Shown here in pieces: positions 1-53,075 of a stretch of DNA of 53,075 nt. How positions within the stretch are numbered: the first letter of the stretch is position 1; each line of letters begins with the position of its first letter. The notes beneath the pieces are model-generated. The model saw only the letters and a program-made list of their open reading frames with translations, made no database searches and was not told the DNA's origin. The DNA is from Flavobacteriaceae bacterium (GTDB lineage: Bacteria; Bacteroidota; Bacteroidia; Flavobacteriales; Flavobacteriaceae). The position numbers were made by a program, and so were the translations under genes. Location: the NCBI GenBank assembly GCA_036170135.1, contig JAVHOP010000010.1, positions 1 to 53,075 on the forward strand, written 5' to 3'.

Positions 1-25
1 AATTTAATTTTTTCATAAAAATGAT

Positions 26-57
26 AAAAAAACCTCTTAATAAGAGGTTTTTTTTTT
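26..57. terminator. Bidirectional rho-independent terminator hairpin downstream of the esterase gene
   Basis: AACCTCTT (31-38) pairs with AAGAGGTT (42-49) around a 3-nt loop. An A-run precedes it and a T-run (50-57) follows. Confidence 0.6.
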
Positions 58-162
58 ACAAAGGCGCAAATTGTTAATGAAACACTAAGTCATCTTAAAA
101 AATTCTGAAAAATTTTTAAATCTATGATTATTGATAAATTTTAAGATGGTGTATTTAGCCTA

Positions 163-1125
163 TTATTTTATCAGACCGAAAAATTTGGCAGTCCAATAAG
201 TAGCATGAAAATTTTTATCCACCGCAAATCTAGCCACATTTCCACCTTGCCGTTTTTCTGAGCCGGGATCTACAGCCATAGCGTGACCTAAATTATTAAT
301 TTCGTATTTTACAATAACGGGTCTATTATTTTTGAAATAGGTGGTTTTGGTAATGTCGCTATTTCCATTTAATTCAGGAGCTATTATTGGATCGGTATCT
401 ATTTTATGAATTCCTTTCCATTGCATTTCAATTATTTCGGCATTCTTGATATTCACAAACGGATCATCAATACCATGAAATATAACGACTTTTGGGTATT
501 CTCCCTTATAATTCAGATTATTATTGCTTATGGCAGCCACCCATTCTTCATTTGTTTTTTCAATCTTTCCCTGCATGGCCATATATCCCGTTGCTAAATC
601 AGTCGCGGCTTTAAAAGGAATTCCAGACAAAACAGCGCCTGAATTAAATAAATGAGGATAATTTGCTAATAGCACATTGGTCATGGCGCCACCTGCTGAA
701 AAACCAGAAATGAAAATTTTTGAAATATTAATATTATAATTTTTTATGGCATACTGAATCATTTCCATTATTGTTTCAGATTCTCCATCATTCTTTGAAA
801 CATCAATTTCATTAAACCAGTTAAAACATTTACTCAAATTATTCTCTATTTTTTGCTGTGGATACAATACCATAAAATCATTAGAATCCGCCAACGTATT
901 CCAACCGCTTTGGTCGGCAATTTCACTGGCCGTTTGAGAACAACCATGCAAAACAACAACCAATGGTATTTGCTTGTCAATATTTGTCGGCTTATAAACA
1001 TACATTTCCAAATTTCCTTTGTTGGCACCAAAGTTGGTGAGTTCAAATAAATTATTTTGTGAAATGAGCTGAAAACTCGTCAGCAACAAAAACAATCCAA
1101 TGATGTTTTGAACTTTTTTAATCAT
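163..1125 (-). CDS. Secreted esterase, PHB-depolymerase family (CE1-like / LpqC-type)
   Basis: N-terminal signal peptide MIKKVQNIIGLFLLLTSFQLISQ. Family motifs VVLHGCSQTA...GWN..A, NLSKCFNWF and the nucleophile elbow GFSAGG. Confidence 0.8.
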   Translation of the reverse strand: MIKKVQNIIGLFLLLTSFQLISQNNLFELTNFGANKGNLEMYVYKPTNIDKQIPLVVVLHGCSQTASEIADQSGWNTLADSNDFMVLYPQQKIENNLSKCFNWFNEIDVSKNDGESETIMEMIQYAIKNYNINISKIFISGFSAGGAMTNVLLANYPHLFNSGAVLSGIPFKAATDLATGYMAMQGKIEKTNEEWVAAISNNNLNYKGEYPKVVIFHGIDDPFVNIKNAEIIEMQWKGIHKIDTDPIIAPELNGNSDITKTTYFKNNRPVIVKYEINNLGHAMAVDPGSEKRQGGNVARFAVDKNFHATYWTAKFFGLIK

Positions 1126-1155
1126 TTTTATTTCAATTTAAAAAACAAAAAACAC

Positions 1156-1950
1156 TTATTTTACTAGCCCTCGTGAAATAACGCCTCCAGTAATTTCGAG
1201 CGTTGTTCCGGTAACTGCTTCATTTTGAATAGCGAAAATTAAAGCGTTTACAATTTCATCAATTTTAACCAACCGTCCAATTGTTACGTCTTTAACAATG
1301 CTGTCCAGCACTTCCGGTTTCATTCCCAATAAAAGCGGCGTTTCAACATAACCTGGAGCGATGCCGACAACGCGAATTCCTTTGATGTTTTTTGCGTGAA
1401 ATTCACCCGCCAATATCTTTGGCCACAATGCCACTGAAGCCTTTGTTGAACTATAATTTAGCTGTCCTAATTGTCCTTCTTTGTTAATAGAGGAAATGGT
1501 AAAAAGCACCCCTTCGCATTGGTTATCAATCATTCTGATAGATGCTTCTCTGATGGTCAAAAATGTTCCCAATAAATTTACATTAATCACATCCATAAAT
1601 TGAGAAGTGCTCATTGTTTTAAATACTTTTCCCGTTTCGCGATCTGGGCTAATCATAAATGCATCCCTAAATATTCCTGCGGAAGGCACTACAATATTTA
1701 TGGCACCATAGGTATCTATTGCAACATCCATTAATTTAATGACATCAGCTTCTTGGCTAACATTTGTTTTAACGGAAATAGCCTCTCCACCATTTTTTCT
1801 AATTTCAGCAACTTTGGCATTTAAGCCTTCTTCATTCATGTCTCCAAGAACAATTTTAACGCCTAATTTAGCTAGTTCTACGGCTACTCCTGCACCAATT
1901 CCACTGGCTCCTCCTGTAATTACTGCAACTTTATTTTTTATATTCATCAT
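1156..1950 (-). CDS. Classical short-chain dehydrogenase/reductase (3-hydroxyacyl / 3-oxoacyl type)
   Basis: TGGASGIG Rossmann motif and YSSTK (YxxxK) catalytic motif in 264 aa. The ATGA overlap couples its start to the upstream ligase stop. Confidence 0.85.
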   Translation of the reverse strand: MMNIKNKVAVITGGASGIGAGVAVELAKLGVKIVLGDMNEEGLNAKVAEIRKNGGEAISVKTNVSQEADVIKLMDVAIDTYGAINIVVPSAGIFRDAFMISPDRETGKVFKTMSTSQFMDVINVNLLGTFLTIREASIRMIDNQCEGVLFTISSINKEGQLGQLNYSSTKASVALWPKILAGEFHAKNIKGIRVVGIAPGYVETPLLLGMKPEVLDSIVKDVTIGRLVKIDEIVNALIFAIQNEAVTGTTLEITGGVISRGLVK

Positions 1951-3455
1951 TTGTTTTTTAATAATTTTCTATCAATTTTACCTGTGTCATTTTTAGGAAT
2001 CTCCTTTAGAAATTCGATATATTTTGGGATTTTAAATTTCGCCAATTTGACCTGGCAATAGTCCAATATTTCTTTTTCTGCAAGCGATTTTTCAGCTGTT
2101 ACAATAAATGCTTTGCCTACTTCACCCCATTTTTCATGGGGCACACCAATTACTGCAACCTCCAAAATGCCAGGATGTTCCTGAAGCACACGTTCAATTT
2201 CAGCCGGATAAACATTTTCGCCACCTGATATATACATATTTTTTATGCGATCTACCACAAACAAATAATCTTCATCATCGCGTATAACTATATCACCTGT
2301 ATAAAACCAGCCATCTTTTAAAGATTCTTTAGTTGCTTCCTCATTTTGCCAATAGCCAGGTGAAACCATCGGCCCTTTTAGCAACAATTCTCCTTTTTGA
2401 TTTTTACCGACTTTAGTTCCATTTTCATCAACAATTTTTGTTTGTACATAAAAATTTGGACGGCCAATAGATCCCTTTTTCCGAATGGCATCATCTTGAT
2501 GAAGAGACGTTAAATTAGGACCAACTTCAGTTAAACCATAACCCTGACGAATTAAAACGCCTTGTTTTTTCCATATTTCAATGAGCGGAATTGGCATGGC
2601 TTCACCACCCACAATACAGTACATCAAACTTGAAAAATTAGTTGTTTTAAATGAAGGCTCATCCGACATCATTTTTAACATTGTAGGAACTCCCATAAAC
2701 AAGGTAAACTGTTCTTCTTCAATCAAATTTAAAATTGTTCCAGAACAAAAAGATTTTATGATAACCAAACTTCCGCCGTGGTGAAGCACGGGAGTTACCA
2801 AAACATTCCATCCTCCGGTGTGAAATGGTGGCATACAATTGATGGTTTTTGTATTGGTGTTTATTACCAAACTAATTGCCGTGTTTATGCTGTTCCAAAA
2901 CAACATTTTATGAGTGTAGATGGCTCCTTTTGGAATCCCCGTTGTTCCTGATGTAAATAAGATAAAAATTGGATGGTTTTCATCAACCATATTGATGGGA
3001 AAATCAGCTTTATATTTTTCTTCTTCGAGATTTTTAAGGATTTTAGAAAAATCGGTAATCTCAAAAACCTCACCCAATTTGTTTTTCGAAAATTCCGTTT
3101 GAGAAACCTTTGTCTTGTAAACATTATCGTGTATAAGAATTTTCGGATCTGAAATTTTTATTAAATGATTTAATTCACTCGTGGTTAATCGATAATTTAA
3201 AGGAACTAAAATAACACCCGTTTTTTGTGCAGCCACAAAAAATAAAAGGTATTCCAAACAATTTTCAGCAACAAAAGCAATACGGTCACCCTTTATCAAA
3301 TTCAGCTGTTCTGTTAGATAAAAGGCCAATTTATTGCCTAATGAATTCAACTGTAGATAGCTTAGCATACTCCCCGTTTCATATTCCTTTAAAGCAATTT
3401 TGTGAGGCGAATAAACCGCCCATTTTGCCATCCAATCTTGCTGCCAAACTTCCAT
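1947..3455 (-). CDS. AMP-dependent synthetase/ligase (acyl- or aryl-CoA ligase family)
   Basis: Motifs FTSGTTGIPKG, GYGLTE, FYTGD and GKIDRK. I prefer the ATG at 3455, which sits 7 nt after the upstream TAA and is preceded by GGAGG. The ORF-track start at 3500 is a GTG giving a 38-nt overlap. Confidence 0.85.
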   Translation of the reverse strand: MEVWQQDWMAKWAVYSPHKIALKEYETGSMLSYLQLNSLGNKLAFYLTEQLNLIKGDRIAFVAENCLEYLLFFVAAQKTGVILVPLNYRLTTSELNHLIKISDPKILIHDNVYKTKVSQTEFSKNKLGEVFEITDFSKILKNLEEEKYKADFPINMVDENHPIFILFTSGTTGIPKGAIYTHKMLFWNSINTAISLVINTNTKTINCMPPFHTGGWNVLVTPVLHHGGSLVIIKSFCSGTILNLIEEEQFTLFMGVPTMLKMMSDEPSFKTTNFSSLMYCIVGGEAMPIPLIEIWKKQGVLIRQGYGLTEVGPNLTSLHQDDAIRKKGSIGRPNFYVQTKIVDENGTKVGKNQKGELLLKGPMVSPGYWQNEEATKESLKDGWFYTGDIVIRDDEDYLFVVDRIKNMYISGGENVYPAEIERVLQEHPGILEVAVIGVPHEKWGEVGKAFIVTAEKSLAEKEILDYCQVKLAKFKIPKYIEFLKEIPKNDTGKIDRKLLKNK

Positions 3456-3462
3456 AACCTCC

Positions 3463-4449
3463 TTATAATTTAAAGATTGCTCCCGCAAAAGCCAATCCAC
3501 CCCCAGAGCCTATAAATAATACGGTATCTCCTTCTTTAATTTTATTTTTTTGAATAGCTTCATAATAGGCCATTGGAATACAAGCCGATCCTGTATAGCC
3601 GTAATAATGCATGATGGTCGTTGTTTTATCCATCCCAATGCCTAAAATATCCAACGTTTCTTTGATGCTGTTTATATTTATTTGTGTAATAAAATAATGG
3701 TCAATATCGTGTGGCGTTAAATCAATCTGCTTACACAAATCTATAATCATATTGCTCCAAATAATTGAATTCAGCTCTTTGGGGAATTTTTTAACGAATT
3801 TCAACTGATGATCGCCGTTTTTAATTGAATCTTCTGTTGTTACATTTGCAGTTCCTCCTCCGTAAATGCCCATCCAACTGCTGTATTGGCCTTTTGTTTT
3901 TAATTGCGACGCCAACATTCCGGCACCGCTTTCATCTGATTTTAAAATGACGCCTGAAGCGCCATCAGCAAACAAGGTAACCGTTTTTTTATCGGTTTTA
4001 TTTAGGTGTTTAGACATCGCATAAGCGCCTAACACCAAAATATATTTATAATTTTCATCAGCCTGAATATATTTGGCAGCCACATCCAATGCAGTCACAA
4101 AGCCCGAACAAGCCGAATTTAAATCGAAAGTTCCCGCATTTACTGCCCCCAATCGGTCTTGCACCACAGAAGCTGTTGAAGGTGAAATATATTCCGGCGT
4201 ATCCGTCGATATAATTATTAAATCTAACTCTTCAACTTTTACGTTTGCATTTTTCAAAATTTCGTTCGCGGCGTTTACACATAAATCAGCTGTAGATTCA
4301 TTATCGGCACACCAACGTCTTTCATAAATTTGTACATTTTCACGCAACCAAGTATCTACGTCCTCCTTTAAAATTTCATTGAAATAACTGTTGGGAATTA
4401 CCTTTTTCGGCACATACATTCCTGAACCTATTATTTTTGCATTTCTCAT
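3463..4449 (-). CDS. FabH/KAS III-like thiolase-superfamily protein, apparently lacking the His/Asn decarboxylation residues
   Basis: Collinear with E. coli FabH over 328 aa. The Cys motif FDLNSACSGF is conserved, but FITQININ replaces VPHQANLR and YGYTGSAC replaces HGNTSAAS. Confidence 0.8.
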   Translation of the reverse strand: MRNAKIIGSGMYVPKKVIPNSYFNEILKEDVDTWLRENVQIYERRWCADNESTADLCVNAANEILKNANVKVEELDLIIISTDTPEYISPSTASVVQDRLGAVNAGTFDLNSACSGFVTALDVAAKYIQADENYKYILVLGAYAMSKHLNKTDKKTVTLFADGASGVILKSDESGAGMLASQLKTKGQYSSWMGIYGGGTANVTTEDSIKNGDHQLKFVKKFPKELNSIIWSNMIIDLCKQIDLTPHDIDHYFITQININSIKETLDILGIGMDKTTTIMHYYGYTGSACIPMAYYEAIQKNKIKEGDTVLFIGSGGGLAFAGAIFKL

Positions 4450-4469
4450 ATTTATGTTTTGTAGTTGTA

Positions 4470-5651
4470 TTAACTGCGTTTTAAAATTGAAACCATATTT
4501 GTTGCTCCAGAACCTCCAATATTAAGCACCAAAGCTGCATTGGCATTAGTTACCTGCACGCCAATAGCGTTATCTGTAAGTTGTTTGTGCAACAATGCAT
4601 GCATAGAAACACCGGTTGCGCCAACTGGATGACCTTTTGATTTTAAGCCACCCGATGCATTTACAACACATCTTCCGCCCAAATACACCTCTTTATTCAA
4701 CAAGGCTTCAAATTCATGCCCTTTTTTTGTCAAGCCAATAGCGCTATAAATTAACAATTCCGTAATGGTAAAACAATCGTGAACCTCAGCAATTTGAATA
4801 TCATCAATAGTCATTTTAGCCTGTTGCAAGGCTCTTTTTGTTGCTTCAGCAGCACCATCAAGAAAATAATTGTTTCTTTTGCTTTTCACTATATTTAAAA
4901 AATCACTTGCCGAACTTGTAGCCACTATTTCTACTGAATTATTTGTTTTTTCCGCCGATAAAATTACGGCTGCTGCTCCGTCAGAAATTAGCGAACAATC
5001 GTGCAAACGCAAAGGATAAGCAATCATCGGATTTTTTTCATCCGGCAAATTTAGAAGTTCTTCTTTACTTCGGGATTTTTGCAAATGCGCCAGCGGATTT
5101 TGGCTTCCGAAATGATAAGCTTTTGACGCTATTTCTGCTAAATAATCCTGTAATTGTTCCAAGGAATAGCCATAATGATTCATCCATCCTTTTCCATATT
5201 CGGCAAATAAACCGGGAAATGTATAACCCATAGCGCCTTCTTTTTCCCAGTAGGATGCTTTAGCAAGCACAAGAGAAGTGTTTTTAGTGTCCAAAGAATT
5301 CATCTTTTCAACACCTACCACCAACACTTTTTTTGCTTTGCCCGATTTGATGGCCATTTCAGCCAAATGAATTGCAGAAGTCCCAGAAGCACAGGCATTT
5401 TCTATTCTGTACATTGGTTTAAAACGCAATTCCGGTAAAATATTTACGCCATAAGGTGCTATATGTTCCTGATTGTTAAAGCTTCCACCGCTATAATTTC
5501 CAACAAATACAGCATCGATTTCCTTTATATCAATACTGGCATCTTTAATGGCGCCTTTGGCTGCTTCTTCGTACAAGCTATAAATGGTTTCTTCTTTAAG
5601 ATTCCCAAATTTTGTGTTGTAAGCACCAATAATGTGAATATTTTTATTCAT
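4470..5651 (-). CDS. Thiolase, SCP2/SCP-x type (thiolase-like acetyl-CoA C-acyltransferase)
   Basis: Nucleophile motif ENACASGTSA, EVHDCFT and NASGGLKSKGHPVGATG in 393 aa. Confidence 0.85.
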   Translation of the reverse strand: MNKNIHIIGAYNTKFGNLKEETIYSLYEEAAKGAIKDASIDIKEIDAVFVGNYSGGSFNNQEHIAPYGVNILPELRFKPMYRIENACASGTSAIHLAEMAIKSGKAKKVLVVGVEKMNSLDTKNTSLVLAKASYWEKEGAMGYTFPGLFAEYGKGWMNHYGYSLEQLQDYLAEIASKAYHFGSQNPLAHLQKSRSKEELLNLPDEKNPMIAYPLRLHDCSLISDGAAAVILSAEKTNNSVEIVATSSASDFLNIVKSKRNNYFLDGAAEATKRALQQAKMTIDDIQIAEVHDCFTITELLIYSAIGLTKKGHEFEALLNKEVYLGGRCVVNASGGLKSKGHPVGATGVSMHALLHKQLTDNAIGVQVTNANAALVLNIGGSGATNMVSILKRS

Positions 5652-7152
5652 TTTTTAATATATTTTTGTTGAGTAACCACGCAATAACTAAAGTAGGCAA
5701 AATTACTACAATTATTGATAATGTAGCTGTTACAGAAGGATTAGCGAAAGTAAACCCTGAGTTTGTAAATAGTTCATTTCCATAGAAGTATAACACAAAA
5801 TGGGTAATTACAGCAAGAATTGAAGCTGACCACAATAGTTTTATAGGTGAATTTTTCAACAAAACCCCTACTAACAATGGCGCTAAAGCTGCTAAAACCA
5901 ATCCATAAACCCCAACCTGTCCATAAATACCTAATAATTTAGGTGGATTTATATTAACAGCAAAAACTAAAATAGCAATTACAACAAGGACTACATGACT
6001 CGCCCTAAATGCCAGTTTCATTTTTTGTTCTTGGTTTATTTTCTTTTTACTGAATTTATCGATTAAATTTATAACTAAATCATTTGCAGTGATGGTAGAA
6101 ATGCTAACCAACAAGCCATCTAATGTTGACATTGCTGCCGCTAACAAAACAATGCTGACTAATGTAAAAGTCCAATCTGGGAAAACATTCATTAAATAAA
6201 CAGTCATCACCAAATCTTGTCTAAACTTGCCTGTTGAAGCATCAATTAGTTGATTCGGATCAACTGCAATGTGTGCAAAGAAACCTGCAGAAACTAATAA
6301 TAAGAACAATAATAGAATGATACCGACTACAATAATATAATTTCGAACATCTTTATTTGTTTTTACATATAAAGCTTTTGTTAAAATATGGGGCTGGCAA
6401 ACCAAAGCAGCACCAATAAAAAATCCTGCAACATAGGTTGAAAAGAAATCATTAAACAATTTCCCAGCAGGATTAATAAGTTTTAACAAGTTTGGATCCT
6501 GCTGTGAAATTTGCTCCCAAAATCCAGGATTATGGTTATTCATTATCAACTCGATCCCTGTCCATAATATTGCGACAGATGCAAGAATCATTAAAATACC
6601 TTGAAAAACATTGGTATAAACATGGGCATACGTTCCGCCCAAAAAGACGTAGCCCGTAACAAAAATCAACGTAATTAATAGAGCTGTAATATTGTTTACA
6701 CCAAGCAGTTTTTGCATCACTATAGAAATTCCGCCAACCAACAACACCACAAAAGCAAAAGATAATAAATTAATAAAGGCAAAATACAATGAAAAATTTT
6801 TAGATTGATAGCGTTTTCCAATCCAATCTGGAATGGTTAAAGCTTTCATTTCATCTCCTAATGACCTAAACTTAAATGATAATATAATTAGCATCATCAT
6901 AAATCCTGAATAGGTTCCTAAAACCATACTAATCCATGCCGATAATCCATCTACATAAATAAACCCCGGATTTATAATAAACGTTGCCGCAGATGCTGTA
7001 CTTGCAGCCAGAGTAATTCCAACAACAATTGGCGATAAATCGCCATTTCCTATTGCAAAACTGCTAAAACCATTCGTTTTTTTATAGCCAACCCATCCTA
7101 AATAAGAAGTCCCTATAAAATAAATTGAAAAAAGTGTCCATGCTAATATCAT
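5644..7152 (-). CDS. Sodium:solute symporter (SSS) family transporter
   Basis: 502 aa with about 13 hydrophobic segments and overall resemblance to SSS/ActP/PutP-type permeases. It overlaps both neighbours. Confidence 0.7.
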   Translation of the reverse strand: MILAWTLFSIYFIGTSYLGWVGYKKTNGFSSFAIGNGDLSPIVVGITLAASTASAATFIINPGFIYVDGLSAWISMVLGTYSGFMMMLIILSFKFRSLGDEMKALTIPDWIGKRYQSKNFSLYFAFINLLSFAFVVLLVGGISIVMQKLLGVNNITALLITLIFVTGYVFLGGTYAHVYTNVFQGILMILASVAILWTGIELIMNNHNPGFWEQISQQDPNLLKLINPAGKLFNDFFSTYVAGFFIGAALVCQPHILTKALYVKTNKDVRNYIIVVGIILLLFLLLVSAGFFAHIAVDPNQLIDASTGKFRQDLVMTVYLMNVFPDWTFTLVSIVLLAAAMSTLDGLLVSISTITANDLVINLIDKFSKKKINQEQKMKLAFRASHVVLVVIAILVFAVNINPPKLLGIYGQVGVYGLVLAALAPLLVGVLLKNSPIKLLWSASILAVITHFVLYFYGNELFTNSGFTFANPSVTATLSIIVVILPTLVIAWLLNKNILKNE

Positions 7153-7997
7153 TCTAATTTAATTATAAATTTATTAATTACATTAACGGTCTGTTTTGCC
7201 CCTTCAGAAAACAACATCGTTACATGATTCCCTGCTACTGGGAAATAAGTGCAATTCAACATCATATTTACTGTTTCAACAGCATTTTGTTTTGTTACAA
7301 TAAACTGATCATTAACAAAAGGTTCTGTAGCGTTTATAACAATTGTAGGTTGTTTAATTTGACAGATTAACTTTGTCCAATTAATATTAGAATCTTGAGT
7401 TGCTTCAATGGCTTGTTGGATATGTTCAACCTTTGATCTAGGTTCAATTCCATTTTCAGTCTCGATACAATCAGCTAAGTAAAAATCTTCTATTTTAGAA
7501 TTCCACTGCCCTTTTAAAAATGGTGTATTTTTCATATCAGTTAAATATTCACCATAATTTGTCCAATTTTTATACAACCTTCCTGTTGATGAAGGCTTAA
7601 CCATTTCGATAATTTTTGGATTCATCTTAGCAGCTACATCTATTAAAACGATTTTTAAAAACCTATTTGGAAAATGTGCAGCTAAATAAATAGTTATTAA
7701 TCCTCCAAATGAATGTCCTGCCAAAATTGCATTATCAATTTTTAAAACATCCATTAAACCAATGATGTCAAGTGCATGTTCTTTGATAGTATATCCAGAA
7801 TTAGGCTTATCGCTTAAACCTCGACCACGCAGATCAATAGAAATAACTCTATAATCTTTTATTAAAGCTATATAACTACCAAAAGAATTTGCATTAGCAC
7901 TCAAGCCATGTAATAAAATTAATACTGGTTTAAGATTCTTGTTTTTTTCTAAATAATGAATTCTATTGCCATTAGTTTTAATAAAATACTGCTTCAT
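7149..7997 (-). CDS. Cytoplasmic alpha/beta-fold hydrolase
   Basis: The HG oxyanion motif (LILLHGL), GHSFGG nucleophile elbow and absence of a signal peptide. It resembles the enol-lactonase / dehalogenase / epoxide-hydrolase branch. Confidence 0.8.
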   Translation of the reverse strand: MKQYFIKTNGNRIHYLEKNKNLKPVLILLHGLSANANSFGSYIALIKDYRVISIDLRGRGLSDKPNSGYTIKEHALDIIGLMDVLKIDNAILAGHSFGGLITIYLAAHFPNRFLKIVLIDVAAKMNPKIIEMVKPSSTGRLYKNWTNYGEYLTDMKNTPFLKGQWNSKIEDFYLADCIETENGIEPRSKVEHIQQAIEATQDSNINWTKLICQIKQPTIVINATEPFVNDQFIVTKQNAVETVNMMLNCTYFPVAGNHVTMLFSEGAKQTVNVINKFIIKLE

Positions 7998-8017
7998 ATA
8001 AAATCCTTATTTAAGAA

Positions 8018-8058
8018 AAGCCTAAGAACATAAAACATAATTTAATATTCTTAGGCTT
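8018..8058 (-). terminator. Intra-operon hairpin (partial terminator or processing site) between the TBDR and hydrolase genes
   Basis: Perfect 11-bp stem AAGCCTAAGAA (8018-8028) / TTCTTAGGCTT (8048-8058) with a 19-nt loop. On the minus strand it is followed by TTCTTAAAT, which is only weakly T-rich. Confidence 0.4.
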
Positions 8059-8072
8059 GAGATATTTGTAGG

Positions 8073-10520
8073 CTAAAGTTTTAATTTTAATTCTAAACCA
8101 ATACTTCTTTCACTAGGTGGTGAGGCAACAAACTCATAATTGTGTGTATCAAATATATTGTTTACATAGCCTCCTAAAGAGAATTTGTTAGTGATATTAT
8201 ATCCAAAATTTAAACTTAGGGAAAAGCCTCCTAATGGTCCGTAATTAAATTTTTTGCCAACGCGTTGTCCAACTACAACAGGGTCGCCTCCAATCATAAT
8301 ATCAGTATTTGTTTTGGCTGATACATTTCTTCCTGAAAAGAAATCATATTTTTGAATCCAACGTGATAGCAATGAGCCATAAAAATTATTGTTTTTAAAA
8401 TTAAAAGCAGAACTAATTTTATTTTTTGGTGTATTAATAGGTAAATCTAATACTGTAACTACACCATTTCTATCGCCATCATTAGCCATATCATTTTTAT
8501 CTAACGAAAAATTAAAGTATGAATAATTAAAAGATATACTATAGCTATCATTAAAATAATAGTTTAATCCAAAATCAAACCCATAAGTATCAACTTTTCC
8601 AAAATTTAAATAGGTTAAGATATACCCACCTGCTGGATAAAATCCAGGAGCTAAACCTCCTGTTAATTCTTCAATTGGTTGATCTCCCCTAAGTTTTACC
8701 ACTGGACCTCCAGACAAACCTGTTGGTACGATATTGGTTAGTGGACTTAAAAAGTTTTCGGATATATTATAATATGCATTTGCATCAATAAATAATTTAT
8801 TCTCTATTAAAGTTCCTTTGTATCCAGCTTCAAAAGTTTTTACTTTTTCTATTTCAGCTGGTTTTATTTTAGTGCCATCAGATAATGTAAATCCTACCCC
8901 ATTACCTAATATCACGCCACCAAATAAATTACCACTTAAATTTAATATAGTTGGTGCTGTTACACCTTTGCCATATGTAAGTCTCCAAGTACCTTTATCT
9001 TTTGAATAAGTTATTCCTATCTTAGGTATAAAATTAAAACCATATAAATCATGATCATCTCCTCTAGCTGCTGCAACAATTTTTACGCCAGAATCACCTA
9101 TTTTATAATCTAGCTGTCCATAAATTCCTTTTTGTTCAAGGTAAATTGGTCCAGTGGCATCAATTAAATAGGTGTCTCTACTATCGGCTTTATCTTTTTG
9201 ATATTGAGCACCAATAATGTAATCTAAATTATCTATACTATTATGATATTGCAATTCAGCATTTAAACGATCTGATTTGTCAACGAATATAGGTGGATTA
9301 ATTCCTCCATAAGACCCTGCTAAAGCTTCTTGATTTGTTTTTCCCTTTGCAATTAGTCCCCAATAGTTTTCGGTACGTGTTGTTATGGCATAAGTACTAT
9401 CAGTAGAACTAATTGTTTTATACAATTGTGCGAAAAAATGTTTTGAAGTATATGTACCATGTAAATATTTTATCTTCCAATCTTTTATTTGGTTTCTACC
9501 AACACTTGTAACGGCCAAATAGCTGCTGTTACTTGTACCATAATTCAATTTTATTTCACTACTTGTAGTTGGTTTATAGTAAACTGAAGCTTCTGCTTTT
9601 AAAAATTTTGATTTACGGTCAAGCTCCAATTCTGGATGTGCTTTTCCTGCAACATAAACAGAATCAGTCCAATTTACATCTGTACCTTCTAAATAACCAC
9701 CCGTAATTTTATAAGCCCACTTATCACTTAATTTTTGGGCATGTCTAAATCTTGTGCTAAAAGTGTTAAAAGAACCTCCTCCAACTACAATTTCAGTACC
9801 TGGATATTTCCATGGCGTTTTAGTAATCGTGTTTATCAATCCATTAGAGGCATTTGGTCCGTATAATGCAGAAGATGGTCCAAGAACTATCTCAATTCGT
9901 TCAATATCTTCTTTGATTATAGGACTTAATGGACCCATAGGTAAGCCCGTGGCTATTAATGAAGAAAGTCTATTATCGTCTAATTGGAGCATTTTAGGAT
10001 TAAATGCAGAATTGAAACCTCTCACATTAAAACCACTTACAAAAGCACCTGTTTTTATAAAATCAATGCCCTTTTGTTGCGCAATTAATTCACTGGGATC
10101 TCCTGTAAAATTATCCAATACCCTAGCATTAATAACATTGATTGTTGCGGGTGCTTCTGTAATTTTTTCAAGTCTCCTTGATGCTGATGTTACCACAATA
10201 TCATCAAACTTTTGATAACTGCTATTAAGAATTATAACACCCATATCAACCATATCTCCATTTATGGTTACTTGTGTTTTGTATGTTGTGTATCCCAAAA
10301 AGGATATTGAAACCGTATAGGTACCATTGTTAATATTTTTGAATTCAAAATCGCCATTTAAATCAGACGTTGTACCTTTGCTTAGGTTTTCAATAAAAAT
10401 ACTCGCTTGTGATACTTTTCCACCATCTTCATCAGTAATAGTTCCTTTTAGCCCGCCTTGCGAATAAATGGAGTTAAAGATGAATAAACAAATCAAATAA
10501 AAAATAAAGTTTTTTTTCAT
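8073..10520 (-). CDS. TonB-dependent outer-membrane receptor with N-terminal CarboxypepD_reg domain (no SusD partner)
   Basis: Signal peptide followed by a carboxypeptidase-regulatory-like fold (GTITDEDGG...GTYTVSISFLGY). A plug region (ITEAPATINVI) and a long beta-barrel rich in aromatic-X-aromatic strands follow, for 815 aa in total. Confidence 0.9.
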   Translation of the reverse strand: MKKNFIFYLICLFIFNSIYSQGGLKGTITDEDGGKVSQASIFIENLSKGTTSDLNGDFEFKNINNGTYTVSISFLGYTTYKTQVTINGDMVDMGVIILNSSYQKFDDIVVTSASRRLEKITEAPATINVINARVLDNFTGDPSELIAQQKGIDFIKTGAFVSGFNVRGFNSAFNPKMLQLDDNRLSSLIATGLPMGPLSPIIKEDIERIEIVLGPSSALYGPNASNGLINTITKTPWKYPGTEIVVGGGSFNTFSTRFRHAQKLSDKWAYKITGGYLEGTDVNWTDSVYVAGKAHPELELDRKSKFLKAEASVYYKPTTSSEIKLNYGTSNSSYLAVTSVGRNQIKDWKIKYLHGTYTSKHFFAQLYKTISSTDSTYAITTRTENYWGLIAKGKTNQEALAGSYGGINPPIFVDKSDRLNAELQYHNSIDNLDYIIGAQYQKDKADSRDTYLIDATGPIYLEQKGIYGQLDYKIGDSGVKIVAAARGDDHDLYGFNFIPKIGITYSKDKGTWRLTYGKGVTAPTILNLSGNLFGGVILGNGVGFTLSDGTKIKPAEIEKVKTFEAGYKGTLIENKLFIDANAYYNISENFLSPLTNIVPTGLSGGPVVKLRGDQPIEELTGGLAPGFYPAGGYILTYLNFGKVDTYGFDFGLNYYFNDSYSISFNYSYFNFSLDKNDMANDGDRNGVVTVLDLPINTPKNKISSAFNFKNNNFYGSLLSRWIQKYDFFSGRNVSAKTNTDIMIGGDPVVVGQRVGKKFNYGPLGGFSLSLNFGYNITNKFSLGGYVNNIFDTHNYEFVASPPSERSIGLELKLKL

Positions 10521-10531
10521 AATAATTAGGT

Positions 10532-11092
10532 TTAGATTAAGTTAGTTATATACTTTGTTTTCATTATATTAGAGGCTTTTTTTAATAATATTTCATTATG
10601 ATTTGATAAATAAGAAGCGAAAACACCTACCCTAAATATTTCAAATTCAAAAGATTCACTGTTGGGATTTTTGTACCCCATTTCTTTCATCAATTCATAA
10701 ACCTTACGTCTAAAATTCTTAGAGTGTTCAAGAACTTTATTTAAAATAAGTTCTTTAGTATCTGGTTGATATAGCAAAGCCATATATAAATCCCAGAAAG
10801 GCCTCTCATCTTTTAATGACTTAAAAAAGACATCTATTATATTTTCCAATTCTTCTCTAGGAGTTAAACTTGGCTTTTGATTAATTATCAAATCAACTTT
10901 TAAAAGAATTAAATCTATCGTTGCATCAAGTAATTCCCTTTTAGTACCAAAATGATAGAATAATAAACCAGATGAAATTTTGGCTTTCTTACAAATTTCA
11001 GCTGTAGATGTCTTATGATAACCGTTTTTAGCAAACATTTTCATTGCGACTTGTAGGATATTTATCTTTGCACTTTTCTTTTCTGTTTCCAT
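10532..11092 (-). CDS. TetR/AcrR family transcriptional regulator
   Basis: N-terminal HTH ILQVAMKMFAKNGYHKTSTAEICKKAKISSGLLFYHFGTKRELL in 186 aa. It is the first gene of the cluster, 11 nt upstream of the TBDR. Confidence 0.9.
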   Translation of the reverse strand: METEKKSAKINILQVAMKMFAKNGYHKTSTAEICKKAKISSGLLFYHFGTKRELLDATIDLILLKVDLIINQKPSLTPREELENIIDVFFKSLKDERPFWDLYMALLYQPDTKELILNKVLEHSKNFRRKVYELMKEMGYKNPNSESFEFEIFRVGVFASYLSNHNEILLKKASNIMKTKYITNLI

Positions 11093-11111
11093 ATATTTAA
11101 AGTTTAAAAAA

Positions 11112-11133
11112 ACTAACTAAGTAATCAGTCAGT
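11112..11133 (-). promoter_or_regulatory. Candidate TetR operator (imperfect 22-bp palindrome)
   Basis: ACTAACTAAGT|AATCAGTCAGT matches its own reverse complement at 16 of 22 positions. It lies 20 nt upstream of the tetR start codon. Confidence 0.25.
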
Positions 11134-11298
11134 AAATATATAAAATATATTGATTTTACAATATCGGTTTCTTAATTTTTTTTTAACTTTTAATTTATTG
11201 AAAAACAGGTGAATAAAAAATATAGTATTTAATATTATTGAAATTGTCCATTTTCAAAAATTATGAAATGGCTTTTAAAAGGAAGTCTTTTCGTTCTA

Positions 11299-12114
11299 TT
11301 ATGCTAGAAGAGCATAAGCAACCAACCATAAAATTGGAATACCTTCAACCCAAAAGGCGCTATAATATTTGTTTTGATTTGTGGATGATTTAAGCAATAA
11401 AAATCCTAAACAAACAGCTATCAAACCATCAATCCATAAATATTTTGTCTTTATATAAAAACAGTCAATAGCTAAAAATAATCCCAAAAATATCAATCCC
11501 AATATTTTAGTGTTCTTTACGCCTAGCCAAATTGGCAACGTTAGTAATGATTCAGAATCATATAATACATCTCTGATATCGAACGATAATGTTAAAGCAA
11601 CTACAAATAAAAACCGCTGAAAAAATAACCATAAACCAGTATTGTTAAATATTCCGTATTGCATCAAAGGAAATAAAACGGTGATTCCAGCCCACGAAAA
11701 AGCAATGAGAAATATCTTAATTGCTGGTAAATTTCTGAGGTTAATATTTTTTGAAATGAAAGGAGGCAATACATATAATAGGGTTAAAAAGGCAAACGGA
11801 ATTAAGATAAACAAAGCCTGTAAACGTATTTTGAAAATCAGATAAACACAAGCCAAAAATGATAAAATACTCAACAAAATCAAATCGGTCTTATTGCTTT
11901 TCAACCATTTAAAATACCACGACTTGACCTGTTTTAAACGCGTTAAGCGAATATAATTATAAGATAATATCGTAGCAAAAAACACAAATAACGGAACTGT
12001 ATTATCACTGTTTTTACAATCTAACAAGGTTATTTTAGTTAGACTAAAACTGGATAATGCCACATGAATATTGCTAAAAATATAAAAATTGAAAATTTTT
12101 TTTAAAAGGCTCAT
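11299..12114 (-). CDS. Polytopic membrane protein with distant UbiA-prenyltransferase-like features
   Basis: About 8 hydrophobic segments. The motifs LRNLPAIKIFLIAFSW and FDIRDVLYD resemble the UbiA-family second Asp-rich region. No first NxxxDxxxD motif was seen. Confidence 0.45.
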   Translation of the reverse strand: MSLLKKIFNFYIFSNIHVALSSFSLTKITLLDCKNSDNTVPLFVFFATILSYNYIRLTRLKQVKSWYFKWLKSNKTDLILLSILSFLACVYLIFKIRLQALFILIPFAFLTLLYVLPPFISKNINLRNLPAIKIFLIAFSWAGITVLFPLMQYGIFNNTGLWLFFQRFLFVVALTLSFDIRDVLYDSESLLTLPIWLGVKNTKILGLIFLGLFLAIDCFYIKTKYLWIDGLIAVCLGFLLLKSSTNQNKYYSAFWVEGIPILWLVAYALLA

Positions 12115-12195
12115 ATCACAAATATATCTAAATATTTAACATCATTTTACCATTTACTTTCGCACTAATAAGTCCAATTTTTCTTAAAATTTAAG

Positions 12196-12203
12196 TACTT
12201 TTG
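12196..12203 (+). promoter_or_regulatory. Candidate Bacteroidota -7 box upstream of gcvP
   Basis: TACTTTTG matches TAnnTTTG and lies 29 nt before the ATG. No clear -33 TTTG was found. Confidence 0.3.
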
Positions 12204-12231
12204 GGCAACTAATTTAAAACAAATAAACACC

Positions 12232-15081
12232 ATGGAAACTTCGGCTTTCGCATCGCGACATATAGGTCCAAACACCAGTGAATTAAAAGAAATGTTACAA
12301 ACTATTGGGGTTGATTCTCTAGATGAATTAATTGACAAAACCATTCCAAAAAACATCCGATTAAAAGCCAATTTAGACCTTCCAAAAGCCATGTCTGAAT
12401 ATGAGTTTACAAACTTTATAAACAAACTTGGACTCAAAAATAAATTGTATAAAACCTATATTGGTTTGGGGTATCACCCAACAATACTTCCAGCTGTTAT
12501 CCAACGCAATATTTTCGAAAACCCAAGTTGGTACACTTCGTATACCCCTTATCAAGCCGAAATCTCGCAAGGTCGTTTAGAAGCGCTCTTGAATTTTCAA
12601 ACTATGGTTTGCGATTTAACCGGATTTAGCTTGGCTAATTCCTCTCTTTTAGACGAGGCTACTTCGGCTGCCGAAGCCATGATTATGTTATTTAACGGTC
12701 GAAGTCGCACTCAAATTAAAGACGGTGTCAATCAATTTTTAGTTTCTGATGATGTGCTTCCACAAACTAAATCAGTTTTAGAAACACGTTCGGTACCACT
12801 CGGAATTGAATTGGTTTTTGGAAGTATAAACAATACTGAGCTAACTTCAAAAATATTTGGTGTTATTGTACAATATCCAGGAAAATTCGGACAAGTAAAT
12901 AACTACAGCCCTTTTATAGAAAAAGCACATCAAAAAGATATCAAAGTCGTTATGGCTGCCGATTTATTGAGTTTGGTTTTACTAAAATCACCAGCAGAAT
13001 TAGGTGCTGATGTCGCTGTTGGCACAAGCCAGCGCTTTGGTATTCCACTTGGTTATGGCGGACCACACGCCGGTTATTTTGCGACTTCAGATGCCTATAA
13101 ACGTCAAATCCCAGGTAGAATTATCGGCATTTCTAAAGACGCACAAGGCAATCGCGCTTTGCGAATGGCGTTACAAACCAGAGAACAACACATCAAACGC
13201 GAAAAAGCAACTTCAAACATTTGTACAGCCCAAGTATTTTTAGCCGTTATGGCTGGCATGTATGCTATTTATCACGGTGCCGATGGTTTAAAACGCATCG
13301 CTAAAAAAATCCATTCGCTTGCCAATATTTTAAATGGTGCCATTCTAAAAATGGGCCTAAATCAGATTAATACTGCATTTTTCGACACTTTGCAAATTAA
13401 AGTTAAAGATGCTGCTAAACTAAAAATACTTGCCGAACAACAAGAAATCAACTTTTTAATAATCGATAAAACTACCATTGGCATTTCTTTAAACGAAACA
13501 ACTTCTTTAGATGATGTCAAAGAAATTGTAGCTGTTTTAGCTAAAGCTGAAGGGAAGACGGCTCTAAATATTACTGACTATTTTGAATCAACTTCAATTC
13601 CGAAAGATTTGCAAAGAACTTCTGATTTCTTAAATAATGAAGTATTTGAAAAATATCATTCCGAAACCGAAATGATGCGTTATATAAAAACCTTAGAAAA
13701 GAAAGATATCTCTTTGACAAACAGTATGATTTCTTTAGGTTCTTGTACGATGAAGCTAAATGCCGCAACTGAAATGTTGCCATTAAGTTCGGCTAATTGG
13801 AATAGCATTCATCCTTTTGTGCCGTTTAGTCAAGCCGAAGGTTATCAAGAACTAATTAAAGATTTAGAACATTCGTTAAATGTTATCACGGGTTTTGCAG
13901 CCACTTCATTACAACCAAACTCAGGTGCTCAAGGCGAATATAGTGGTTTGATGACGATTAGGGCTTATCACATTTCAAAGGGTGATTCTCATCGAAATAT
14001 CGTGTTAATTCCTTCTTCTGCGCACGGTACCAATCCAGCTTCGGCAGTGATGGCAGGATTCAATGTTATGGTTACAAAAACCACTCCCGAAGGCAATATT
14101 GATGTTGAAGACATCAAAGAAAAAGCACTGCTTTATAAAGATAATTTAGCAGCCTTAATGGTAACCTATCCATCTACGCACGGTGTTTTTGAAACATCAA
14201 TTACAGAAATCACTAAAATTATTCACCAAAATGGTGGTCAAGTTTATATGGATGGCGCTAATATGAATGCTCAAGTTGGCTTGACAAATCCAGCTACTAT
14301 TGGAGCAGATGTATGCCATTTGAATCTTCATAAAACATTTGCCATTCCTCACGGTGGTGGCGGACCAGGCGTTGGACCAATTTGTGTAGCAAAACATTTA
14401 GCTCCTTTTTTACCAACTAATGCAGTTGTTAAAACTGGCGGAACGCAAGCAATTCCAGGCGTTTCTGCAGCTCCATGGGGTTCTGCTTTAGTGGATATTA
14501 TCGCATATGCTTATATCAAAATGTTAGGAGGAAAAGGTTTAAAAATGGCTACCTGTTATGCTATTTTGAATGCAAACTATTTAAAAGCTGCTTTAAAAGA
14601 TGATTTTAAAACACTTTATTCAGGTGAAAACGGATTTGTAGGTCACGAAATGATTCTCGATTTTAGACATATTAAACCGCAATATGGTGTTGATGTTACA
14701 GATGTTTCAAAACGCTTAATGGATTTTGGCTATCACGCACCAACGCTATCGTTCCCAGTTCATGATACCTTAATGATAGAGCCAACTGAAAGTGAAAATA
14801 AAGCTGAGTTAGATAAGTTTATTGCTACCATTAAATGTATCCGTCAAGAAATTTTAGCATATCAAAAAGACAAAGATTCTGCTTTAAAAAATGCACCACA
14901 TACCGAAGCTATGGTTACTGCTGATGAATGGAATTATACTTATGGCAGACAACACGCTGCATTTCCATTAGATTTTATTAAAGTAAGTAAATTTTGGCCA
15001 AGTGTAAGTCGCGTTGATGATGGTTATGGCGATAGAAACCTTGTTTGCACTTGTAATCCTATTGAAGATTATATGAACTAA
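12232..15081 (+). CDS. gcvP: Glycine dehydrogenase (decarboxylating), single-chain P protein
   Basis: 949 aa, beginning FASRHIGP, with a PLP-lysine region NLHKTFAIPHGGGGPG. Confidence 0.97.
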   Translation: METSAFASRHIGPNTSELKEMLQTIGVDSLDELIDKTIPKNIRLKANLDLPKAMSEYEFTNFINKLGLKNKLYKTYIGLGYHPTILPAVIQRNIFENPSWYTSYTPYQAEISQGRLEALLNFQTMVCDLTGFSLANSSLLDEATSAAEAMIMLFNGRSRTQIKDGVNQFLVSDDVLPQTKSVLETRSVPLGIELVFGSINNTELTSKIFGVIVQYPGKFGQVNNYSPFIEKAHQKDIKVVMAADLLSLVLLKSPAELGADVAVGTSQRFGIPLGYGGPHAGYFATSDAYKRQIPGRIIGISKDAQGNRALRMALQTREQHIKREKATSNICTAQVFLAVMAGMYAIYHGADGLKRIAKKIHSLANILNGAILKMGLNQINTAFFDTLQIKVKDAAKLKILAEQQEINFLIIDKTTIGISLNETTSLDDVKEIVAVLAKAEGKTALNITDYFESTSIPKDLQRTSDFLNNEVFEKYHSETEMMRYIKTLEKKDISLTNSMISLGSCTMKLNAATEMLPLSSANWNSIHPFVPFSQAEGYQELIKDLEHSLNVITGFAATSLQPNSGAQGEYSGLMTIRAYHISKGDSHRNIVLIPSSAHGTNPASAVMAGFNVMVTKTTPEGNIDVEDIKEKALLYKDNLAALMVTYPSTHGVFETSITEITKIIHQNGGQVYMDGANMNAQVGLTNPATIGADVCHLNLHKTFAIPHGGGGPGVGPICVAKHLAPFLPTNAVVKTGGTQAIPGVSAAPWGSALVDIIAYAYIKMLGGKGLKMATCYAILNANYLKAALKDDFKTLYSGENGFVGHEMILDFRHIKPQYGVDVTDVSKRLMDFGYHAPTLSFPVHDTLMIEPTESENKAELDKFIATIKCIRQEILAYQKDKDSALKNAPHTEAMVTADEWNYTYGRQHAAFPLDFIKVSKFWPSVSRVDDGYGDRNLVCTCNPIEDYMN

Positions 15082-15184
15082 TTTTTAAGTTGAATGATTT
15101 GAGTGGCAAGTTTATCCCATTCTTTATAATGATTTTATAATCTGATAGGTTGCGATATCGTTTTAGTTGTTTTTAAAAATGTAA

Positions 15185-15216
15185 TTGTTAAAAATGCAAT
15201 TAAAATAGTATTTTTG
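15185..15216 (+). promoter_or_regulatory. Candidate sigma-A promoter for pdhA-E2
   Basis: TTG at 15185-15187 and TATTTTTG (TAnnTTTG) at 15209-15216, with a spacer of about 21 nt. It lies 32 nt before the ATG. Confidence 0.4.
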
Positions 15217-15247
15217 CCTCTTAACAATTTTCAATTTTAATGATTAT

Positions 15248-16246
15248 ATGATAAAGATTACCAAACAAACTTATTTAGATTGGTATAAAAACATGTTGTT
15301 TTGGCGCAAATTTGAAGACAAACTTGCTGCCGTTTACATCCAACAGAAAGTTCGCGGATTTTTGCATTTATACAACGGTCAAGAAGCAGTTTTAGCAGGC
15401 GCTTTACACGCAATTGATTTAAGTAAAGACAAGATGATTACAGCCTATCGCAACCATGTGTTGCCAATTGGCATGGGCGTTGATCCCAAGCGCGTAATGG
15501 CAGAATTATACGGCAAAAAAACTGGAACCTCGCAAGGTTTAGGTGGCTCTATGCACATCTTTTCTAAAGAACACGGATTTTACGGCGGTCACGGAATTGT
15601 TGGCGGGCAGATTCCCTTAGGTGCTGGTTTAGCTTTTGCCGATAAATATTTTGACCGTAAAGCAGTTACCTTAACATTTTTTGGTGATGGCGCTGCCAGA
15701 CAAGGCGTGCTTCACGAAACTTTAAATATGGCGATGAACTGGAAACTACCTGTCGTTTTTATCGTCGAAAATAATGGCTATGCTATGGGAACTTCGGTAG
15801 CTAGAACATCAAATAGTGAAGAAATTTGGAAATTTGGATTAGCTTATGATATGCCTTGCAAACCTGTTGATGGCATGAATCCGGTAAAGGTAGCCGAAGC
15901 CGTTTTTGAAGCTGCAGAATACGCTCGAAGCGGGAAAGGTCCCTCATTTTTAGAAATGAAAACCTATCGCTATCGCGGTCATTCAATGAGTGATGCACAA
16001 CATTACAGAACTAAAGATGAAGTTGCCGAATACAAAAAGATAGATCCTATTAAACAAGTTTTAGAAGTTATCCAAACACAAAAATACGCTACCGATGATG
16101 AGATAAAAGCCATCAATCAAGCAGTGAAAGAAGAAATTGATGAATGCGAAAGATTTGCAGAAACTTCAGCTTATCCGGATAAAGATTTGATGTACAATAT
16201 CGTTTATCAACAAAACAATTATCCATTTTTAAAACATAGAATTTAA
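15248..16246 (+). CDS. pdhA: Pyruvate (2-oxoacid) dehydrogenase E1 component, alpha subunit
   Basis: ThDP-binding region GDGAARQGVLHETLNMAMNWKLPVVFIVENNGYAMGT and YRYRGHSMSD in 332 aa. Confidence 0.93.
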   Translation: MIKITKQTYLDWYKNMLFWRKFEDKLAAVYIQQKVRGFLHLYNGQEAVLAGALHAIDLSKDKMITAYRNHVLPIGMGVDPKRVMAELYGKKTGTSQGLGGSMHIFSKEHGFYGGHGIVGGQIPLGAGLAFADKYFDRKAVTLTFFGDGAARQGVLHETLNMAMNWKLPVVFIVENNGYAMGTSVARTSNSEEIWKFGLAYDMPCKPVDGMNPVKVAEAVFEAAEYARSGKGPSFLEMKTYRYRGHSMSDAQHYRTKDEVAEYKKIDPIKQVLEVIQTQKYATDDEIKAINQAVKEEIDECERFAETSAYPDKDLMYNIVYQQNNYPFLKHRI

Positions 16247-16257
16247 CAGAAATAATT

Positions 16258-17529
16258 ATGGCAGAAATAATTACAATGCCCAGATTAAGTGATACAATGA
16301 CCGAAGGTGTTGTTGCGGTATGGCATAAAAAAGTAGGCGATAAAATTGCTGAAGGTGATATTCTTGCAGATATTGAAACCGATAAGGCAACCATGGAATT
16401 TGAGTCGTTTTACGAAGGAACTTTACTTTATATCGGCATTCAAGAAGGTGATGGTGCGCCAGTTGATTCTTTGTTAGCAATTATTGGTGATAAAGATGAT
16501 AATGTCGAAACTTTATTAAAAGAACACAATCATATAGTTGCAAAAATAACGCCTGTTAAAACAGATACCAAAGTTGTTGAAATACCTAAACCGGAATTGG
16601 CAATAAATCCTATTGTTGCAAAAGAAACTCCAATTGCTACTCCAATTATATCAACACCTATTCAGCAAGCAAATAGCGGTAGAATTTTCGCATCGCCATT
16701 AGCAAAAAAATTAGCGAACGAAAAAGGTGTTAATATTCAGAATATTTCTGGAAGCGGTGAAAATGGTCGCATTGTAAAGAGTGATGTCGAAAATTTTAAA
16801 GGGGTTTCGGCTGTGGCTCAAAATTCTTTTGTTGCCTCATCAACCGAGAGTTTTGAAGAACGAAAAAATTCGCAAATGCGCAAGGCTATTGCTAGAGGTT
16901 TAGCAGCATCAAAATTTACAGCTCCTCATTATTATTTGAGTATTAGTTTGGATATGGATAATGCAATCTCATTTAGAAATCAGGCAAACCAAATGCCAGA
17001 TACAAAAATATCTTTTAATGACCTAGTTGTTAAAGCTGTTGCTATTGCCCTTAGATCACATAAACAAGTCAATTCGCAATGGACTGAAAACAGTATGATT
17101 ATTAACAATCACATTCATATTGGCGTTGCTGTTGCTGTTGAAGATGGTTTGGTTGTCCCTGTTATAAAGTTTGCTGATCAAAAATCGATGACACAAATTG
17201 GTGCAGAAGTTCAAGAATTGGCTGGTAAAGCAAGAACAAAAAAAATACAACCTCAAGATATGGAAGGGAGTACCTTTACGGTTTCAAATTTAGGAATGTT
17301 TGGTATTGAGGATTTTACATCTATAATAAATGCGCCAAACTCAGCAATTTTATCGGTTGGAACCATAATACAGAAACCCGTTGTAAAAAACAATACCATT
17401 GTAATAGGAAATGTGATGAAAGTGACTTTAGCCTGCGATCACAGAACGGTTGATGGCGCCACCGGAGCAAAATTTTTACAAAGCTTTAAACAATTAATAG
17501 AGAATCCGGTATTGTTACTCTTGCAATAA
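16258..17529 (+). CDS. Dihydrolipoamide acetyltransferase (E2) with a single lipoyl domain
   Basis: Lipoyl-lysine motif IETDKATMEFES, a subunit-binding domain (ASPLAKKLANEKGV) and the catalytic motif DHRTVDGA. Confidence 0.93.
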   Translation: MAEIITMPRLSDTMTEGVVAVWHKKVGDKIAEGDILADIETDKATMEFESFYEGTLLYIGIQEGDGAPVDSLLAIIGDKDDNVETLLKEHNHIVAKITPVKTDTKVVEIPKPELAINPIVAKETPIATPIISTPIQQANSGRIFASPLAKKLANEKGVNIQNISGSGENGRIVKSDVENFKGVSAVAQNSFVASSTESFEERKNSQMRKAIARGLAASKFTAPHYYLSISLDMDNAISFRNQANQMPDTKISFNDLVVKAVAIALRSHKQVNSQWTENSMIINNHIHIGVAVAVEDGLVVPVIKFADQKSMTQIGAEVQELAGKARTKKIQPQDMEGSTFTVSNLGMFGIEDFTSIINAPNSAILSVGTIIQKPVVKNNTIVIGNVMKVTLACDHRTVDGATGAKFLQSFKQLIENPVLLLLQ

Positions 17530-17542
17530 AAATATATGACAT

Positions 17543-17571
17543 AAAAAAAGCACCTAAATGGTGCTTTTTTT
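17543..17571. terminator. Bidirectional rho-independent terminator between convergent E2 and LysM genes
   Basis: AGCACC (17549-17554) / GGTGCT (17560-17565) stem, flanked by an A-run and a T-run. Confidence 0.8.
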
Positions 17572-17590
17572 ATGGGCAAAAATTACAGTT

Positions 17591-19360
17591 TCATTCTAAT
17601 ACTTTTATTGATAATCCTTGATATTGCAAAAGAAAAACGCCTTTATTTAGAATTTTATTAGAACCATCTTCTTTAATATAGTCAAATTGATAAGCCATAC
17701 GACGTGTAATTCCATTTGCTTTATCCAATAAATTTTGACTTATAGACAATCTTCTAATGGCGTCATAAACCATGTCAAAACCTTTATAAGCATTTTCGGT
17801 AGGGAGATTATGATACCTTGAAAAATAGTTTTTTTCGAACACTTTAACCTCATCAATTTGGTAATCTATATAAGTTTCTGAAGGGAAACAAAAATTAAGT
17901 CTTGCCAAAAAATAATTATCAAAGTTGCTAAATAAATCGCTTTTATTGAGTGTAAAAAGACTGATATCATAATAATCTTTTGAGAAAACTCCTAAAGTAT
18001 TAATGATATCTGCTAAAACAATTCCATTTTTAGATAAGTTAATAACCCAGTTTTTACCACTTGAATTGGGCAAAATATATTGTTGGAATAAGGCTCTTTT
18101 AATATAATTATCTACAGGTTTTAAAACAACAATACTGTTTAAATTAATTGATTTATTTGACGTGAATTTTTTAAGTAATTGGTCGTAAAGTAGTTTAGAA
18201 TCAGGCAAGTCATCTAATACAATAATCATTTTTTCCTTAGAATGATGCTTGACTATATAATCTAAAACTTTATTATTGTAATCAGACTGCAAAGGTAATT
18301 CTTGAACAATTTTTGAATTTCCTGTAGTATTTGCCTTAGCTGATATAGAAAATGGAGATAAAATATAATTTTCAGAATTGGCTAACTTTTGATTTACTAG
18401 ATTGATGTTTTTAGTAAATAATGGACCAACAACTAAATCTACTTTGCTAAAATCGTGCAATTTAAAAAGTTTGTTTATGGTATCAATATTGTTTTCAGTA
18501 TCATAAACTTGGACTTGAATTTTAACACCTTGCTTTCTAAGCGAATCAATTGCCGTTTCTGCACCAAAATAAAAATCAGTTGTAATATTTCTTAGTTTAC
18601 TTCCGGTACTAATATTATCAAAAGGAATGCTATCGTTACTCGACTTAAATGGCAATAAAATTAAAACCTTTAAATCTTTATTATTGCTAAATCCCTTATC
18701 AATAACTGAAATAGTTCGCGGACTAACATCCAATTTTACTTTGGGGATTTTTAAATAGGTGTCTAATTTTAAACCCTCACTAAGTAGCGGATTTGCCGAT
18801 ATTAATTCATCTTTAGTGACATTATATTTTTTAATCAGACTATAAAAAGTATCACCTTTTACCACTTGGTGAACATAAAAATGAGCATCTTCAACCAATA
18901 GATTTTTAGCTCCTTTTTTAGGAATATAAATGGTATCACCTTCTATAAGGTCTATCCTTATCTTTGGATTCGATTTTTCTAAATCAGAAATACTCAATCC
19001 GTATTGTTTAGAAATTCCGAATTTAGTATCTTGATGTTTAACTATATATGGAGTATCATTCTTATTTGTTTGGAAATTATTTATCAGTTTTATAAGCCCA
19101 TTATTAGACGTTAATTTGATGGTGAGCCCAATTTCAAAACCACGTCTTATCAAAGGATTTAGCCGTATTATTTCTCTTTTACTGATGCCATATAAATCAA
19201 TAAGACTATTAAAGCTATCGGTTTTAGTTAACTTATGGTATAAAAAACCATCGTCAGCAATAGAATCATTTAAAGCATCATTAAAATTTTGTTGTGCCCA
19301 CCCAAGATAAAAACTGCCAAAAAAAGTGGCTAACAATAAAAAAGTTTTAAGGTTTTTCAT
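17591..19360 (-). CDS. Secreted protein with three LysM repeats and a type-1 periplasmic-binding-protein-like domain
   Basis: Signal peptide MKNLKTFLLLATFFGSFYLGWAQ, so I prefer the start at 19360 over 19378. Three LysM-like repeats are present (YHKLTKTDSFNSL..., YIVKHQDTKFGIS..., HQVVKGDTFYSLI...). Confidence 0.75.
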   Translation of the reverse strand: MKNLKTFLLLATFFGSFYLGWAQQNFNDALNDSIADDGFLYHKLTKTDSFNSLIDLYGISKREIIRLNPLIRRGFEIGLTIKLTSNNGLIKLINNFQTNKNDTPYIVKHQDTKFGISKQYGLSISDLEKSNPKIRIDLIEGDTIYIPKKGAKNLLVEDAHFYVHQVVKGDTFYSLIKKYNVTKDELISANPLLSEGLKLDTYLKIPKVKLDVSPRTISVIDKGFSNNKDLKVLILLPFKSSNDSIPFDNISTGSKLRNITTDFYFGAETAIDSLRKQGVKIQVQVYDTENNIDTINKLFKLHDFSKVDLVVGPLFTKNINLVNQKLANSENYILSPFSISAKANTTGNSKIVQELPLQSDYNNKVLDYIVKHHSKEKMIIVLDDLPDSKLLYDQLLKKFTSNKSINLNSIVVLKPVDNYIKRALFQQYILPNSSGKNWVINLSKNGIVLADIINTLGVFSKDYYDISLFTLNKSDLFSNFDNYFLARLNFCFPSETYIDYQIDEVKVFEKNYFSRYHNLPTENAYKGFDMVYDAIRRLSISQNLLDKANGITRRMAYQFDYIKEDGSNKILNKGVFLLQYQGLSIKVLE

Positions 19361-19368
19361 AAAAATAT

Positions 19369-20901
19369 TTATTCCCATTCAATAGTTGCAGGCGGTTTAG
19401 AACTAATATCATACACCACGCGATTAACGCCCTTTACATTATTTATTATTTTATTTGAGATACTTTGCAAAAATTTATATGGCAAATCTACCCAATCGGC
19501 TGTCATCCCATCCGTAGATGAAACCGCTCGTAAAGCTACTACTTTTTCGTAAGTGCGTTCGTCGCCCATCACACCAACCGAATTTATCGGCAACAATATA
19601 GCGCCTGCTTGCCAAACCTTTTCATAAAGTCCCCATGATTTTAAGCCCTCAATAAAAATAGCATCAACTTCTTGTAATACGCTTACCTTATCGGATGTAA
19701 TATCGCCTAAAATTCTAATTGCCAAACCTGGACCCGGAAACGGATGGCGTCCTAAAAGTTCATCATCAATATTTAAAGATTTTCCAATTCTTCTCACTTC
19801 ATCTTTAAACAACATCCGCAAAGGTTCAACAATTTTTAATTTCATAAAATCGGGTAAACCGCCCACATTGTGATGCGATTTTATGGTAGCCGATGGTCCT
19901 TTTACCGAAACAGATTCGATAACATCGGGATAAATCGTGCCTTGTGCCAGCCAGTTTACATCGGTAATGCGTTTTGCTTCTGCATCAAAAACGTCGATAA
20001 AAGCTTTGCCGATAACTTTCCTTTTTTGCTCTGGATCTGAAATACCTTTTAAAGCATTTAAAAAATGTTCTGAAGCATCTACACCTTTGATATTTAATCC
20101 CATACCTTTATATTGTGCCAAAACACTTTCAAACTCATTTTGGCGCAACAATCCGTTGTTTACAAAAATACAATACAGGTTTTTACCGATGGCTTTATTT
20201 AATAAAACACCTGCAACAGTAGAATCTACACCGCCAGATAATCCTAAAACAACCTTATCAGATTTGATAATCGCTCTCAATTCGGTTATTGAATTCTCAA
20301 CAAAATTATTTGGTGTGAAAGTCTGCTCAACTTTTGCAATATTTACCAAAAAGTTTTTAAGCAAAGTCAAGCCGTCAAAAGTATGATAAACTTCTGGATG
20401 GAATTGTATAGCAAATGTCATTTCATTTTCAACACAAAAAGCGGCGTGTTCTACATCTTCGGTACTCGCAATATTTTTAAAATTGATGGGTAATTTTACA
20501 ATGGTATCGCCATGGCTCATCCAAACTTGAGAGTTTAGCGGAATATCGTTAAACAAAAGGGAAGTCTCATCAATCTTGGTTAAAAGGGCGCGTCCATATT
20601 CACGAACTTCAGAAGGTGTGACATAACCACCATATTGTTGTGCCAAAAATTGCGCGCCATAACAAACAGCTAACATTGGTATTTTTCCTTTTATTTGGGA
20701 CAAATCAGGGATTGGAGCCTCTTTTTGATGAACGGAGAACGGGCTTCCCGAAAGGATAACCGCTTTAAATTGTTCGATGTTTTCTGGTATTTTATTATAA
20801 GGAAAAATTTCACAAAAAACATTCAATTCTCTTACGCGTCTGGCGATAAGCTGTGTGTACTGAGAACCGAAATCTAAGATAAGTACTTGATGTTGCTGCA
20901 T
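19369..20901 (-). CDS. guaA: GMP synthase (glutamine-hydrolysing)
   Basis: GATase domain ([12 protein letters not shown]), the ATP-PPase motif SGGVDSTV and the C-terminal IEWE. I prefer the ATG at 20901 over the TTG at 20907. Confidence 0.97.
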
Positions 20902-20954
20902 GCGCAAAAATAATATTAATTAGGGAGGGTATCTAATGAAAGTGAAAAATATCT

Positions 20955-21893
20955 TTATTTAGCTTTTGGTAAAAAAACTTCAGCCATCATACAGCGCACA
21001 CTGCCGCCGCCACAAGCTTCGATGGTATCGACATTGCTATATAAAATAGTTGCATGTTTTTCGATAGCATTAATTTGTTGCGCAGTTAAACATTTAAAAG
21101 CCGATTCGCTCATAATAATGTATTCCTTTTTATTTTTTCCGTAAAGAGATAACATATTACCGGCGAAATTATTAACCTGAGCTTCAGTAATCGAAATAAT
21201 TTCTTTTTCATCTTGCTTTAGATGTCCAATCAGATTTTTGCGTTCTTTTTTATCATCGATACAATCCAAACAAACTACGGCAAATTTTGGTGCGATACAC
21301 ATCATTACATTGGTGTGATAGATGGCTTCGCGTTTATTATTAACCGTTTGAAAAGCCTTAAATGCCACGGGTGTGTATTCAAAGTCTTCACAAAATTCAT
21401 AGAGCAAATCTTCATCGGCTCTAGGCGATAAAGCGCAATAAGCCTTGCGAAAAATACGATCTAAGACCAAACTTCCGGTACCTTCTAAAAATACACTTTC
21501 GGCTTCGGCAGCTGTGTAATCGATGATGTCATTTATTTGAAATCCGTTTTGTTCAAGAATATCGAACACATCTTCACGACGTTCTAAACGTCTATTTACT
21601 GCAAACATAGGATACAAACCGATATTGCCATTTTGATGGAACGAAATCCAATTATTTGGAAAAATAGAATCTGGCGTGCTGGGCTCTAGGGAGTCTTCTA
21701 TAACAATTACGTTGACACCAATTTGTTTTAATTTAGTTACAAAAGTATCAAACTCGGCTAAAGCTTTGGCTTGAACGGTTGAAGGCAACACTTTATCTAA
21801 TACTTTTTGATAGTAATTATTAACGGCGGTTTGTTCGTTCATTCTAAAAGCAACAGGGCGAATCATTAAAATGGTATTGGTAGTTTGTGGCAT
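20955..21893 (-). CDS. Pentein (guanidino-group-modifying) superfamily protein, arginine-deiminase-related / CtlX-like
   Basis: N-terminal ILMIRPVAFRMNEQTAVNNYYQ and C-terminal catalytic-Cys motif GGGSVRCMMAEVF. Confidence 0.8.
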   Translation of the reverse strand: MPQTTNTILMIRPVAFRMNEQTAVNNYYQKVLDKVLPSTVQAKALAEFDTFVTKLKQIGVNVIVIEDSLEPSTPDSIFPNNWISFHQNGNIGLYPMFAVNRRLERREDVFDILEQNGFQINDIIDYTAAEAESVFLEGTGSLVLDRIFRKAYCALSPRADEDLLYEFCEDFEYTPVAFKAFQTVNNKREAIYHTNVMMCIAPKFAVVCLDCIDDKKERKNLIGHLKQDEKEIISITEAQVNNFAGNMLSLYGKNKKEYIIMSESAFKCLTAQQINAIEKHATILYSNVDTIEACGGGSVRCMMAEVFLPKAK

Positions 21894-21959
21894 ATTTCTG
21901 AATTATTTTGACAACAAAAGTACTTTTATTTGAAGGTGATAACAAACTTAATCAAAACA

Positions 21960-22048
21960 TTATTCCCGTTCTAGGGGTAAATTAGAACAGCGCAATAAAC
22001 CTTCTTGGTTTGAAATTTCGGCATAGGGTATTACTTATACAAACCATT
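21960..22048 (-). pseudogene. Remnant of the 3' end of an amidinotransferase gene, paralogous to the end of the 22728-23663 gene
   Basis: The minus strand translates as VIPYAEISNQEGLLRCSNLPLERE*, compared with the intact gene's IPYAEISKQEGLLRCSTLPLLREEA*. Positions 21983-22032 match 22757-22806 at 45/50 nt. An in-frame stop and loss of similarity occur upstream. Confidence 0.8.
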
Positions 22049-22070
22049 AAGCAACATTTTTAGAAATATT

Positions 22071-22112
22071 TTTGAAGTTCAAATAAATTAGTTACCTTTG
22101 ACGTTAGTAACG
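22071..22112 (+). promoter_or_regulatory. higBA promoter with overlapping palindromic operator candidate
   Basis: TTTG at 22071-22074, an 18-nt spacer, then TACCTTTG (TAnnTTTG) at 22093-22100. The palindrome CGTTA-G-TAACG lies at 22102-22112, just before the ATG at 22121. Confidence 0.5.
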
Positions 22113-22120
22113 TAAAAGAT

Positions 22121-22402
22121 ATGATTATATCCTTTGGCTCGAAAGAGACAGAAGCGATTTGGAATGGTAATAGGGTTAAAAAAATGCCTTTAGAAATTCA
22201 AAATATTGGTCGTCGTAAACTGAGAATGTTGAATAACTCTCAAGAAATTATTGATTTGAGAATTCCTCCTTCCAATCGACTTGAAAAATTAACTGGAAAT
22301 CTAAATGGGTTTTACAGCATTCGGATTAATAAGCAATGGCGTATAATTTTCATTTGGAATAATGGAAATGCAAGTGAAGTAGATATAGTAGATTATCATT
22401 AA
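22121..22402 (+). CDS. higB: HigB-type toxin (RelE/ParE superfamily, plasmid maintenance system killer)
   Basis: 93 aa, with the toxin encoded first. Typical HigB pattern: F..K..E.IW..., NRLE.L.G...G.YSIRIN.QWRI.F.W..G....V.I.DYH. Confidence 0.9.
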   Translation: MIISFGSKETEAIWNGNRVKKMPLEIQNIGRRKLRMLNNSQEIIDLRIPPSNRLEKLTGNLNGFYSIRINKQWRIIFIWNNGNASEVDIVDYH

Positions 22403-22412
22403 AAAAAGAAAA

Positions 22413-22715
22413 ATGGAAAAATTAGCAAATGTACATCCCGGTGAAATTTTATTTTACGAGTTTCTTGAACCTTTAGAAATAACTGCTTACCGACTTTCTA
22501 AAGATTTAAAAATTCCGCAAACACGAATTTCAGAAATTCTAAAAGGTAATCGTAGAATTACTGCTGATACCGCTTTAAGATTGAGCAAATATTTTGGTAA
22601 CTCTGCCAAATTTTGGCTTGGAATTCAAGACGACTTTGATATTGAGGAAGAAAAAGGAATTAAAGAATTTGACTTAAACGAAATTAAACAATATAGTGAC
22701 AAAAACGTTGCTTAA
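22413..22715 (+). CDS. higA: HigA-type antitoxin (XRE-family HTH)
   Basis: HPGEIL..EFLEPL.IT...L...L.IP..RISEI..G.R.ITADTALRLSKYFG.SA.FWL..Q..FD. It starts 10 nt after higB. Confidence 0.9.
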   Translation: MEKLANVHPGEILFYEFLEPLEITAYRLSKDLKIPQTRISEILKGNRRITADTALRLSKYFGNSAKFWLGIQDDFDIEEEKGIKEFDLNEIKQYSDKNVA

Positions 22716-22727
22716 CAACTTAAAAAA

Positions 22728-23663
22728 TCATGCTTCTTCTCTAAGCAATGGCAAAGTAGAACAGCGCAATAAACCCTCTTGTTTTGATATTTCGGCATAA
22801 GGAATTTCTTCAACTGTAAAACCATTTTGTTTGAGCCAACAATTTAATCGGGTAAAATTCTTTTCGGAAACCACCACCGTTTCAGAAATAGAAAAGATAT
22901 TAGAATTCATTTGATACATCTCCTCTACAGTAATTTCGAAGACCTTGTCCTTTCCAAAAAGGGAAATTAAAAACAGATAATCGGATTCGTTTAGAAATCC
23001 GTTTTTATGAATGATGGCTTTATCTTTTCCTATCGGTTGAAAACAACAATCTAAATGCAAGGCATTCTCTTTGGGATTGGTTGATTTTCGGAGTTCAAAA
23101 GCTTTTACTTTTTTATTCGGAAATTTTGAAGTAAAATAGTCAACTGCAAATTTATTAGTTCTTGCTGTAATTTGCTGAGGATAATCGGATGCTGTGTAAG
23201 TTCCAATAAACAAATAATCATTCCAAGGCATCACATCGCCACCTTCTACGTGAACCTTTTCGGGGAGTGTAATCACTTGTTTTGGATTCATCTGTTTGAC
23301 AACATAATCAATGGCTTGAAGTTCATTAATTCTGTCGGGCAAAATATTCGATTTAAAAAACCTATCGTCTATAACAAAACCAATATCACGGGCAAAAATT
23401 TGATTGACATCTTTTAAAACTTCAGGTCTATAAACTTTAACTCCGTATTTATTTAAAACTTTACAAAAGGCATCCATCTCATGAATCATATCTGATTCTT
23501 TAGGATAGGTTCCCGCTAATACATGTAATTTAGATTTTGGATCGTAACAATCTTCGGGTTTAGGTGTAGGTCCATTTTGTTGCGCAATGCCCAAAATAAC
23601 CGACTTTAAAGTTGCGGTTTCGTTTTTAATTTGAAGTCTTAGGTAATTATTTACGTTTGGCAT
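22728..23663 (-). CDS. Amidinotransferase / dimethylarginine dimethylaminohydrolase-like pentein-superfamily enzyme
   Basis: 311 aa with a C-terminal catalytic-Cys motif EGLLRCSTLPL and internal HLDCCF. Confidence 0.75.
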   Translation of the reverse strand: MPNVNNYLRLQIKNETATLKSVILGIAQQNGPTPKPEDCYDPKSKLHVLAGTYPKESDMIHEMDAFCKVLNKYGVKVYRPEVLKDVNQIFARDIGFVIDDRFFKSNILPDRINELQAIDYVVKQMNPKQVITLPEKVHVEGGDVMPWNDYLFIGTYTASDYPQQITARTNKFAVDYFTSKFPNKKVKAFELRKSTNPKENALHLDCCFQPIGKDKAIIHKNGFLNESDYLFLISLFGKDKVFEITVEEMYQMNSNIFSISETVVVSEKNFTRLNCWLKQNGFTVEEIPYAEISKQEGLLRCSTLPLLREEA

Positions 23664-23699
23664 AAAGTCAAAAATAAGGATTAAATTATTGATAAATAT

Positions 23700-23729
23700 A
23701 AAAAGCCAAAAATAAATTTTTGGCTTTTT
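23700..23729. terminator. Rho-independent terminator downstream of gltA
   Basis: AAAAGCCAAAAA (23701-23712) / TTTTTGGCTTTT (23717-23728) with a 4-nt loop. T-rich flanks are present on both strands. Confidence 0.8.
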
Positions 23730-23741
23730 AAAATCGGGCGA

Positions 23742-25028
23742 TTATCTTTTATTAATCTCTTTATATGGCCTAAGTGTTTTACCAATATACAATTGACGCG
23801 GACGGCCGATTGGTTCTACATTTAAGCGCATTTCACGCCATTGAGCAATCCAACCAGGTAAACGACCAATGGCAAACATAACGGTAAACATTTCAGAAGG
23901 AATTCCTAAGGCTTTATAAATAATTCCAGAGTAAAAATCGACGTTAGGGTACAATTTACGGCTTACAAAATATTCGTCTTTTAGAGCAACTTCTTCAAGA
24001 TGTCTAGCAATTTTTAAGATTGGGTCATTTACATGTAATTCGGCCAAAACTTCATCGGCAGCAGCCTTAATAATTTTAGCACGTGGATCGAAATTTTTAT
24101 AAACGCGATGACCAAATCCCATTAAACGGAAAGAATCATTAGGGTCTTTTGCTTTAAGGATATATTTTTCAACATCACCACCATCTTTATTAATTTGTTC
24201 AAGCATTTCGATTACGGCTTGGTTTGCACCACCATGCAACCTACCCCAAAGTGCCGAAACTCCAGCAGATAGCGATGCAAAAAGGCCAGCCTCAGAAGAA
24301 CCTACTATTCTAACTGTAGAAGTAGAGCAATTTTGTTCATGGTCTTCGTGTAAGATTAATAATTTATCTAAAGCTCTAGCTGCAACTGGATTAACCGTAT
24401 ATTTTTTAATTGGTATTTTGAAAAGCATTTGCATAATATTAGATACGTAATCTAGATTACTATCCGAATAATTACGAGGTGTGCCTTGGTTTTTAGCATA
24501 AACCCAAGATGCAATAACGGGAAATTTCCCCATAATCTTAACAACGGCTTTATACATATCAACCTCACATTTTACATTTACAACCGAAGGGTTAAAAGCA
24601 GTTAATGCACTTGTTAGAGACGACAACATGCCCATAGGGTGCGCAGATCTTGGAAAACCATTAATGATGTTTTTCATTTCTTCATTTAAAATGGATTGAT
24701 CTTTAATGTCGTTTTCAAACTTTTCCAATTGTAATTTTGTAGGAAGTTCTCCGAAAATAATCAGATAAGCAACTTCTAAGAAACTTGACTTTTCTGCCAA
24801 TTCTTCAATAGAATAACCGCGATAGCGTAAGATTCCTTTTTCACCATCTAAAAAGGTGATGGCACTTTTACAAGAACCTGTGTTTTTAAATCCAGGATCA
24901 AAAGTAATAACACCGTTAGTAGTATTTCTAAAAGAACTGATATCAATTGCGACTTCATTTTCAGTTCCTCTTATGATTGGTAATTCATAGCTTTTACCAT
25001 CAATTTCTATTATAGCTTTTTTATTCAT
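23742..25028 (-). CDS. gltA: Citrate synthase (type II)
   Basis: 428 aa with motifs GFGHRVYKNFDPRA and LHEDHEQNCSTSTVR. Confidence 0.97.
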   Translation of the reverse strand: MNKKAIIEIDGKSYELPIIRGTENEVAIDISSFRNTTNGVITFDPGFKNTGSCKSAITFLDGEKGILRYRGYSIEELAEKSSFLEVAYLIIFGELPTKLQLEKFENDIKDQSILNEEMKNIINGFPRSAHPMGMLSSLTSALTAFNPSVVNVKCEVDMYKAVVKIMGKFPVIASWVYAKNQGTPRNYSDSNLDYVSNIMQMLFKIPIKKYTVNPVAARALDKLLILHEDHEQNCSTSTVRIVGSSEAGLFASLSAGVSALWGRLHGGANQAVIEMLEQINKDGGDVEKYILKAKDPNDSFRLMGFGHRVYKNFDPRAKIIKAAADEVLAELHVNDPILKIARHLEEVALKDEYFVSRKLYPNVDFYSGIIYKALGIPSEMFTVMFAIGRLPGWIAQWREMRLNVEPIGRPRQLYIGKTLRPYKEINKR

Positions 25029-25297
25029 ATTTTTTTATTTTGATAGTCTGTTAAAGATGTTCTAATTTACAAATAATTACCAAAATCTCTATTAAGATTT
25101 TAATAATTTTAAAAAATTCCATGCTCTAAAATCATTGCTTATTAAGTTTGTGATTATTGCTTAAATTTTATGAATTTTATGGGCAAAAAAATCAATAATT
25201 CTTAATTTTTGTCAAAAATAAATAATTAAATAAAATTAAAATATGATAAAAATCATTGAAGGAAGTGTTTATTTTTATACTTATAAAACAAATAAAA

Positions 25298-25328
25298 AAG
25301 AGCCAATTTTTATCAGAATTTGGCTCTT
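25298..25328 (-). terminator. Rho-independent terminator of eno
   Basis: AAGAGCCAA (25298-25306) / TTGGCTCTT (25320-25328) stem. On the minus strand it is followed by TTTTTTATTT. Confidence 0.75.
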
Positions 25329-25346
25329 ATTTATTTAAGCAATTTT

Positions 25347-26633
25347 TTAAATATTAAATGCTTTCAGCTGCGGGAAATAGGCTGATTCACCTAATTCTTC
25401 TTCAATGCGTAGCAATTGATTGTATTTACAAATACGATCGGTTCTAGAAGCCGAACCTGTTTTAATTTGACAGGTATTCAATGCTACAGCTAAATCGGCA
25501 ATGGTCGTATCTTCGGTTTCCCCAGAACGATGTGATATCACGCAGGTGTAACCGGCATGATGCGCCATATTGACGGCTGCAATGGTTTCGGATAATGTTC
25601 CGATTTGATTCAATTTTATTAAAATTGAATTGGCCGAATTTTCTTTAATACCACGCGCTAAACGTTCAACATTGGTAACAAATAAATCATCGCCAACAAT
25701 TTGAACTTTATTTCCTAAAGTCTTGGTTAATAAGCTCCATCCTTCCCAATCATCTTCAGCCATACCATCTTCAATTGAAATAATTGGATATTTTGAAGCT
25801 AAGTTTTGTAAATAAGCAACTTGTTGCTCAGATGTCCGCACTGCACCATCTTTACCTTCAAACTTTCTATAGTCATATTTTCCATCAACATAAAATTCGG
25901 ATGCAGCCGAATCAAGTGCAATCATCACTTCGGTTCCTGCTTTATAACCTGCTTTTGTAATAGCTTTAATGATGGTATCAAGCGCATCTTCAGTTCCAGT
26001 AAAAGTTGGTGCGAAACCACCTTCATCACCAACTGCAGTGCTTAAGCCTCGCGCTTTCAAAACTTTTTTAAGGTTGTGGAATATTTCAGTTCCCATTTTA
26101 ATAGCTTGCGTAAAATTCTTAGCTAAAACAGGCATGATCATAAATTCTTGAAATGCAATTGGCGCATCGGAATGTGAACCGCCATTGACAATATTCATCA
26201 TGGGAACGGGCAGTGTATTGGCACTTACGCCCCCCAAGTAACGATATAAAGGTAATTTTAGTTCGTTTGCAGCTGCTTTGGCAACAGCCAATGAAACACC
26301 AAGAATAGCATTGGCACCTAAATTAGCTTTGTTAGGGGTGCCATCTAAATCTATTAAGATTTTATCGATTAGATTTTGTTCAAAAACAGAATAGCCAACA
26401 ATTTCGGGAGACATAATTTCATTGACATTTTTAACAGCGGTTAAAACGCCGTTTCCCATATAATCTGAACCGCCGTCTCTTAATTCAACAGCTTCGTGTT
26501 CGCCGGTAGAAGCACCAGATGGCACTGCTGCGCGACCTAGAATTCCGTTTTCTGTAATGACATCAACTTCAACTGTTGGATTACCTCTTGAATCGAAAAT
26601 TTGACGTGCATGAACTTCAATTATTGTACTCAT
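25347..26633 (-). CDS. eno: Enolase (phosphopyruvate hydratase)
   Basis: 428 aa with [21 protein letters not shown] and IKTGS.SR.DR. Confidence 0.98.
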
Positions 26634-26741
26634 TTTATAGTGATTTATATATTTATTTTATACTCTGCAAGTTAATAATAATGACAAAATTAATTTGTGA
26701 TATTTTGATTTTAAATACGATATCGTTTTCGCTAAAGCGAA

Positions 26742-27854
26742 TTAAGAACGTCTAGACTCTTTGATCATTGTAATAAAATCGTCAAACAAATAGTCAGAAT
26801 CGTGTGGGCCCGGACTTGCTTCGGGATGGTATTGAACCGAAAAACAATATTTATTTTTAACACGCAAACCCGCAACAGTTTGATCGTTTAAATGGATATG
26901 TGTAATTTCTAAGTTTTTATTTTTTAAAACAGATTCTTTATCTACTACAAATCCGTGATTTTGAGAGGTCACTTCACATTTTCCTGTCAACAAATTCTTT
27001 ACCGGATGGTTGATTCCGCGATGCCCATTGTGCATCTTATAAGTTTCGATGCCATTTGCAAGTGCAATAATTTGATGTCCTAAACAAATGCCAAATAGCG
27101 GTAAATTTTTGTTTATTATTATTTTAGCGAGTTCTTGTGCTCCTTTTAAAGGTTTGGGATCTCCAGGACCATTCGATAAAAAATAGCCATCGGCATTAAA
27201 ATCTGCCATATCATCAAAAGAAGCATCAAATGGAAAAATTTTAATACAGCAATCTCTTTTGGCAAAATTTTTAAGAATGTTTCGTTTAATACCCAAATCT
27301 AAGGCAGCAATTTTATAGGAAGCATTGGCATCACCATAAAAATATGCTCGCTTTGTTGATACTTTTGAAGCCAATTCTAAGCCAACCATATTTGGGACAT
27401 TTTGTAACTTTTTCTGCAATAAATTAATATCGACTATATCGGTTGAAATGATGGCATTCATGGCGCCCTTATCTCGAATATGTCTCACTAAAGCGCGTGT
27501 ATCAACGTCTGAAATAGCTACTAAATTGTGTTTTACAAACCAATTGAAAAGGGAGTCGGTTGCATTGGTCCTAGAATAATTAAAACTAAAATTTCGACAA
27601 ATTAATCCGGAAATCTTAATCCCATCCGACTCAACTTCTTCATCATTAATACCATAATTGCCGATATGCGCATTTGTAGCGACCATTAATTGTCCAAAAT
27701 AAGACGGGTCTGTAAATATTTCTTGGTAGCCTGTAGTTCCGGTATTGAAACATATTTCGCCAACAGCCTCACCTTTTATACCAATTGATTTACCTTCAAA
27801 GATGGTTCCATCTTCTAATAGCAATAAGGCTTTATCTTGCAAATTGTATTCCAT
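26742..27854 (-). CDS. carA: Carbamoyl-phosphate synthase small (glutaminase) subunit
   Basis: GICLGHQ nucleophile motif and QYHPEASPGPHD in 370 aa. No carB is present in the window. Confidence 0.95.
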   Translation of the reverse strand: MEYNLQDKALLLLEDGTIFEGKSIGIKGEAVGEICFNTGTTGYQEIFTDPSYFGQLMVATNAHIGNYGINDEEVESDGIKISGLICRNFSFNYSRTNATDSLFNWFVKHNLVAISDVDTRALVRHIRDKGAMNAIISTDIVDINLLQKKLQNVPNMVGLELASKVSTKRAYFYGDANASYKIAALDLGIKRNILKNFAKRDCCIKIFPFDASFDDMADFNADGYFLSNGPGDPKPLKGAQELAKIIINKNLPLFGICLGHQIIALANGIETYKMHNGHRGINHPVKNLLTGKCEVTSQNHGFVVDKESVLKNKNLEITHIHLNDQTVAGLRVKNKYCFSVQYHPEASPGPHDSDYLFDDFITMIKESRRS

Positions 27855-27882
27855 TGATTTAATTCCAATTTTTAAAATTGAT

Positions 27883-28545
27883 TTAAAGTGTAGTATAATA
27901 CTTTAATATTTTGGTTACATCACTTTCTTTATTATAAGATAGTTTGTTTTGCTTAACAAAAGCCTCAATTAAGTTTGATTCATTCAAAAATAAATTGAGA
28001 ATATTTTTTTTATTTAAATTAAAATTTGAAAGGATTTCTTGCTTAAAAAAAATTGCATATTTTTCTTTAGGACTATAAGTATTTGGCGTTGTATTCCCAT
28101 TTAGTGGGTTATAGGTTCCTTGTTTAACTACCAGCGTAAATGTTTTATAAAATGAAACTTTATTAGATTCAAAAAGTACCTGAGAAAATTTTTTATTTTT
28201 TAAAACATCATATTTAAAAGTATCGTTATCAATTTTTACTGAATCGATAGCAATTTGCTCAATTTTAAAAATGCTATCCTTTGAAACTTTAATTTCGAAT
28301 TGTCCAGATTCTATATTTAAATTGATTCCAGCAACTAAATAAATTTCAGCAGTTGTATAAATTAGGCCGCTTTTATCCCATTTATCGTACAGATAAGCAC
28401 TACCTGAAAAATTATCTCTAAGTTCAAATCTCACTTTACCATTCATATCACCTTCACTACTAATAAGATTACTCAATGCTTTTTGAGCGAAAACTGAACT
28501 ACTGACAAAAAATAAAAATGCAAAGCAATAATTTAATAGTTTCAT
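27883..28545 (-). CDS. Hypothetical secreted protein
   Basis: Signal peptide MKLLNYCFAFLFFVSSSVFAQ. I prefer the start at 28545, because the longer ORF start at 28593 runs into the rplQ terminator. No recognisable motifs. Confidence 0.6.
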   Translation of the reverse strand: MKLLNYCFAFLFFVSSSVFAQKALSNLISSEGDMNGKVRFELRDNFSGSAYLYDKWDKSGLIYTTAEIYLVAGINLNIESGQFEIKVSKDSIFKIEQIAIDSVKIDNDTFKYDVLKNKKFSQVLFESNKVSFYKTFTLVVKQGTYNPLNGNTTPNTYSPKEKYAIFFKQEILSNFNLNKKNILNLFLNESNLIEAFVKQNKLSYNKESDVTKILKYYTTL

Positions 28546-28586
28546 TTGGAGATGATTTAGATTAAAGTATAAAATTATTAAAAAAA

Positions 28587-28610
28587 AAGACAAACCTTAC
28601 AGTTTGTCTT
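28587..28610 (-). terminator. Rho-independent terminator ending the ribosomal superoperon (after rplQ)
   Basis: AAGACAAAC (28587-28595) / GTTTGTCTT (28602-28610) stem. On the minus strand it is followed by a run of 8 T. Confidence 0.85.
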
Positions 28611-28635
28611 TTTTAATATTTAGAAAATCCAAAAT

Positions 28636-29121
28636 TTATACATTTTCTTTTGGAGTTTCTTCAATAGATTCTTTTGCTTCGGCAGCAACAGCCTCAACTT
28701 TGCTGGTTTTTCCTTTTCTTCTGGTAGCTTTTTTAGCTTTCTTACCATTAGGATTATAAATTTCGTTATAATCAACCAATTCAACCATCGCCATATCGGC
28801 ATTATCGCCTTGACGACTACCAAGTTTTATAATTCTTAAATAACCACCTGGTCTCTCGGCAATTTTAGTAGCAATATCTCTAAAAAGTTCAGTTATAGTG
28901 TCTTTATCTCTTAAATAGCTAAAAACAATTCTTCTGTTATGTGTATTATCAACTTTAGATTTAGTTAATAATGGTTCAATATATTGACGTAAAGCTTTGG
29001 CTTTAGCCAAGGTAGTATTAATACGTTTATGTGCTATTAAAGAGCAAGCCATATTAGCAAGCATCGATCTTCTGTGTGATGCTGTTCTACCTAAGTGATT
29101 AAATTTTTTTCCGTGTCTCAT
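28636..29121 (-). CDS. rplQ: 50S ribosomal protein L17, with a Lys/Ala-rich C-terminal tail
   Basis: [24 protein letters not shown]. Confidence 0.97.
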
Positions 29122-29150
29122 TTTACAATTAACTTTTAACCAAAAGGTTG

Positions 29151-30143
29151 TTAGTCTCTATCTAATTTATATTTACCTAAATCCATTCCAAAATTCAAAC
29201 CTTTAATATTTACAAGTTCATCTAACTCTGTTAAAGATTTTTTGCCGAAATTTCTAAATTTCATTAAATCGTTTTTATTGAATGATACCAAATCACCAAG
29301 CGTATCAACTTCGGCAGCTTTTAAGCAGTTTAATGCTCTTACTGATAAGTCCATATCTACTAATCTAGTTTTTAATAATTGGCGCATGTGCAATGATTCT
29401 TCATCATAAGATTCAGTTTCAGCAATTTCATCCGCTTCAAGTGTAATACGTTCGTCAGAGAATAACATAAAGTGGTGAATCAATATCTTAGCAGCTTCGG
29501 TTAAAGCTTCTTTAGGATTGATAGAACCATCAGTTTGGATATCGAAAACTAGTTTTTCATAGTCGGTTTTTTGCTCAACGCGAAAATTTTCGATTGCATA
29601 TTTCACGTTTATTATAGGCGTAAAAATTGAGTCGATAAAGATAGTTCCTAAAGCTGCATTTGCTTTTTTATTATCATCTGATAAAACAAAGCCCCGTCCT
29701 TTTTCAATAGCAATTTCGAAATCTAATTTTACAGATTTTTCCATATTACAAATCACTAAATTTGGATTTAGTATTTGAAAACCTGAAATAAATTTTTGTA
29801 AATCGCCTGCAGTAAGTTGTTCTTGACCTTTAATACTTATGGTAGCTATTTCGCTATCGGTATCTTCAATTTGTCTTTTAAAGCGGACTTGTTTTAAGTT
29901 TAAAACCATTTCGGTTACGTCTTCAACCACGCCTTTAATTGTAGAGAATTCATGTTCAACGCCTTCTACTCTTAAAGAGGTAATTGCATAACCTTCTAAT
30001 GTTGATAATAAAACTCTTCTCAATGCATTTCCTACAGTTAGTCCGTAACCTGGTTCAAGGGGTCTGAACTCAAATCTACCAGTTGTTTTAGTAGATTCTA
30101 GCATAATAACCTTATCGGGTCTTTGAAAATTTAAAATTGCCAT
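29151..30143 (-). CDS. rpoA: DNA-directed RNA polymerase alpha subunit
   Basis: 330 aa with [10 protein letters not shown] and the CTD motif [10 protein letters not shown]. Confidence 0.97.
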
Positions 30144-30156
30144 AGTTATTTTATCA

Positions 30157-30762
30157 TTATTTAGAGTATAACTCTACGATTAGTTGTTCTTTAATATTTT
30201 CAGGAATCTGAATTCTTTCTGGAATATTAACAAAAGTTCCCATTTTGGTTTCGCTATTCCAAGTTAGCCATTCGTAAACACTTTTGCTATTATTTAAAGA
30301 GTCGTCAATTGTTGATAGTGATTTAGATTTTTCTCTAACAGCTATAACATCATTTGGTTTTAAAGCATAAGATGGAATGTTTACAATGTTACCATTTACG
30401 GTAATGTGTCGGTGTGATACTAATTGACGCGCTGCTCTTCTAGAAGGAGCAATGCCCATTCTATAAACAACGTTGTCTAATCTTGATTCACAAAGTTGCA
30501 ATAAAATTTCACCAGTAATACCTTTACTACTTGAAGCTTTCTCAAAAATATTTCTAAACTGACGTTCTAAAATACCATAGGTATATTTTGCTTTTTGTTT
30601 TTCTTGTAGCTGAATTGCGTACTCCGATTTTTTACCGCGACGTCTTGTGCTACCATGTTGTCCTGGAGGAAAATTTCTCTTTTCAAAAGATTTATCTTCT
30701 CCAAAGATAGCTTCGCCAAATTTGCGAGCTATTTTAGTTTGTGGTCCTGTATATCTTGCCAT
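30157..30762 (-). CDS. rpsD: 30S ribosomal protein S4
   Basis: [17 protein letters not shown] and an S4 RNA-binding domain. Confidence 0.97.
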
Positions 30763-30850
30763 TTCAATTTGTTTTTAAGATAGGGTTATGAATTAAGGCT
30801 TACTCCTTCGATAACCAATAAAATCTATCTTTATTGTTAAAATTATTTAA
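30763..30850 (-). promoter_or_regulatory. Structured rpsK-rpsD spacer, a candidate S4 autoregulatory leader
   Basis: Three nested stems on the mRNA strand. They are AGATAG/CTATCT (30777-30783 with 30825-30831), GGTTAT/ATAACC (30784-30789 with 30811-30816) and AAGG/CCTT (30795-30798 with 30805-30808). The structure ends about 15 nt before the rpsD ATG. Confidence 0.4.
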
Positions 30851-31234
30851 TTATACTCTTCTGCGTTTTGGTGGGCGACAACCATTGTGAGGTTGTGGCG
30901 TTACATCTATAATTTCGGTAACTTCTATACCGCTATTATGAATAGATCTAATGGCAGATTCTCTACCATTACCTGGACCTTTAACGTAAACTTTTACTTT
31001 TCTTAAACCTGCTTCGTGAGCAACTTTTGCACAATCTTCTGCGGCTGTTTGAGCGGCATAAGGTGTGTTCTTTTTAGAGCCTCTAAAGCCTTGCTTGCCT
31101 GCAGTTGACCATGAAATAACATCACCACTTTTGTTTGTCAAAGAAATGATAATATTATTAAATGAGGCGTTAATATGTGCTTCGCCCACAGATTCAATAA
31201 CAACTTTGCGTTTTTTTGTATTAGATTTCGCCAT
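30851..31234 (-). CDS. rpsK: 30S ribosomal protein S11
   Basis: [14 protein letters not shown] and the C-terminal [13 protein letters not shown]. Confidence 0.97.
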
Positions 31235-31242
31235 GCTTTTTA

Positions 31243-31617
31243 TTATTTAGTTGCCTTCTTTTTGTTAGCTACAGTTTTACGTTTTCCCTTTCTGGTTCTA
31301 GAATTGTTTTTGGTGTGTTGGCCACGTAATGGCAAACCACTTCTATGACGGATACCTCTGTAACATCCAATATCCATTAATCGTTTAATGTTTATTTGAA
31401 CTTCAGAACGCAATTCGCCTTCAATCTTAAATTCTCCAACTTGTTGTCTGATGTTTGTTATTTCATCATCAGACCAATCTTGCACTTTTTTGTTTTCATC
31501 AACATTAGCGCTCGCTAAAATCTTTTTAGCTCTACTTTTTCCGACTCCAAAGATGTAAGTTAATCCGATAACTCCTCTTTTGAACTTTGGTAAGTCAACT
31601 CCTGCTATTCTTGCCAT
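31243..31617 (-). CDS. rpsM: 30S ribosomal protein S13
   Basis: [10 protein letters not shown] and YRGIRHR.GLP.RGQ.TK.N. Confidence 0.97.
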
Positions 31618-31619
31618 AA

Positions 31620-31736
31620 TTAGCCTTGTCTTTGTTTAAATCTAGGGTTCATTTTATTGATTACGTATAATCTGCCTTTTCTGCGAACAATCTTGCAGTC
31701 GGCGCTTCTTTTCTTTATTGATGTTCTAACTTTCAT
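31620..31736 (-). CDS. rpmJ: 50S ribosomal protein L36 (38 aa, non-zinc C- form), absent from the supplied ORF track
   Basis: Hand translation of the minus strand gives [38 protein letters not shown]. The ATG is at 31734-31736 and the TAA at 31620-31622, in the canonical position between infA and rpsM. Confidence 0.93.
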
Positions 31737-31747
31737 CGGTTATTGTT

Positions 31748-31963
31748 TTAATATCTATAAGTAATTCTTGCCTTACTTAAATCGTAAGGACTCATTTCTA
31801 ATTTTACTTTATCACCGGGTAATAACTTTATATAATGCATCCGCATTTTACCCGAAATATGTGCTGTTACTATATGTCCATTTTCCAATTCTACTCTAAA
31901 CATGGCATTAGATAATGCTTCTATTATGGTGCCGTCTTGTTCTATTGCAGATTGTTTAGCCAT
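31748..31963 (-). CDS. infA: Translation initiation factor IF-1
   Basis: 71 aa S1-like fold with [25 protein letters not shown]. Its start overlaps the secY stop (TAATG). Confidence 0.97.
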
Positions 31964-33291
31964 TATGCAACACTTCTTTTTGTTCCTGTTTTCATTAATC
32001 CATCGTAATGACGGCTCAATAAGTGAGAGTTAATTTGTTGAATGGTATCGATAGCAACACCAACCATAATAATCAACGAAGTTCCTCCATAAAACATTGC
32101 CCAAGATTGTTGAACACCTAACATGCCAACAAACGTTGGTAAAATTGCAATAAGTGCTAAAAATATTGATCCGGGGAACGTTATTCTCGATAAAATTGTA
32201 TCGATAAATTCGCCTGTATCTTTTCCGGGTCTAATTCCTGGAACAAATCCACCACCGCGTTTTAAATCGTCAGCCATTTTATTGGTAGGAATGGTTATAG
32301 CCGTATAGAAATAACTAAATACAATTATCAATACGCCAAACACAAAGTTATACCAAAAGCCTTGCATATTGCTAAAGGTAACCCCAATTTGTTGCATGAT
32401 TTCCGATTCTGATAAACGTGTTAGAGTTACCGGCACGAACATAATAGCTTGTGCAAAAATTATAGGCATAACGCCTGCTGCATTTACTTTTAATGGAATG
32501 TATTGACGGGCTCCGGCTAAATCTTTAACATTGCCCGAAACCGTACGTTTTGCATATTGAACTGCAATTCTTCTAACAGCCGTTACTAAAAATACCGTAG
32601 CTAAAATTACTAAAAACCACAACACCATTTCTATGAGAATCATGATTAGCCCCCCATTAGATTGGGTAACTCTTGAACCGGCTTCTTGCATAAAAGCAGC
32701 TGGAAACCGCGCAATAATACCAACCATAATTAACAATGAAATCCCATTACCAATACCTTTATCAGTAATTTTTTCGCCTAACCACATTGCAAATATAGTT
32801 CCGGCAGTTAGCAATACCATTGATGATAACCAAAACATACCACCTCCTAATAAAAAGGTGCTACTTGGTAAAGTTTGTTGTAAATTTACAATATACGCTG
32901 GACCCTGAACTACCGTTATGGCTATGGTCAACCAACGTGTAATTTGATTGATTGTTTTCCGACCGCTTTCGCCTTCTTTTTGAAGTTTTTGTAGATAAGG
33001 AACTGCAATACCCATTAATTGTACCACAATAGATGCTGAAATATATGGCATCACACCCAAAGCCATAATTGAAGCTTTAGAAAAAGCACCTCCAGTAAAG
33101 GCATTTAATAAACCTAAAAGTCCACCCGAAGTTTGGTTGGTTAAAGCAGTTAATTGATTTGGGTCTATACCAGGAAGTGGTACGTGAGCCATCAATCTAT
33201 AAACTGCCATAAATCCAAGAGTTAAAATGATTCTCGTTCTTAACTCATCAATTTTCCAGATGTCTTGAATAGTTGTAATAAATTTTTTCAT
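31963..33291 (-). CDS. secY: Preprotein translocase subunit SecY
   Basis: 442 aa, 10 TM segments, canonical position after rplO. Confidence 0.97.
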
Positions 33292-33303
33292 TTACTTAGG
33301 GTA

Positions 33304-33756
33304 TTATAAAGTTACGGCAATACCTCCTACTGCTTCGATAGCATTTTTAGCGGTTGCTGTAAATTTATGAACGGTTACATTTAGTTTAGCTGTTAATACG
33401 CCTCTACCTAAAATTTTAACTAAGTCGTTTTTGCCAACAATTCCATTTTCGACTAAAATATCGAAAGATAGGGTATCGGTAATTTTACCTTCATTAACCA
33501 TATCTTGAATACGATCTAAATTAAGACCAACATATTCAATGCGGTTAATATTCTTAAATCCAAATTTAGGAAGACGACGTTGAATTGGCATTTGACCACC
33601 TTCAAAACCTATTTTTTTAGCATAACCAGAACGCGATTTTGCGCCTTTATTTCCTTTTGTTGCGGTTCCGCCTTTGCCAGATCCTTGTCCTCTACCAACT
33701 CTTTTACCTTTGGCAAATACTGAACCTGCGGCTGGTGTTAAATTATTTAAAATCAT
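33304..33756 (-). CDS. rplO: 50S ribosomal protein L15
   Basis: Gly/Lys-rich N-terminus with GRGQGSGKGGTA.KG.KG, in operon context. Confidence 0.96.
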   Translation of the reverse strand: MILNNLTPAAGSVFAKGKRVGRGQGSGKGGTATKGNKGAKSRSGYAKKIGFEGGQMPIQRRLPKFGFKNINRIEYVGLNLDRIQDMVNEGKITDTLSFDILVENGIVGKNDLVKILGRGVLTAKLNVTVHKFTATAKNAIEAVGGIAVTL

Positions 33757-33769
33757 AGTTTAATATCTC

Positions 33770-33955
33770 TTAATTAACTTCTTCTACAGAAATTAAATGT
33801 TTTACTTTATTTACCATTCCAATTATATTAGGAGTAGCTTCGTGAGAAACAACTTGACCTATTTTATGTAAACCTAGTGCCTCTAAATTTCTTCTTTGAT
33901 TTAGCGGACGGTTGATGATGCTTTTTACTTGCTTTAAAATTATCTTTTTTGCCAT
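33770..33955 (-). CDS. rpmD: 50S ribosomal protein L30
   Basis: 61 aa with LKQVKS.I.R....R..L.ALGL.K, in operon context. Confidence 0.95.
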   Translation of the reverse strand: MAKKIILKQVKSIINRPLNQRRNLEALGLHKIGQVVSHEATPNIIGMVNKVKHLISVEEVN

Positions 33956-33967
33956 CTTCTTTAAATT

Positions 33968-34492
33968 TTAACCATTAAATACTTTATGTAAAGATATCCC
34001 TCTTTGTTGTGCGATGGTAGAAGCGTCTCTCAGTTGCAATAAAGCATCAAAAGTAGCTTTTACTACGTTATGAGGATTAGATGAACCTTGCGATTTTGAT
34101 AATACATCGTGAATACCTACTGATTCTAATACCGCTCGCACAGCGCCACCGGCGATAACACCTGTACCGTGAGAAGCTGGTTTTAAATATACTTTAGCTC
34201 CACTAAATTTACCTTTTTGCTCGTGAGGTATGGTTACTTTATCTAAAGGAATTCTAATTAGGTTTTTTTTGGCATCTTCAATAGCTTTTGCAATTGCAGA
34301 AGCAACATCTTTAGATTTTCCCAAACCGTGTCCTACTACGCCTGCTTCATTACCAACTACAACAATAGCTGAAAATCCAAAAGCGCGACCTCCTTTAGTG
34401 ACTTTGGTAACTCTTTGTACGCCAACCAATTTATCGACTAATTCTAGTCCTACTGGTTTAACTCGTTCTACGTTATTATATTTTTGATACAT
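33968..34492 (-). CDS. rpsE: 30S ribosomal protein S5
   Basis: RV.KV.KGGR.F.F.A.VVVGN..G.VG.G.GK. Confidence 0.97.
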
Positions 34493-34498
34493 AATTTA

Positions 34499-34852
34499 CT
34501 AAAATTTTAATCCTGCTTCTCTAGCGCCATCGGCTAAAGCTTTAACTCTACCATGGTATAAATAACCATTTCTATCAAAAGCACAAGTTGTGAGACCTGC
34601 TTTAGTTGCTTTTTCGCCTATTATTTTACCAACGGCTGCAGCTTTTTCTAGTTTAGCGCCTGAATTAGCTATTTCTTTTTCTCTTGAAGAAACTGCTAAT
34701 AGGGTTTTTCTAGATACATCGTCTATTAATTGTGCGTAAATATCTTTGTTACTTCTAAACACCACCAATCGGGGTTTAGTTGCCGTACCAGAAACAATTT
34801 TTCTGATTCTTAGTTTTATTCTTTGTCTTCTTTGAAGCTTAGATAATGCCAT
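34499..34852 (-). CDS. rplR: 50S ribosomal protein L18
   Basis: PRL.VFRSNK.IYAQ.IDD and FDR.GY.YHGR.KA.A..ARE.GL.F. Confidence 0.97.
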
Positions 34853-34866
34853 AATCTCTTAATTTA

Positions 34867-35409
34867 TTATGCAGTTTTACCTGCTTTTTTACGTAATTGT
34901 TCTCCAACATATTTAACACCTTTACCTTTATATGGTTCTGGTTTTCTATAAGAACGTATTTTAGCTGCAACTTGTCCTACTAATTGTTTATCATTAGATG
35001 ATAATTTAATTATTGGATTTTTACCTTTATCAGAAACAGTTTCTACTTTAACTTCATCGGCTACTTCTATTACGATATTATGAGAATATCCTAAGGCTAG
35101 TTCTAATCTCTGATTTTGATTAGAAGCTCTATAACCTACGCCTACTAATTCAAGTTCTTTTTTCCAACCGTTAGAAACACCTTCAATCATGTTAAAAATT
35201 AAAGCGCGATATAGACCGTGTTTAGATTTAATTTCTTTATCTTCTGAGGCTCTTTCAACAGTTATGATACCTTCTTCAATTTTTACATTAATGGAATCAA
35301 TTTCTTGTTTTAGTTCACCTAATTTGCCTTTTACAGTAATTACGCCATTTTCAAAAGTAACGTTTACACCAGCAGGTATGTTTATTGGATTATTTCCTAT
35401 TCTAGACAT
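34867..35409 (-). CDS. rplF: 50S ribosomal protein L6
   Basis: MSRIG..PI.IP.GV, the two-domain L6 pattern, and PEPYKGKG..Y. Confidence 0.97.
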   Translation of the reverse strand: MSRIGNNPINIPAGVNVTFENGVITVKGKLGELKQEIDSINVKIEEGIITVERASEDKEIKSKHGLYRALIFNMIEGVSNGWKKELELVGVGYRASNQNQRLELALGYSHNIVIEVADEVKVETVSDKGKNPIIKLSSNDKQLVGQVAAKIRSYRKPEPYKGKGVKYVGEQLRKKAGKTA

Positions 35410-35421
35410 CTTATACTTATT

Positions 35422-35820
35422 TTAATAAACGTAACATAAAACTTCGCCACCTACATTATCAACACGCGCTTGCTTATTAGTCATCACACCTTTAGATGTA
35501 GAAACAATAGCAATTCCTAAGCCATTTAAAACTCTAGGCATATCTTCTGAACTTGAGTATTTTCTCAAACCAGGAGTACTGATTCTTTGAAGTTTTTTTA
35601 TTACAGGTTCTTTTGTAATCTTGTCGTATTTAAGAGCAATTTTGATGGTACCTTGAACGGTATCTTCTAAAAATTTGTAACTTAAAATAAATCCTTGATC
35701 AAACAAGATTTTAGTAATTTCTTTTTTAAGTCCGGAAGAGGGAATATCTACAATTCGTTTTCCAGCACTTACAGCATTTCTAACTCTTGTTAAATAATCT
35801 GCTATTGGATCTGTATTCAT
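35422..35820 (-). CDS. rpsH: 30S ribosomal protein S8
   Basis: The canonical N-terminus MNTDPIADYLTRVRNA begins at the ATG at 35820. The 11-aa extension in the ORF track (start 35853) is not S8-like. Confidence 0.95.
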   Translation of the reverse strand: MNTDPIADYLTRVRNAVSAGKRIVDIPSSGLKKEITKILFDQGFILSYKFLEDTVQGTIKIALKYDKITKEPVIKKLQRISTPGLRKYSSSEDMPRVLNGLGIAIVSTSKGVMTNKQARVDNVGGEVLCYVY

Positions 35821-35894
35821 ATTTCTATTAAGTTTGCGGTTTTGGTATTTCAATCTGAACTATTCAGTTTAAAACCTGAAACCAATTAATAATT

Positions 35895-36164
35895 TTACCA
35901 GCTGGCTTTTCTTACACCAGGTATGAGTCCTTCGTTTGCCATTTCTCTAAAAGTAACACGACAGATTCCAAATTGGCGGATATATCCTTTTGGCCTTCCG
36001 GTTAATTTACAGCGATTATGCATACGTATTGGTGATGCGTTTTTAGGAAGCTTTTGTAAGCCTACTGAATCGCCTGCCAATTTTAAAGCTTTGCGTTTAG
36101 CTGCGTATTTAGCAACTATTTTTTTTCTCTTAACCTCACGGGCTTTCATTGATTCTTTAGCCAT
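35895..36164 (-). CDS. rpsN: 30S ribosomal protein S14 (long, non-zinc form)
   Basis: 89 aa ending [11 protein letters not shown], with no CxxC pairs. Confidence 0.96.
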
Positions 36165-36167
36165 TGC

Positions 36168-36719
36168 TTAGTTTTTTTTAAATGGTAAACCTAATTGGGT
36201 TAATAATGATTTAGCTTCTTTATCGGTTGCTGCTGATGTTACAAAAGTAATATCCATACCGCCAATTTTATAAATTTTATCGATATTTATTTCTGGGAAA
36301 ATAATTTGTTCGGTAATACCTAAATTATAATTTCCTCTACCGTCAAATCCAGTTGAACTGATACCACTAAAGTCTCTAACTCTTGGTAATGCAGTGGTTA
36401 CTAAACGATCTAAAAATTCGTACATTTTTATATCGCGTAAGGTTACTTTAACGCCAACAGGCATTCCTTTGCGCAATTTAAATGCTGCAACGTCTTTTTT
36501 AGATAAAGTCGATATTGGTTTTTGACCAGTAATACTTGTTAATTCTTCAACTGCATACTCTATTAATTTCTTATCGGCTATAGCCGCGCCAACACCTTTG
36601 CTAATTACAATTTTTTGTAATTTAGGCACTTGCATCACGTTTTTATAACCATATTCGTTTGTAAGCGCTTTTATGATAGTGCTCTTATAAACTTCTTTAA
36701 GTCTTGGTGTATATTCCAT
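36168..36719 (-). CDS. rplE: 50S ribosomal protein L5
   Basis: PRL.E.Y and FDGRGNY.LG..EQ..FPE. Confidence 0.97.
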
Positions 36720-36721
36720 AG

Positions 36722-37030
36722 CTATATAACTTCTCCAGATTTTTTAGAAAATCTCACTTTTTTGTCGCCTTCTACTTTAAATCCAACTCTAGTTGCTACG
36801 CCTTTTACAACGAGCATTAAATTAGAAATATGTAAAGAGGCTTCTTTTTTAACAATACCGCCTTGTGGACTTTGAGCGCTTGGTTTGGTATGTTTAGACA
36901 CCAAATTTACACCCTCTACAATTGCGCGGTTTTTGTCGCGAAATATTTCTCTTATTTTACCTTCTTTTCCTTTTTGTTCTCCAGCAATTACTTTTACTGT
37001 ATCACCAGATTTTAATTTTAACTTATTCAT
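36722..37030 (-). CDS. rplX: 50S ribosomal protein L24
   Basis: KOW motif GD.V.VI.G..KGK.G.I. Confidence 0.96.
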
Positions 37031-37042
37031 CTCAATAAGATT

Positions 37043-37414
37043 TTAAAGCACTTCTGGTGCTAATGATACAATTTTCATAAACTGCTTTTCACGCAATTCT
37101 CTAGCCACAGGACCAAAAACACGTGTGCCTCTCATTTCACCCGAAGTAGCATCTAAAAGAACACAGGCGTTATCATCGAATCTGATATATGATCCATCTT
37201 TACGTCTGATTTCTTTTTTTGTTCTAACAACTACCGCTTTAGCAACTTGTCCTTTTTTAATAGAACCGTTTGGGGTAGCGTCTTTAATAGCTACTACAAT
37301 TTTATCACCAATAGAAGCATATCTTCGGTTGGTTCCGCCTAATACTCTAATAACAAGTGCTTCTTTGGCTCCTGTATTATCGGCTACATTTAATCTTGAT
37401 TCTTGTTGTAACAT
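37043..37414 (-). CDS. rplN: 50S ribosomal protein L14
   Basis: [18 protein letters not shown]. Confidence 0.97.
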
Positions 37415-37416
37415 AA

Positions 37417-37674
37417 CTATTTAGCTCTTTCAATGATTTCTACTAATCTCCAACATTTAGATTTACTCAATGGACGTGTTTCCATGATCTTAACAGTATC
37501 TCCAGTATTGCAATCATTATTTTCATCGTGCGCAACATATTTCTTTGTATTAAGCACGAATTTTCCATACATAGGATGTTTTACACGTTTTACTTCGGCA
37601 ACAACAATAGATTTATCCATTTTATCGCTAGTAACTACACCTATTCTTTCTTTTCTAAGGTTTCTTTTTTCCAT
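37417..37674 (-). CDS. rpsQ: 30S ribosomal protein S17
   Basis: G.V.SDKM.KSIVV......KHP.Y.K......KY.AHDE.N. Confidence 0.96.
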
Positions 37675-37693
37675 TTCTTACAGAATACAATTA

Positions 37694-37888
37694 TTATATT
37701 GCTCTTTTGGTTATTTCTGTAGCAATTCTTGCAACAGTTCTTCTAAGCGCTCTCAACTGAATTGGATTTTCTAGCGGCGAAATGGTATGAGCCATTTTAA
37801 GATCTCCATAATTTTTCTTTAGATCTTTAAATTTTTCTTGCAAATCTTTAACTGATAATTCTTTTATTTCTGATTGTTTCATTTTCAA
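37694..37888 (-). CDS. rpmC: 50S ribosomal protein L29
   Basis: 64 aa with LR..S...L......L, in operon context between rplP and rpsQ. Confidence 0.93.
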   Translation of the reverse strand: MKMKQSEIKELSVKDLQEKFKDLKKNYGDLKMAHTISPLENPIQLRALRRTVARIATEITKRAI

Positions 37889-37893
37889 TTCAA

Positions 37894-38322
37894 TTAAGCG
37901 TTATCAAAATCTCTAGCAACAATAAATTTGGTTTTTACTGGCAGTTTTTGTGCCGCTAAACGCAAAGCTTCTTTTGCTATTTCTAATGGTACTCCTCCTA
38001 CTTCAAATAGCATTCTTCCGGGTTTAACCGGTGCCACCCAATATTCTGGAGCTCCTTTACCTTTACCCATACGTACATCTAAAGGTTTTTTGGTAATAGG
38101 TTTGTCTGGAAATATTTTAATCCATAATTGGCCTTCTCTTTTCATATATCTAGTTGCGGCGATACGTGCAGCTTCTATTTGACGAGCAGTTAACCAATTT
38201 TGTTCAAGAGTTTTTATTCCAAACATGCCATTTGATAGTAAATGACCTCTGTTGGTATTTCCTTGTACTTGGCCTTTACCTTTCTGTACTTTACGATATT
38301 TTACTCTTTTTGGTTGTAACAT
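37894..38322 (-). CDS. rplP: 50S ribosomal protein L16
   Basis: [14 protein letters not shown] and RMGKGKG..E.WVA.VKPGR..FE. Confidence 0.97.
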
Positions 38323-38340
38323 CTTCTAAATTTTAAAAAT

Positions 38341-39066
38341 TTATCTTCTTTTACGATCTTGTCTCTTGTTTTTTGAACCACCGCTAACAGAAGGTTTGTC
38401 TTGTTTTTTAGACATACCTATTAGTGGAGACAATTCTCGCTTACCATAAACCTCACCTTTCATAATCCATACTTTTACACCTAATCTTCCGTATGTTGTG
38501 TGAGCTTCTTCAAGTGCGTAATCTATATCAGCTCTAAAAGTAGAAAGAGGTATTCTTCCTTCTTTATAAGATTCTGAGCGTGCCATTTCTGCACCATTCA
38601 AACGACCAGATATTTGAATTTTAATACCTTCGGCATTCATTCTAATAGTAGCGGCAATTGCCATTTTAACAGCGCGTTTATATGAAATTCTGTTTTCAAT
38701 TTGACGAGCTACACTTGCTGCTACTAGTTTTGCATCTAGTTCTGGGCGTTTAATTTCAAAAATATTTATTTGAACTTCTTTTTCAGTAATTTTTTTAAGT
38801 TCTTCTTTCAACTTGTCTACCTCTTGACCAGCTTTACCGATTATGATACCGGGTCTAGCTGTAGTGATAGTAACGGTTACAAGTTTAAGGGTTCGCTCTA
38901 TTATTACTCTAGAAACACTTGCTTTTGTTAAACGTGCTTGCACGTATTCTCTAATTTTAAAATCTTCAACAATTTTATCGCCGTAGTCATTTCCTCCATA
39001 CCAGTTAGATTCCCATCCTCTGATGATTCCTAAACGATTTCCTATTGGATTAGTTTTTTGTCCCAT
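38341..39066 (-). CDS. rpsC: 30S ribosomal protein S3 (basic C-terminal tail)
   Basis: [18 protein letters not shown] and a KH domain. Confidence 0.97.
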
Positions 39067-39072
39067 TGCTAC

Positions 39073-39483
39073 TTAATTATTTGTTTTAGATTCTAAATTT
39101 CCTAATATCAACGTTATATGATTAGAACGTTTTCTTATTCTGTTAGCTCTACCTTGTGGTGCTGTACGCAATCTTTTTACCATACTGCCACCGTCAACAA
39201 AAATTTGTTTAACTACTATACCTGCACTTTCTATTGAAGCATCTTCATTTTTAGCTTGCCAGTTGGCAATTGCAGATAATAATAATTTTTCTAAATTTTT
39301 TGAAGCTTCTTTAGGGCTAAATTTTAAAATTTGTAATGCCTTTTCAACATCAACGCCACGTACCTGATCGGCAACTAGACGCATCTTGCGAGGTGATGTA
39401 GGACAACCTTTAAGCTTGGCAAAAGCTAAATGCTTTGTAGCCTCATGACGCTTTTCTGCTGATAGTTTTTTTCTGACTCCCAT
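39073..39483 (-). CDS. rplV: 50S ribosomal protein L22
   Basis: SPRK.RLVAD..RG..V..AL..L.F and operon context. Confidence 0.96.
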
Positions 39484-39490
39484 AACCTAC

Positions 39491-39769
39491 TTATTTTTTA
39501 CCTTTATTTTTTGCACCTGCATGACCTCTAAAAGATCTTGTAGGTGAAAATTCTCCTAATTTATGACCTACCATATTTTCTGTAACATATACTGGTACAA
39601 ATTGTCTACCATTGTGTACTGCTATTGTTTGACCAACAAAATCGGGTGTAATTGTTGAGGCTCTTGACCAAGTTTTAATTACACTTTTTTTGCCAGATTC
39701 TATATTGGTTTGTACTTTTTTATCTAATTGATAAGCAACAAAAGGTCCTTTTTTTAATGAACGTGCCAT
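39491..39769 (-). CDS. rpsS: 30S ribosomal protein S19
   Basis: [10 protein letters not shown] and [24 protein letters not shown]. Confidence 0.97.
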
Positions 39770-39775
39770 ACTTCT

Positions 39776-40603
39776 CTACTTATTTTTTTTGCGTTCTAAT
39801 ATATATTTATTACTAGCCTTAGTTTTAGAACGTGTTTTAAAACCTTTAGCTGGGATACCTTTTCTAGAACGTGGGTGTCCACCTGAAGCTCTACCTTCAC
39901 CACCACCCATAGGGTGATCGACGGGGTTCATAACTACCGCTCTTGTTCTTGGGCGACGGCCTAACCATCTAGATCTTCCAGCTTTTCCAGATACCAATAA
40001 TTGGTGATCAGAATTAGATACTACACCAATAGTAGCTATACAAGTACCCAAAACCATTCGTGTTTCACCTGAAGGTAATTTTATAGTTACATATTTACCT
40101 TCTTTTGCCATAAGTTGTGCAAAAGTACCAGCACTACGCGCTAAAATAGCGCCTTGTCCTGGTTTTAATTCTATACAAGAAATGGTAGTACCCAATGGAA
40201 TTTTAGATAAAGGCAATGTATTACCAACATCTGGTGTTGCGCTTTCTCCTGAAATAACTTTTTGATCAATTTTCAAGCCTTGTTGTGCTATGATATATCT
40301 CTTCTCTCCATCGGCGTAAGCTAATAAAGCAATAAAAGCCGATCTGTTAGGATCGTATTCTATCGTTTTAACTGTGGCTGGAATACCATCTTTGTTTCGT
40401 TTAAAATCAATGATACGGTATTGTTTTTTATGACCACCACCAATATAGCGCATCGTCATTTTACCTTCACTGTTTCTACCGCCTGATCTTCTATTCGGAG
40501 CAACTAAACTTTTCTCCGGCTTATCAGTTGTAAGGCTGTCAAAACCATTTACAACTCTAAAACGCTGACCTGGGGTTATGGGTTTTAATTTTCTTAGTGA
40601 CAT
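39776..40603 (-). CDS. rplB: 50S ribosomal protein L2
   Basis: KP.TPG.R and [14 protein letters not shown]. Confidence 0.97.
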
Positions 40604-40608
40604 TTTTC

Positions 40609-40899
40609 TTAAATATTGTTATAAAAATCAATACTATTTCCTTCTGCTAACTCTACAACTGCTTTTTTATAAGCTCCTATAACCGAAGTAACCATTCCTT
40701 TTTTTGTAAATTTTGAACTCCTTTTTACAGGATAGTTCAAGGTTCTTACTTTAGTTACAGTTACGCCATAAGCTAATTCAACAGCTTGGCGGATTTGTAT
40801 TTTATTAGCTTTGTTATTCACAACAAAACCGTAGCGATTAAATACCTCACTACTTTCTGTCATTTTCTCCGATATAATAGGTTTAACTAAAATTCTCAT
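40609..40899 (-). CDS. rplW: 50S ribosomal protein L23
   Basis: 96 aa with PIISEK...... and KAVV.L, in operon context. Confidence 0.95.
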
Positions 40900-40901
40900 C
40901 C

Positions 40902-41531
40902 CTATTTATTTAGATTAATTTCAATTTCTTCTAATGCACTCTCAATAAGAATCAATTTGTTACTGTTAACTAAATTGTAAGTATTTATATTAGAGGCTCT
41001 TACAACATTTGTTCTCGATAAATTACGTGATGCCAAATATACATTATTATTTGACTCTCCAAACACAAACATTGATTTTTTATCGGCTAAAGAAAAAGTC
41101 TTTAAAACTTCAATTAAATTCTTTGTTTTAGGGGTATCAAAATTGAAATCTTCTAAAACAATTAAATTTTGTTCTTTAACTTTTATAGATAATGCCGATT
41201 TACGGGCTAAACGTTTTAAACTCTTATTTAATTTAAAACTATAATCTTTAGGTCTTGGTCCAAAAACACGTCCACCTCCTTTAAAAAGCGGAGATTTAAT
41301 GCTACCTGCTCTTGCAGTACCAGATCCTTTTTGTTTCTTAATTTTACGAGTACTTCCGCTAATTTCGGCTCTTTCTTTAGATTTATGTGTTCCTTGTCTT
41401 TGATTAGCCAAGTATTGTTTAACATCTAAATAGAGGGCATGATTATTAGGTTCAATCCCAAAAATACTATCGGCTAGCTCAACGGTTCTACCGGTTTCTT
41501 TACCTTTTATGTCTAAAACTGCTACCTTCAT
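40902..41531 (-). CDS. rplD: 50S ribosomal protein L4
   Basis: K.QKGSG.AR.GS..SP.F.GGG..FGP.P.DY. Its start overlaps the rplC stop (TAATG). Confidence 0.97.
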   Translation of the reverse strand: MKVAVLDIKGKETGRTVELADSIFGIEPNNHALYLDVKQYLANQRQGTHKSKERAEISGSTRKIKKQKGSGTARAGSIKSPLFKGGGRVFGPRPKDYSFKLNKSLKRLARKSALSIKVKEQNLIVLEDFNFDTPKTKNLIEVLKTFSLADKKSMFVFGESNNNVYLASRNLSRTNVVRASNINTYNLVNSNKLILIESALEEIEINLNK

Positions 41532-42148
41532 TATTTCTCAACGATTATGTAAGAATTTTTATGACCAGGAATAGCGCCTTTTATTACTAAAAGATTCTTT
41601 TCTGGAACAACTTTTAAAATTCTTAAGTTTTGAACTTTTACATTTACAGCACCCATATGACCTCCCATACGCATTCCTTTGAATACTCTTGAGGGATATG
41701 ATGAGGCTCCTACTGATCCTGGAGCACGTAATCTGTTATGCTGACCGTGAGTGGCTTGACCAACTCCAGCAAAACCATGACGTTTTACAACTCCCTGGAA
41801 ACCTTTACCTTTAGAAGTACCTGTAACATCGACAAACTCTCCTTCTTCAAATAAAGTGGCGTCAATTTTGTCTCCTAATTTATATTCTTCTTTAAATCCT
41901 TGAAATTCAACAACATGCTTTTTAGCATCAGTTCCAGCCTTTTTAAAGTGCCCAATGAGCGCCTTAGTGGTGTGTTTTTCTGATTTGTCATCGAAACCAA
42001 GTTGCAACGCTTCATACCCGTCAACCGCTTTGGTTCTGACTTGGGTAACTACGCAAGGACCTGCTTCTACAACGGTACATGGTATATTTTTACCAGTCTC
42101 GTCGAAAATACTTGTCATTCCGATTTTTCTACCTATTAACCCAGACAT
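41531..42148 (-). CDS. rplC: 50S ribosomal protein L3
   Basis: G.IG.K.GMT and [13 protein letters not shown]. Confidence 0.97.
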
Positions 42149-42203
42149 ATTTAATTAATTATTAATTATTGTTTATTATTTATTTTTTCTGATAAAGTAT
42201 TTA

Positions 42204-42509
42204 TCACACTTTGATTTCTACTTCTACACCGCTTGGCAATTCTAATTTCATAAGTGCATCAATTGTTTTTGAAGATGAACTATAAATATCTAAAAGACGT
42301 TTATAAGAACTCACTTGAAATTGTTCTCTCGCTTTTTTATTTACGTGTGGAGAACGTAAGACTGTGAAAATCTTTTTGTGTGTTGGTAAAGGAATTGGAC
42401 CATTGATGATGGCGCCTGATGCCTTTACAGTTTTTACGATTTTTTCGGCAGACTTATCTACTAAGTTGTAATCGTAAGATTTTAGTTTAATTCTAATTTT
42501 TTGACTCAT
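42204..42509 (-). CDS. rpsJ: 30S ribosomal protein S10
   Basis: [11 protein letters not shown]......V and GPIPLPT......TVLRSPH..K..REQFE-like. Confidence 0.97.
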
Positions 42510-42524
42510 CTTGTATAATTTAAA

Positions 42525-44627
42525 CTACTCTCCTTTTGCTTTTTTGATAACTTGTTCTGAAATATTTGATGGCGTTTCTTGATAATGTGAAAACTCCATT
42601 GTTGAAGTTGCTCTACCAGATGATAAAGTTCTTAGGGTGGTAACATATCCGAACATTTCTGATAATGGTACCGTAGCTTTTATAACTTTAGCACCTGCAC
42701 GATCATCCATATTATTTACCTGACCGCGACGTCGGTTTAAATCACCAACAATATCACCCATATTAATTTCTGGAGTTACTACTTCTAGTTTCATAATAGG
42801 TTCTAATATAACAGCTCCAGCGGCTTTTGCTGCAGCTTTATATCCCATTTTTGCTGCCAATTCAAATGATAAAGCATCAGAATCTACAGGGTGGAATGAA
42901 CCATCTTTTAAGGTCACTTTCATACTGTCCATAACATAGCCCGCTAAAGGACCGTTAACCATAGCTTGGGTAAACCCTTTTTGAACAGCCGGTATAAATT
43001 CTTTTGGAATTCTACCACCTTTAACCTCGTCAACAAATTGAAGTCCACCTTTTTTGGCATTTTCTTCATCTGCTGGTCCTATTTCAAAAATAATATCTCC
43101 AAATTTACCTCGTCCACCAGATTGTTTTTTGTAAACTTCTCTATGGTCTGCAAATTTGGTTAAGGCTTCTTTATATTCTACTTGAGGCTGACCTTCGTTA
43201 ACTTCGACATGGAATTCTCTTTTTAAACGATCTACAATAATTTCTAAGTGTAGTTCGCCCATACCAGAGATTATAGTTTGTCCAGATGCTTGGTCAGTTT
43301 TAACTTGAAAAGTTGGATCCTCTTCGGCTAATTTCATTAAGGCAATGCCTAATTTATCGACATCTACTTTAGTTTTTGGTTCAACTGCAATCCCAATTAC
43401 AGGTGCAGGGAATGTCATAGACTCTAATACAATAGGATGTTTTTCATCGCATAAAGTATCACCTGTTCTAATGTCTTTAAATCCAACTGCAGCGCCAATA
43501 TCTCCAGCTTCAATTCTAGCGATAGGTTCTTGTTTGTTAGCGTGCATTTGATAGATACGAGAAATGCGTTCTTTTTTATCTGAACGGGTATTTAAAACGT
43601 AAGAACCGGCATCTAAAAATCCAGAATAAACCCTAAAGAAAGCTAAACGTCCCACAAATGGATCGGTTGCGATTTTAAAAGCTAATGAAGAAAAAGGTTC
43701 GTCTACACTTGGGTGTCTTAAAATTTCTTTTTCGGTATCAGGATTTATGCCTTTAATTGCTTCAATATCCATTGGTGATGGCAAATAACGCATTACGGCA
43801 TCTAGCATTGCTTGAACACCCTTATTTTTAAAAGCCGAACCGCACATCATTGGGATGATGCTCATGTCTATTGTAGCAGCTCTTAATGCAGCAATAATTT
43901 CGTCTTCTGTGATAGATTCTTCGTCTTCAAAGAATTTTTCCATTAAAGTCTCATCATATTCGGCTACAGCTTCAACTAATAAGGTTCGGTATTTGTCAAC
44001 ATCAGCTTTAAGTTCTTCGGGTATCGGAATTTCTTTAAAAGTCATCCCAGAATCATCGTCATTCCAAATAATTGCTTTTTTAGCAATTAAATCCACAACA
44101 CCTTTAAAATCGATTTCATCTCCAATAGGCACTTGTAATGGTACCGGATTACCACCTAGCATTTCTTTAACTTGATTACAAACGTTAAAAAAATCAGCTC
44201 CTTGACGGTCCATTTTATTCACAAAACCTAAACGCGGAACGCGATATTTATCGGCTTGTCTCCAAACGGTTTCTGATTGTGGTTCAACACCGTCAACGGC
44301 GCTAAACAAGGCAACCATTCCATCGAGAACACGTAAAGATCGTTCTACTTCAACCGTAAAATCTACGTGACCTGGTGTGTCTATAATATTAACTCTATAT
44401 TGTTGATCTCTATAATTCCAAATACAATGTGTTGCTGCTGAAGTAATGGTAATACCTCGTTCTTGTTCTTGCGCCATCCAGTCCATAGTAGCTGCGCCAT
44501 CATGAACTTCACCTATCTTATGATTAACACCCGTATAGTATAAAATGCGCTCGGTACATGTTGTTTTACCGGCATCTATATGGGCAGCAATACCTATATT
44601 TCTTGTATATCTTAAATCTCTTGCCAT
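42525..44627 (-). CDS. fusA: Elongation factor G
   Basis: G1 motif [10 protein letters not shown]3 motif DTPGHVDF and NKMD in 700 aa. Confidence 0.98.
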
Positions 44628-44639
44628 AAGTTACGCTTC

Positions 44640-45116
44640 TTAGAATCTAAAATGTGAGAAAGCTTTATTGGCTTCGGCCATTTTATGAGTATCCATGCGT
44701 TTTTTAACTGCTGCACCTTCTTCTTTTGCTGCTGCTAAAAACTCATTTGCAAGTCTTTGAGCCATCGATTTTTCATTGCGCTTTTTAGCGTAGAGTAGCA
44801 TCCATTTAATGGCCATAGAAATTTTTCTATCGGGTCTAATTTGCATTGGGATTTGAAAAGTTGCTCCACCAACACGTCTGCTACGTACTTCTACGTGAGG
44901 CATGACGTTAGACAAACCTTGTTTCCAAATTTCTAAAGCTGTTTTTTCTTCATCTTGTTTGCGTTGCTCTACAATGTCTAAAGCATCATAAAATACTTTA
45001 AAAGCAACCGACTTTTTACCGTCGTACATCAAGTTATTTACAAAACGTGTTACCAGTTCGTCGTTAAACTTTGGATCTGGCAATAACAATCGTTTTTTTG
45101 CACTTCTTTTTCTCAT
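44640..45116 (-). CDS. rpsG: 30S ribosomal protein S7
   Basis: PDPKFND and VEV.SRRVGGATFQ.P. Confidence 0.97.
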   Translation of the reverse strand: MRKRSAKKRLLLPDPKFNDELVTRFVNNLMYDGKKSVAFKVFYDALDIVEQRKQDEEKTALEIWKQGLSNVMPHVEVRSRRVGGATFQIPMQIRPDRKISMAIKWMLLYAKKRNEKSMAQRLANEFLAAAKEEGAAVKKRMDTHKMAEANKAFSHFRF

Positions 45117-45140
45117 GTCTTCGCGTTAAATAATTACTTG

Positions 45141-45515
45141 TTATTTTTTAGGTCTTTTTGCGCCGTATTTTGATCTACGTTGCGTTCTACCTGCTACACC
45201 TGCTGTGTCTAAAGCACCACGAACAATGTGGTATCTTACACCTGGTAAGTCTTTTACTCTTCCACCTCTAACCAATACTATCGAGTGTTCTTGTAAATTA
45301 TGTCCTTCGCCTGGAATGTATGCGTTTACTTCATTGCCATTTGTCAATCTAACACGCGCAACTTTACGCATAGCTGAGTTAGGTTTTTTTGGTGTTGTAG
45401 TATAAACACGAGTACATACGCCACGACGTTGTGGACATGAATTCAAAGCAACCGATTTACTCTTCTTGGTTATTTTGGTTCTTCCTTTGCGTACTAATTG
45501 TTGAATAGTTGGCAT
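45141..45515 (-). CDS. rpsL: 30S ribosomal protein S12
   Basis: [28 protein letters not shown] and [13 protein letters not shown]. Confidence 0.98.
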
Positions 45516-45569
45516 ACTAAATATTTATAAATTTAATTATTTGTTAAAATCCCCTATTTTTTGGGTTTG

Positions 45570-45600
45570 CAAATGTATAAATTATTATCTATTTTTCAAA
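45570..45600 (-). promoter_or_regulatory. Candidate Bacteroidota sigma-A promoter of the ribosomal superoperon
   Basis: On the minus strand, TTTG (45597-45600) is followed by a 19-nt spacer and then TACATTTG (45570-45577). This matches the -33 TTTG / -7 TAnnTTTG architecture and lies about 55 nt upstream of the rpsL ATG. Confidence 0.55.
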
Positions 45601-45687
45601 TCATTACTAATTAAATTTATTAACTTTTATTTTTACCATTAAAAATAGGGCTTAGAATGCTATATTTGAATTCTATTTAACCAGAAT

Positions 45688-47370
45688 TTGAAAACAATTA
45701 TCAGGTCTTATTTATGTATTTTATTAATGCTGTCTTCTATTAATATCGCATTAGCGCAGCAAATAGAATTGAAGGTCTTTTATAACTCCATTTTTAATAA
45801 TTCTGTTATTAACGACCTCAAATACCAATCCTTTCATAAAAGTGAAGCGCATTTAAATAACGAAATAAAAACAATAACCGATTCATTAATTTACAAAGGT
45901 TATTTAAATGTAAAATTAGATAGTCTTGTTGTAAAAGATAAAATTTACTTTGCATTTTTTAATTTGGGCAATCCCATTAAATATATTGATGTAATCTATA
46001 AATCTAATTTAAATCAAAAAATCCTAAAAAAATATACCTATATATATAATGATAGTATTTTTACTTTAAAATTTAGCTATATCAAGCCATTGTTAAATGC
46101 TTTAATTGATGATTTTGAACAAAATGGAAGGCCTTTTACACAAATAAAACTCTCTGAAATAGCCTTTAACGATTCTCTGGCTACCTCACATTTAATCATT
46201 TCAAATGATGACAGGCGAACTATAAACAAAATCATTATTAAAGACTACGAGAATTTTCCAAAATCATTCTTAAACCAAGACTTAAAGCTCCATTCTGGTG
46301 ATGTTTTTAATGCTTCAAAGTTATCGGCTATTTCAAAAAAAATAAATTATATCAATTTTGTATCAGAAATAAAACCTCCCGAGGTTCTATTTACCGATAA
46401 TGAAACCAATTTGTATCTTTATTTAAAAAAAGTCCAAACTAATTCAATTGATGGGCTTATCGGATTTACCTCTAAACAAAATGGAAAAGGTGTTTTGTTT
46501 AATGGCTTTTTAGACCTCCAACTAGTAAACGCCTTTAATACTGGCGAATCAGTATCATTACTTTTTAAAAACAATGGGCTATCACAACAAAAATTTAATG
46601 TAGGCGCCAAACTACCTTATATTTTTAACAGTCATTTTTCGGCGCGTGGTAATCTCGATATTTACAAACAAGACTCTTCTTATATCAATGTCAAAACTGA
46701 TTTATCACTAGACTATCCTTTAAACTTTAAGAGTGGAATTGCACTCTCTATTAATCGAGAAAATTCTTCAAATTTATTGAAGTCCAAAATTTTAAATATC
46801 GAATCATTTCAATCGACTTATCTAGGACTGCAATATCACTTGGCAAGTTTTACTGATGATATTTTGTTTCACGAAAAATTGCATTTTAGTTCAAGTTTCT
46901 TTTTTGGAACTAAAAAAGTTGACAGCTTAAAAATAAATCAACTTAAAATTGAGACAGAAGCCAGTTATTTATGGCTTTTAAATCAACGAAATGCCATTTT
47001 TGTAAAAAACAGTAATGCCTTTCTCAATACCTCAAATTATTTGACTAATGAATTATTTAAACTTGGTGGTGCTAAAAGCTTGAGAGGTTTTGACGAAGAG
47101 ACCCTTCTAGCTTCTAGTTATAGCATTTTAAATTTTGAGTATCGTTATAAAACAAATTTAGATTCATATCTATATTCCATAACCGATTTTGGCTATTTAA
47201 GTAATGCCAGTAGTCATCAAAAATCAAATTTATTCAGCTTGGGTTTAGGATATAAATTTCGCGCTAAAATGGGTGTAATTAATTTAAGTTACGCACTCGG
47301 ATTTACTAATAATCATCAAGTTAATCTACAAGACGCTAAAATTTATTTTAATTTAAAAACTATATTTTAG
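45688..47370 (+). CDS. Omp85/BamA-family (surface antigen D15-like) outer-membrane protein
   Basis: Signal peptide with a TTG start. The C-terminal barrel carries LGGAKSLRGFDE and a terminal Phe (NLKTIF). Confidence 0.7.
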   Translation: MKTIIRSYLCILLMLSSINIALAQQIELKVFYNSIFNNSVINDLKYQSFHKSEAHLNNEIKTITDSLIYKGYLNVKLDSLVVKDKIYFAFFNLGNPIKYIDVIYKSNLNQKILKKYTYIYNDSIFTLKFSYIKPLLNALIDDFEQNGRPFTQIKLSEIAFNDSLATSHLIISNDDRRTINKIIIKDYENFPKSFLNQDLKLHSGDVFNASKLSAISKKINYINFVSEIKPPEVLFTDNETNLYLYLKKVQTNSIDGLIGFTSKQNGKGVLFNGFLDLQLVNAFNTGESVSLLFKNNGLSQQKFNVGAKLPYIFNSHFSARGNLDIYKQDSSYINVKTDLSLDYPLNFKSGIALSINRENSSNLLKSKILNIESFQSTYLGLQYHLASFTDDILFHEKLHFSSSFFFGTKKVDSLKINQLKIETEASYLWLLNQRNAIFVKNSNAFLNTSNYLTNELFKLGGAKSLRGFDEETLLASSYSILNFEYRYKTNLDSYLYSITDFGYLSNASSHQKSNLFSLGLGYKFRAKMGVINLSYALGFTNNHQVNLQDAKIYFNLKTIF

Positions 47371-47471
47371 GAGTGCTCAATAATAAAATTTAAATTATAA
47401 AGGGCAAAAGAGTTGTTTAATTGATATGTTTTTTACACTTTTGTCATCAAATCAACCAAATTATTCATAAA

Positions 47472-50400
47472 ATGAAAACAAAGTTTAGTGGAATCATAAC
47501 GCTATTTTTAGTGTTATTGGTGCAAATATCGTTTGCACAAGACAAAACTATCTCTGGTAAAGTTTCTGATGAAACAGGACCATTACCAGGTGTTAGTGTA
47601 TTAATTAAAGGAACTACAAGTGGTACCGAAACCGATTTTGATGGTAAATATACTATCAAAGCTAAAGTTGGTGATGTACTGCAATATAGTTTTGTTGGAA
47701 TGGCAACCGCTTATAAAACAGTCGGGGCTAACAATACTATTGATGTAGTATTAAAAGCTTCGGATAATGTTTTAGATGAAGTTGTTGTTACCGCTTTAGG
47801 TATGAAAAGAGCAGCAAAAACGCTTTCTTATGCCTCTCAAAGTGTAAAAGGAGAAGATTTAAATCTTACTCAAGCAACTAATATGAAAACTGCTTTAGCA
47901 GGTAAAGTAGCTGGTGTTCAAATTGTTGGACAAGCTGGCGCAAAATTAGGTGCTGCTGGTAAAATTAGAATTAGAGGTGCAATATCTCTAACACAAGACA
48001 ATGATCCATTATATGTTGTTGATGGTGTCCCAACAGACCCAAACAATATTGATATGGATAATGTTTTAACTTTAAACGTACTTAAAGGCCCAAATGCTAC
48101 GGCACTTTACGGACAAAGAGCAGATTCTGGTGTTGTTGTTATCACAACAAAACAAGGTGCTCAAGGTTTAGGTATTGAGATCACAAGTGCTGCAACTTTC
48201 GAAAAAGTAGCTTATTTACCTCATTACCAAAATCTTTACGGTGGTGGTTATGAAGGAAATGACTCTTTCGGAACCTTTAACTTTAGTGATGATCCTGGAT
48301 ATGAACCAGCATGGTCTGTTTTAAATGGCGCACGTCATTTATTATGGGATAATAACTATGCTGATGAAAGTTGGGGTCCAAAATTTGACGGCCAGCCTTA
48401 TGCCCCTTGGTATGCTTGGTGGCCTGGAAGTGCAGCTAATCCTAATCCTTATTTTGGAAAAACTGTTCCTTATTCTGCACAACCAAATAATGTTAAAGAT
48501 TTTTATGATACCGGTGTCACTTTAAAAAACATTGTATCGGTTTTTGGTGGTGATGATAAATTTCATGGTAGAATAAGCTTTACTGACTTAGATCAAAATG
48601 GTATTACACCTTCTACAACCTTAAAAAAACAATATGTAAGCACTAAATTTGACTATAATGTTAGCGATGATTTTAATATAGCTGTTAATTTTAATTTTAC
48701 TTCAAGTAATGTTTTAGGTAATTTTAATGATGGTTATGGCAACCAAACTTCGGGATCTTTTAATTCTTGGTTTAATAGAAATATTGATACCAATATTTTA
48801 AGAGAATTAAAAGACTTGCAAACTCCTGATGGCTACCAAGCATCTTGGAACTGGTGGGGTCCTGAATATTATACTTCTGGTGGTGGTTTTAAAAAACCAG
48901 CTTTTTGGTTTAATCCATACACTTTCCAAGAAAGATATAAAATTCGAAATAAAAACGAAGATGTTGTTGGAAGTATTACCGGTACTTACAAAATTAATAA
49001 CAATTGGAGTGCTAGTGTAACGGGTTCTAGAAATCAAAACAATTACAGATATAGTTTTTATTTACCTTATAGTGTATCTTTTTCTGCTGCACCAGAATTA
49101 TATAATCCTTGGAGTAACTCTTTTGGCTTATATAATAGAACAACCTTCGAAAATAACATTAGTGGCGCTTTAAATTACAAAAAAGATTTTGGCGATTTTG
49201 ATGTTGAAGGATTTATTGGTGGAAATATGCGTGAAAATGGTTATGATAACTTATCTGCCCAAATGAACCCTGGGGCTAAATCTGGCGGTTTAATTATTCC
49301 TGATGTTTATACTTTTGCTAATGCTGGCGAAGTTCCTGCTCCAAGTTCTTTTTCTGATAGAAAAAAGGTAAGAAGCGTTTATGCAAAAGCATCTCTTGGT
49401 TATAAAGACTATTTATATGTAGATGGTACTTATAGAAAAGACTGGAGTTCTGCTTTACCAGGAAATAATAATGGTTATGGCTACCCTTCTATTGGATCTA
49501 GTTTTATCTTTAGCAACCTTTTAGATAAAAAAGACATGCTTTCATTTGGTAAATTTAGAGCTGGTTGGGCACAAGTTGGTAATGATGTTGGCGCTTTATT
49601 AATTAATCCGGTTAACCCATTATCTGCAAAACCTTACAATGGTTTAACATTGATGTACACCCCTACTACTTTAATAGATCCTAATATCAAACCTGCCTTA
49701 AACTCTTCATTAGAAGCTGGTTTTGATCTTAAATTCTATCAAAATAGATATGGCTTAAGTGTTACTTATTACAAAGAAAACAGAAAAGACGAAATTATCC
49801 CAGTAAGTATTTCTAGAACCACAGGTTATGATAGTTTCTTAACCAATGCAGGTGAAACTGAAAGAAAAGGTGTTGAAATTAGTGTTGATGCAGCAGTTGT
49901 AAAATCAGAAGATTTTAATTGGAATGCTACATTAAACTGGGCTAAAAATAAAACTACCGTTGTTAGTTTAGCTGGAGATCTTAAAGCTATGAATGCTCCT
50001 GGTGGAGCTGGTGCCTTTGGATTTGTTACCATGGTACACGAATTAGGTAATAATTGGGGTCAATTAAAAGGAACCGCTATTAAAAAAGACGCAAATGGTA
50101 TCCCTGTAATAAATGCAAATGGTACTTACGCAACCCAAAGTGGTCAATACCTTGGTAGTGTTTTACCTGATTTTACAGGTGGTGTTATCAACTCTTTCAG
50201 CTATAAAGGATTTGGTTTAACTGCTGCAATCGACTTCCAAAAAGGTGGTAAATTCTTCTCTTTATCAGAAATGTGGGGAACTTACACAGGTTTATTAGCC
50301 GAAACTGCTGTTTTAAATGATAAAGGTAATAATGTGCGTGATGCTGTTGCCGATGGTGGTGGTGTTCATGTTATTGGGGTAAATGCTACAGGTACTCCTG

Positions 50401-50720
50401 TTGATATGTATGCTAATGCTCATACATATTTTAGCCAATGGTATTCTAATCGTTTAGCCGAACCATTTGTACACGATGCAAGTTTTATTAAACTACGTGA
50501 ATTAAGTTTGTCTTATACCTTACCAAAAAGTTTACTAAAAGATCAAAAAGTTATAAAAGGTGCTAATTTAAGTGTTGTTGCTAGAAATCTTTGGTTAATC
50601 TCTGTTTCTAAAGAAAATAAACACGGTTGGGATCCTTCTGAATTATCACAAACTTTTGGTGAAGATGGTCAATTACCAGGTACGAGAAGTTTTGGTATGA
50701 ACTTAAGAATAACATTTTAA
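47472..50720 (+). CDS. SusC/RagA-family TonB-linked outer-membrane transporter
   Basis: Signal peptide MKTKFSGIITLFLVLLVQISFAQ, with the ATG at 47472 preferred over 47421. It has a CarboxypepD_reg domain (GKVSDETGPLPGVSVLIKGT..GTETDFDGKYTI), a plug (LYVVDGVP) and a terminal F. Confidence 0.93.
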   Translation: MKTKFSGIITLFLVLLVQISFAQDKTISGKVSDETGPLPGVSVLIKGTTSGTETDFDGKYTIKAKVGDVLQYSFVGMATAYKTVGANNTIDVVLKASDNVLDEVVVTALGMKRAAKTLSYASQSVKGEDLNLTQATNMKTALAGKVAGVQIVGQAGAKLGAAGKIRIRGAISLTQDNDPLYVVDGVPTDPNNIDMDNVLTLNVLKGPNATALYGQRADSGVVVITTKQGAQGLGIEITSAATFEKVAYLPHYQNLYGGGYEGNDSFGTFNFSDDPGYEPAWSVLNGARHLLWDNNYADESWGPKFDGQPYAPWYAWWPGSAANPNPYFGKTVPYSAQPNNVKDFYDTGVTLKNIVSVFGGDDKFHGRISFTDLDQNGITPSTTLKKQYVSTKFDYNVSDDFNIAVNFNFTSSNVLGNFNDGYGNQTSGSFNSWFNRNIDTNILRELKDLQTPDGYQASWNWWGPEYYTSGGGFKKPAFWFNPYTFQERYKIRNKNEDVVGSITGTYKINNNWSASVTGSRNQNNYRYSFYLPYSVSFSAAPELYNPWSNSFGLYNRTTFENNISGALNYKKDFGDFDVEGFIGGNMRENGYDNLSAQMNPGAKSGGLIIPDVYTFANAGEVPAPSSFSDRKKVRSVYAKASLGYKDYLYVDGTYRKDWSSALPGNNNGYGYPSIGSSFIFSNLLDKKDMLSFGKFRAGWAQVGNDVGALLINPVNPLSAKPYNGLTLMYTPTTLIDPNIKPALNSSLEAGFDLKFYQNRYGLSVTYYKENRKDEIIPVSISRTTGYDSFLTNAGETERKGVEISVDAAVVKSEDFNWNATLNWAKNKTTVVSLAGDLKAMNAPGGAGAFGFVTMVHELGNNWGQLKGTAIKKDANGIPVINANGTYATQSGQYLGSVLPDFTGGVINSFSYKGFGLTAAIDFQKGGKFFSLSEMWGTYTGLLAETAVLNDKGNNVRDAVADGGGVHVIGVNATGTPVDMYANAHTYFSQWYSNRLAEPFVHDASFIKLRELSLSYTLPKSLLKDQKVIKGANLSVVARNLWLISVSKENKHGWDPSELSQTFGEDGQLPGTRSFGMNLRITF

Positions 50721-50731
50721 TTAATAGAAAA

Positions 50732-52201
50732 ATGAAAAATATAAAAATTTTAATACTAAGTTCTGTTTTAATACTACTTAGTGCGTGTAATAATGTCGAT
50801 TTTGGTGACATTAATAAAAACACCAATGGAGCTAGCGAAATTAGTGCAGCCTCTGCATTAGCAGGCGCTATGATGAATTATGCTACCATTACTGGTCGTG
50901 ATTATATTACCAAACCTACATTATATGTTCAGTATCAATCTCAAGTTACTTATACTGATGAGATGAGATATAACGAAGCTGCTTCTAGCTGGTTTTCTTA
51001 TTATGTGCAAACAATGTCTAATTTACAACAAGTTATCAATATTAATTCAGACGCTGCTAACCACACTGTAATTTTACTTAGCCAAGGCTTTCCTGCAAAC
51101 CAAATTGGTGTTGCTAAAATTATGAAAGCTGTTATCGCAAAAAGAGTTACGGATACTTATGGAAATATTCCTTATTCTGAAGCTTTAGACCCAAGTAATG
51201 TTACCCCTGCTTACGATTCTCAAGAAAGTATTTACAATGCGCTAATTGCCGATGTAAAAGCAGGTAGAGATATGTTAGATGCTTCTAAATTAGGACCAAC
51301 AGGTGATATTATTTATAATGGTGATGTGACGAAATGGAAAAAATTTGCAAATTCTTTCCTTTTACAAATTACATTGCAATTATCTAAAAAATTCCCTGCT
51401 CCATCTGGAATGGCTGCAACCGAATTTAAATCGGCACTAAACAATGCTGCTGGTGTTATAGAATCAGTTGAAGACGAAGCTTGGTTTTCTTATCAAGATG
51501 GTGCCGGATTTAGAAACCCTTGGTTTGCCAACAGAACAACTGACTATTTCTTATCACAAGAGTTCACCGATGCCTTAAAAGGTAATGCTGCTTTAAACCC
51601 CACTACTAATAGAACTTCTGATAGTAGAATGAGTGTTTATGCAAAAAACAGCAATGATGGCGTTCCTTATGGTTACAAAAATGGTAGTGGTGCTGGCAAA
51701 AACCAAATGTCAACAACTCATTATTGGAATGCTACTTCTCCACTTCCACTGTTAACAGCATCTTACACTTTCTTAAATAGAGCTGATGCCGCTGCTAGAG
51801 GTTGGACAACAGAGAATGCCGCCAATATGTTGCGATCAGGTATAGAATTATCTTTTTCTACCCTTGAAGCTCATTCTGGTGTTGCTATTGCTGCCGATGG
51901 TCCTGATTATGCGACTGCTAGATTAGCCGATGCTGTTACTCATGGAATGAATAAAGTAATATCAGAAGAAAAATGGGTATCGCTTTTCCCAAATGGATTT
52001 GACGCTTGGTCTGAATGGAGAAGAACTGATGTTCCTACTTTAGTTCCTGCTACCGATTATCTTAATAACGGAACCATAGCTAGAAGATATTTGTATCCTG
52101 TTGAAGAAGCAAGTTTAAATGGTGCTAACAACCTTACCGGAATTAGCGCTTTATCACCTGCAACTGATAATAATTCATCAAAAGTTTGGTGGGATCAATA
52201 A
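50732..52201 (+). CDS. SusD/RagB-family nutrient-binding outer-membrane lipoprotein
   Basis: Lipoprotein signal ILILSSVLILLSAC, located 11 nt downstream of susC. 489 aa with TPR-like helical content, ending WWDQ. Confidence 0.85.
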   Translation: MKNIKILILSSVLILLSACNNVDFGDINKNTNGASEISAASALAGAMMNYATITGRDYITKPTLYVQYQSQVTYTDEMRYNEAASSWFSYYVQTMSNLQQVININSDAANHTVILLSQGFPANQIGVAKIMKAVIAKRVTDTYGNIPYSEALDPSNVTPAYDSQESIYNALIADVKAGRDMLDASKLGPTGDIIYNGDVTKWKKFANSFLLQITLQLSKKFPAPSGMAATEFKSALNNAAGVIESVEDEAWFSYQDGAGFRNPWFANRTTDYFLSQEFTDALKGNAALNPTTNRTSDSRMSVYAKNSNDGVPYGYKNGSGAGKNQMSTTHYWNATSPLPLLTASYTFLNRADAAARGWTTENAANMLRSGIELSFSTLEAHSGVAIAADGPDYATARLADAVTHGMNKVISEEKWVSLFPNGFDAWSEWRRTDVPTLVPATDYLNNGTIARRYLYPVEEASLNGANNLTGISALSPATDNNSSKVWWDQ

Positions 52202-52217
52202 CGAGATGCTAACTTAA

Positions 52218-52260
52218 AAGAAAGCTCAATAAACAATTGTTTATTGAGCTTTCTTATTTT
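52218..52260 (+). terminator. Strong rho-independent terminator after the susD-like gene
   Basis: Perfect 19-nt inverted repeat AAGAAAGCTCAATAAACAA / TTGTTTATTGAGCTTTCTT (52218-52255), followed by ATTTT. Confidence 0.85.
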
Positions 52261-52437
52261 ACACAACCTTCTTTTTAAGAAATACATCAAAATTAATCCT
52301 TCAAAATGGCATTTTAAAACAAAACCTTAACATTCTTTTATCAATTCTTTAACTTTTTCTGTTAAAAAATTGGTCAATAAAAAATTTATTCTCAAATTTG
52401 ACGCTTAACTAATTCAAATAATTATACAATGAAAACA

Positions 52438-53075
52438 AAGTTTAGTGGAATTTTAACGCTATTCCTAGCGTTTATGGTGCAAATAACCTTTGCCCAACAA
52501 AAAACTGTTTCGGGTACTGTGTCTGATGACTCAGGTCCGCTCCCAGGTGTAAGTGTTATTGTAAAAGGCACTACAAATGGAACAGAATCTGATTTCGATG
52601 GAAAATACTCCATTAAAGCCAAAGCGGGAGACATTCTTCAGTTTAGCTTTGTTGGTATGGAGACCCAAGAGAAAAAAGTAGGAGATTCTAATACAATTAA
52701 TGTTAGCTTAAAATCTGCTAGCAATGTTTTAGATGAAGTAGTTGTAACAGCTCAAGGTATTAAAAAAGAAAAGAAAGCCTTAGGTTATGCCGTTTCTACT
52801 GTTTCAGAAGACCAGTTATCTCAACGTTCAGAAAGTGATGTTGCGCGTGTACTATCTGGCAAAACTTCTGGTGTTCAAATTAACGCAACTTCTGGTATGT
52901 CTGGTTCTGCTACCAACATTGTTATTAGAGGTTATAGTTCATTTAGCCAAAGCAATCAACCTTTATTTATTGTTGATGGTGTACCTTTTAATGGAGATAC
53001 CAATACAGGTTTTAATGGAAATACCAATACAGGTGGCGACTTCGTAGATGGTAATAGTGGTTCTTCTCGTTTCTT
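52438..53075 (+). CDS. Second SusC/RagA-family transporter (5' partial, runs off the window), a paralog of the 47472 gene
   Basis: Hand translation gives MKTKFSGILTLFLAFMVQITFAQQKTVSGTVSDDSGPLPGVSVIVKGTTNGTESDFDGKYSIKAKAGDILQFSFVGM...LFIVDGVPF. The frame stays open to the window end and is not in the ORF track. Confidence 0.9.
52987..53034 (+). repeat. In-frame 24-nt tandem duplication inside the second susC
   Basis: TTTAATGGAGATACCAATACAGGT followed by TTTAATGGAAATACCAATACAGGT, with 1 mismatch. It encodes FNGDTNTG FNGNTNTG. Confidence 0.9.

Follow-up and report, generated by a model that had tools for sequence, protein, structure and literature searches.

The nine-gene, TetR-controlled operon at the start of the window (the whole 53,075-nt stretch of DNA analysed), whose host is a marine Lutibacter, probably scavenges short-chain polyhydroxyalkanoate, mainly PHB, a storage polyester of bacteria, and catabolises it as 3-hydroxybutyrate (3HB) oligomers. 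We found no description of such a locus in the literature searched. The argument starts from gene content, family membership, active-site substitutions and neighbourhood conservation, all of which were observed directly. The features are as follows.

11114..11131, minus strand: candidate TetR operator, an imperfect inverted repeat read from the sequence and conserved among Lutibacter-type loci
10532..11092, minus strand: TetR-family regulator, 186 aa, first gene of the unit (Pfam TetR_N)
8073..10520, minus strand: TonB-dependent receptor, 815 aa, with a CarboxypepD_reg N-terminal domain (Pfam Plug and CarbopepD_reg_2)
7149..7997, minus strand: cytoplasmic alpha/beta hydrolase, 282 aa, GHSFGG, proposed 3HB-oligomer (dimer) hydrolase (Abhydrolase_1)
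5644..7152, minus strand: sodium:solute symporter family (SSS) transporter, 502 aa, proposed inner-membrane importer of 3HB or its dimer (PF00474, 149 bits)
4470..5651, minus strand: archaeal/SCP2-type thiolase, 393 aa, proposed acetoacetyl-CoA thiolase (Thiolase_N/Thiolase_C_1)
3463..4449, minus strand: KAS III-fold protein, 328 aa, with Cys114-Thr255-Tyr285 in place of Cys-His-Asn (ACP_syn_III; alignment to S. aureus FabH)
1947..3455, minus strand: adenylate-forming acyl-CoA ligase, 502 aa (AMP-binding and AMP-binding_C)
1156..1950, minus strand: classical, NAD-preferring SDR, 264 aa, proposed (R)-3-hydroxybutyryl-CoA (or 3HB) dehydrogenase (adh_short)
163..1125, minus strand: exported single-domain PHB-depolymerase-family esterase, 320 aa (Pfam Esterase_PHB, NCBIfam NF050058, signal peptide)
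26..54, minus strand: intrinsic-terminator-like hairpin closing the operon downstream of the esterase, the last gene, with a 13 bp stem followed by a T-run

The nine minus-strand ORFs are tightly packed, from tetR to the signal-peptide esterase, with spacings of 11, 75, -4, -8, 20, -38 (or +7), -4 and 30 nt. These values, computed from the ORF coordinates, bear out the same-strand order, gaps and overlaps of the first-pass annotation, and Pfam and NCBIfam returned every protein family it had named. The two values for the sixth spacing concern the ligase, whose ORF (1947-3500) is open up to a GTG at 3500, with an ATG at 3455 giving the 502-aa form; the ATG, and with it the +7 spacing, is likelier because gene callers in other assemblies annotate the identical gene as 502 aa. 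In every complete Lutibacter-type locus tetR is likewise the first gene. The candidate operator (TGACTGA-N4-TTAGTTA; family consensus TGACTGA-N4-TTAGTCA) sits 21 nt upstream of the tetR start and forms the sole conserved island among ten Lutibacter-type loci, the rest of their upstream regions having diverged. At the other end, the hairpin is the only terminator-like site outside coding regions in positions 1-12500. We count the inverted repeat before tetR and the terminator after the last gene in favour of a PHB operon.

The exported esterase exceeded the cut-offs of both NF050058 (e_dPHAscl_type1; 268 bits, cut-off 150), the NCBI curated model for the catalytic domain of type-1 extracellular scl-PHA (PHB) depolymerases, and TIGR01840 (183 bits, cut-off 108). 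Its closest solved relative in the PDB is 8daj, a single-domain PHB depolymerase family esterase (124 bits). The 320-aa sequence has an N-terminal signal peptide, an LHGC oxyanion motif, a GFSAGG serine box and GHA, and contains no linker, substrate-binding domain, lipobox or T9SS tail; having the first but none of the last three, the enzyme may work periplasmically on imported oligomers. Its family, PF10503, also takes in feruloyl and acetylxylan esterases, and the small distance in score to acetylxylan esterase 5x6s (107 bits) and feruloyl esterase 8iy8 (100 bits) counts against the PHB assignment. These relatives speak for another ester-linked substrate, such as hydroxycinnamate (feruloyl) or other acyl esters, where the esterase would free an acid, the ligase activate it, and the SDR and thiolase shorten its side chain beta-oxidatively. 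The best solved match of the ligase, 8wev (327 bits), is likewise deposited as a feruloyl-CoA synthetase, and most related loci lack a PF10503 enzyme. We nevertheless consider such a substrate unlikely: a beta-oxidative or retro-aldol route for cinnamates needs an enoyl-CoA hydratase/lyase, which was found neither in the cluster nor in the related loci examined, the esterase lies above the cut-off of a curated scl-PHA depolymerase model, the nearest relatives of the thiolase are acetoacetyl-CoA thiolases, and an SSS carrier suits small hydrophilic monocarboxylates.

The cytoplasmic enzymes can be placed with varying precision. For the SDR, the nearest solved relative is 2et6, a (3R)-hydroxyacyl-CoA dehydrogenase (139 bits), and the protein has a YxxxK motif and the NAD-type Asp that ends beta2 (VLGD). 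It reached no NCBIfam equivalog cut-off, which counts against the PHB model, scored 118 bits against the BdhA model (cut-off 258) and resembles BdhA less than it does acyl-CoA dehydrogenases and reductases; we propose it as a candidate 3-hydroxybutyryl-CoA or 3HB dehydrogenase, its stereospecificity being part of that proposal. Likewise below every NCBIfam equivalog cut-off, the ligase has 8wev/8weu and FadD13 as its closest solved relatives; this FadD13-like character, where the classical route has an ACS-like acetoacetyl-CoA synthetase, counts against the PHB model. In the thiolase the catalytic motifs are intact, with the NACASG Cys, HDCF and GHPVGATG aligning with the top solved relative, the acetoacetyl-CoA thiolase 6esq (191 bits). 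The alpha/beta hydrolase has no signal peptide in its sequence and falls below the threshold of the i_nPHAscl model (63 bits, cut-off 300), and cytoplasmic hydrolases were found repeatedly across related loci.

Together, ligase, NAD-type SDR and acetoacetyl-CoA-type thiolase are just the enzymes that a 3-hydroxy acid calls for. No ACP, crotonase or acyl-CoA dehydrogenase gene lies within the nine-gene cluster according to the ORF list and Pfam, as had been noted earlier, and as the 3-hydroxy-acid route requires neither a hydratase nor an acyl-CoA dehydrogenase, their absence agrees with the PHB model. The substrate, the localisation, the sequence in which the steps run and what the FabH-like protein catalyses are inferences, and we propose the following flow. 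The exported esterase would cut polymer or oligomers, perhaps in the periplasm, oligomers would cross the outer membrane through the dedicated TonB-dependent receptor, and 3HB or its dimer would pass the inner membrane through the SSS symporter. Residual ester bonds would then be split by the cytoplasmic alpha/beta hydrolase, after which the ligase would form 3-hydroxybutyryl-CoA, the SDR would oxidise this to acetoacetyl-CoA, and the thiolase would yield two acetyl-CoA. Alternatively, the SDR may oxidise free 3HB, with the ligase then activating acetoacetate.

The new element of the operon is the widely conserved Cys-Thr-Tyr protein with its rewired active site. It had been labelled FabH-like, which holds for the fold: FabH is its best sequence match (~31% identity), and an AF2 model (pLDDT 86.6) gave genuine FabH as top fold matches, with TM-scores of 0.86-0.92. 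The label fails at the active site, where alignment to S. aureus FabH shows the catalytic Cys kept, His244 replaced by Thr and Asn274 by Tyr. Two of the three KAS III triad residues are thus absent, a point that the first-pass annotation had missed. Among homologues the Cys and Tyr are invariant and the Thr occurs in 120 of 121; as in FabH, the Cys lies at a helix N-terminus and the CoA-adenine Trp is conserved, and an invariant WMGIYGG-type insertion is present. Searching 1.84 billion representative proteins showed this clade to be discrete, with members in Bacteroidota and Ignavibacteriota. Judged by its residues, the protein cannot be an ordinary decarboxylating condensing enzyme; most likely it would act on the CoA thioester that the ligase produces, transferring an acyl group through its Cys without decarboxylation; the candidate reactions are cleavage of acetoacetyl-CoA in the manner of a thiolase and, with CoA, thiolysis of the ester bonds within 3HB oligomers that have been activated as CoA thioesters. 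That the most conserved member is one without which the PHB model is already complete counts against that model.

This protein also bears on two further explanations. FabH mutants lacking His or Asn retain transacylation, and the persistent trio of AMP-ligase, KAS III-fold protein and, in most loci, FabG/PhaB-like SDR could serve lipid synthesis, not energy supply, by scavenging acyl groups from outside the cell, the ligase activating acids, the FabH-like protein feeding them into fatty-acid synthesis as an acyl-CoA:ACP transacylase, and a FabG-like SDR assisting. That SDR reaches 295 bits on the FabG model (cut-off 296), and the lipoprotein of many loci is weakly lipocalin-like. We regard this explanation as improbable, given that the ACP-docking Arg of canonical FabH is not conserved across the clade and reappears together with His and Asn in canonical matches, that an NAD-type Asp, as is usual in catabolic dehydrogenases, occurs in both types of SDR, and that the loci contain thiolases and PHB depolymerases. 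The second explanation, raised in the first-pass annotation, would make the cluster a biosynthetic one for a small molecule, OleABCD-like or otherwise, with transporters that export or traffic the product. The cluster shares four superfamilies with OleA-D (thiolase-like, alpha/beta hydrolase, ANL ligase and SDR) but not their defining residues and subfamilies: the His and Asn required by OleA are missing from the KAS III-fold protein, which scores 71 bits to OleA structures and 170 to FabH, the hydrolase nucleophile is Ser (GHSFGG) where OleB uses Asp, and the 264-aa SDR is of the classical NAD type, OleD being of the extended type. The context is one of import and hydrolysis, TonB-dependent receptors and SSS carriers being importers and exported hydrolases accompanying the core in related loci, and we give this idea very little credence.

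The genes had been treated as a single cluster, and relatives show the arrangement to be more than chance: eight Lutibacter-type loci with full coverage keep all nine genes in the same order, with protein identities from 56% (TetR) up to 96% (SDR). Two phyla, Bacteroidota and Ignavibacteriota, share a four-gene core made up of the SDR, the FabH-like protein, the SSS carrier and the ligase; in other phyla the Cys-Thr-Tyr protein is accompanied by a classical thiolase or by no thiolase at all. Counts were based on 41 well-flanked loci with the FabH-like Cys-Thr-Tyr protein. All 41 have an outer-membrane importer beside it, either a TonB-dependent receptor (14) or a 520-aa beta-barrel (27), the latter usually accompanied by a lipoprotein gene (detected in 23 loci). 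In 39 of the loci the ligase gene is next to that for the FabH-like protein, 33 contain an SSS gene, and 38 have an alpha/beta hydrolase, many of these being exported lipoproteins. Core, importers and hydrolases thus form a signature of uptake and catabolism, not biosynthesis. A PF10503 depolymerase occurs in only 7 of the 41, the remaining loci having Abhydrolase_1 lipoproteins whose similarity to PHA depolymerases stays below threshold, and this rarity counts against the PHB model. Independent support for the model comes from Limibacter armeniacum, where the same core stands with an orthologous TonB-dependent receptor (46% full-length identity) and a 652-aa multidomain PHB depolymerase, in which a catalytic domain (297 bits to NF050058) is joined by an Fn3 domain and additional domains at the C-terminus. 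The NF050058 match, the fit of SDR, thiolase and ligase, the constant linkage to importers and exported hydrolases, and the Limibacter locus all favour the earlier suggestion of an ester-utilisation locus, and among its examples the first, PHA/3HB oligomers.

The classical extracellular PHB route of Proteobacteria (PhaZ, 3HB-oligomer hydrolase, BdhA, acetoacetyl-CoA synthetase or CoA transferase, and PhaA thiolase) shares with the Lutibacter operon an exported type-1 depolymerase catalytic domain, an oligomer-hydrolase candidate, an SDR dehydrogenase, CoA activation and thiolysis to acetyl-CoA. The Lutibacter unit differs in gathering all steps into a single operon that has its own TonB-dependent receptor and SSS carrier, in a depolymerase without linker or substrate-binding domain, in a FadD13/MenE-like ligase, an SDR more distant from BdhA and a thiolase of archaeal/SCP2 type, and in the added Cys-Thr-Tyr protein. 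CerJ, ChlB6, DpsC and PqsBC are KAS III-like acyltransferases or priming enzymes with altered triads that keep the His (Cys/Ser-His-Asp, or Cys-His). The Cys-Thr-Tyr clade resembles them in its fold, its kept nucleophile, the loss of malonyl-decarboxylation residues and an acid-activating enzyme as partner, but has Thr and Tyr for His and Asn, the additional insertion, and a catabolic uptake locus instead of a natural-product cluster; unlike FabH, it is encoded in a genomic setting that has nothing to do with fatty-acid synthesis. The acetoacetyl-CoA thiolase of archaea works together with HMG-CoA synthase, in a complex with DUF35 (6esq); comparably, the Lutibacter thiolase gene directly adjoins a KAS III-fold gene, although the cluster has no DUF35 gene and HMG-CoA synthases have a His that its KAS III-fold protein does not.

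The operon also resembles the SusC/SusD polysaccharide utilisation loci (PULs) of Bacteroidota in its co-regulated exported hydrolase(s), TonB-dependent importer, inner-membrane carrier and cytoplasmic catabolic enzymes, and in the 'selfish' logic of oligomer uptake that we propose for it. It differs in its TetR regulator, in a proposed substrate that is a polyester rather than a glycan, and in its receptor, which lies far under the cut-off of the SusC model TIGR04056 (68 bits, cut-off 368). The receptor had been described as a CarboxypepD_reg protein without a SusD partner, and its Pfam domains and the absence of an adjoining SusD gene confirm this. Elsewhere in the same window, a genuine SusC/SusD pair is found at 47421-52201.

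The nine consecutive minus-strand open reading frames of the cluster lie exactly where the first-pass annotation had implied, and their spacings (11, 75, -4, -8, 20, -38 or +7, -4 and 30 nt) agree with those it gave; for the ligase, the +7 start (ATG at 3455, 502 aa) is also the choice of gene callers in three other assemblies that contain the identical gene. Pfam and NCBIfam scans bore out every family assigned at that stage, and Pfam placed a TetR_N domain in the regulator. As described there, GHSFGG is found in the 282-aa cytoplasmic hydrolase, which lacks a signal peptide, signal peptides are carried by the TonB-dependent receptor (TBDR) and the esterase, and the cluster encodes no SusD, ACP, crotonase or acyl-CoA dehydrogenase. 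Base composition is the same as in the remainder of the window, and the flanking genes are housekeeping ones (GcvP, 2-oxoacid dehydrogenase E1/E2, GuaA, citrate synthase, enolase and ribosomal operons). The elements at the edges of the cluster are as follows.

54–26, minus strand: terminator-like 13-bp hairpin with T-run, after the last gene
11114–11131, upstream of tetR: inverted repeat, TGACTGATTACTTAGTTA in the window, putative operator

The remaining terminator-like matches fall inside coding regions, at the frequency of the shuffled controls. Upstream regions of tetR from ten loci have diverged save for one conserved island, an inverted repeat of the form TGACTGA-N4-TTAGTCA, which is a plausible candidate for the TetR operator. 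A sigma-70 promoter scan, of a kind that does not cover Bacteroidota promoters, gave counts equal to those of shuffled controls, and Rfam returned no RNA element within the cluster. Directly upstream of the operon is a 271-aa multi-pass membrane protein (11299–12114, minus strand) with no Pfam or NCBIfam match; no homologue of it was detected beside the cluster in the other Lutibacter loci.

In the gene-neighbourhood check proposed earlier, tblastn with all window proteins recovered the full nine-gene order from every Lutibacter contig of sufficient length, and complete copies number eight when the metagenome scan is included. In scans of one genome per species, the FabH-like protein (328 aa, 3463–4449, minus strand) is 88–95% identical in nine Lutibacter MAGs and 57–67% identical in other Bacteroidota. 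Within Lutibacter, identity to the window depends strongly on the gene.

Identity to the window proteins in Lutibacter contigs (tblastn)
TetR: about 56%
Cytoplasmic hydrolase: about 64%
TBDR: about 75%
Esterase: about 80%
Sodium:solute symporter (SSS): about 89%
Ligase: about 90%
Thiolase: about 94%
FabH-like protein: about 94%
SDR: about 95%

Judged by these values, constraint on the cytoplasmic enzymes is much tighter than on the regulator and hydrolase or on the components of the envelope. The PF10503 esterase and the Lutibacter arrangement also occur in flavobacterial contigs from TARA and other metagenomes. In two marine contigs of this kind (L029 and L030, from TARA and JGI), identity to the window is a mosaic within a single syntenic cluster, higher for the thiolase (84–85%), SDR (73–74%) and SSS (73%) and lower for the FabH-like protein (61–62%), ligase (61%) and esterase (49–51%), a pattern that suggests module exchange inside the operon.

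Of the two functions proposed for the cluster by the first-pass annotation, the utilisation of an ester-linked substrate is supported in the form in which that substrate is polyhydroxybutyrate (PHB), a reading of substrate and mechanism that we draw from sequence and gene context and that we favour with moderate confidence. The product of the last gene (163–1125) matches the curated NCBIfam model NF050058, which describes type-1 catalytic domains of extracellular depolymerases for short-chain-length polyhydroxyalkanoates, at 268 bits against a cut-off of 150 and over model positions 1–276 of 276, and TIGR01840 at 183 bits against 107.85. Behind an N-terminal signal peptide it presents, in that order, LHGC with the oxyanion His, the GxSxG serine box GFSAGG, and then HGIDD and LGHA for the Asp and His; its Ser and Asp align with those of its closest solved relative, a single-domain PHB depolymerase family esterase (PDB 8daj, 124 bits), and the position of the His was read from the motif. 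Close behind in score, and from the same Pfam family, are an acetylxylan esterase (107 bits) and a feruloyl esterase (100 bits), so that belonging to this family does not by itself determine the substrate. Classical PHB depolymerases typically, if not universally, continue into a linker and a C-terminal PHB-binding domain; here the protein ends at residue 320 after the catalytic domain, with neither a linker (Fn3 or Thr-rich) nor the binding domain. It has no lipobox, and Pfam detects no T9SS tail; in a Bacteroidota cell the enzyme may thus be retained in the periplasm, where it would act on imported oligomers.

An independent pointer to PHB as the substrate comes from Limibacter armeniacum (Cytophagales), in which a single locus (L017) combines an SSS, a lipoprotein hydrolase, a TBDR, an SDR, the FabH-like protein, a ligase, a cytoplasmic hydrolase and a 652-aa esterase. 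The TBDR is 46% identical to that of the window over its full length, and the esterase is the following feature.

L017 13535–15493: 652-aa PHB depolymerase of Limibacter armeniacum, NF050058 297 bits

This enzyme consists of a catalytic domain, an Fn3 domain, a domain of ~130 aa without a match and a C-terminal stretch of ~70–80 aa which, by eye, resembles a T9SS sorting domain; in its predicted domains, it shares the architecture of the classical PHB depolymerases that are secreted. In place of TetR, a histidine kinase paired with a LytTR regulator lies ahead of the locus.

If PHB is the substrate, the exported esterase would cut PHB or PHB oligomers, the TBDR would carry oligomers over the outer membrane, the SSS carrier would admit 3-hydroxybutyrate (3HB) or its dimer, and the cytoplasmic hydrolase would clear leftover ester bonds; the ligase would then make 3HB-CoA, the NAD-dependent SDR would yield acetoacetyl-CoA, and the thiolase would release acetyl-CoA. 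Alternatively, the SDR could act on free 3HB and the ligase on the resulting acetoacetate. The SDR is a 264-aa classical adh_short enzyme with the Asp after β2 that marks NAD-preferring, typically catabolic, SDRs, and among solved structures it is closest to the (3R)-hydroxyacyl-CoA dehydrogenase of yeast MFE-2; among NCBIfam models, those for 3HB dehydrogenases score below those for acyl-thioester reductases, and no cut-off is reached. The thiolase, of the archaeal/SCP2 type, can be aligned over its full length with the acetoacetyl-CoA thiolase of archaea (PDB 6esq), its Cys, HDCF and GHxxGATG motifs are intact, and it scores 401 bits against NCBIfam PRK07516, just under the cut-off of 412. 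The ligase is a FadD13/MenE-like ANL enzyme and not an ACS-like acetoacetyl-CoA synthetase, and its nearest solved structure was deposited as a feruloyl-CoA synthetase. The cytoplasmic hydrolase shows weak similarity, confined to its N-terminal part, to a large number of Abhydrolase_1 enzymes that include intracellular PHB depolymerases.

The lack of a hydratase and an acyl-CoA dehydrogenase is to be expected for PHB, because the substrate already bears a 3-hydroxyl. For a cinnamate or fatty-acid route the same absence would be a real gap, and a ferulate route, to which the solved relatives of the esterase and ligase might point, is disfavoured, no hydratase/lyase being present.

The competing proposal, biosynthesis of an olefin or β-lactone by OleABCD-like enzymes, drew on the four shared protein families, and fails active-site and subfamily tests for three of the four proteins; we reject it. 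OleA is a thiolase-superfamily enzyme with Cys-His-Asn (plus Glu); the FabH-like protein lacks the His and the Asn, and OleA structures score 71 bits with it against 170 for FabH. The haloalkane-dehalogenase-like OleB uses an Asp nucleophile, in place of which the GHSFGG elbow of the cluster hydrolase offers Ser. OleD is an extended, NADPH-dependent SDR of the 3β-HSD type, unlike the short classical SDR of the cluster with its NAD-type Asp. The ligase does share the ANL family with OleC, the β-lactone synthetase; its nearest solved relatives are CoA ligases.

Alignment of the FabH-like protein to S. aureus FabH shows that the catalytic Cys is kept (NSACSGF), and that His is replaced by Thr (TQIN versus HQAN) and Asn by Tyr (GYTGSA versus GNTSAA), giving Cys114, Thr255 and Tyr285 in the window protein. 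All of 121 homologues keep the Cys and the Tyr, and 120 of them the Thr; identity among these proteins is still about 65% over Saprospiraceae, Cytophagales, Ignavibacteriaceae and Melioribacteraceae. An ordinary FabH is ruled out by the missing Cys-His-Asn triad, and the score against the NCBIfam fabH model TIGR00747 is 218 bits against a cut-off of 292. A profile search of 1.84 billion representative proteins placed a sharp boundary around the clade: the ~23 top representatives (roughly 265 bits or more) combine Cys-Thr-Tyr with an xMGIYxG insertion motif and are variable at the ACP-docking Arg position, and under about 260 bits Cys-His-Asn returns with the docking Arg restored (106/150). The window protein has Asn260 at this site, where E. 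coli FabH has Arg249 (HQANxR), the residue that docks ACP.

The AlphaFold model (pLDDT 86.6) is confident save for residues 186–225 and has the KAS III fold, with true FabH structures as the top Foldseek matches (TM-score 0.86–0.92); this fold search returned canonical FabH and BioZ/PqsD only, and gave no functional clue. Residues 186–225 are an insertion relative to FabH, at the site of its active-site capping loops; they contain the family-invariant motif W192-M-G-I-Y-G-G and, at a pLDDT of about 50–70, are the sole low-confidence part of the model.

In FabH, His and Asn serve malonyl decarboxylation and enolate stabilisation, and the helix-dipole-activated Cys serves transacylation, so that acyl-Cys formation is expected of the Cys-Thr-Tyr protein and malonyl decarboxylation is not. 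We infer that it would form an acyl-Cys intermediate from acyl-CoA without decarboxylating malonyl groups, and that it probably does not use ACP. Three candidate reactions can be ranked. The first is a thiolase-like, non-decarboxylative cleavage of the SDR product; the SDR and FabH-like genes adjoin, with an ATGA overlap, in most non-Lutibacter loci. The second candidate is CoA-dependent thiolysis of the ester bonds of CoA-activated oligomers, which would spare ATP in largely anaerobic carriers. Acyl transfer to ACP ranks third and is disfavoured because the docking Arg is lost. An archaeal-type thiolase/HMGCS complex, in which the thiolase would partner the FabH-like protein, is also unlikely: DUF35 is absent, the His is missing, and in other lineages the FabH-like protein pairs with classical thiolases or with none.

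The metagenome scan added 80 further loci, and neighbours were counted in the 41 that extend at least 5 kb upstream and at least 6 kb downstream of the FabH-like gene.

Genes beside the FabH-like gene in 41 well-flanked loci
Ligase: 39/41
SDR: 38/41
Alpha/beta hydrolase: 38/41
SSS carrier: 33/41
Outer-membrane transporter of any kind: 41/41
TBDR orthologous to that of the window: 14/41
Protein of about 520 aa that has a signal peptide and ends in Phe: 27/41

Regulators differ among loci (TetR, MarR or LytTR two-component systems), as do the thiolases, which are of the archaeal type in Lutibacter-type loci, classical in ten loci and absent from the rest; PF10503 enzymes occur in just seven of the 41. 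A constant cytoplasmic core is thus joined to exchangeable import and hydrolysis front ends, which indicates catabolic uptake rather than biosynthesis. In the usual order, a weakly lipocalin-like lipoprotein of 175–310 aa comes before the 520-aa protein and then a lipoprotein alpha/beta hydrolase; of the 41 loci, 23 had a detected gene for the lipocalin-like lipoprotein.

In most non-Lutibacter loci, this pair of lipoprotein and ~520-aa protein replaces the TBDR (L010 14177–16326; L011, L013, L015 and L018). The lipoprotein of the pair (170–310 aa) has a G-x-W motif and sub-threshold similarity to Lipocalin_4, and the ~520-aa protein has a signal peptide and ends in W-L-[MI]-F. Neither has a significant match in Pfam, NCBIfam or the PDB, and the larger one probably represents an unclassified family of outer-membrane barrels. 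Three loci (L066 7316–12763, L042 and L060) have a minimal form of the module, in which a TBDR, the FabH-like protein and the ligase are surrounded by unrelated housekeeping genes (TrkH, methyltransferases, LysR), with no SDR, SSS or hydrolase within 10 kb.

Compared with the classical route of PHB degradation, the chemistry is alike; the ligase, SDR and thiolase belong to other subfamilies, and the cluster has an extra conserved enzyme. Its organisation resembles that of a polysaccharide utilisation locus (PUL), but without SusC/SusD: no SusD-family ORF lies inside the cluster by ORF list and Pfam, and the receptor scores 68 bits against the SusC model TIGR04056, far under the cut-off of 368, which rules out a canonical PUL. 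The window does hold a canonical pair at 47421–52201 (plus strand), with a SusC-like protein (1099 aa, CarboxypepD_reg and Plug) and a SusD-like protein (489 aa), preceded by a 560-aa ORF without a Pfam hit (45688–47370); this is a genuine PUL-type pair, whereas the 815-aa receptor of the cluster has no SusD.

PHB serves bacteria as a major carbon store and is sold as a biodegradable plastic; depolymerase-secreting Proteobacteria and Actinobacteria are usually credited with turning it over in sediments, sludge and the sea. If our reading is true, Bacteroidota and Ignavibacteriota would follow a PUL-like polyester strategy, capturing PHB fragments through the outer membrane, and annotation of ‘plastic-degrading potential’ in metagenomes, where such genes now bear generic labels (ketoacyl-ACP synthase III, AMP-binding protein, alpha/beta hydrolase), could be improved. 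The cluster would also supply a new 3HB carrier candidate beside hbtABC, the only confirmed bacterial 3HB uptake system according to a 2023 paper (PMC10130141). Full-text searches of the literature outside subscription journals turned up no account of a Bacteroidota PHB locus linked to a TBDR, nor of a Cys-Thr-Tyr or Cys-only KAS III in such a context. One protein family of the locus may have new chemistry. The locus flags this discrete, strongly conserved enzyme family with its unprecedented KAS III active site, as well as two unclassified outer-membrane proteins, for biochemical study, and is noteworthy for its cross-phylum conservation, its relevance to ecology and plastics and its unexplained FabH-fold enzyme, our claims on substrate and mechanism being inferred from sequence and context.

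More speculatively, and we think this rather unlikely, the Cys-Thr-Tyr proteins could constitute a new functional class of the thiolase superfamily for polyester catabolism and, with their import partners, define a ‘polyester utilisation locus’. In one version, the enzyme would thiolyse the oxo-ester bonds of CoA-activated 3HB oligomers with CoA, yielding one 3HB-CoA per ester bond from a single ATP-dependent activation, an energy saving that would suit the fermentative and anaerobic lineages carrying the protein. In the other, the enzyme would be a non-decarboxylative retro-Claisen ‘thiolase’ based on the FabH scaffold, with Thr and Tyr forming the oxyanion hole. The locus so defined would join the Cys-Thr-Tyr protein to a dedicated TBDR, or to the 520-aa barrel with its lipocalin-like lipoprotein, and would be common to Bacteroidota and Ignavibacteriota.

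Elsewhere in the window, an S4-Flavobacteria ribosomal protein leader (RF03141, 48.7 bits; 30784–30816, minus strand) lies upstream of rpsD within a ribosomal-protein/SecY/RpoA/EF-G block at about 29151–44627. Two neighbouring genes encode amidinotransferase-fold proteins (20955–21893 and 22728–23663, minus strand), one with a strong DDAH match (368 bits) and the other with a weak DDAH/arginine-deiminase match.

Follow-up and report, generated by a model that had tools for sequence, protein, structure and literature searches.

The KAS III fold is shared by several proteins with a role other than the decarboxylative condensation of beta-ketoacyl-ACP synthase III (FabH; EC 2.3.1.180), among them CerJ, DpsC, ChlB3/ChlB6, and PqsBC. 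The KAS III-like acyltransferases and PqsBC belong to secondary-metabolite clusters, and their catalytic sets include Cys-His-Asp in CerJ, Ser-His-Asp in DpsC, and Cys-His in PqsC. HMG-CoA synthase (HMGCS) relies on Glu-Cys-His, with Glu79 and Cys111 setting the Glu-to-Cys spacing of the bacterial enzyme. The head-to-head condensing enzymes OleA, PpyS, and the LstAB heterodimer are derived from FabH and act on acyl-CoA without malonyl decarboxylation; OleA (E117) and PpyS (E105) keep Cys-His-Asn together with a glutamate of the other subunit, located 24–26 residues before the cysteine (PMC4578411). In FabH itself, the first half-reaction, formation of acyl-Cys at a backbone oxyanion hole, proceeds without involvement of the His/Asn pair, which stabilizes the malonyl-derived enolate (PMC10054515).

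The window analyzed here, a stretch of 53,075 nucleotides of contig JAVHOP010000010.1 (assembly GCA_036170135.1) from a Flavobacteriaceae bacterium, contains a gene whose product, P0001, is labeled in public records as FabH / ketoacyl-ACP synthase III. P0001 belongs to a monophyletic and widespread offshoot of KAS III with Thr and Tyr at the FabH His and Asn positions, named KAS_TY here. The features discussed are listed in Table 1.

Table 1. Features of the KAS_TY locus and active-site codons of P0001 (positions in the window).
Feature	Positions	Strand	Basis or remark
KAS III-fold gene, Thr/Tyr (KAS_TY) clade, 328 aa (P0001)	3463..4449	(-)	Pfam ACP_syn_III + ACP_syn_III_C
Cys114 codon TGT, acyl-accepting nucleophile, equivalent to E. 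coli FabH Cys112	4108..4110	(-)	Cys in 121/121 close relatives
Thr255 codon ACA at FabH His244 position	3685..3687	(-)	phmmer + MAFFT
Tyr285 codon TAT at FabH Asn274 position	3595..3597	(-)	Tyr in 121/121 close relatives
Asp83 codon GAT, acidic residue specific to the clade, 31 positions N-terminal of Cys114	4201..4203	(-)	Asp in 16/17 clade representatives
Ser89 codon at E. coli FabH Phe87' (acyl-channel-blocking residue) position	4183..4185	(-)	clade vs. FabH alignment
Ser315 codon in GSGGG, at FabH Phe304 (GFGGG) position	3505..3507	(-)	Ser in 121/121 close relatives
Cys290 codon, second clade-specific Cys (Ser/Thr in FabH)	3580..3582	(-)	Cys in 17/17 clade representatives
Asn260 codon at FabH Arg249 position	3670..3672	(-)	Arg in 85/101 FabH representatives vs. 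E/S/N/Q in clade
SCP2-type thiolase (P0002)	4470..5651	(-)	Pfam + NCBIfam; intact Cys87, HDCF motif, GHP motif
Acyl-CoA ligase (P0003)	1947..3455	(-)	AMP-binding domains
Classical SDR (P0006)	1156..1950	(-)	best PDB match 2et6, (3R)-hydroxyacyl-CoA dehydrogenase
Secreted esterase, PHB-depolymerase / CE1 family, signal peptide (P0007)	163..1125	(-)	Pfam Esterase_PHB; best PDB match 8daj
Sodium:solute symporter (P0004)	5644..7152	(-)	Pfam SSF; kept in most related loci
Cytoplasmic alpha/beta hydrolase, Ser nucleophile GHSFGG (P0005)	7149..7997	(-)	Pfam + NCBIfam
TonB-dependent receptor (P0008)	8073..10520	(-)	CarboxypepD_reg + Plug domains
TetR-family regulator, cluster head	10532..11092	(-)	Pfam TetR_N
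13-bp hairpin, then T-run, after last gene	26..54	(-)	likely transcription-unit end

KAS_TY Is a Sister Family of FabH

The reading frame of P0001 is open from an ATG start, and all four motifs quoted in the first-pass annotation were found. Its Pfam matches are ACP_syn_III and ACP_syn_III_C at 2.5e-24 and 1.1e-23, and the AF2 model (pLDDT 88.5) had FabH structures as top Foldseek matches (TM 0.86–0.93), with 29–31% identity to FabHs (E. coli 1hn9, S. aureus 1zow). P0001 keeps the FabH fold, the glycine-loop oxyanion hole, Trp34 and the basic Lys154 on the CoA side, and the acyl-accepting Cys114. Its scores lie below the NCBIfam FabH cut-offs, narrowly for PRK09352 (248.5 vs. 249) and more widely for TIGR00747 (218.2 vs. 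292.1).

In a FastTree phylogeny, for which SH-like support is the only measure of branch reliability, all proteins with Tyr285 form one clade (support 99) nested among FabHs with the His/Asn pair. Its members come from Bacteroidota, Ignavibacteriota, Caldisericia, and Anaerolineales; close relatives of P0001 from Bacteroidota, Ignavibacteriota, and Saprospiraceae share 62–94% identity, and Cys114, Tyr285, and Ser315 do not vary among them. A search for KAS_TY-type proteins returned more than 5,600 matches at E ≤ 1e-20 under the public name "ketoacyl-ACP synthase III." Full-text searches aimed at the family or its gene cluster, at FabH homologues and PHB thiolysis, and at residue roles in HMGCS and FabH yielded no paper on the family and no biochemical datum for any member, and no solved structure of a member was found. 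KAS_TY is a large, undescribed sister family of FabH.

Within the phylum the gene is present in 43 of 301 genomes, and within the family of the host in one of 22 other genomes, a pattern typical of an accessory gene. P0001 is not the FabH of this cell: two canonical FabH genes with HQAN and GNT motifs are located elsewhere in the same genome, one of them beside accC. The fold, the identity to FabHs and the near-threshold NCBIfam scores are what the public annotation, an ordinary beta-ketoacyl-ACP synthase III starting fatty-acid synthesis, has in its favor. This assignment is extremely unlikely, given the two canonical enzymes, the accessory distribution, the lack of fab gene context and the replacement of His244, Asn274, Phe304, and Arg249 described below.

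Replacement of the Malonyl-Decarboxylation Site

The first-pass annotation, aligning P0001 with E. coli FabH by eye, proposed that the nucleophilic Cys112 was kept and that His244 and Asn274 had become Thr and Tyr. All three assignments were borne out by computed alignments. In phmmer matches to solved FabHs, ITQININ lies opposite IPHQANI and YGYTGSA opposite YGNTSAA (S. aureus 1zow, E-value 8e-49), and MAFFT alignment with E. coli FabH (from NC_000913) equates Cys114 with Cys112, Thr255 with His244, and Tyr285 with Asn274. The Thr/Tyr pair is conserved in orthologues, a point which the annotation had left for checking: Thr255 is Thr in 120 of 121 close relatives and Ser in one, which, together with the invariance of Cys114 and Tyr285, shows that the replacements are neither a sequencing error nor the mark of a pseudogene. 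Among broader representatives, the Thr255 column holds Thr in 17/17 clade members vs. His in 101/101 normal FabHs, the Tyr285 column Tyr in 17/17 vs. Asn in 101/101, and the Ser315 column Ser in 16/17 vs. Phe in 85/101. The malonyl-decarboxylation/enolate site of FabH is wholly replaced in KAS_TY, with His changed to Thr255, Asn to Tyr285, and the glycine-loop Phe to Ser315.

Three histidines came into question as substitutes. Pairwise BLASTP against E. coli FabH placed His248 opposite His244 by means of an eight-residue gap; phmmer, MAFFT and the strand boundaries of the model favor Thr255, and the BLASTP placement is regarded as an artifact, since His248 varies among relatives (Lys, Asp, or other residues in A1). 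His214 is conserved in 116/121 close relatives and is also His in about one third of ordinary FabHs at this column; His251 is conserved in 90/121 and is not clade-specific. Both were rejected, and no His or Asn from a shifted position fills the site. With the pair replaced and the ACP-docking Arg249 of FabH also gone (Asn260 in P0001), the protein is very unlikely to catalyze the canonical decarboxylative condensation with malonyl-ACP, in agreement with the expectation of the first-pass annotation.

Its description of the protein as a "Cys-only variant" holds for the retained Cys and the lost His/Asn pair; it misses that new invariant residues have been gained in a concerted manner. About 15 residues are swapped together in the clade, including Asp83, Ser89, Tyr143, Asn227, Trp231, Cys290 (Cys in 120/121 close relatives), and Ser315. 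The column of Asp83 is occupied by V, S, T, I, or A in the 101 FabH representatives, with Asp not among the common residues. Ser89 replaces the residue whose role has been compared between E. coli FabH (Phe87) and MtFabH (Thr) (PMC12625853). It also sits approximately where OleA and PpyS bear their catalytic Glu, and a glutamate of that type was rejected for KAS_TY, which differs from these enzymes in lacking His/Asn as well; the comparison uses the spacing given in PMC4578411, with OleA compared by description.

The acquired Asp83 recalls HMG-CoA synthase. In an hhalign comparison of A1 with the HMGCS of a related genome, taken because none was found in the window's own genome, Asp83 lies opposite the catalytic Glu of the GTES motif (probability 78.5%) and Cys114 opposite the catalytic Cys. 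The distance of 31 residues to Cys114 is close to that of Glu79–Cys111, and Asp83 is specific to the clade. Asp83 could accordingly be imagined to deprotonate an acyl group bound to Cys114, the enolate then adding to the keto substrate made by the neighboring SDR before hydrolytic release, or to activate water, as in an acyl-CoA hydrolase. Such chemistry appears decidedly improbable: HMGCS requires His at its His233, the FabH His244 position, where KAS_TY has Thr255, and HMGCS models score 33–59 bits against cut-offs of 244–360. It would be futile to place a thioesterase beside a CoA ligase that spends ATP, and the module has neither a lyase nor a reductase to process a branched product further.

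Gene Neighborhood

P0001 is encoded within a cluster of genes for import, ester hydrolysis, and CoA-thioester metabolism (Table 1). The best PDB match of the thiolase P0002 is 6esq, an archaeal acetoacetyl-CoA thiolase; those of the ligase P0003 are feruloyl-CoA or fatty-acyl-CoA synthetase (8wev/8weu) and FadD13. The listed GTG start of P0003 at 3500 overlaps the KAS gene, and the ATG at 3455 is a likelier start. P0006 shares about 30% identity with the FabG-like SDR adjoining the KAS gene in other phyla.

Comparison was extended to 27 relatives' loci, 25 loci being scanned by tblastn (window included) and three read from called genes. The neighbors of KAS_TY across these loci are a FabG-like SDR, a CoA ligase or CoA-transferase, one or two alpha/beta hydrolases, and importers. 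In the 25 tblastn loci the SDR usually adjoins KAS_TY, often with shared stop and start codons, and a CoA ligase is a neighbor in 24. The SDR partners at other loci score as FabG (NF004198, 306 bits vs. a cut-off of 296). Other phyla have the same gene set, with Liv-type ABC importers and a CoA-transferase of the butyryl-CoA:acetate type. In many other loci an AlgE-like barrel and a lipoprotein stand in for the TonB-dependent receptor P0008. Esterases of the P0007 type are confined, among the loci compared, to the window and two others, L001 and L072, and a periplasmic lipoprotein hydrolase of relatives matches PHB depolymerase 8ynv at 1e-23.

These neighbors belong to the superfamilies of OleB, OleC, and OleD (alpha/beta hydrolase, AMP-ligase, and SDR), a likeness to the OleA system from which KAS_TY differs by its FabG-type SDR and by a context of import and catabolism. 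From this context we infer that KAS_TY works on CoA thioesters within an import-and-breakdown module, a catabolic setting as opposed to one of fab genes.

The first-pass annotation suggested, as one option, that P0001 is a non-canonical or non-catalytic partner of the adjacent SCP2-type thiolase. Such an auxiliary role would be comparable to PqsB–PqsC or to the pairing of HMGCS with archaeal thiolase. As the annotation states, 20 nt (4450–4469) separate the end of the thiolase gene from the start of the KAS gene, and a relative with 81% identity has the same gene pair. The thiolase of 6esq, the closest solved relative of P0002, acts as part of a complex that includes a KAS III-related enzyme. 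The partnership is nevertheless not shared by the family as a whole. A thiolase neighbor is present in five of the 25 tblastn loci, the window included, and absent from 20; adjacency of an SCP2 thiolase was found only in the Lutibacter-like lineage, in this window and the relative just mentioned (L072), the other 24 tblastn loci having no SCP2 thiolase. No thiolase was found in the Caldisericia, Anaerolineales, and soda-lake loci read from called genes. It is the FabG-like SDR that is the conserved neighbor. The ORF list of the window contains no DUF35-type scaffold in the cluster. Moreover, the invariant Cys114 in a strongly conserved, rebuilt pocket argues for catalysis, and an invariant Cys combined with 62–94% identity across phyla makes a non-catalytic role unlikely. 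A thiolase-partner role is, on balance, very improbable.

In the 20 tblastn loci and the three loci of other phyla that have no thiolase, KAS_TY is the sole thiolase-superfamily enzyme of the locus able to act after the SDR.

Proposed Reaction

The most likely role of KAS_TY is to cleave or transfer acyl-CoA units, and not to build fatty acids. Our leading, still tentative, proposal is that P0001 is a CoA-dependent, non-decarboxylative, thiolase-like enzyme that cleaves the 3-oxoacyl-CoA produced by the SDR and belongs to a module breaking down esters of (R)-3-hydroxy acids; the reaction is deduced from gene neighborhood. Esterases or alpha/beta hydrolases would release a hydroxy acid, to be activated by the CoA ligase or, in anaerobes, by the butyryl-CoA:acetate-type CoA-transferase; the most plausible such acid is an (R)-3-hydroxyalkanoate derived from polyesters or oligo-esters. 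The FabG-like or (3R)-hydroxyacyl-CoA-dehydrogenase-like SDR would oxidize the hydroxyacyl-CoA to 3-oxoacyl-CoA, and KAS_TY would then cleave the C–C bond with CoA in the manner of a thiolase. In this cleavage, Cys114 would attack the 3-keto carbon at the backbone oxyanion hole (Cys114 and Gly317 NH), which is kept. The leaving acetyl-CoA enolate could be held and protonated by the hydroxyls of Tyr285 and Thr255, with Asp83 as a possible acid/base, and CoA would release the shortened acyl group from Cys114. In the Lutibacter-like lineage, the SCP2-type thiolase would be an addition beside KAS_TY that may cover other chain types.

Thiolases (EC 2.3.1.16 / 2.3.1.9) share the superfamily, and their Cys nucleophile is co-located with that of KAS_TY in the N-terminal half (hhalign). 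The proposed enzyme would likewise perform non-decarboxylative CoA chemistry and occupy the same place in the pathway, after the 3-hydroxyacyl-CoA dehydrogenase. P0001 differs in lacking the C-terminal motifs NEAF/HDCF, GHP, and CxG, and KAS_TY descends from FabH (FastTree), not from thiolases. Tyr285 presumably corresponds to thiolase His348 and Ser315 to Cys378; these equivalences are those of published superpositions, since profile alignment with classic thiolase and with the neighboring SCP2 thiolase covered the N-terminal half only, or nothing.

Several considerations weigh against thiolase-like cleavage. Thiolases need a general acid/base, for which Tyr285 and Asp83 are candidates judged from sequence. 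In the five loci with a true thiolase, including the window, a second thiolytic enzyme looks redundant, and housekeeping thiolases could serve the remaining loci. Polyester as a substrate is hinted at by P0007, a secreted PHB-depolymerase-family esterase, and by the relatives' lipoprotein hydrolase; the substrate class is uncertain, because the PHB-type esterase was found in three loci only. The relation of P0003 to feruloyl-CoA/fatty-acyl-CoA synthetase would also suit aromatic or long-chain acids.

Alternatively, Cys114 could take an acyl group from acyl-CoA and deliver it to a nucleophile, be it oxygen or another, or perform the reverse, with no C–C bond made or broken; one version is the CoA-dependent opening of oligo-esters, giving hydroxyacyl-CoA directly. 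Such acyl transfer is a live alternative but less likely than the leading proposal. Many enzymes of the module handle esters, and either Asp83 or Tyr285 is a possible activator of a hydroxyl or thiol. The known KAS III-type acyltransferases retain the base His that this clade lacks at the site; the CerJ, DpsC, ChlB3/ChlB6, and PqsBC proteins, whose triads were taken from descriptions, are not close in sequence to KAS_TY, and no such acyltransferase was found among PDB sequence matches at E ≤ 1e-10. The close association with a FabG-like 3-oxoacyl reductase, which is ancient, points instead to 3-oxo/3-hydroxy thioester chemistry. In favor of transfer, the half of FabH catalysis that is retained is transacylation onto Cys with a backbone oxyanion hole (PMC10054515), and acyltransferases with a KAS III fold exist, ChlB3 being an example (PMC9573744). 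Both acyl transfer and thiolase partnership rank lower than thiolase-like cleavage.

A broader form of thiolase-like cleavage, which we regard as possible but doubtful, is that KAS_TY constitutes an unrecognized catalytic class of the thiolase superfamily, a FabH descendant that has re-invented thiolase chemistry with Cys114, Asp83, and Tyr285–Thr255. Together with the FabG-like dehydrogenase it would form a module of "FAS-II initiation run backwards" in at least four phyla, serving (R)-3-hydroxyalkanoates and oligo- or polyesters that are not handled by ordinary (S)-specific beta-oxidation. A bolder variant, in which KAS_TY itself opens oligo-ester bonds with CoA and conserves the ester energy as hydroxyacyl-CoA, seems improbable.

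Implications

Thousands of entries named "ketoacyl-ACP synthase III" are probably not initiators of fatty-acid synthesis, a misannotation with consequences for how metabolism is reconstructed in Bacteroidota, Ignavibacteriota, and further heterotrophs of marine and sediment habitats. If the proposed reaction is correct, KAS_TY would represent a new catalytic solution within the thiolase superfamily, in which Cys is combined with Asp, Tyr, and Thr in place of His/Asn or His/Cys, and a function would be assigned to a conserved, unexplained import-and-breakdown module. The enzyme could serve non-decarboxylative C–C chemistry on CoA esters, and the module may matter for the natural turnover of polyhydroxyalkanoates, other polyesters, and 3-hydroxy-acid lipids.

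Active site

The 328-residue product P0001 carries both KAS III domains (Pfam) and represents KAS_TY, a KAS III offshoot with Thr255 and Tyr285 (P0001 numbering). The first-pass annotation had described a FabH homolog that keeps the nucleophilic Cys and appears to have lost the His-Asn pair. Alignments with solved FabHs (phmmer) and with E. coli FabH (MAFFT; sequence from NC_000913) agree on all three positions, pairing Cys114 (codon TGT) with Cys112, Thr255 (ACA) with His244 and Tyr285 (TAT) with Asn274. The Thr/Tyr pair is also conserved in orthologues: none of 121 close relatives departs from Cys114, Tyr285 or Ser315, and 120 of them share Thr255. Pairwise BLASTP placed His248 opposite His244 through an 8-residue gap; this pairing was rejected as an artefact because His248 is variable in family alignments.

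A family alignment of 20 sequences gave a confident AlphaFold2 model (pLDDT 88.5, pTM 0.90), with a single soft region (residues ~190–230) containing the invariant WMGIYGGG motif. Foldseek matches to it are exclusively FabH, BioZ and PqsD structures (TM 0.85–0.93); no clade member was found among solved structures, the top PDB sequence match being S. aureus FabH (30% identity). NCBIfam FabH models remain below cut-off (248.5 vs. 249; 218 vs. 292). KAS_TY is not a normal FabH, and a true FabH function, to which the fold matches might point, is barely conceivable.

The term "Cys-only", initially applied to the site, does not hold: the site is rebuilt, with about 15 positions at which the clade has a fixed residue that FabHs seldom carry. 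They emerged when 17 representatives of the clade were compared with 101 of ordinary FabHs (exhaustive 50%-clustered search) and are Asp83, Ser89, Tyr143, Met145, Gly194, Pro223, Asn227, Trp231, Thr255, Met280, Tyr285, Gly287, Cys290, Met293 and Ser315. E. coli position 249, which we take to be the main ACP-docking residue, is Arg in 85 of the 101 FabHs and almost never in the KAS_TY clade. Asp83, 31 residues ahead of Cys114, is matched by hhalign to the Glu in the GTES motif of a related genome's HMG-CoA synthase, where that Glu serves as general base; HMGCS-like or hydrolytic chemistry is nevertheless improbable. Ser89 occupies the place of Phe87', which closes the acyl channel of E. coli FabH, and a Thr there opens that of M. 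tuberculosis FabH (PMC12625853). OleA and PpyS have an additional Glu 24–26 residues ahead of their Cys (PMC4578411); it falls at the Ser89 position, and an OleA-type enzyme was therefore rejected. The machinery for the acyl-Cys half-reaction and the CoA side are retained in KAS_TY; the ACP and malonyl side is lost.

Phylogeny and distribution

A word-indexed search gave over 5,600 matches at E <= 1e-20, the best 120 of which (62–94% identity) belong to Bacteroidota, Saprospiraceae and Ignavibacteriota; in exhaustive search the Cys/Thr/Tyr/Cys/Ser signature persists to about 32% identity. In a FastTree phylogeny of 127 representatives, with support values that are SH-like only, all Tyr285 proteins form one clade (support 99) nested among His/Asn FabHs. 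Because every Tyr285 protein shares this clade, the tree indicates a single origin. Named members include Lutibacter (94% identical), Caldisericia and Anaerolineales; the Lutibacter identity makes a Lutibacter-like flavobacterium the probable source of the window. KAS_TY is an accessory gene: 43 of the 301 genomes sampled from the phylum carry it, as does one of 22 further genomes from the window's family. The window's genome also encodes two canonical FabHs, one adjoining accC, and a third KAS III-like protein.

Public names of the relatives are generic ("ketoacyl-ACP synthase III"), and full-text literature searches, some aimed at the family or cluster, found no paper on the family. Its catalytic constellation and pathway role within the thiolase/KAS III superfamily are undescribed.

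Some distant clade members occur as tandem KAS III-like pairs. In locus L012 both copies have the signature. The second copy in locus L013 keeps the Cys; columns 255/256 hold Leu-His there, and column 285 holds His. Such an arrangement hints at heterodimers in which a third kind of site would be present.

Gene neighbourhood

In the window, KAS_TY lies within a tight same-strand gene run that ends in a strong hairpin; no other site in the first 11.4 kb strongly resembles a terminator.

Features of the window cluster (genes numbered in cluster order) and of KAS_TY loci in relatives
Locus	Feature	Position	Strand	Remarks
Window	1, TetR regulator			
Window	2, TonB-dependent receptor			
Window	3, alpha/beta hydrolase			
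Window	4, sodium:solute symporter			
Window	5, SCP2-type thiolase			
Window	6, KAS_TY	3463–4449	minus	intact, ATG start, 328 aa
Window	7, CoA ligase (start region)	3455–3500		listed from GTG 3500, overlapping KAS gene by 38 nt
Window	8, SDR	1156–1950		
Window	9, secreted PHB-depolymerase-family esterase			
Window	13-bp perfect hairpin	26–54		flanking A/T runs; after esterase gene, end of cluster
Window	271-aa ORF	11299–12114		upstream of TetR gene; no Pfam match
L072	second AMP-ligase gene	2931–4463		between TonB receptor and alpha/beta hydrolase
L002	two-protein replacement of TonB receptor	12110–14281		likewise in L046–L064
L012	tandem KAS pair	327–1319		
L013	tandem KAS pair	8013–9026		
L059	second, very divergent KAS-like ORF	4418–5416		23% identity to P0001; between barrel and ligase genes

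For the ligase, an in-frame ATG at 3455, leaving a 7-nt gap to the KAS gene, is the likelier start; among solved structures, the ligase is closest to feruloyl-CoA or fatty-acyl-CoA synthetases. In locus L072, from an 81%-identical relative, the nine genes follow the window's order and the additional ligase gene is inserted.

Synteny was scored by tblastn in 25 loci (the window, four metagenomic loci and 20-kb neighbourhoods from 20 further genomes), with proteins of the window and a small number of reference ORFs as queries. An SDR almost always directly adjoins KAS_TY, often sharing a stop/start, and a CoA ligase occurs in 24 loci. They are accompanied by one or two alpha/beta hydrolases (one lipoprotein, one cytoplasmic), an SSS or MFS inner-membrane importer, and an outer-membrane component, which is a TonB receptor in some loci and an AlgE-like barrel plus small lipoprotein in others; the regulator differs (TetR, MarR or LytTR two-component system). 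In Ignavibacteriota and many Bacteroidota loci, exemplified by L002, two proteins stand in for the receptor: a lipoprotein of 177 aa whose lipocalin-like match is weak, and a protein of 521 aa that has a signal peptide, ends in Phe, lies near "Alginate export" barrels in the Atlas and is covered by no Pfam family. Called genes revealed the same core in three further loci (Caldisericia, Anaerolineales and a soda-lake bacterium), with Liv-type ABC importers and, in two of the three, a butyryl-CoA:acetate-type CoA-transferase in place of the ligase.

SDR partners outside the window score as FabG (306 bits vs. cut-off 296). That of the window is another classical SDR and shares only ~30% identity with the FabG-like SDR of other lineages; it has a (3R)-hydroxyacyl-CoA dehydrogenase as best solved relative, and is placed after the ligase, not beside the KAS gene. 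It looks like a non-orthologous replacement that arrived together with the SCP2 thiolase insertion. Thiolases of any type occur in just five of the 25 loci, the SCP2 type being confined to the window and the 81%-identical relative; the earlier suggestion that KAS_TY is a pseudoenzyme partnering this adjacent thiolase is very improbable.

Proposed function

KAS_TY belongs to an uptake and catabolic module with an SDR of the 3-oxo/(R)-3-hydroxy-specific type. In this module an imported ester or acid would be converted to hydroxyacyl-CoA and then to 3-oxoacyl-CoA. The next step would be CoA-dependent C–C cleavage, for which KAS_TY would be the sole candidate in most loci, and we tentatively assign it this thiolase-like role. 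Towards the C-terminus, Tyr285 and Ser315 would correspond to His348 and Cys378 of thiolases. Tyr285/Thr255, or Asp83, could donate the proton which a thiolase gets from its second Cys; at the Thr255 and Tyr285 positions the FabH residues stabilise an enolate (PMC10054515). A purely acyl-transferring enzyme, also proposed at first, would draw on the retained acyl-Cys machinery; it is less likely.

The substrates that fit the module most coherently are (R)-3-hydroxyalkanoates, on modest evidence: the PHB-depolymerase-family esterases, a PHB-depolymerase-like hydrolase match and the C4-type CoA-transferase point to them. Their sources could be polyhydroxyalkanoates, other oligo-esters or 3-hydroxy-acid lipids.
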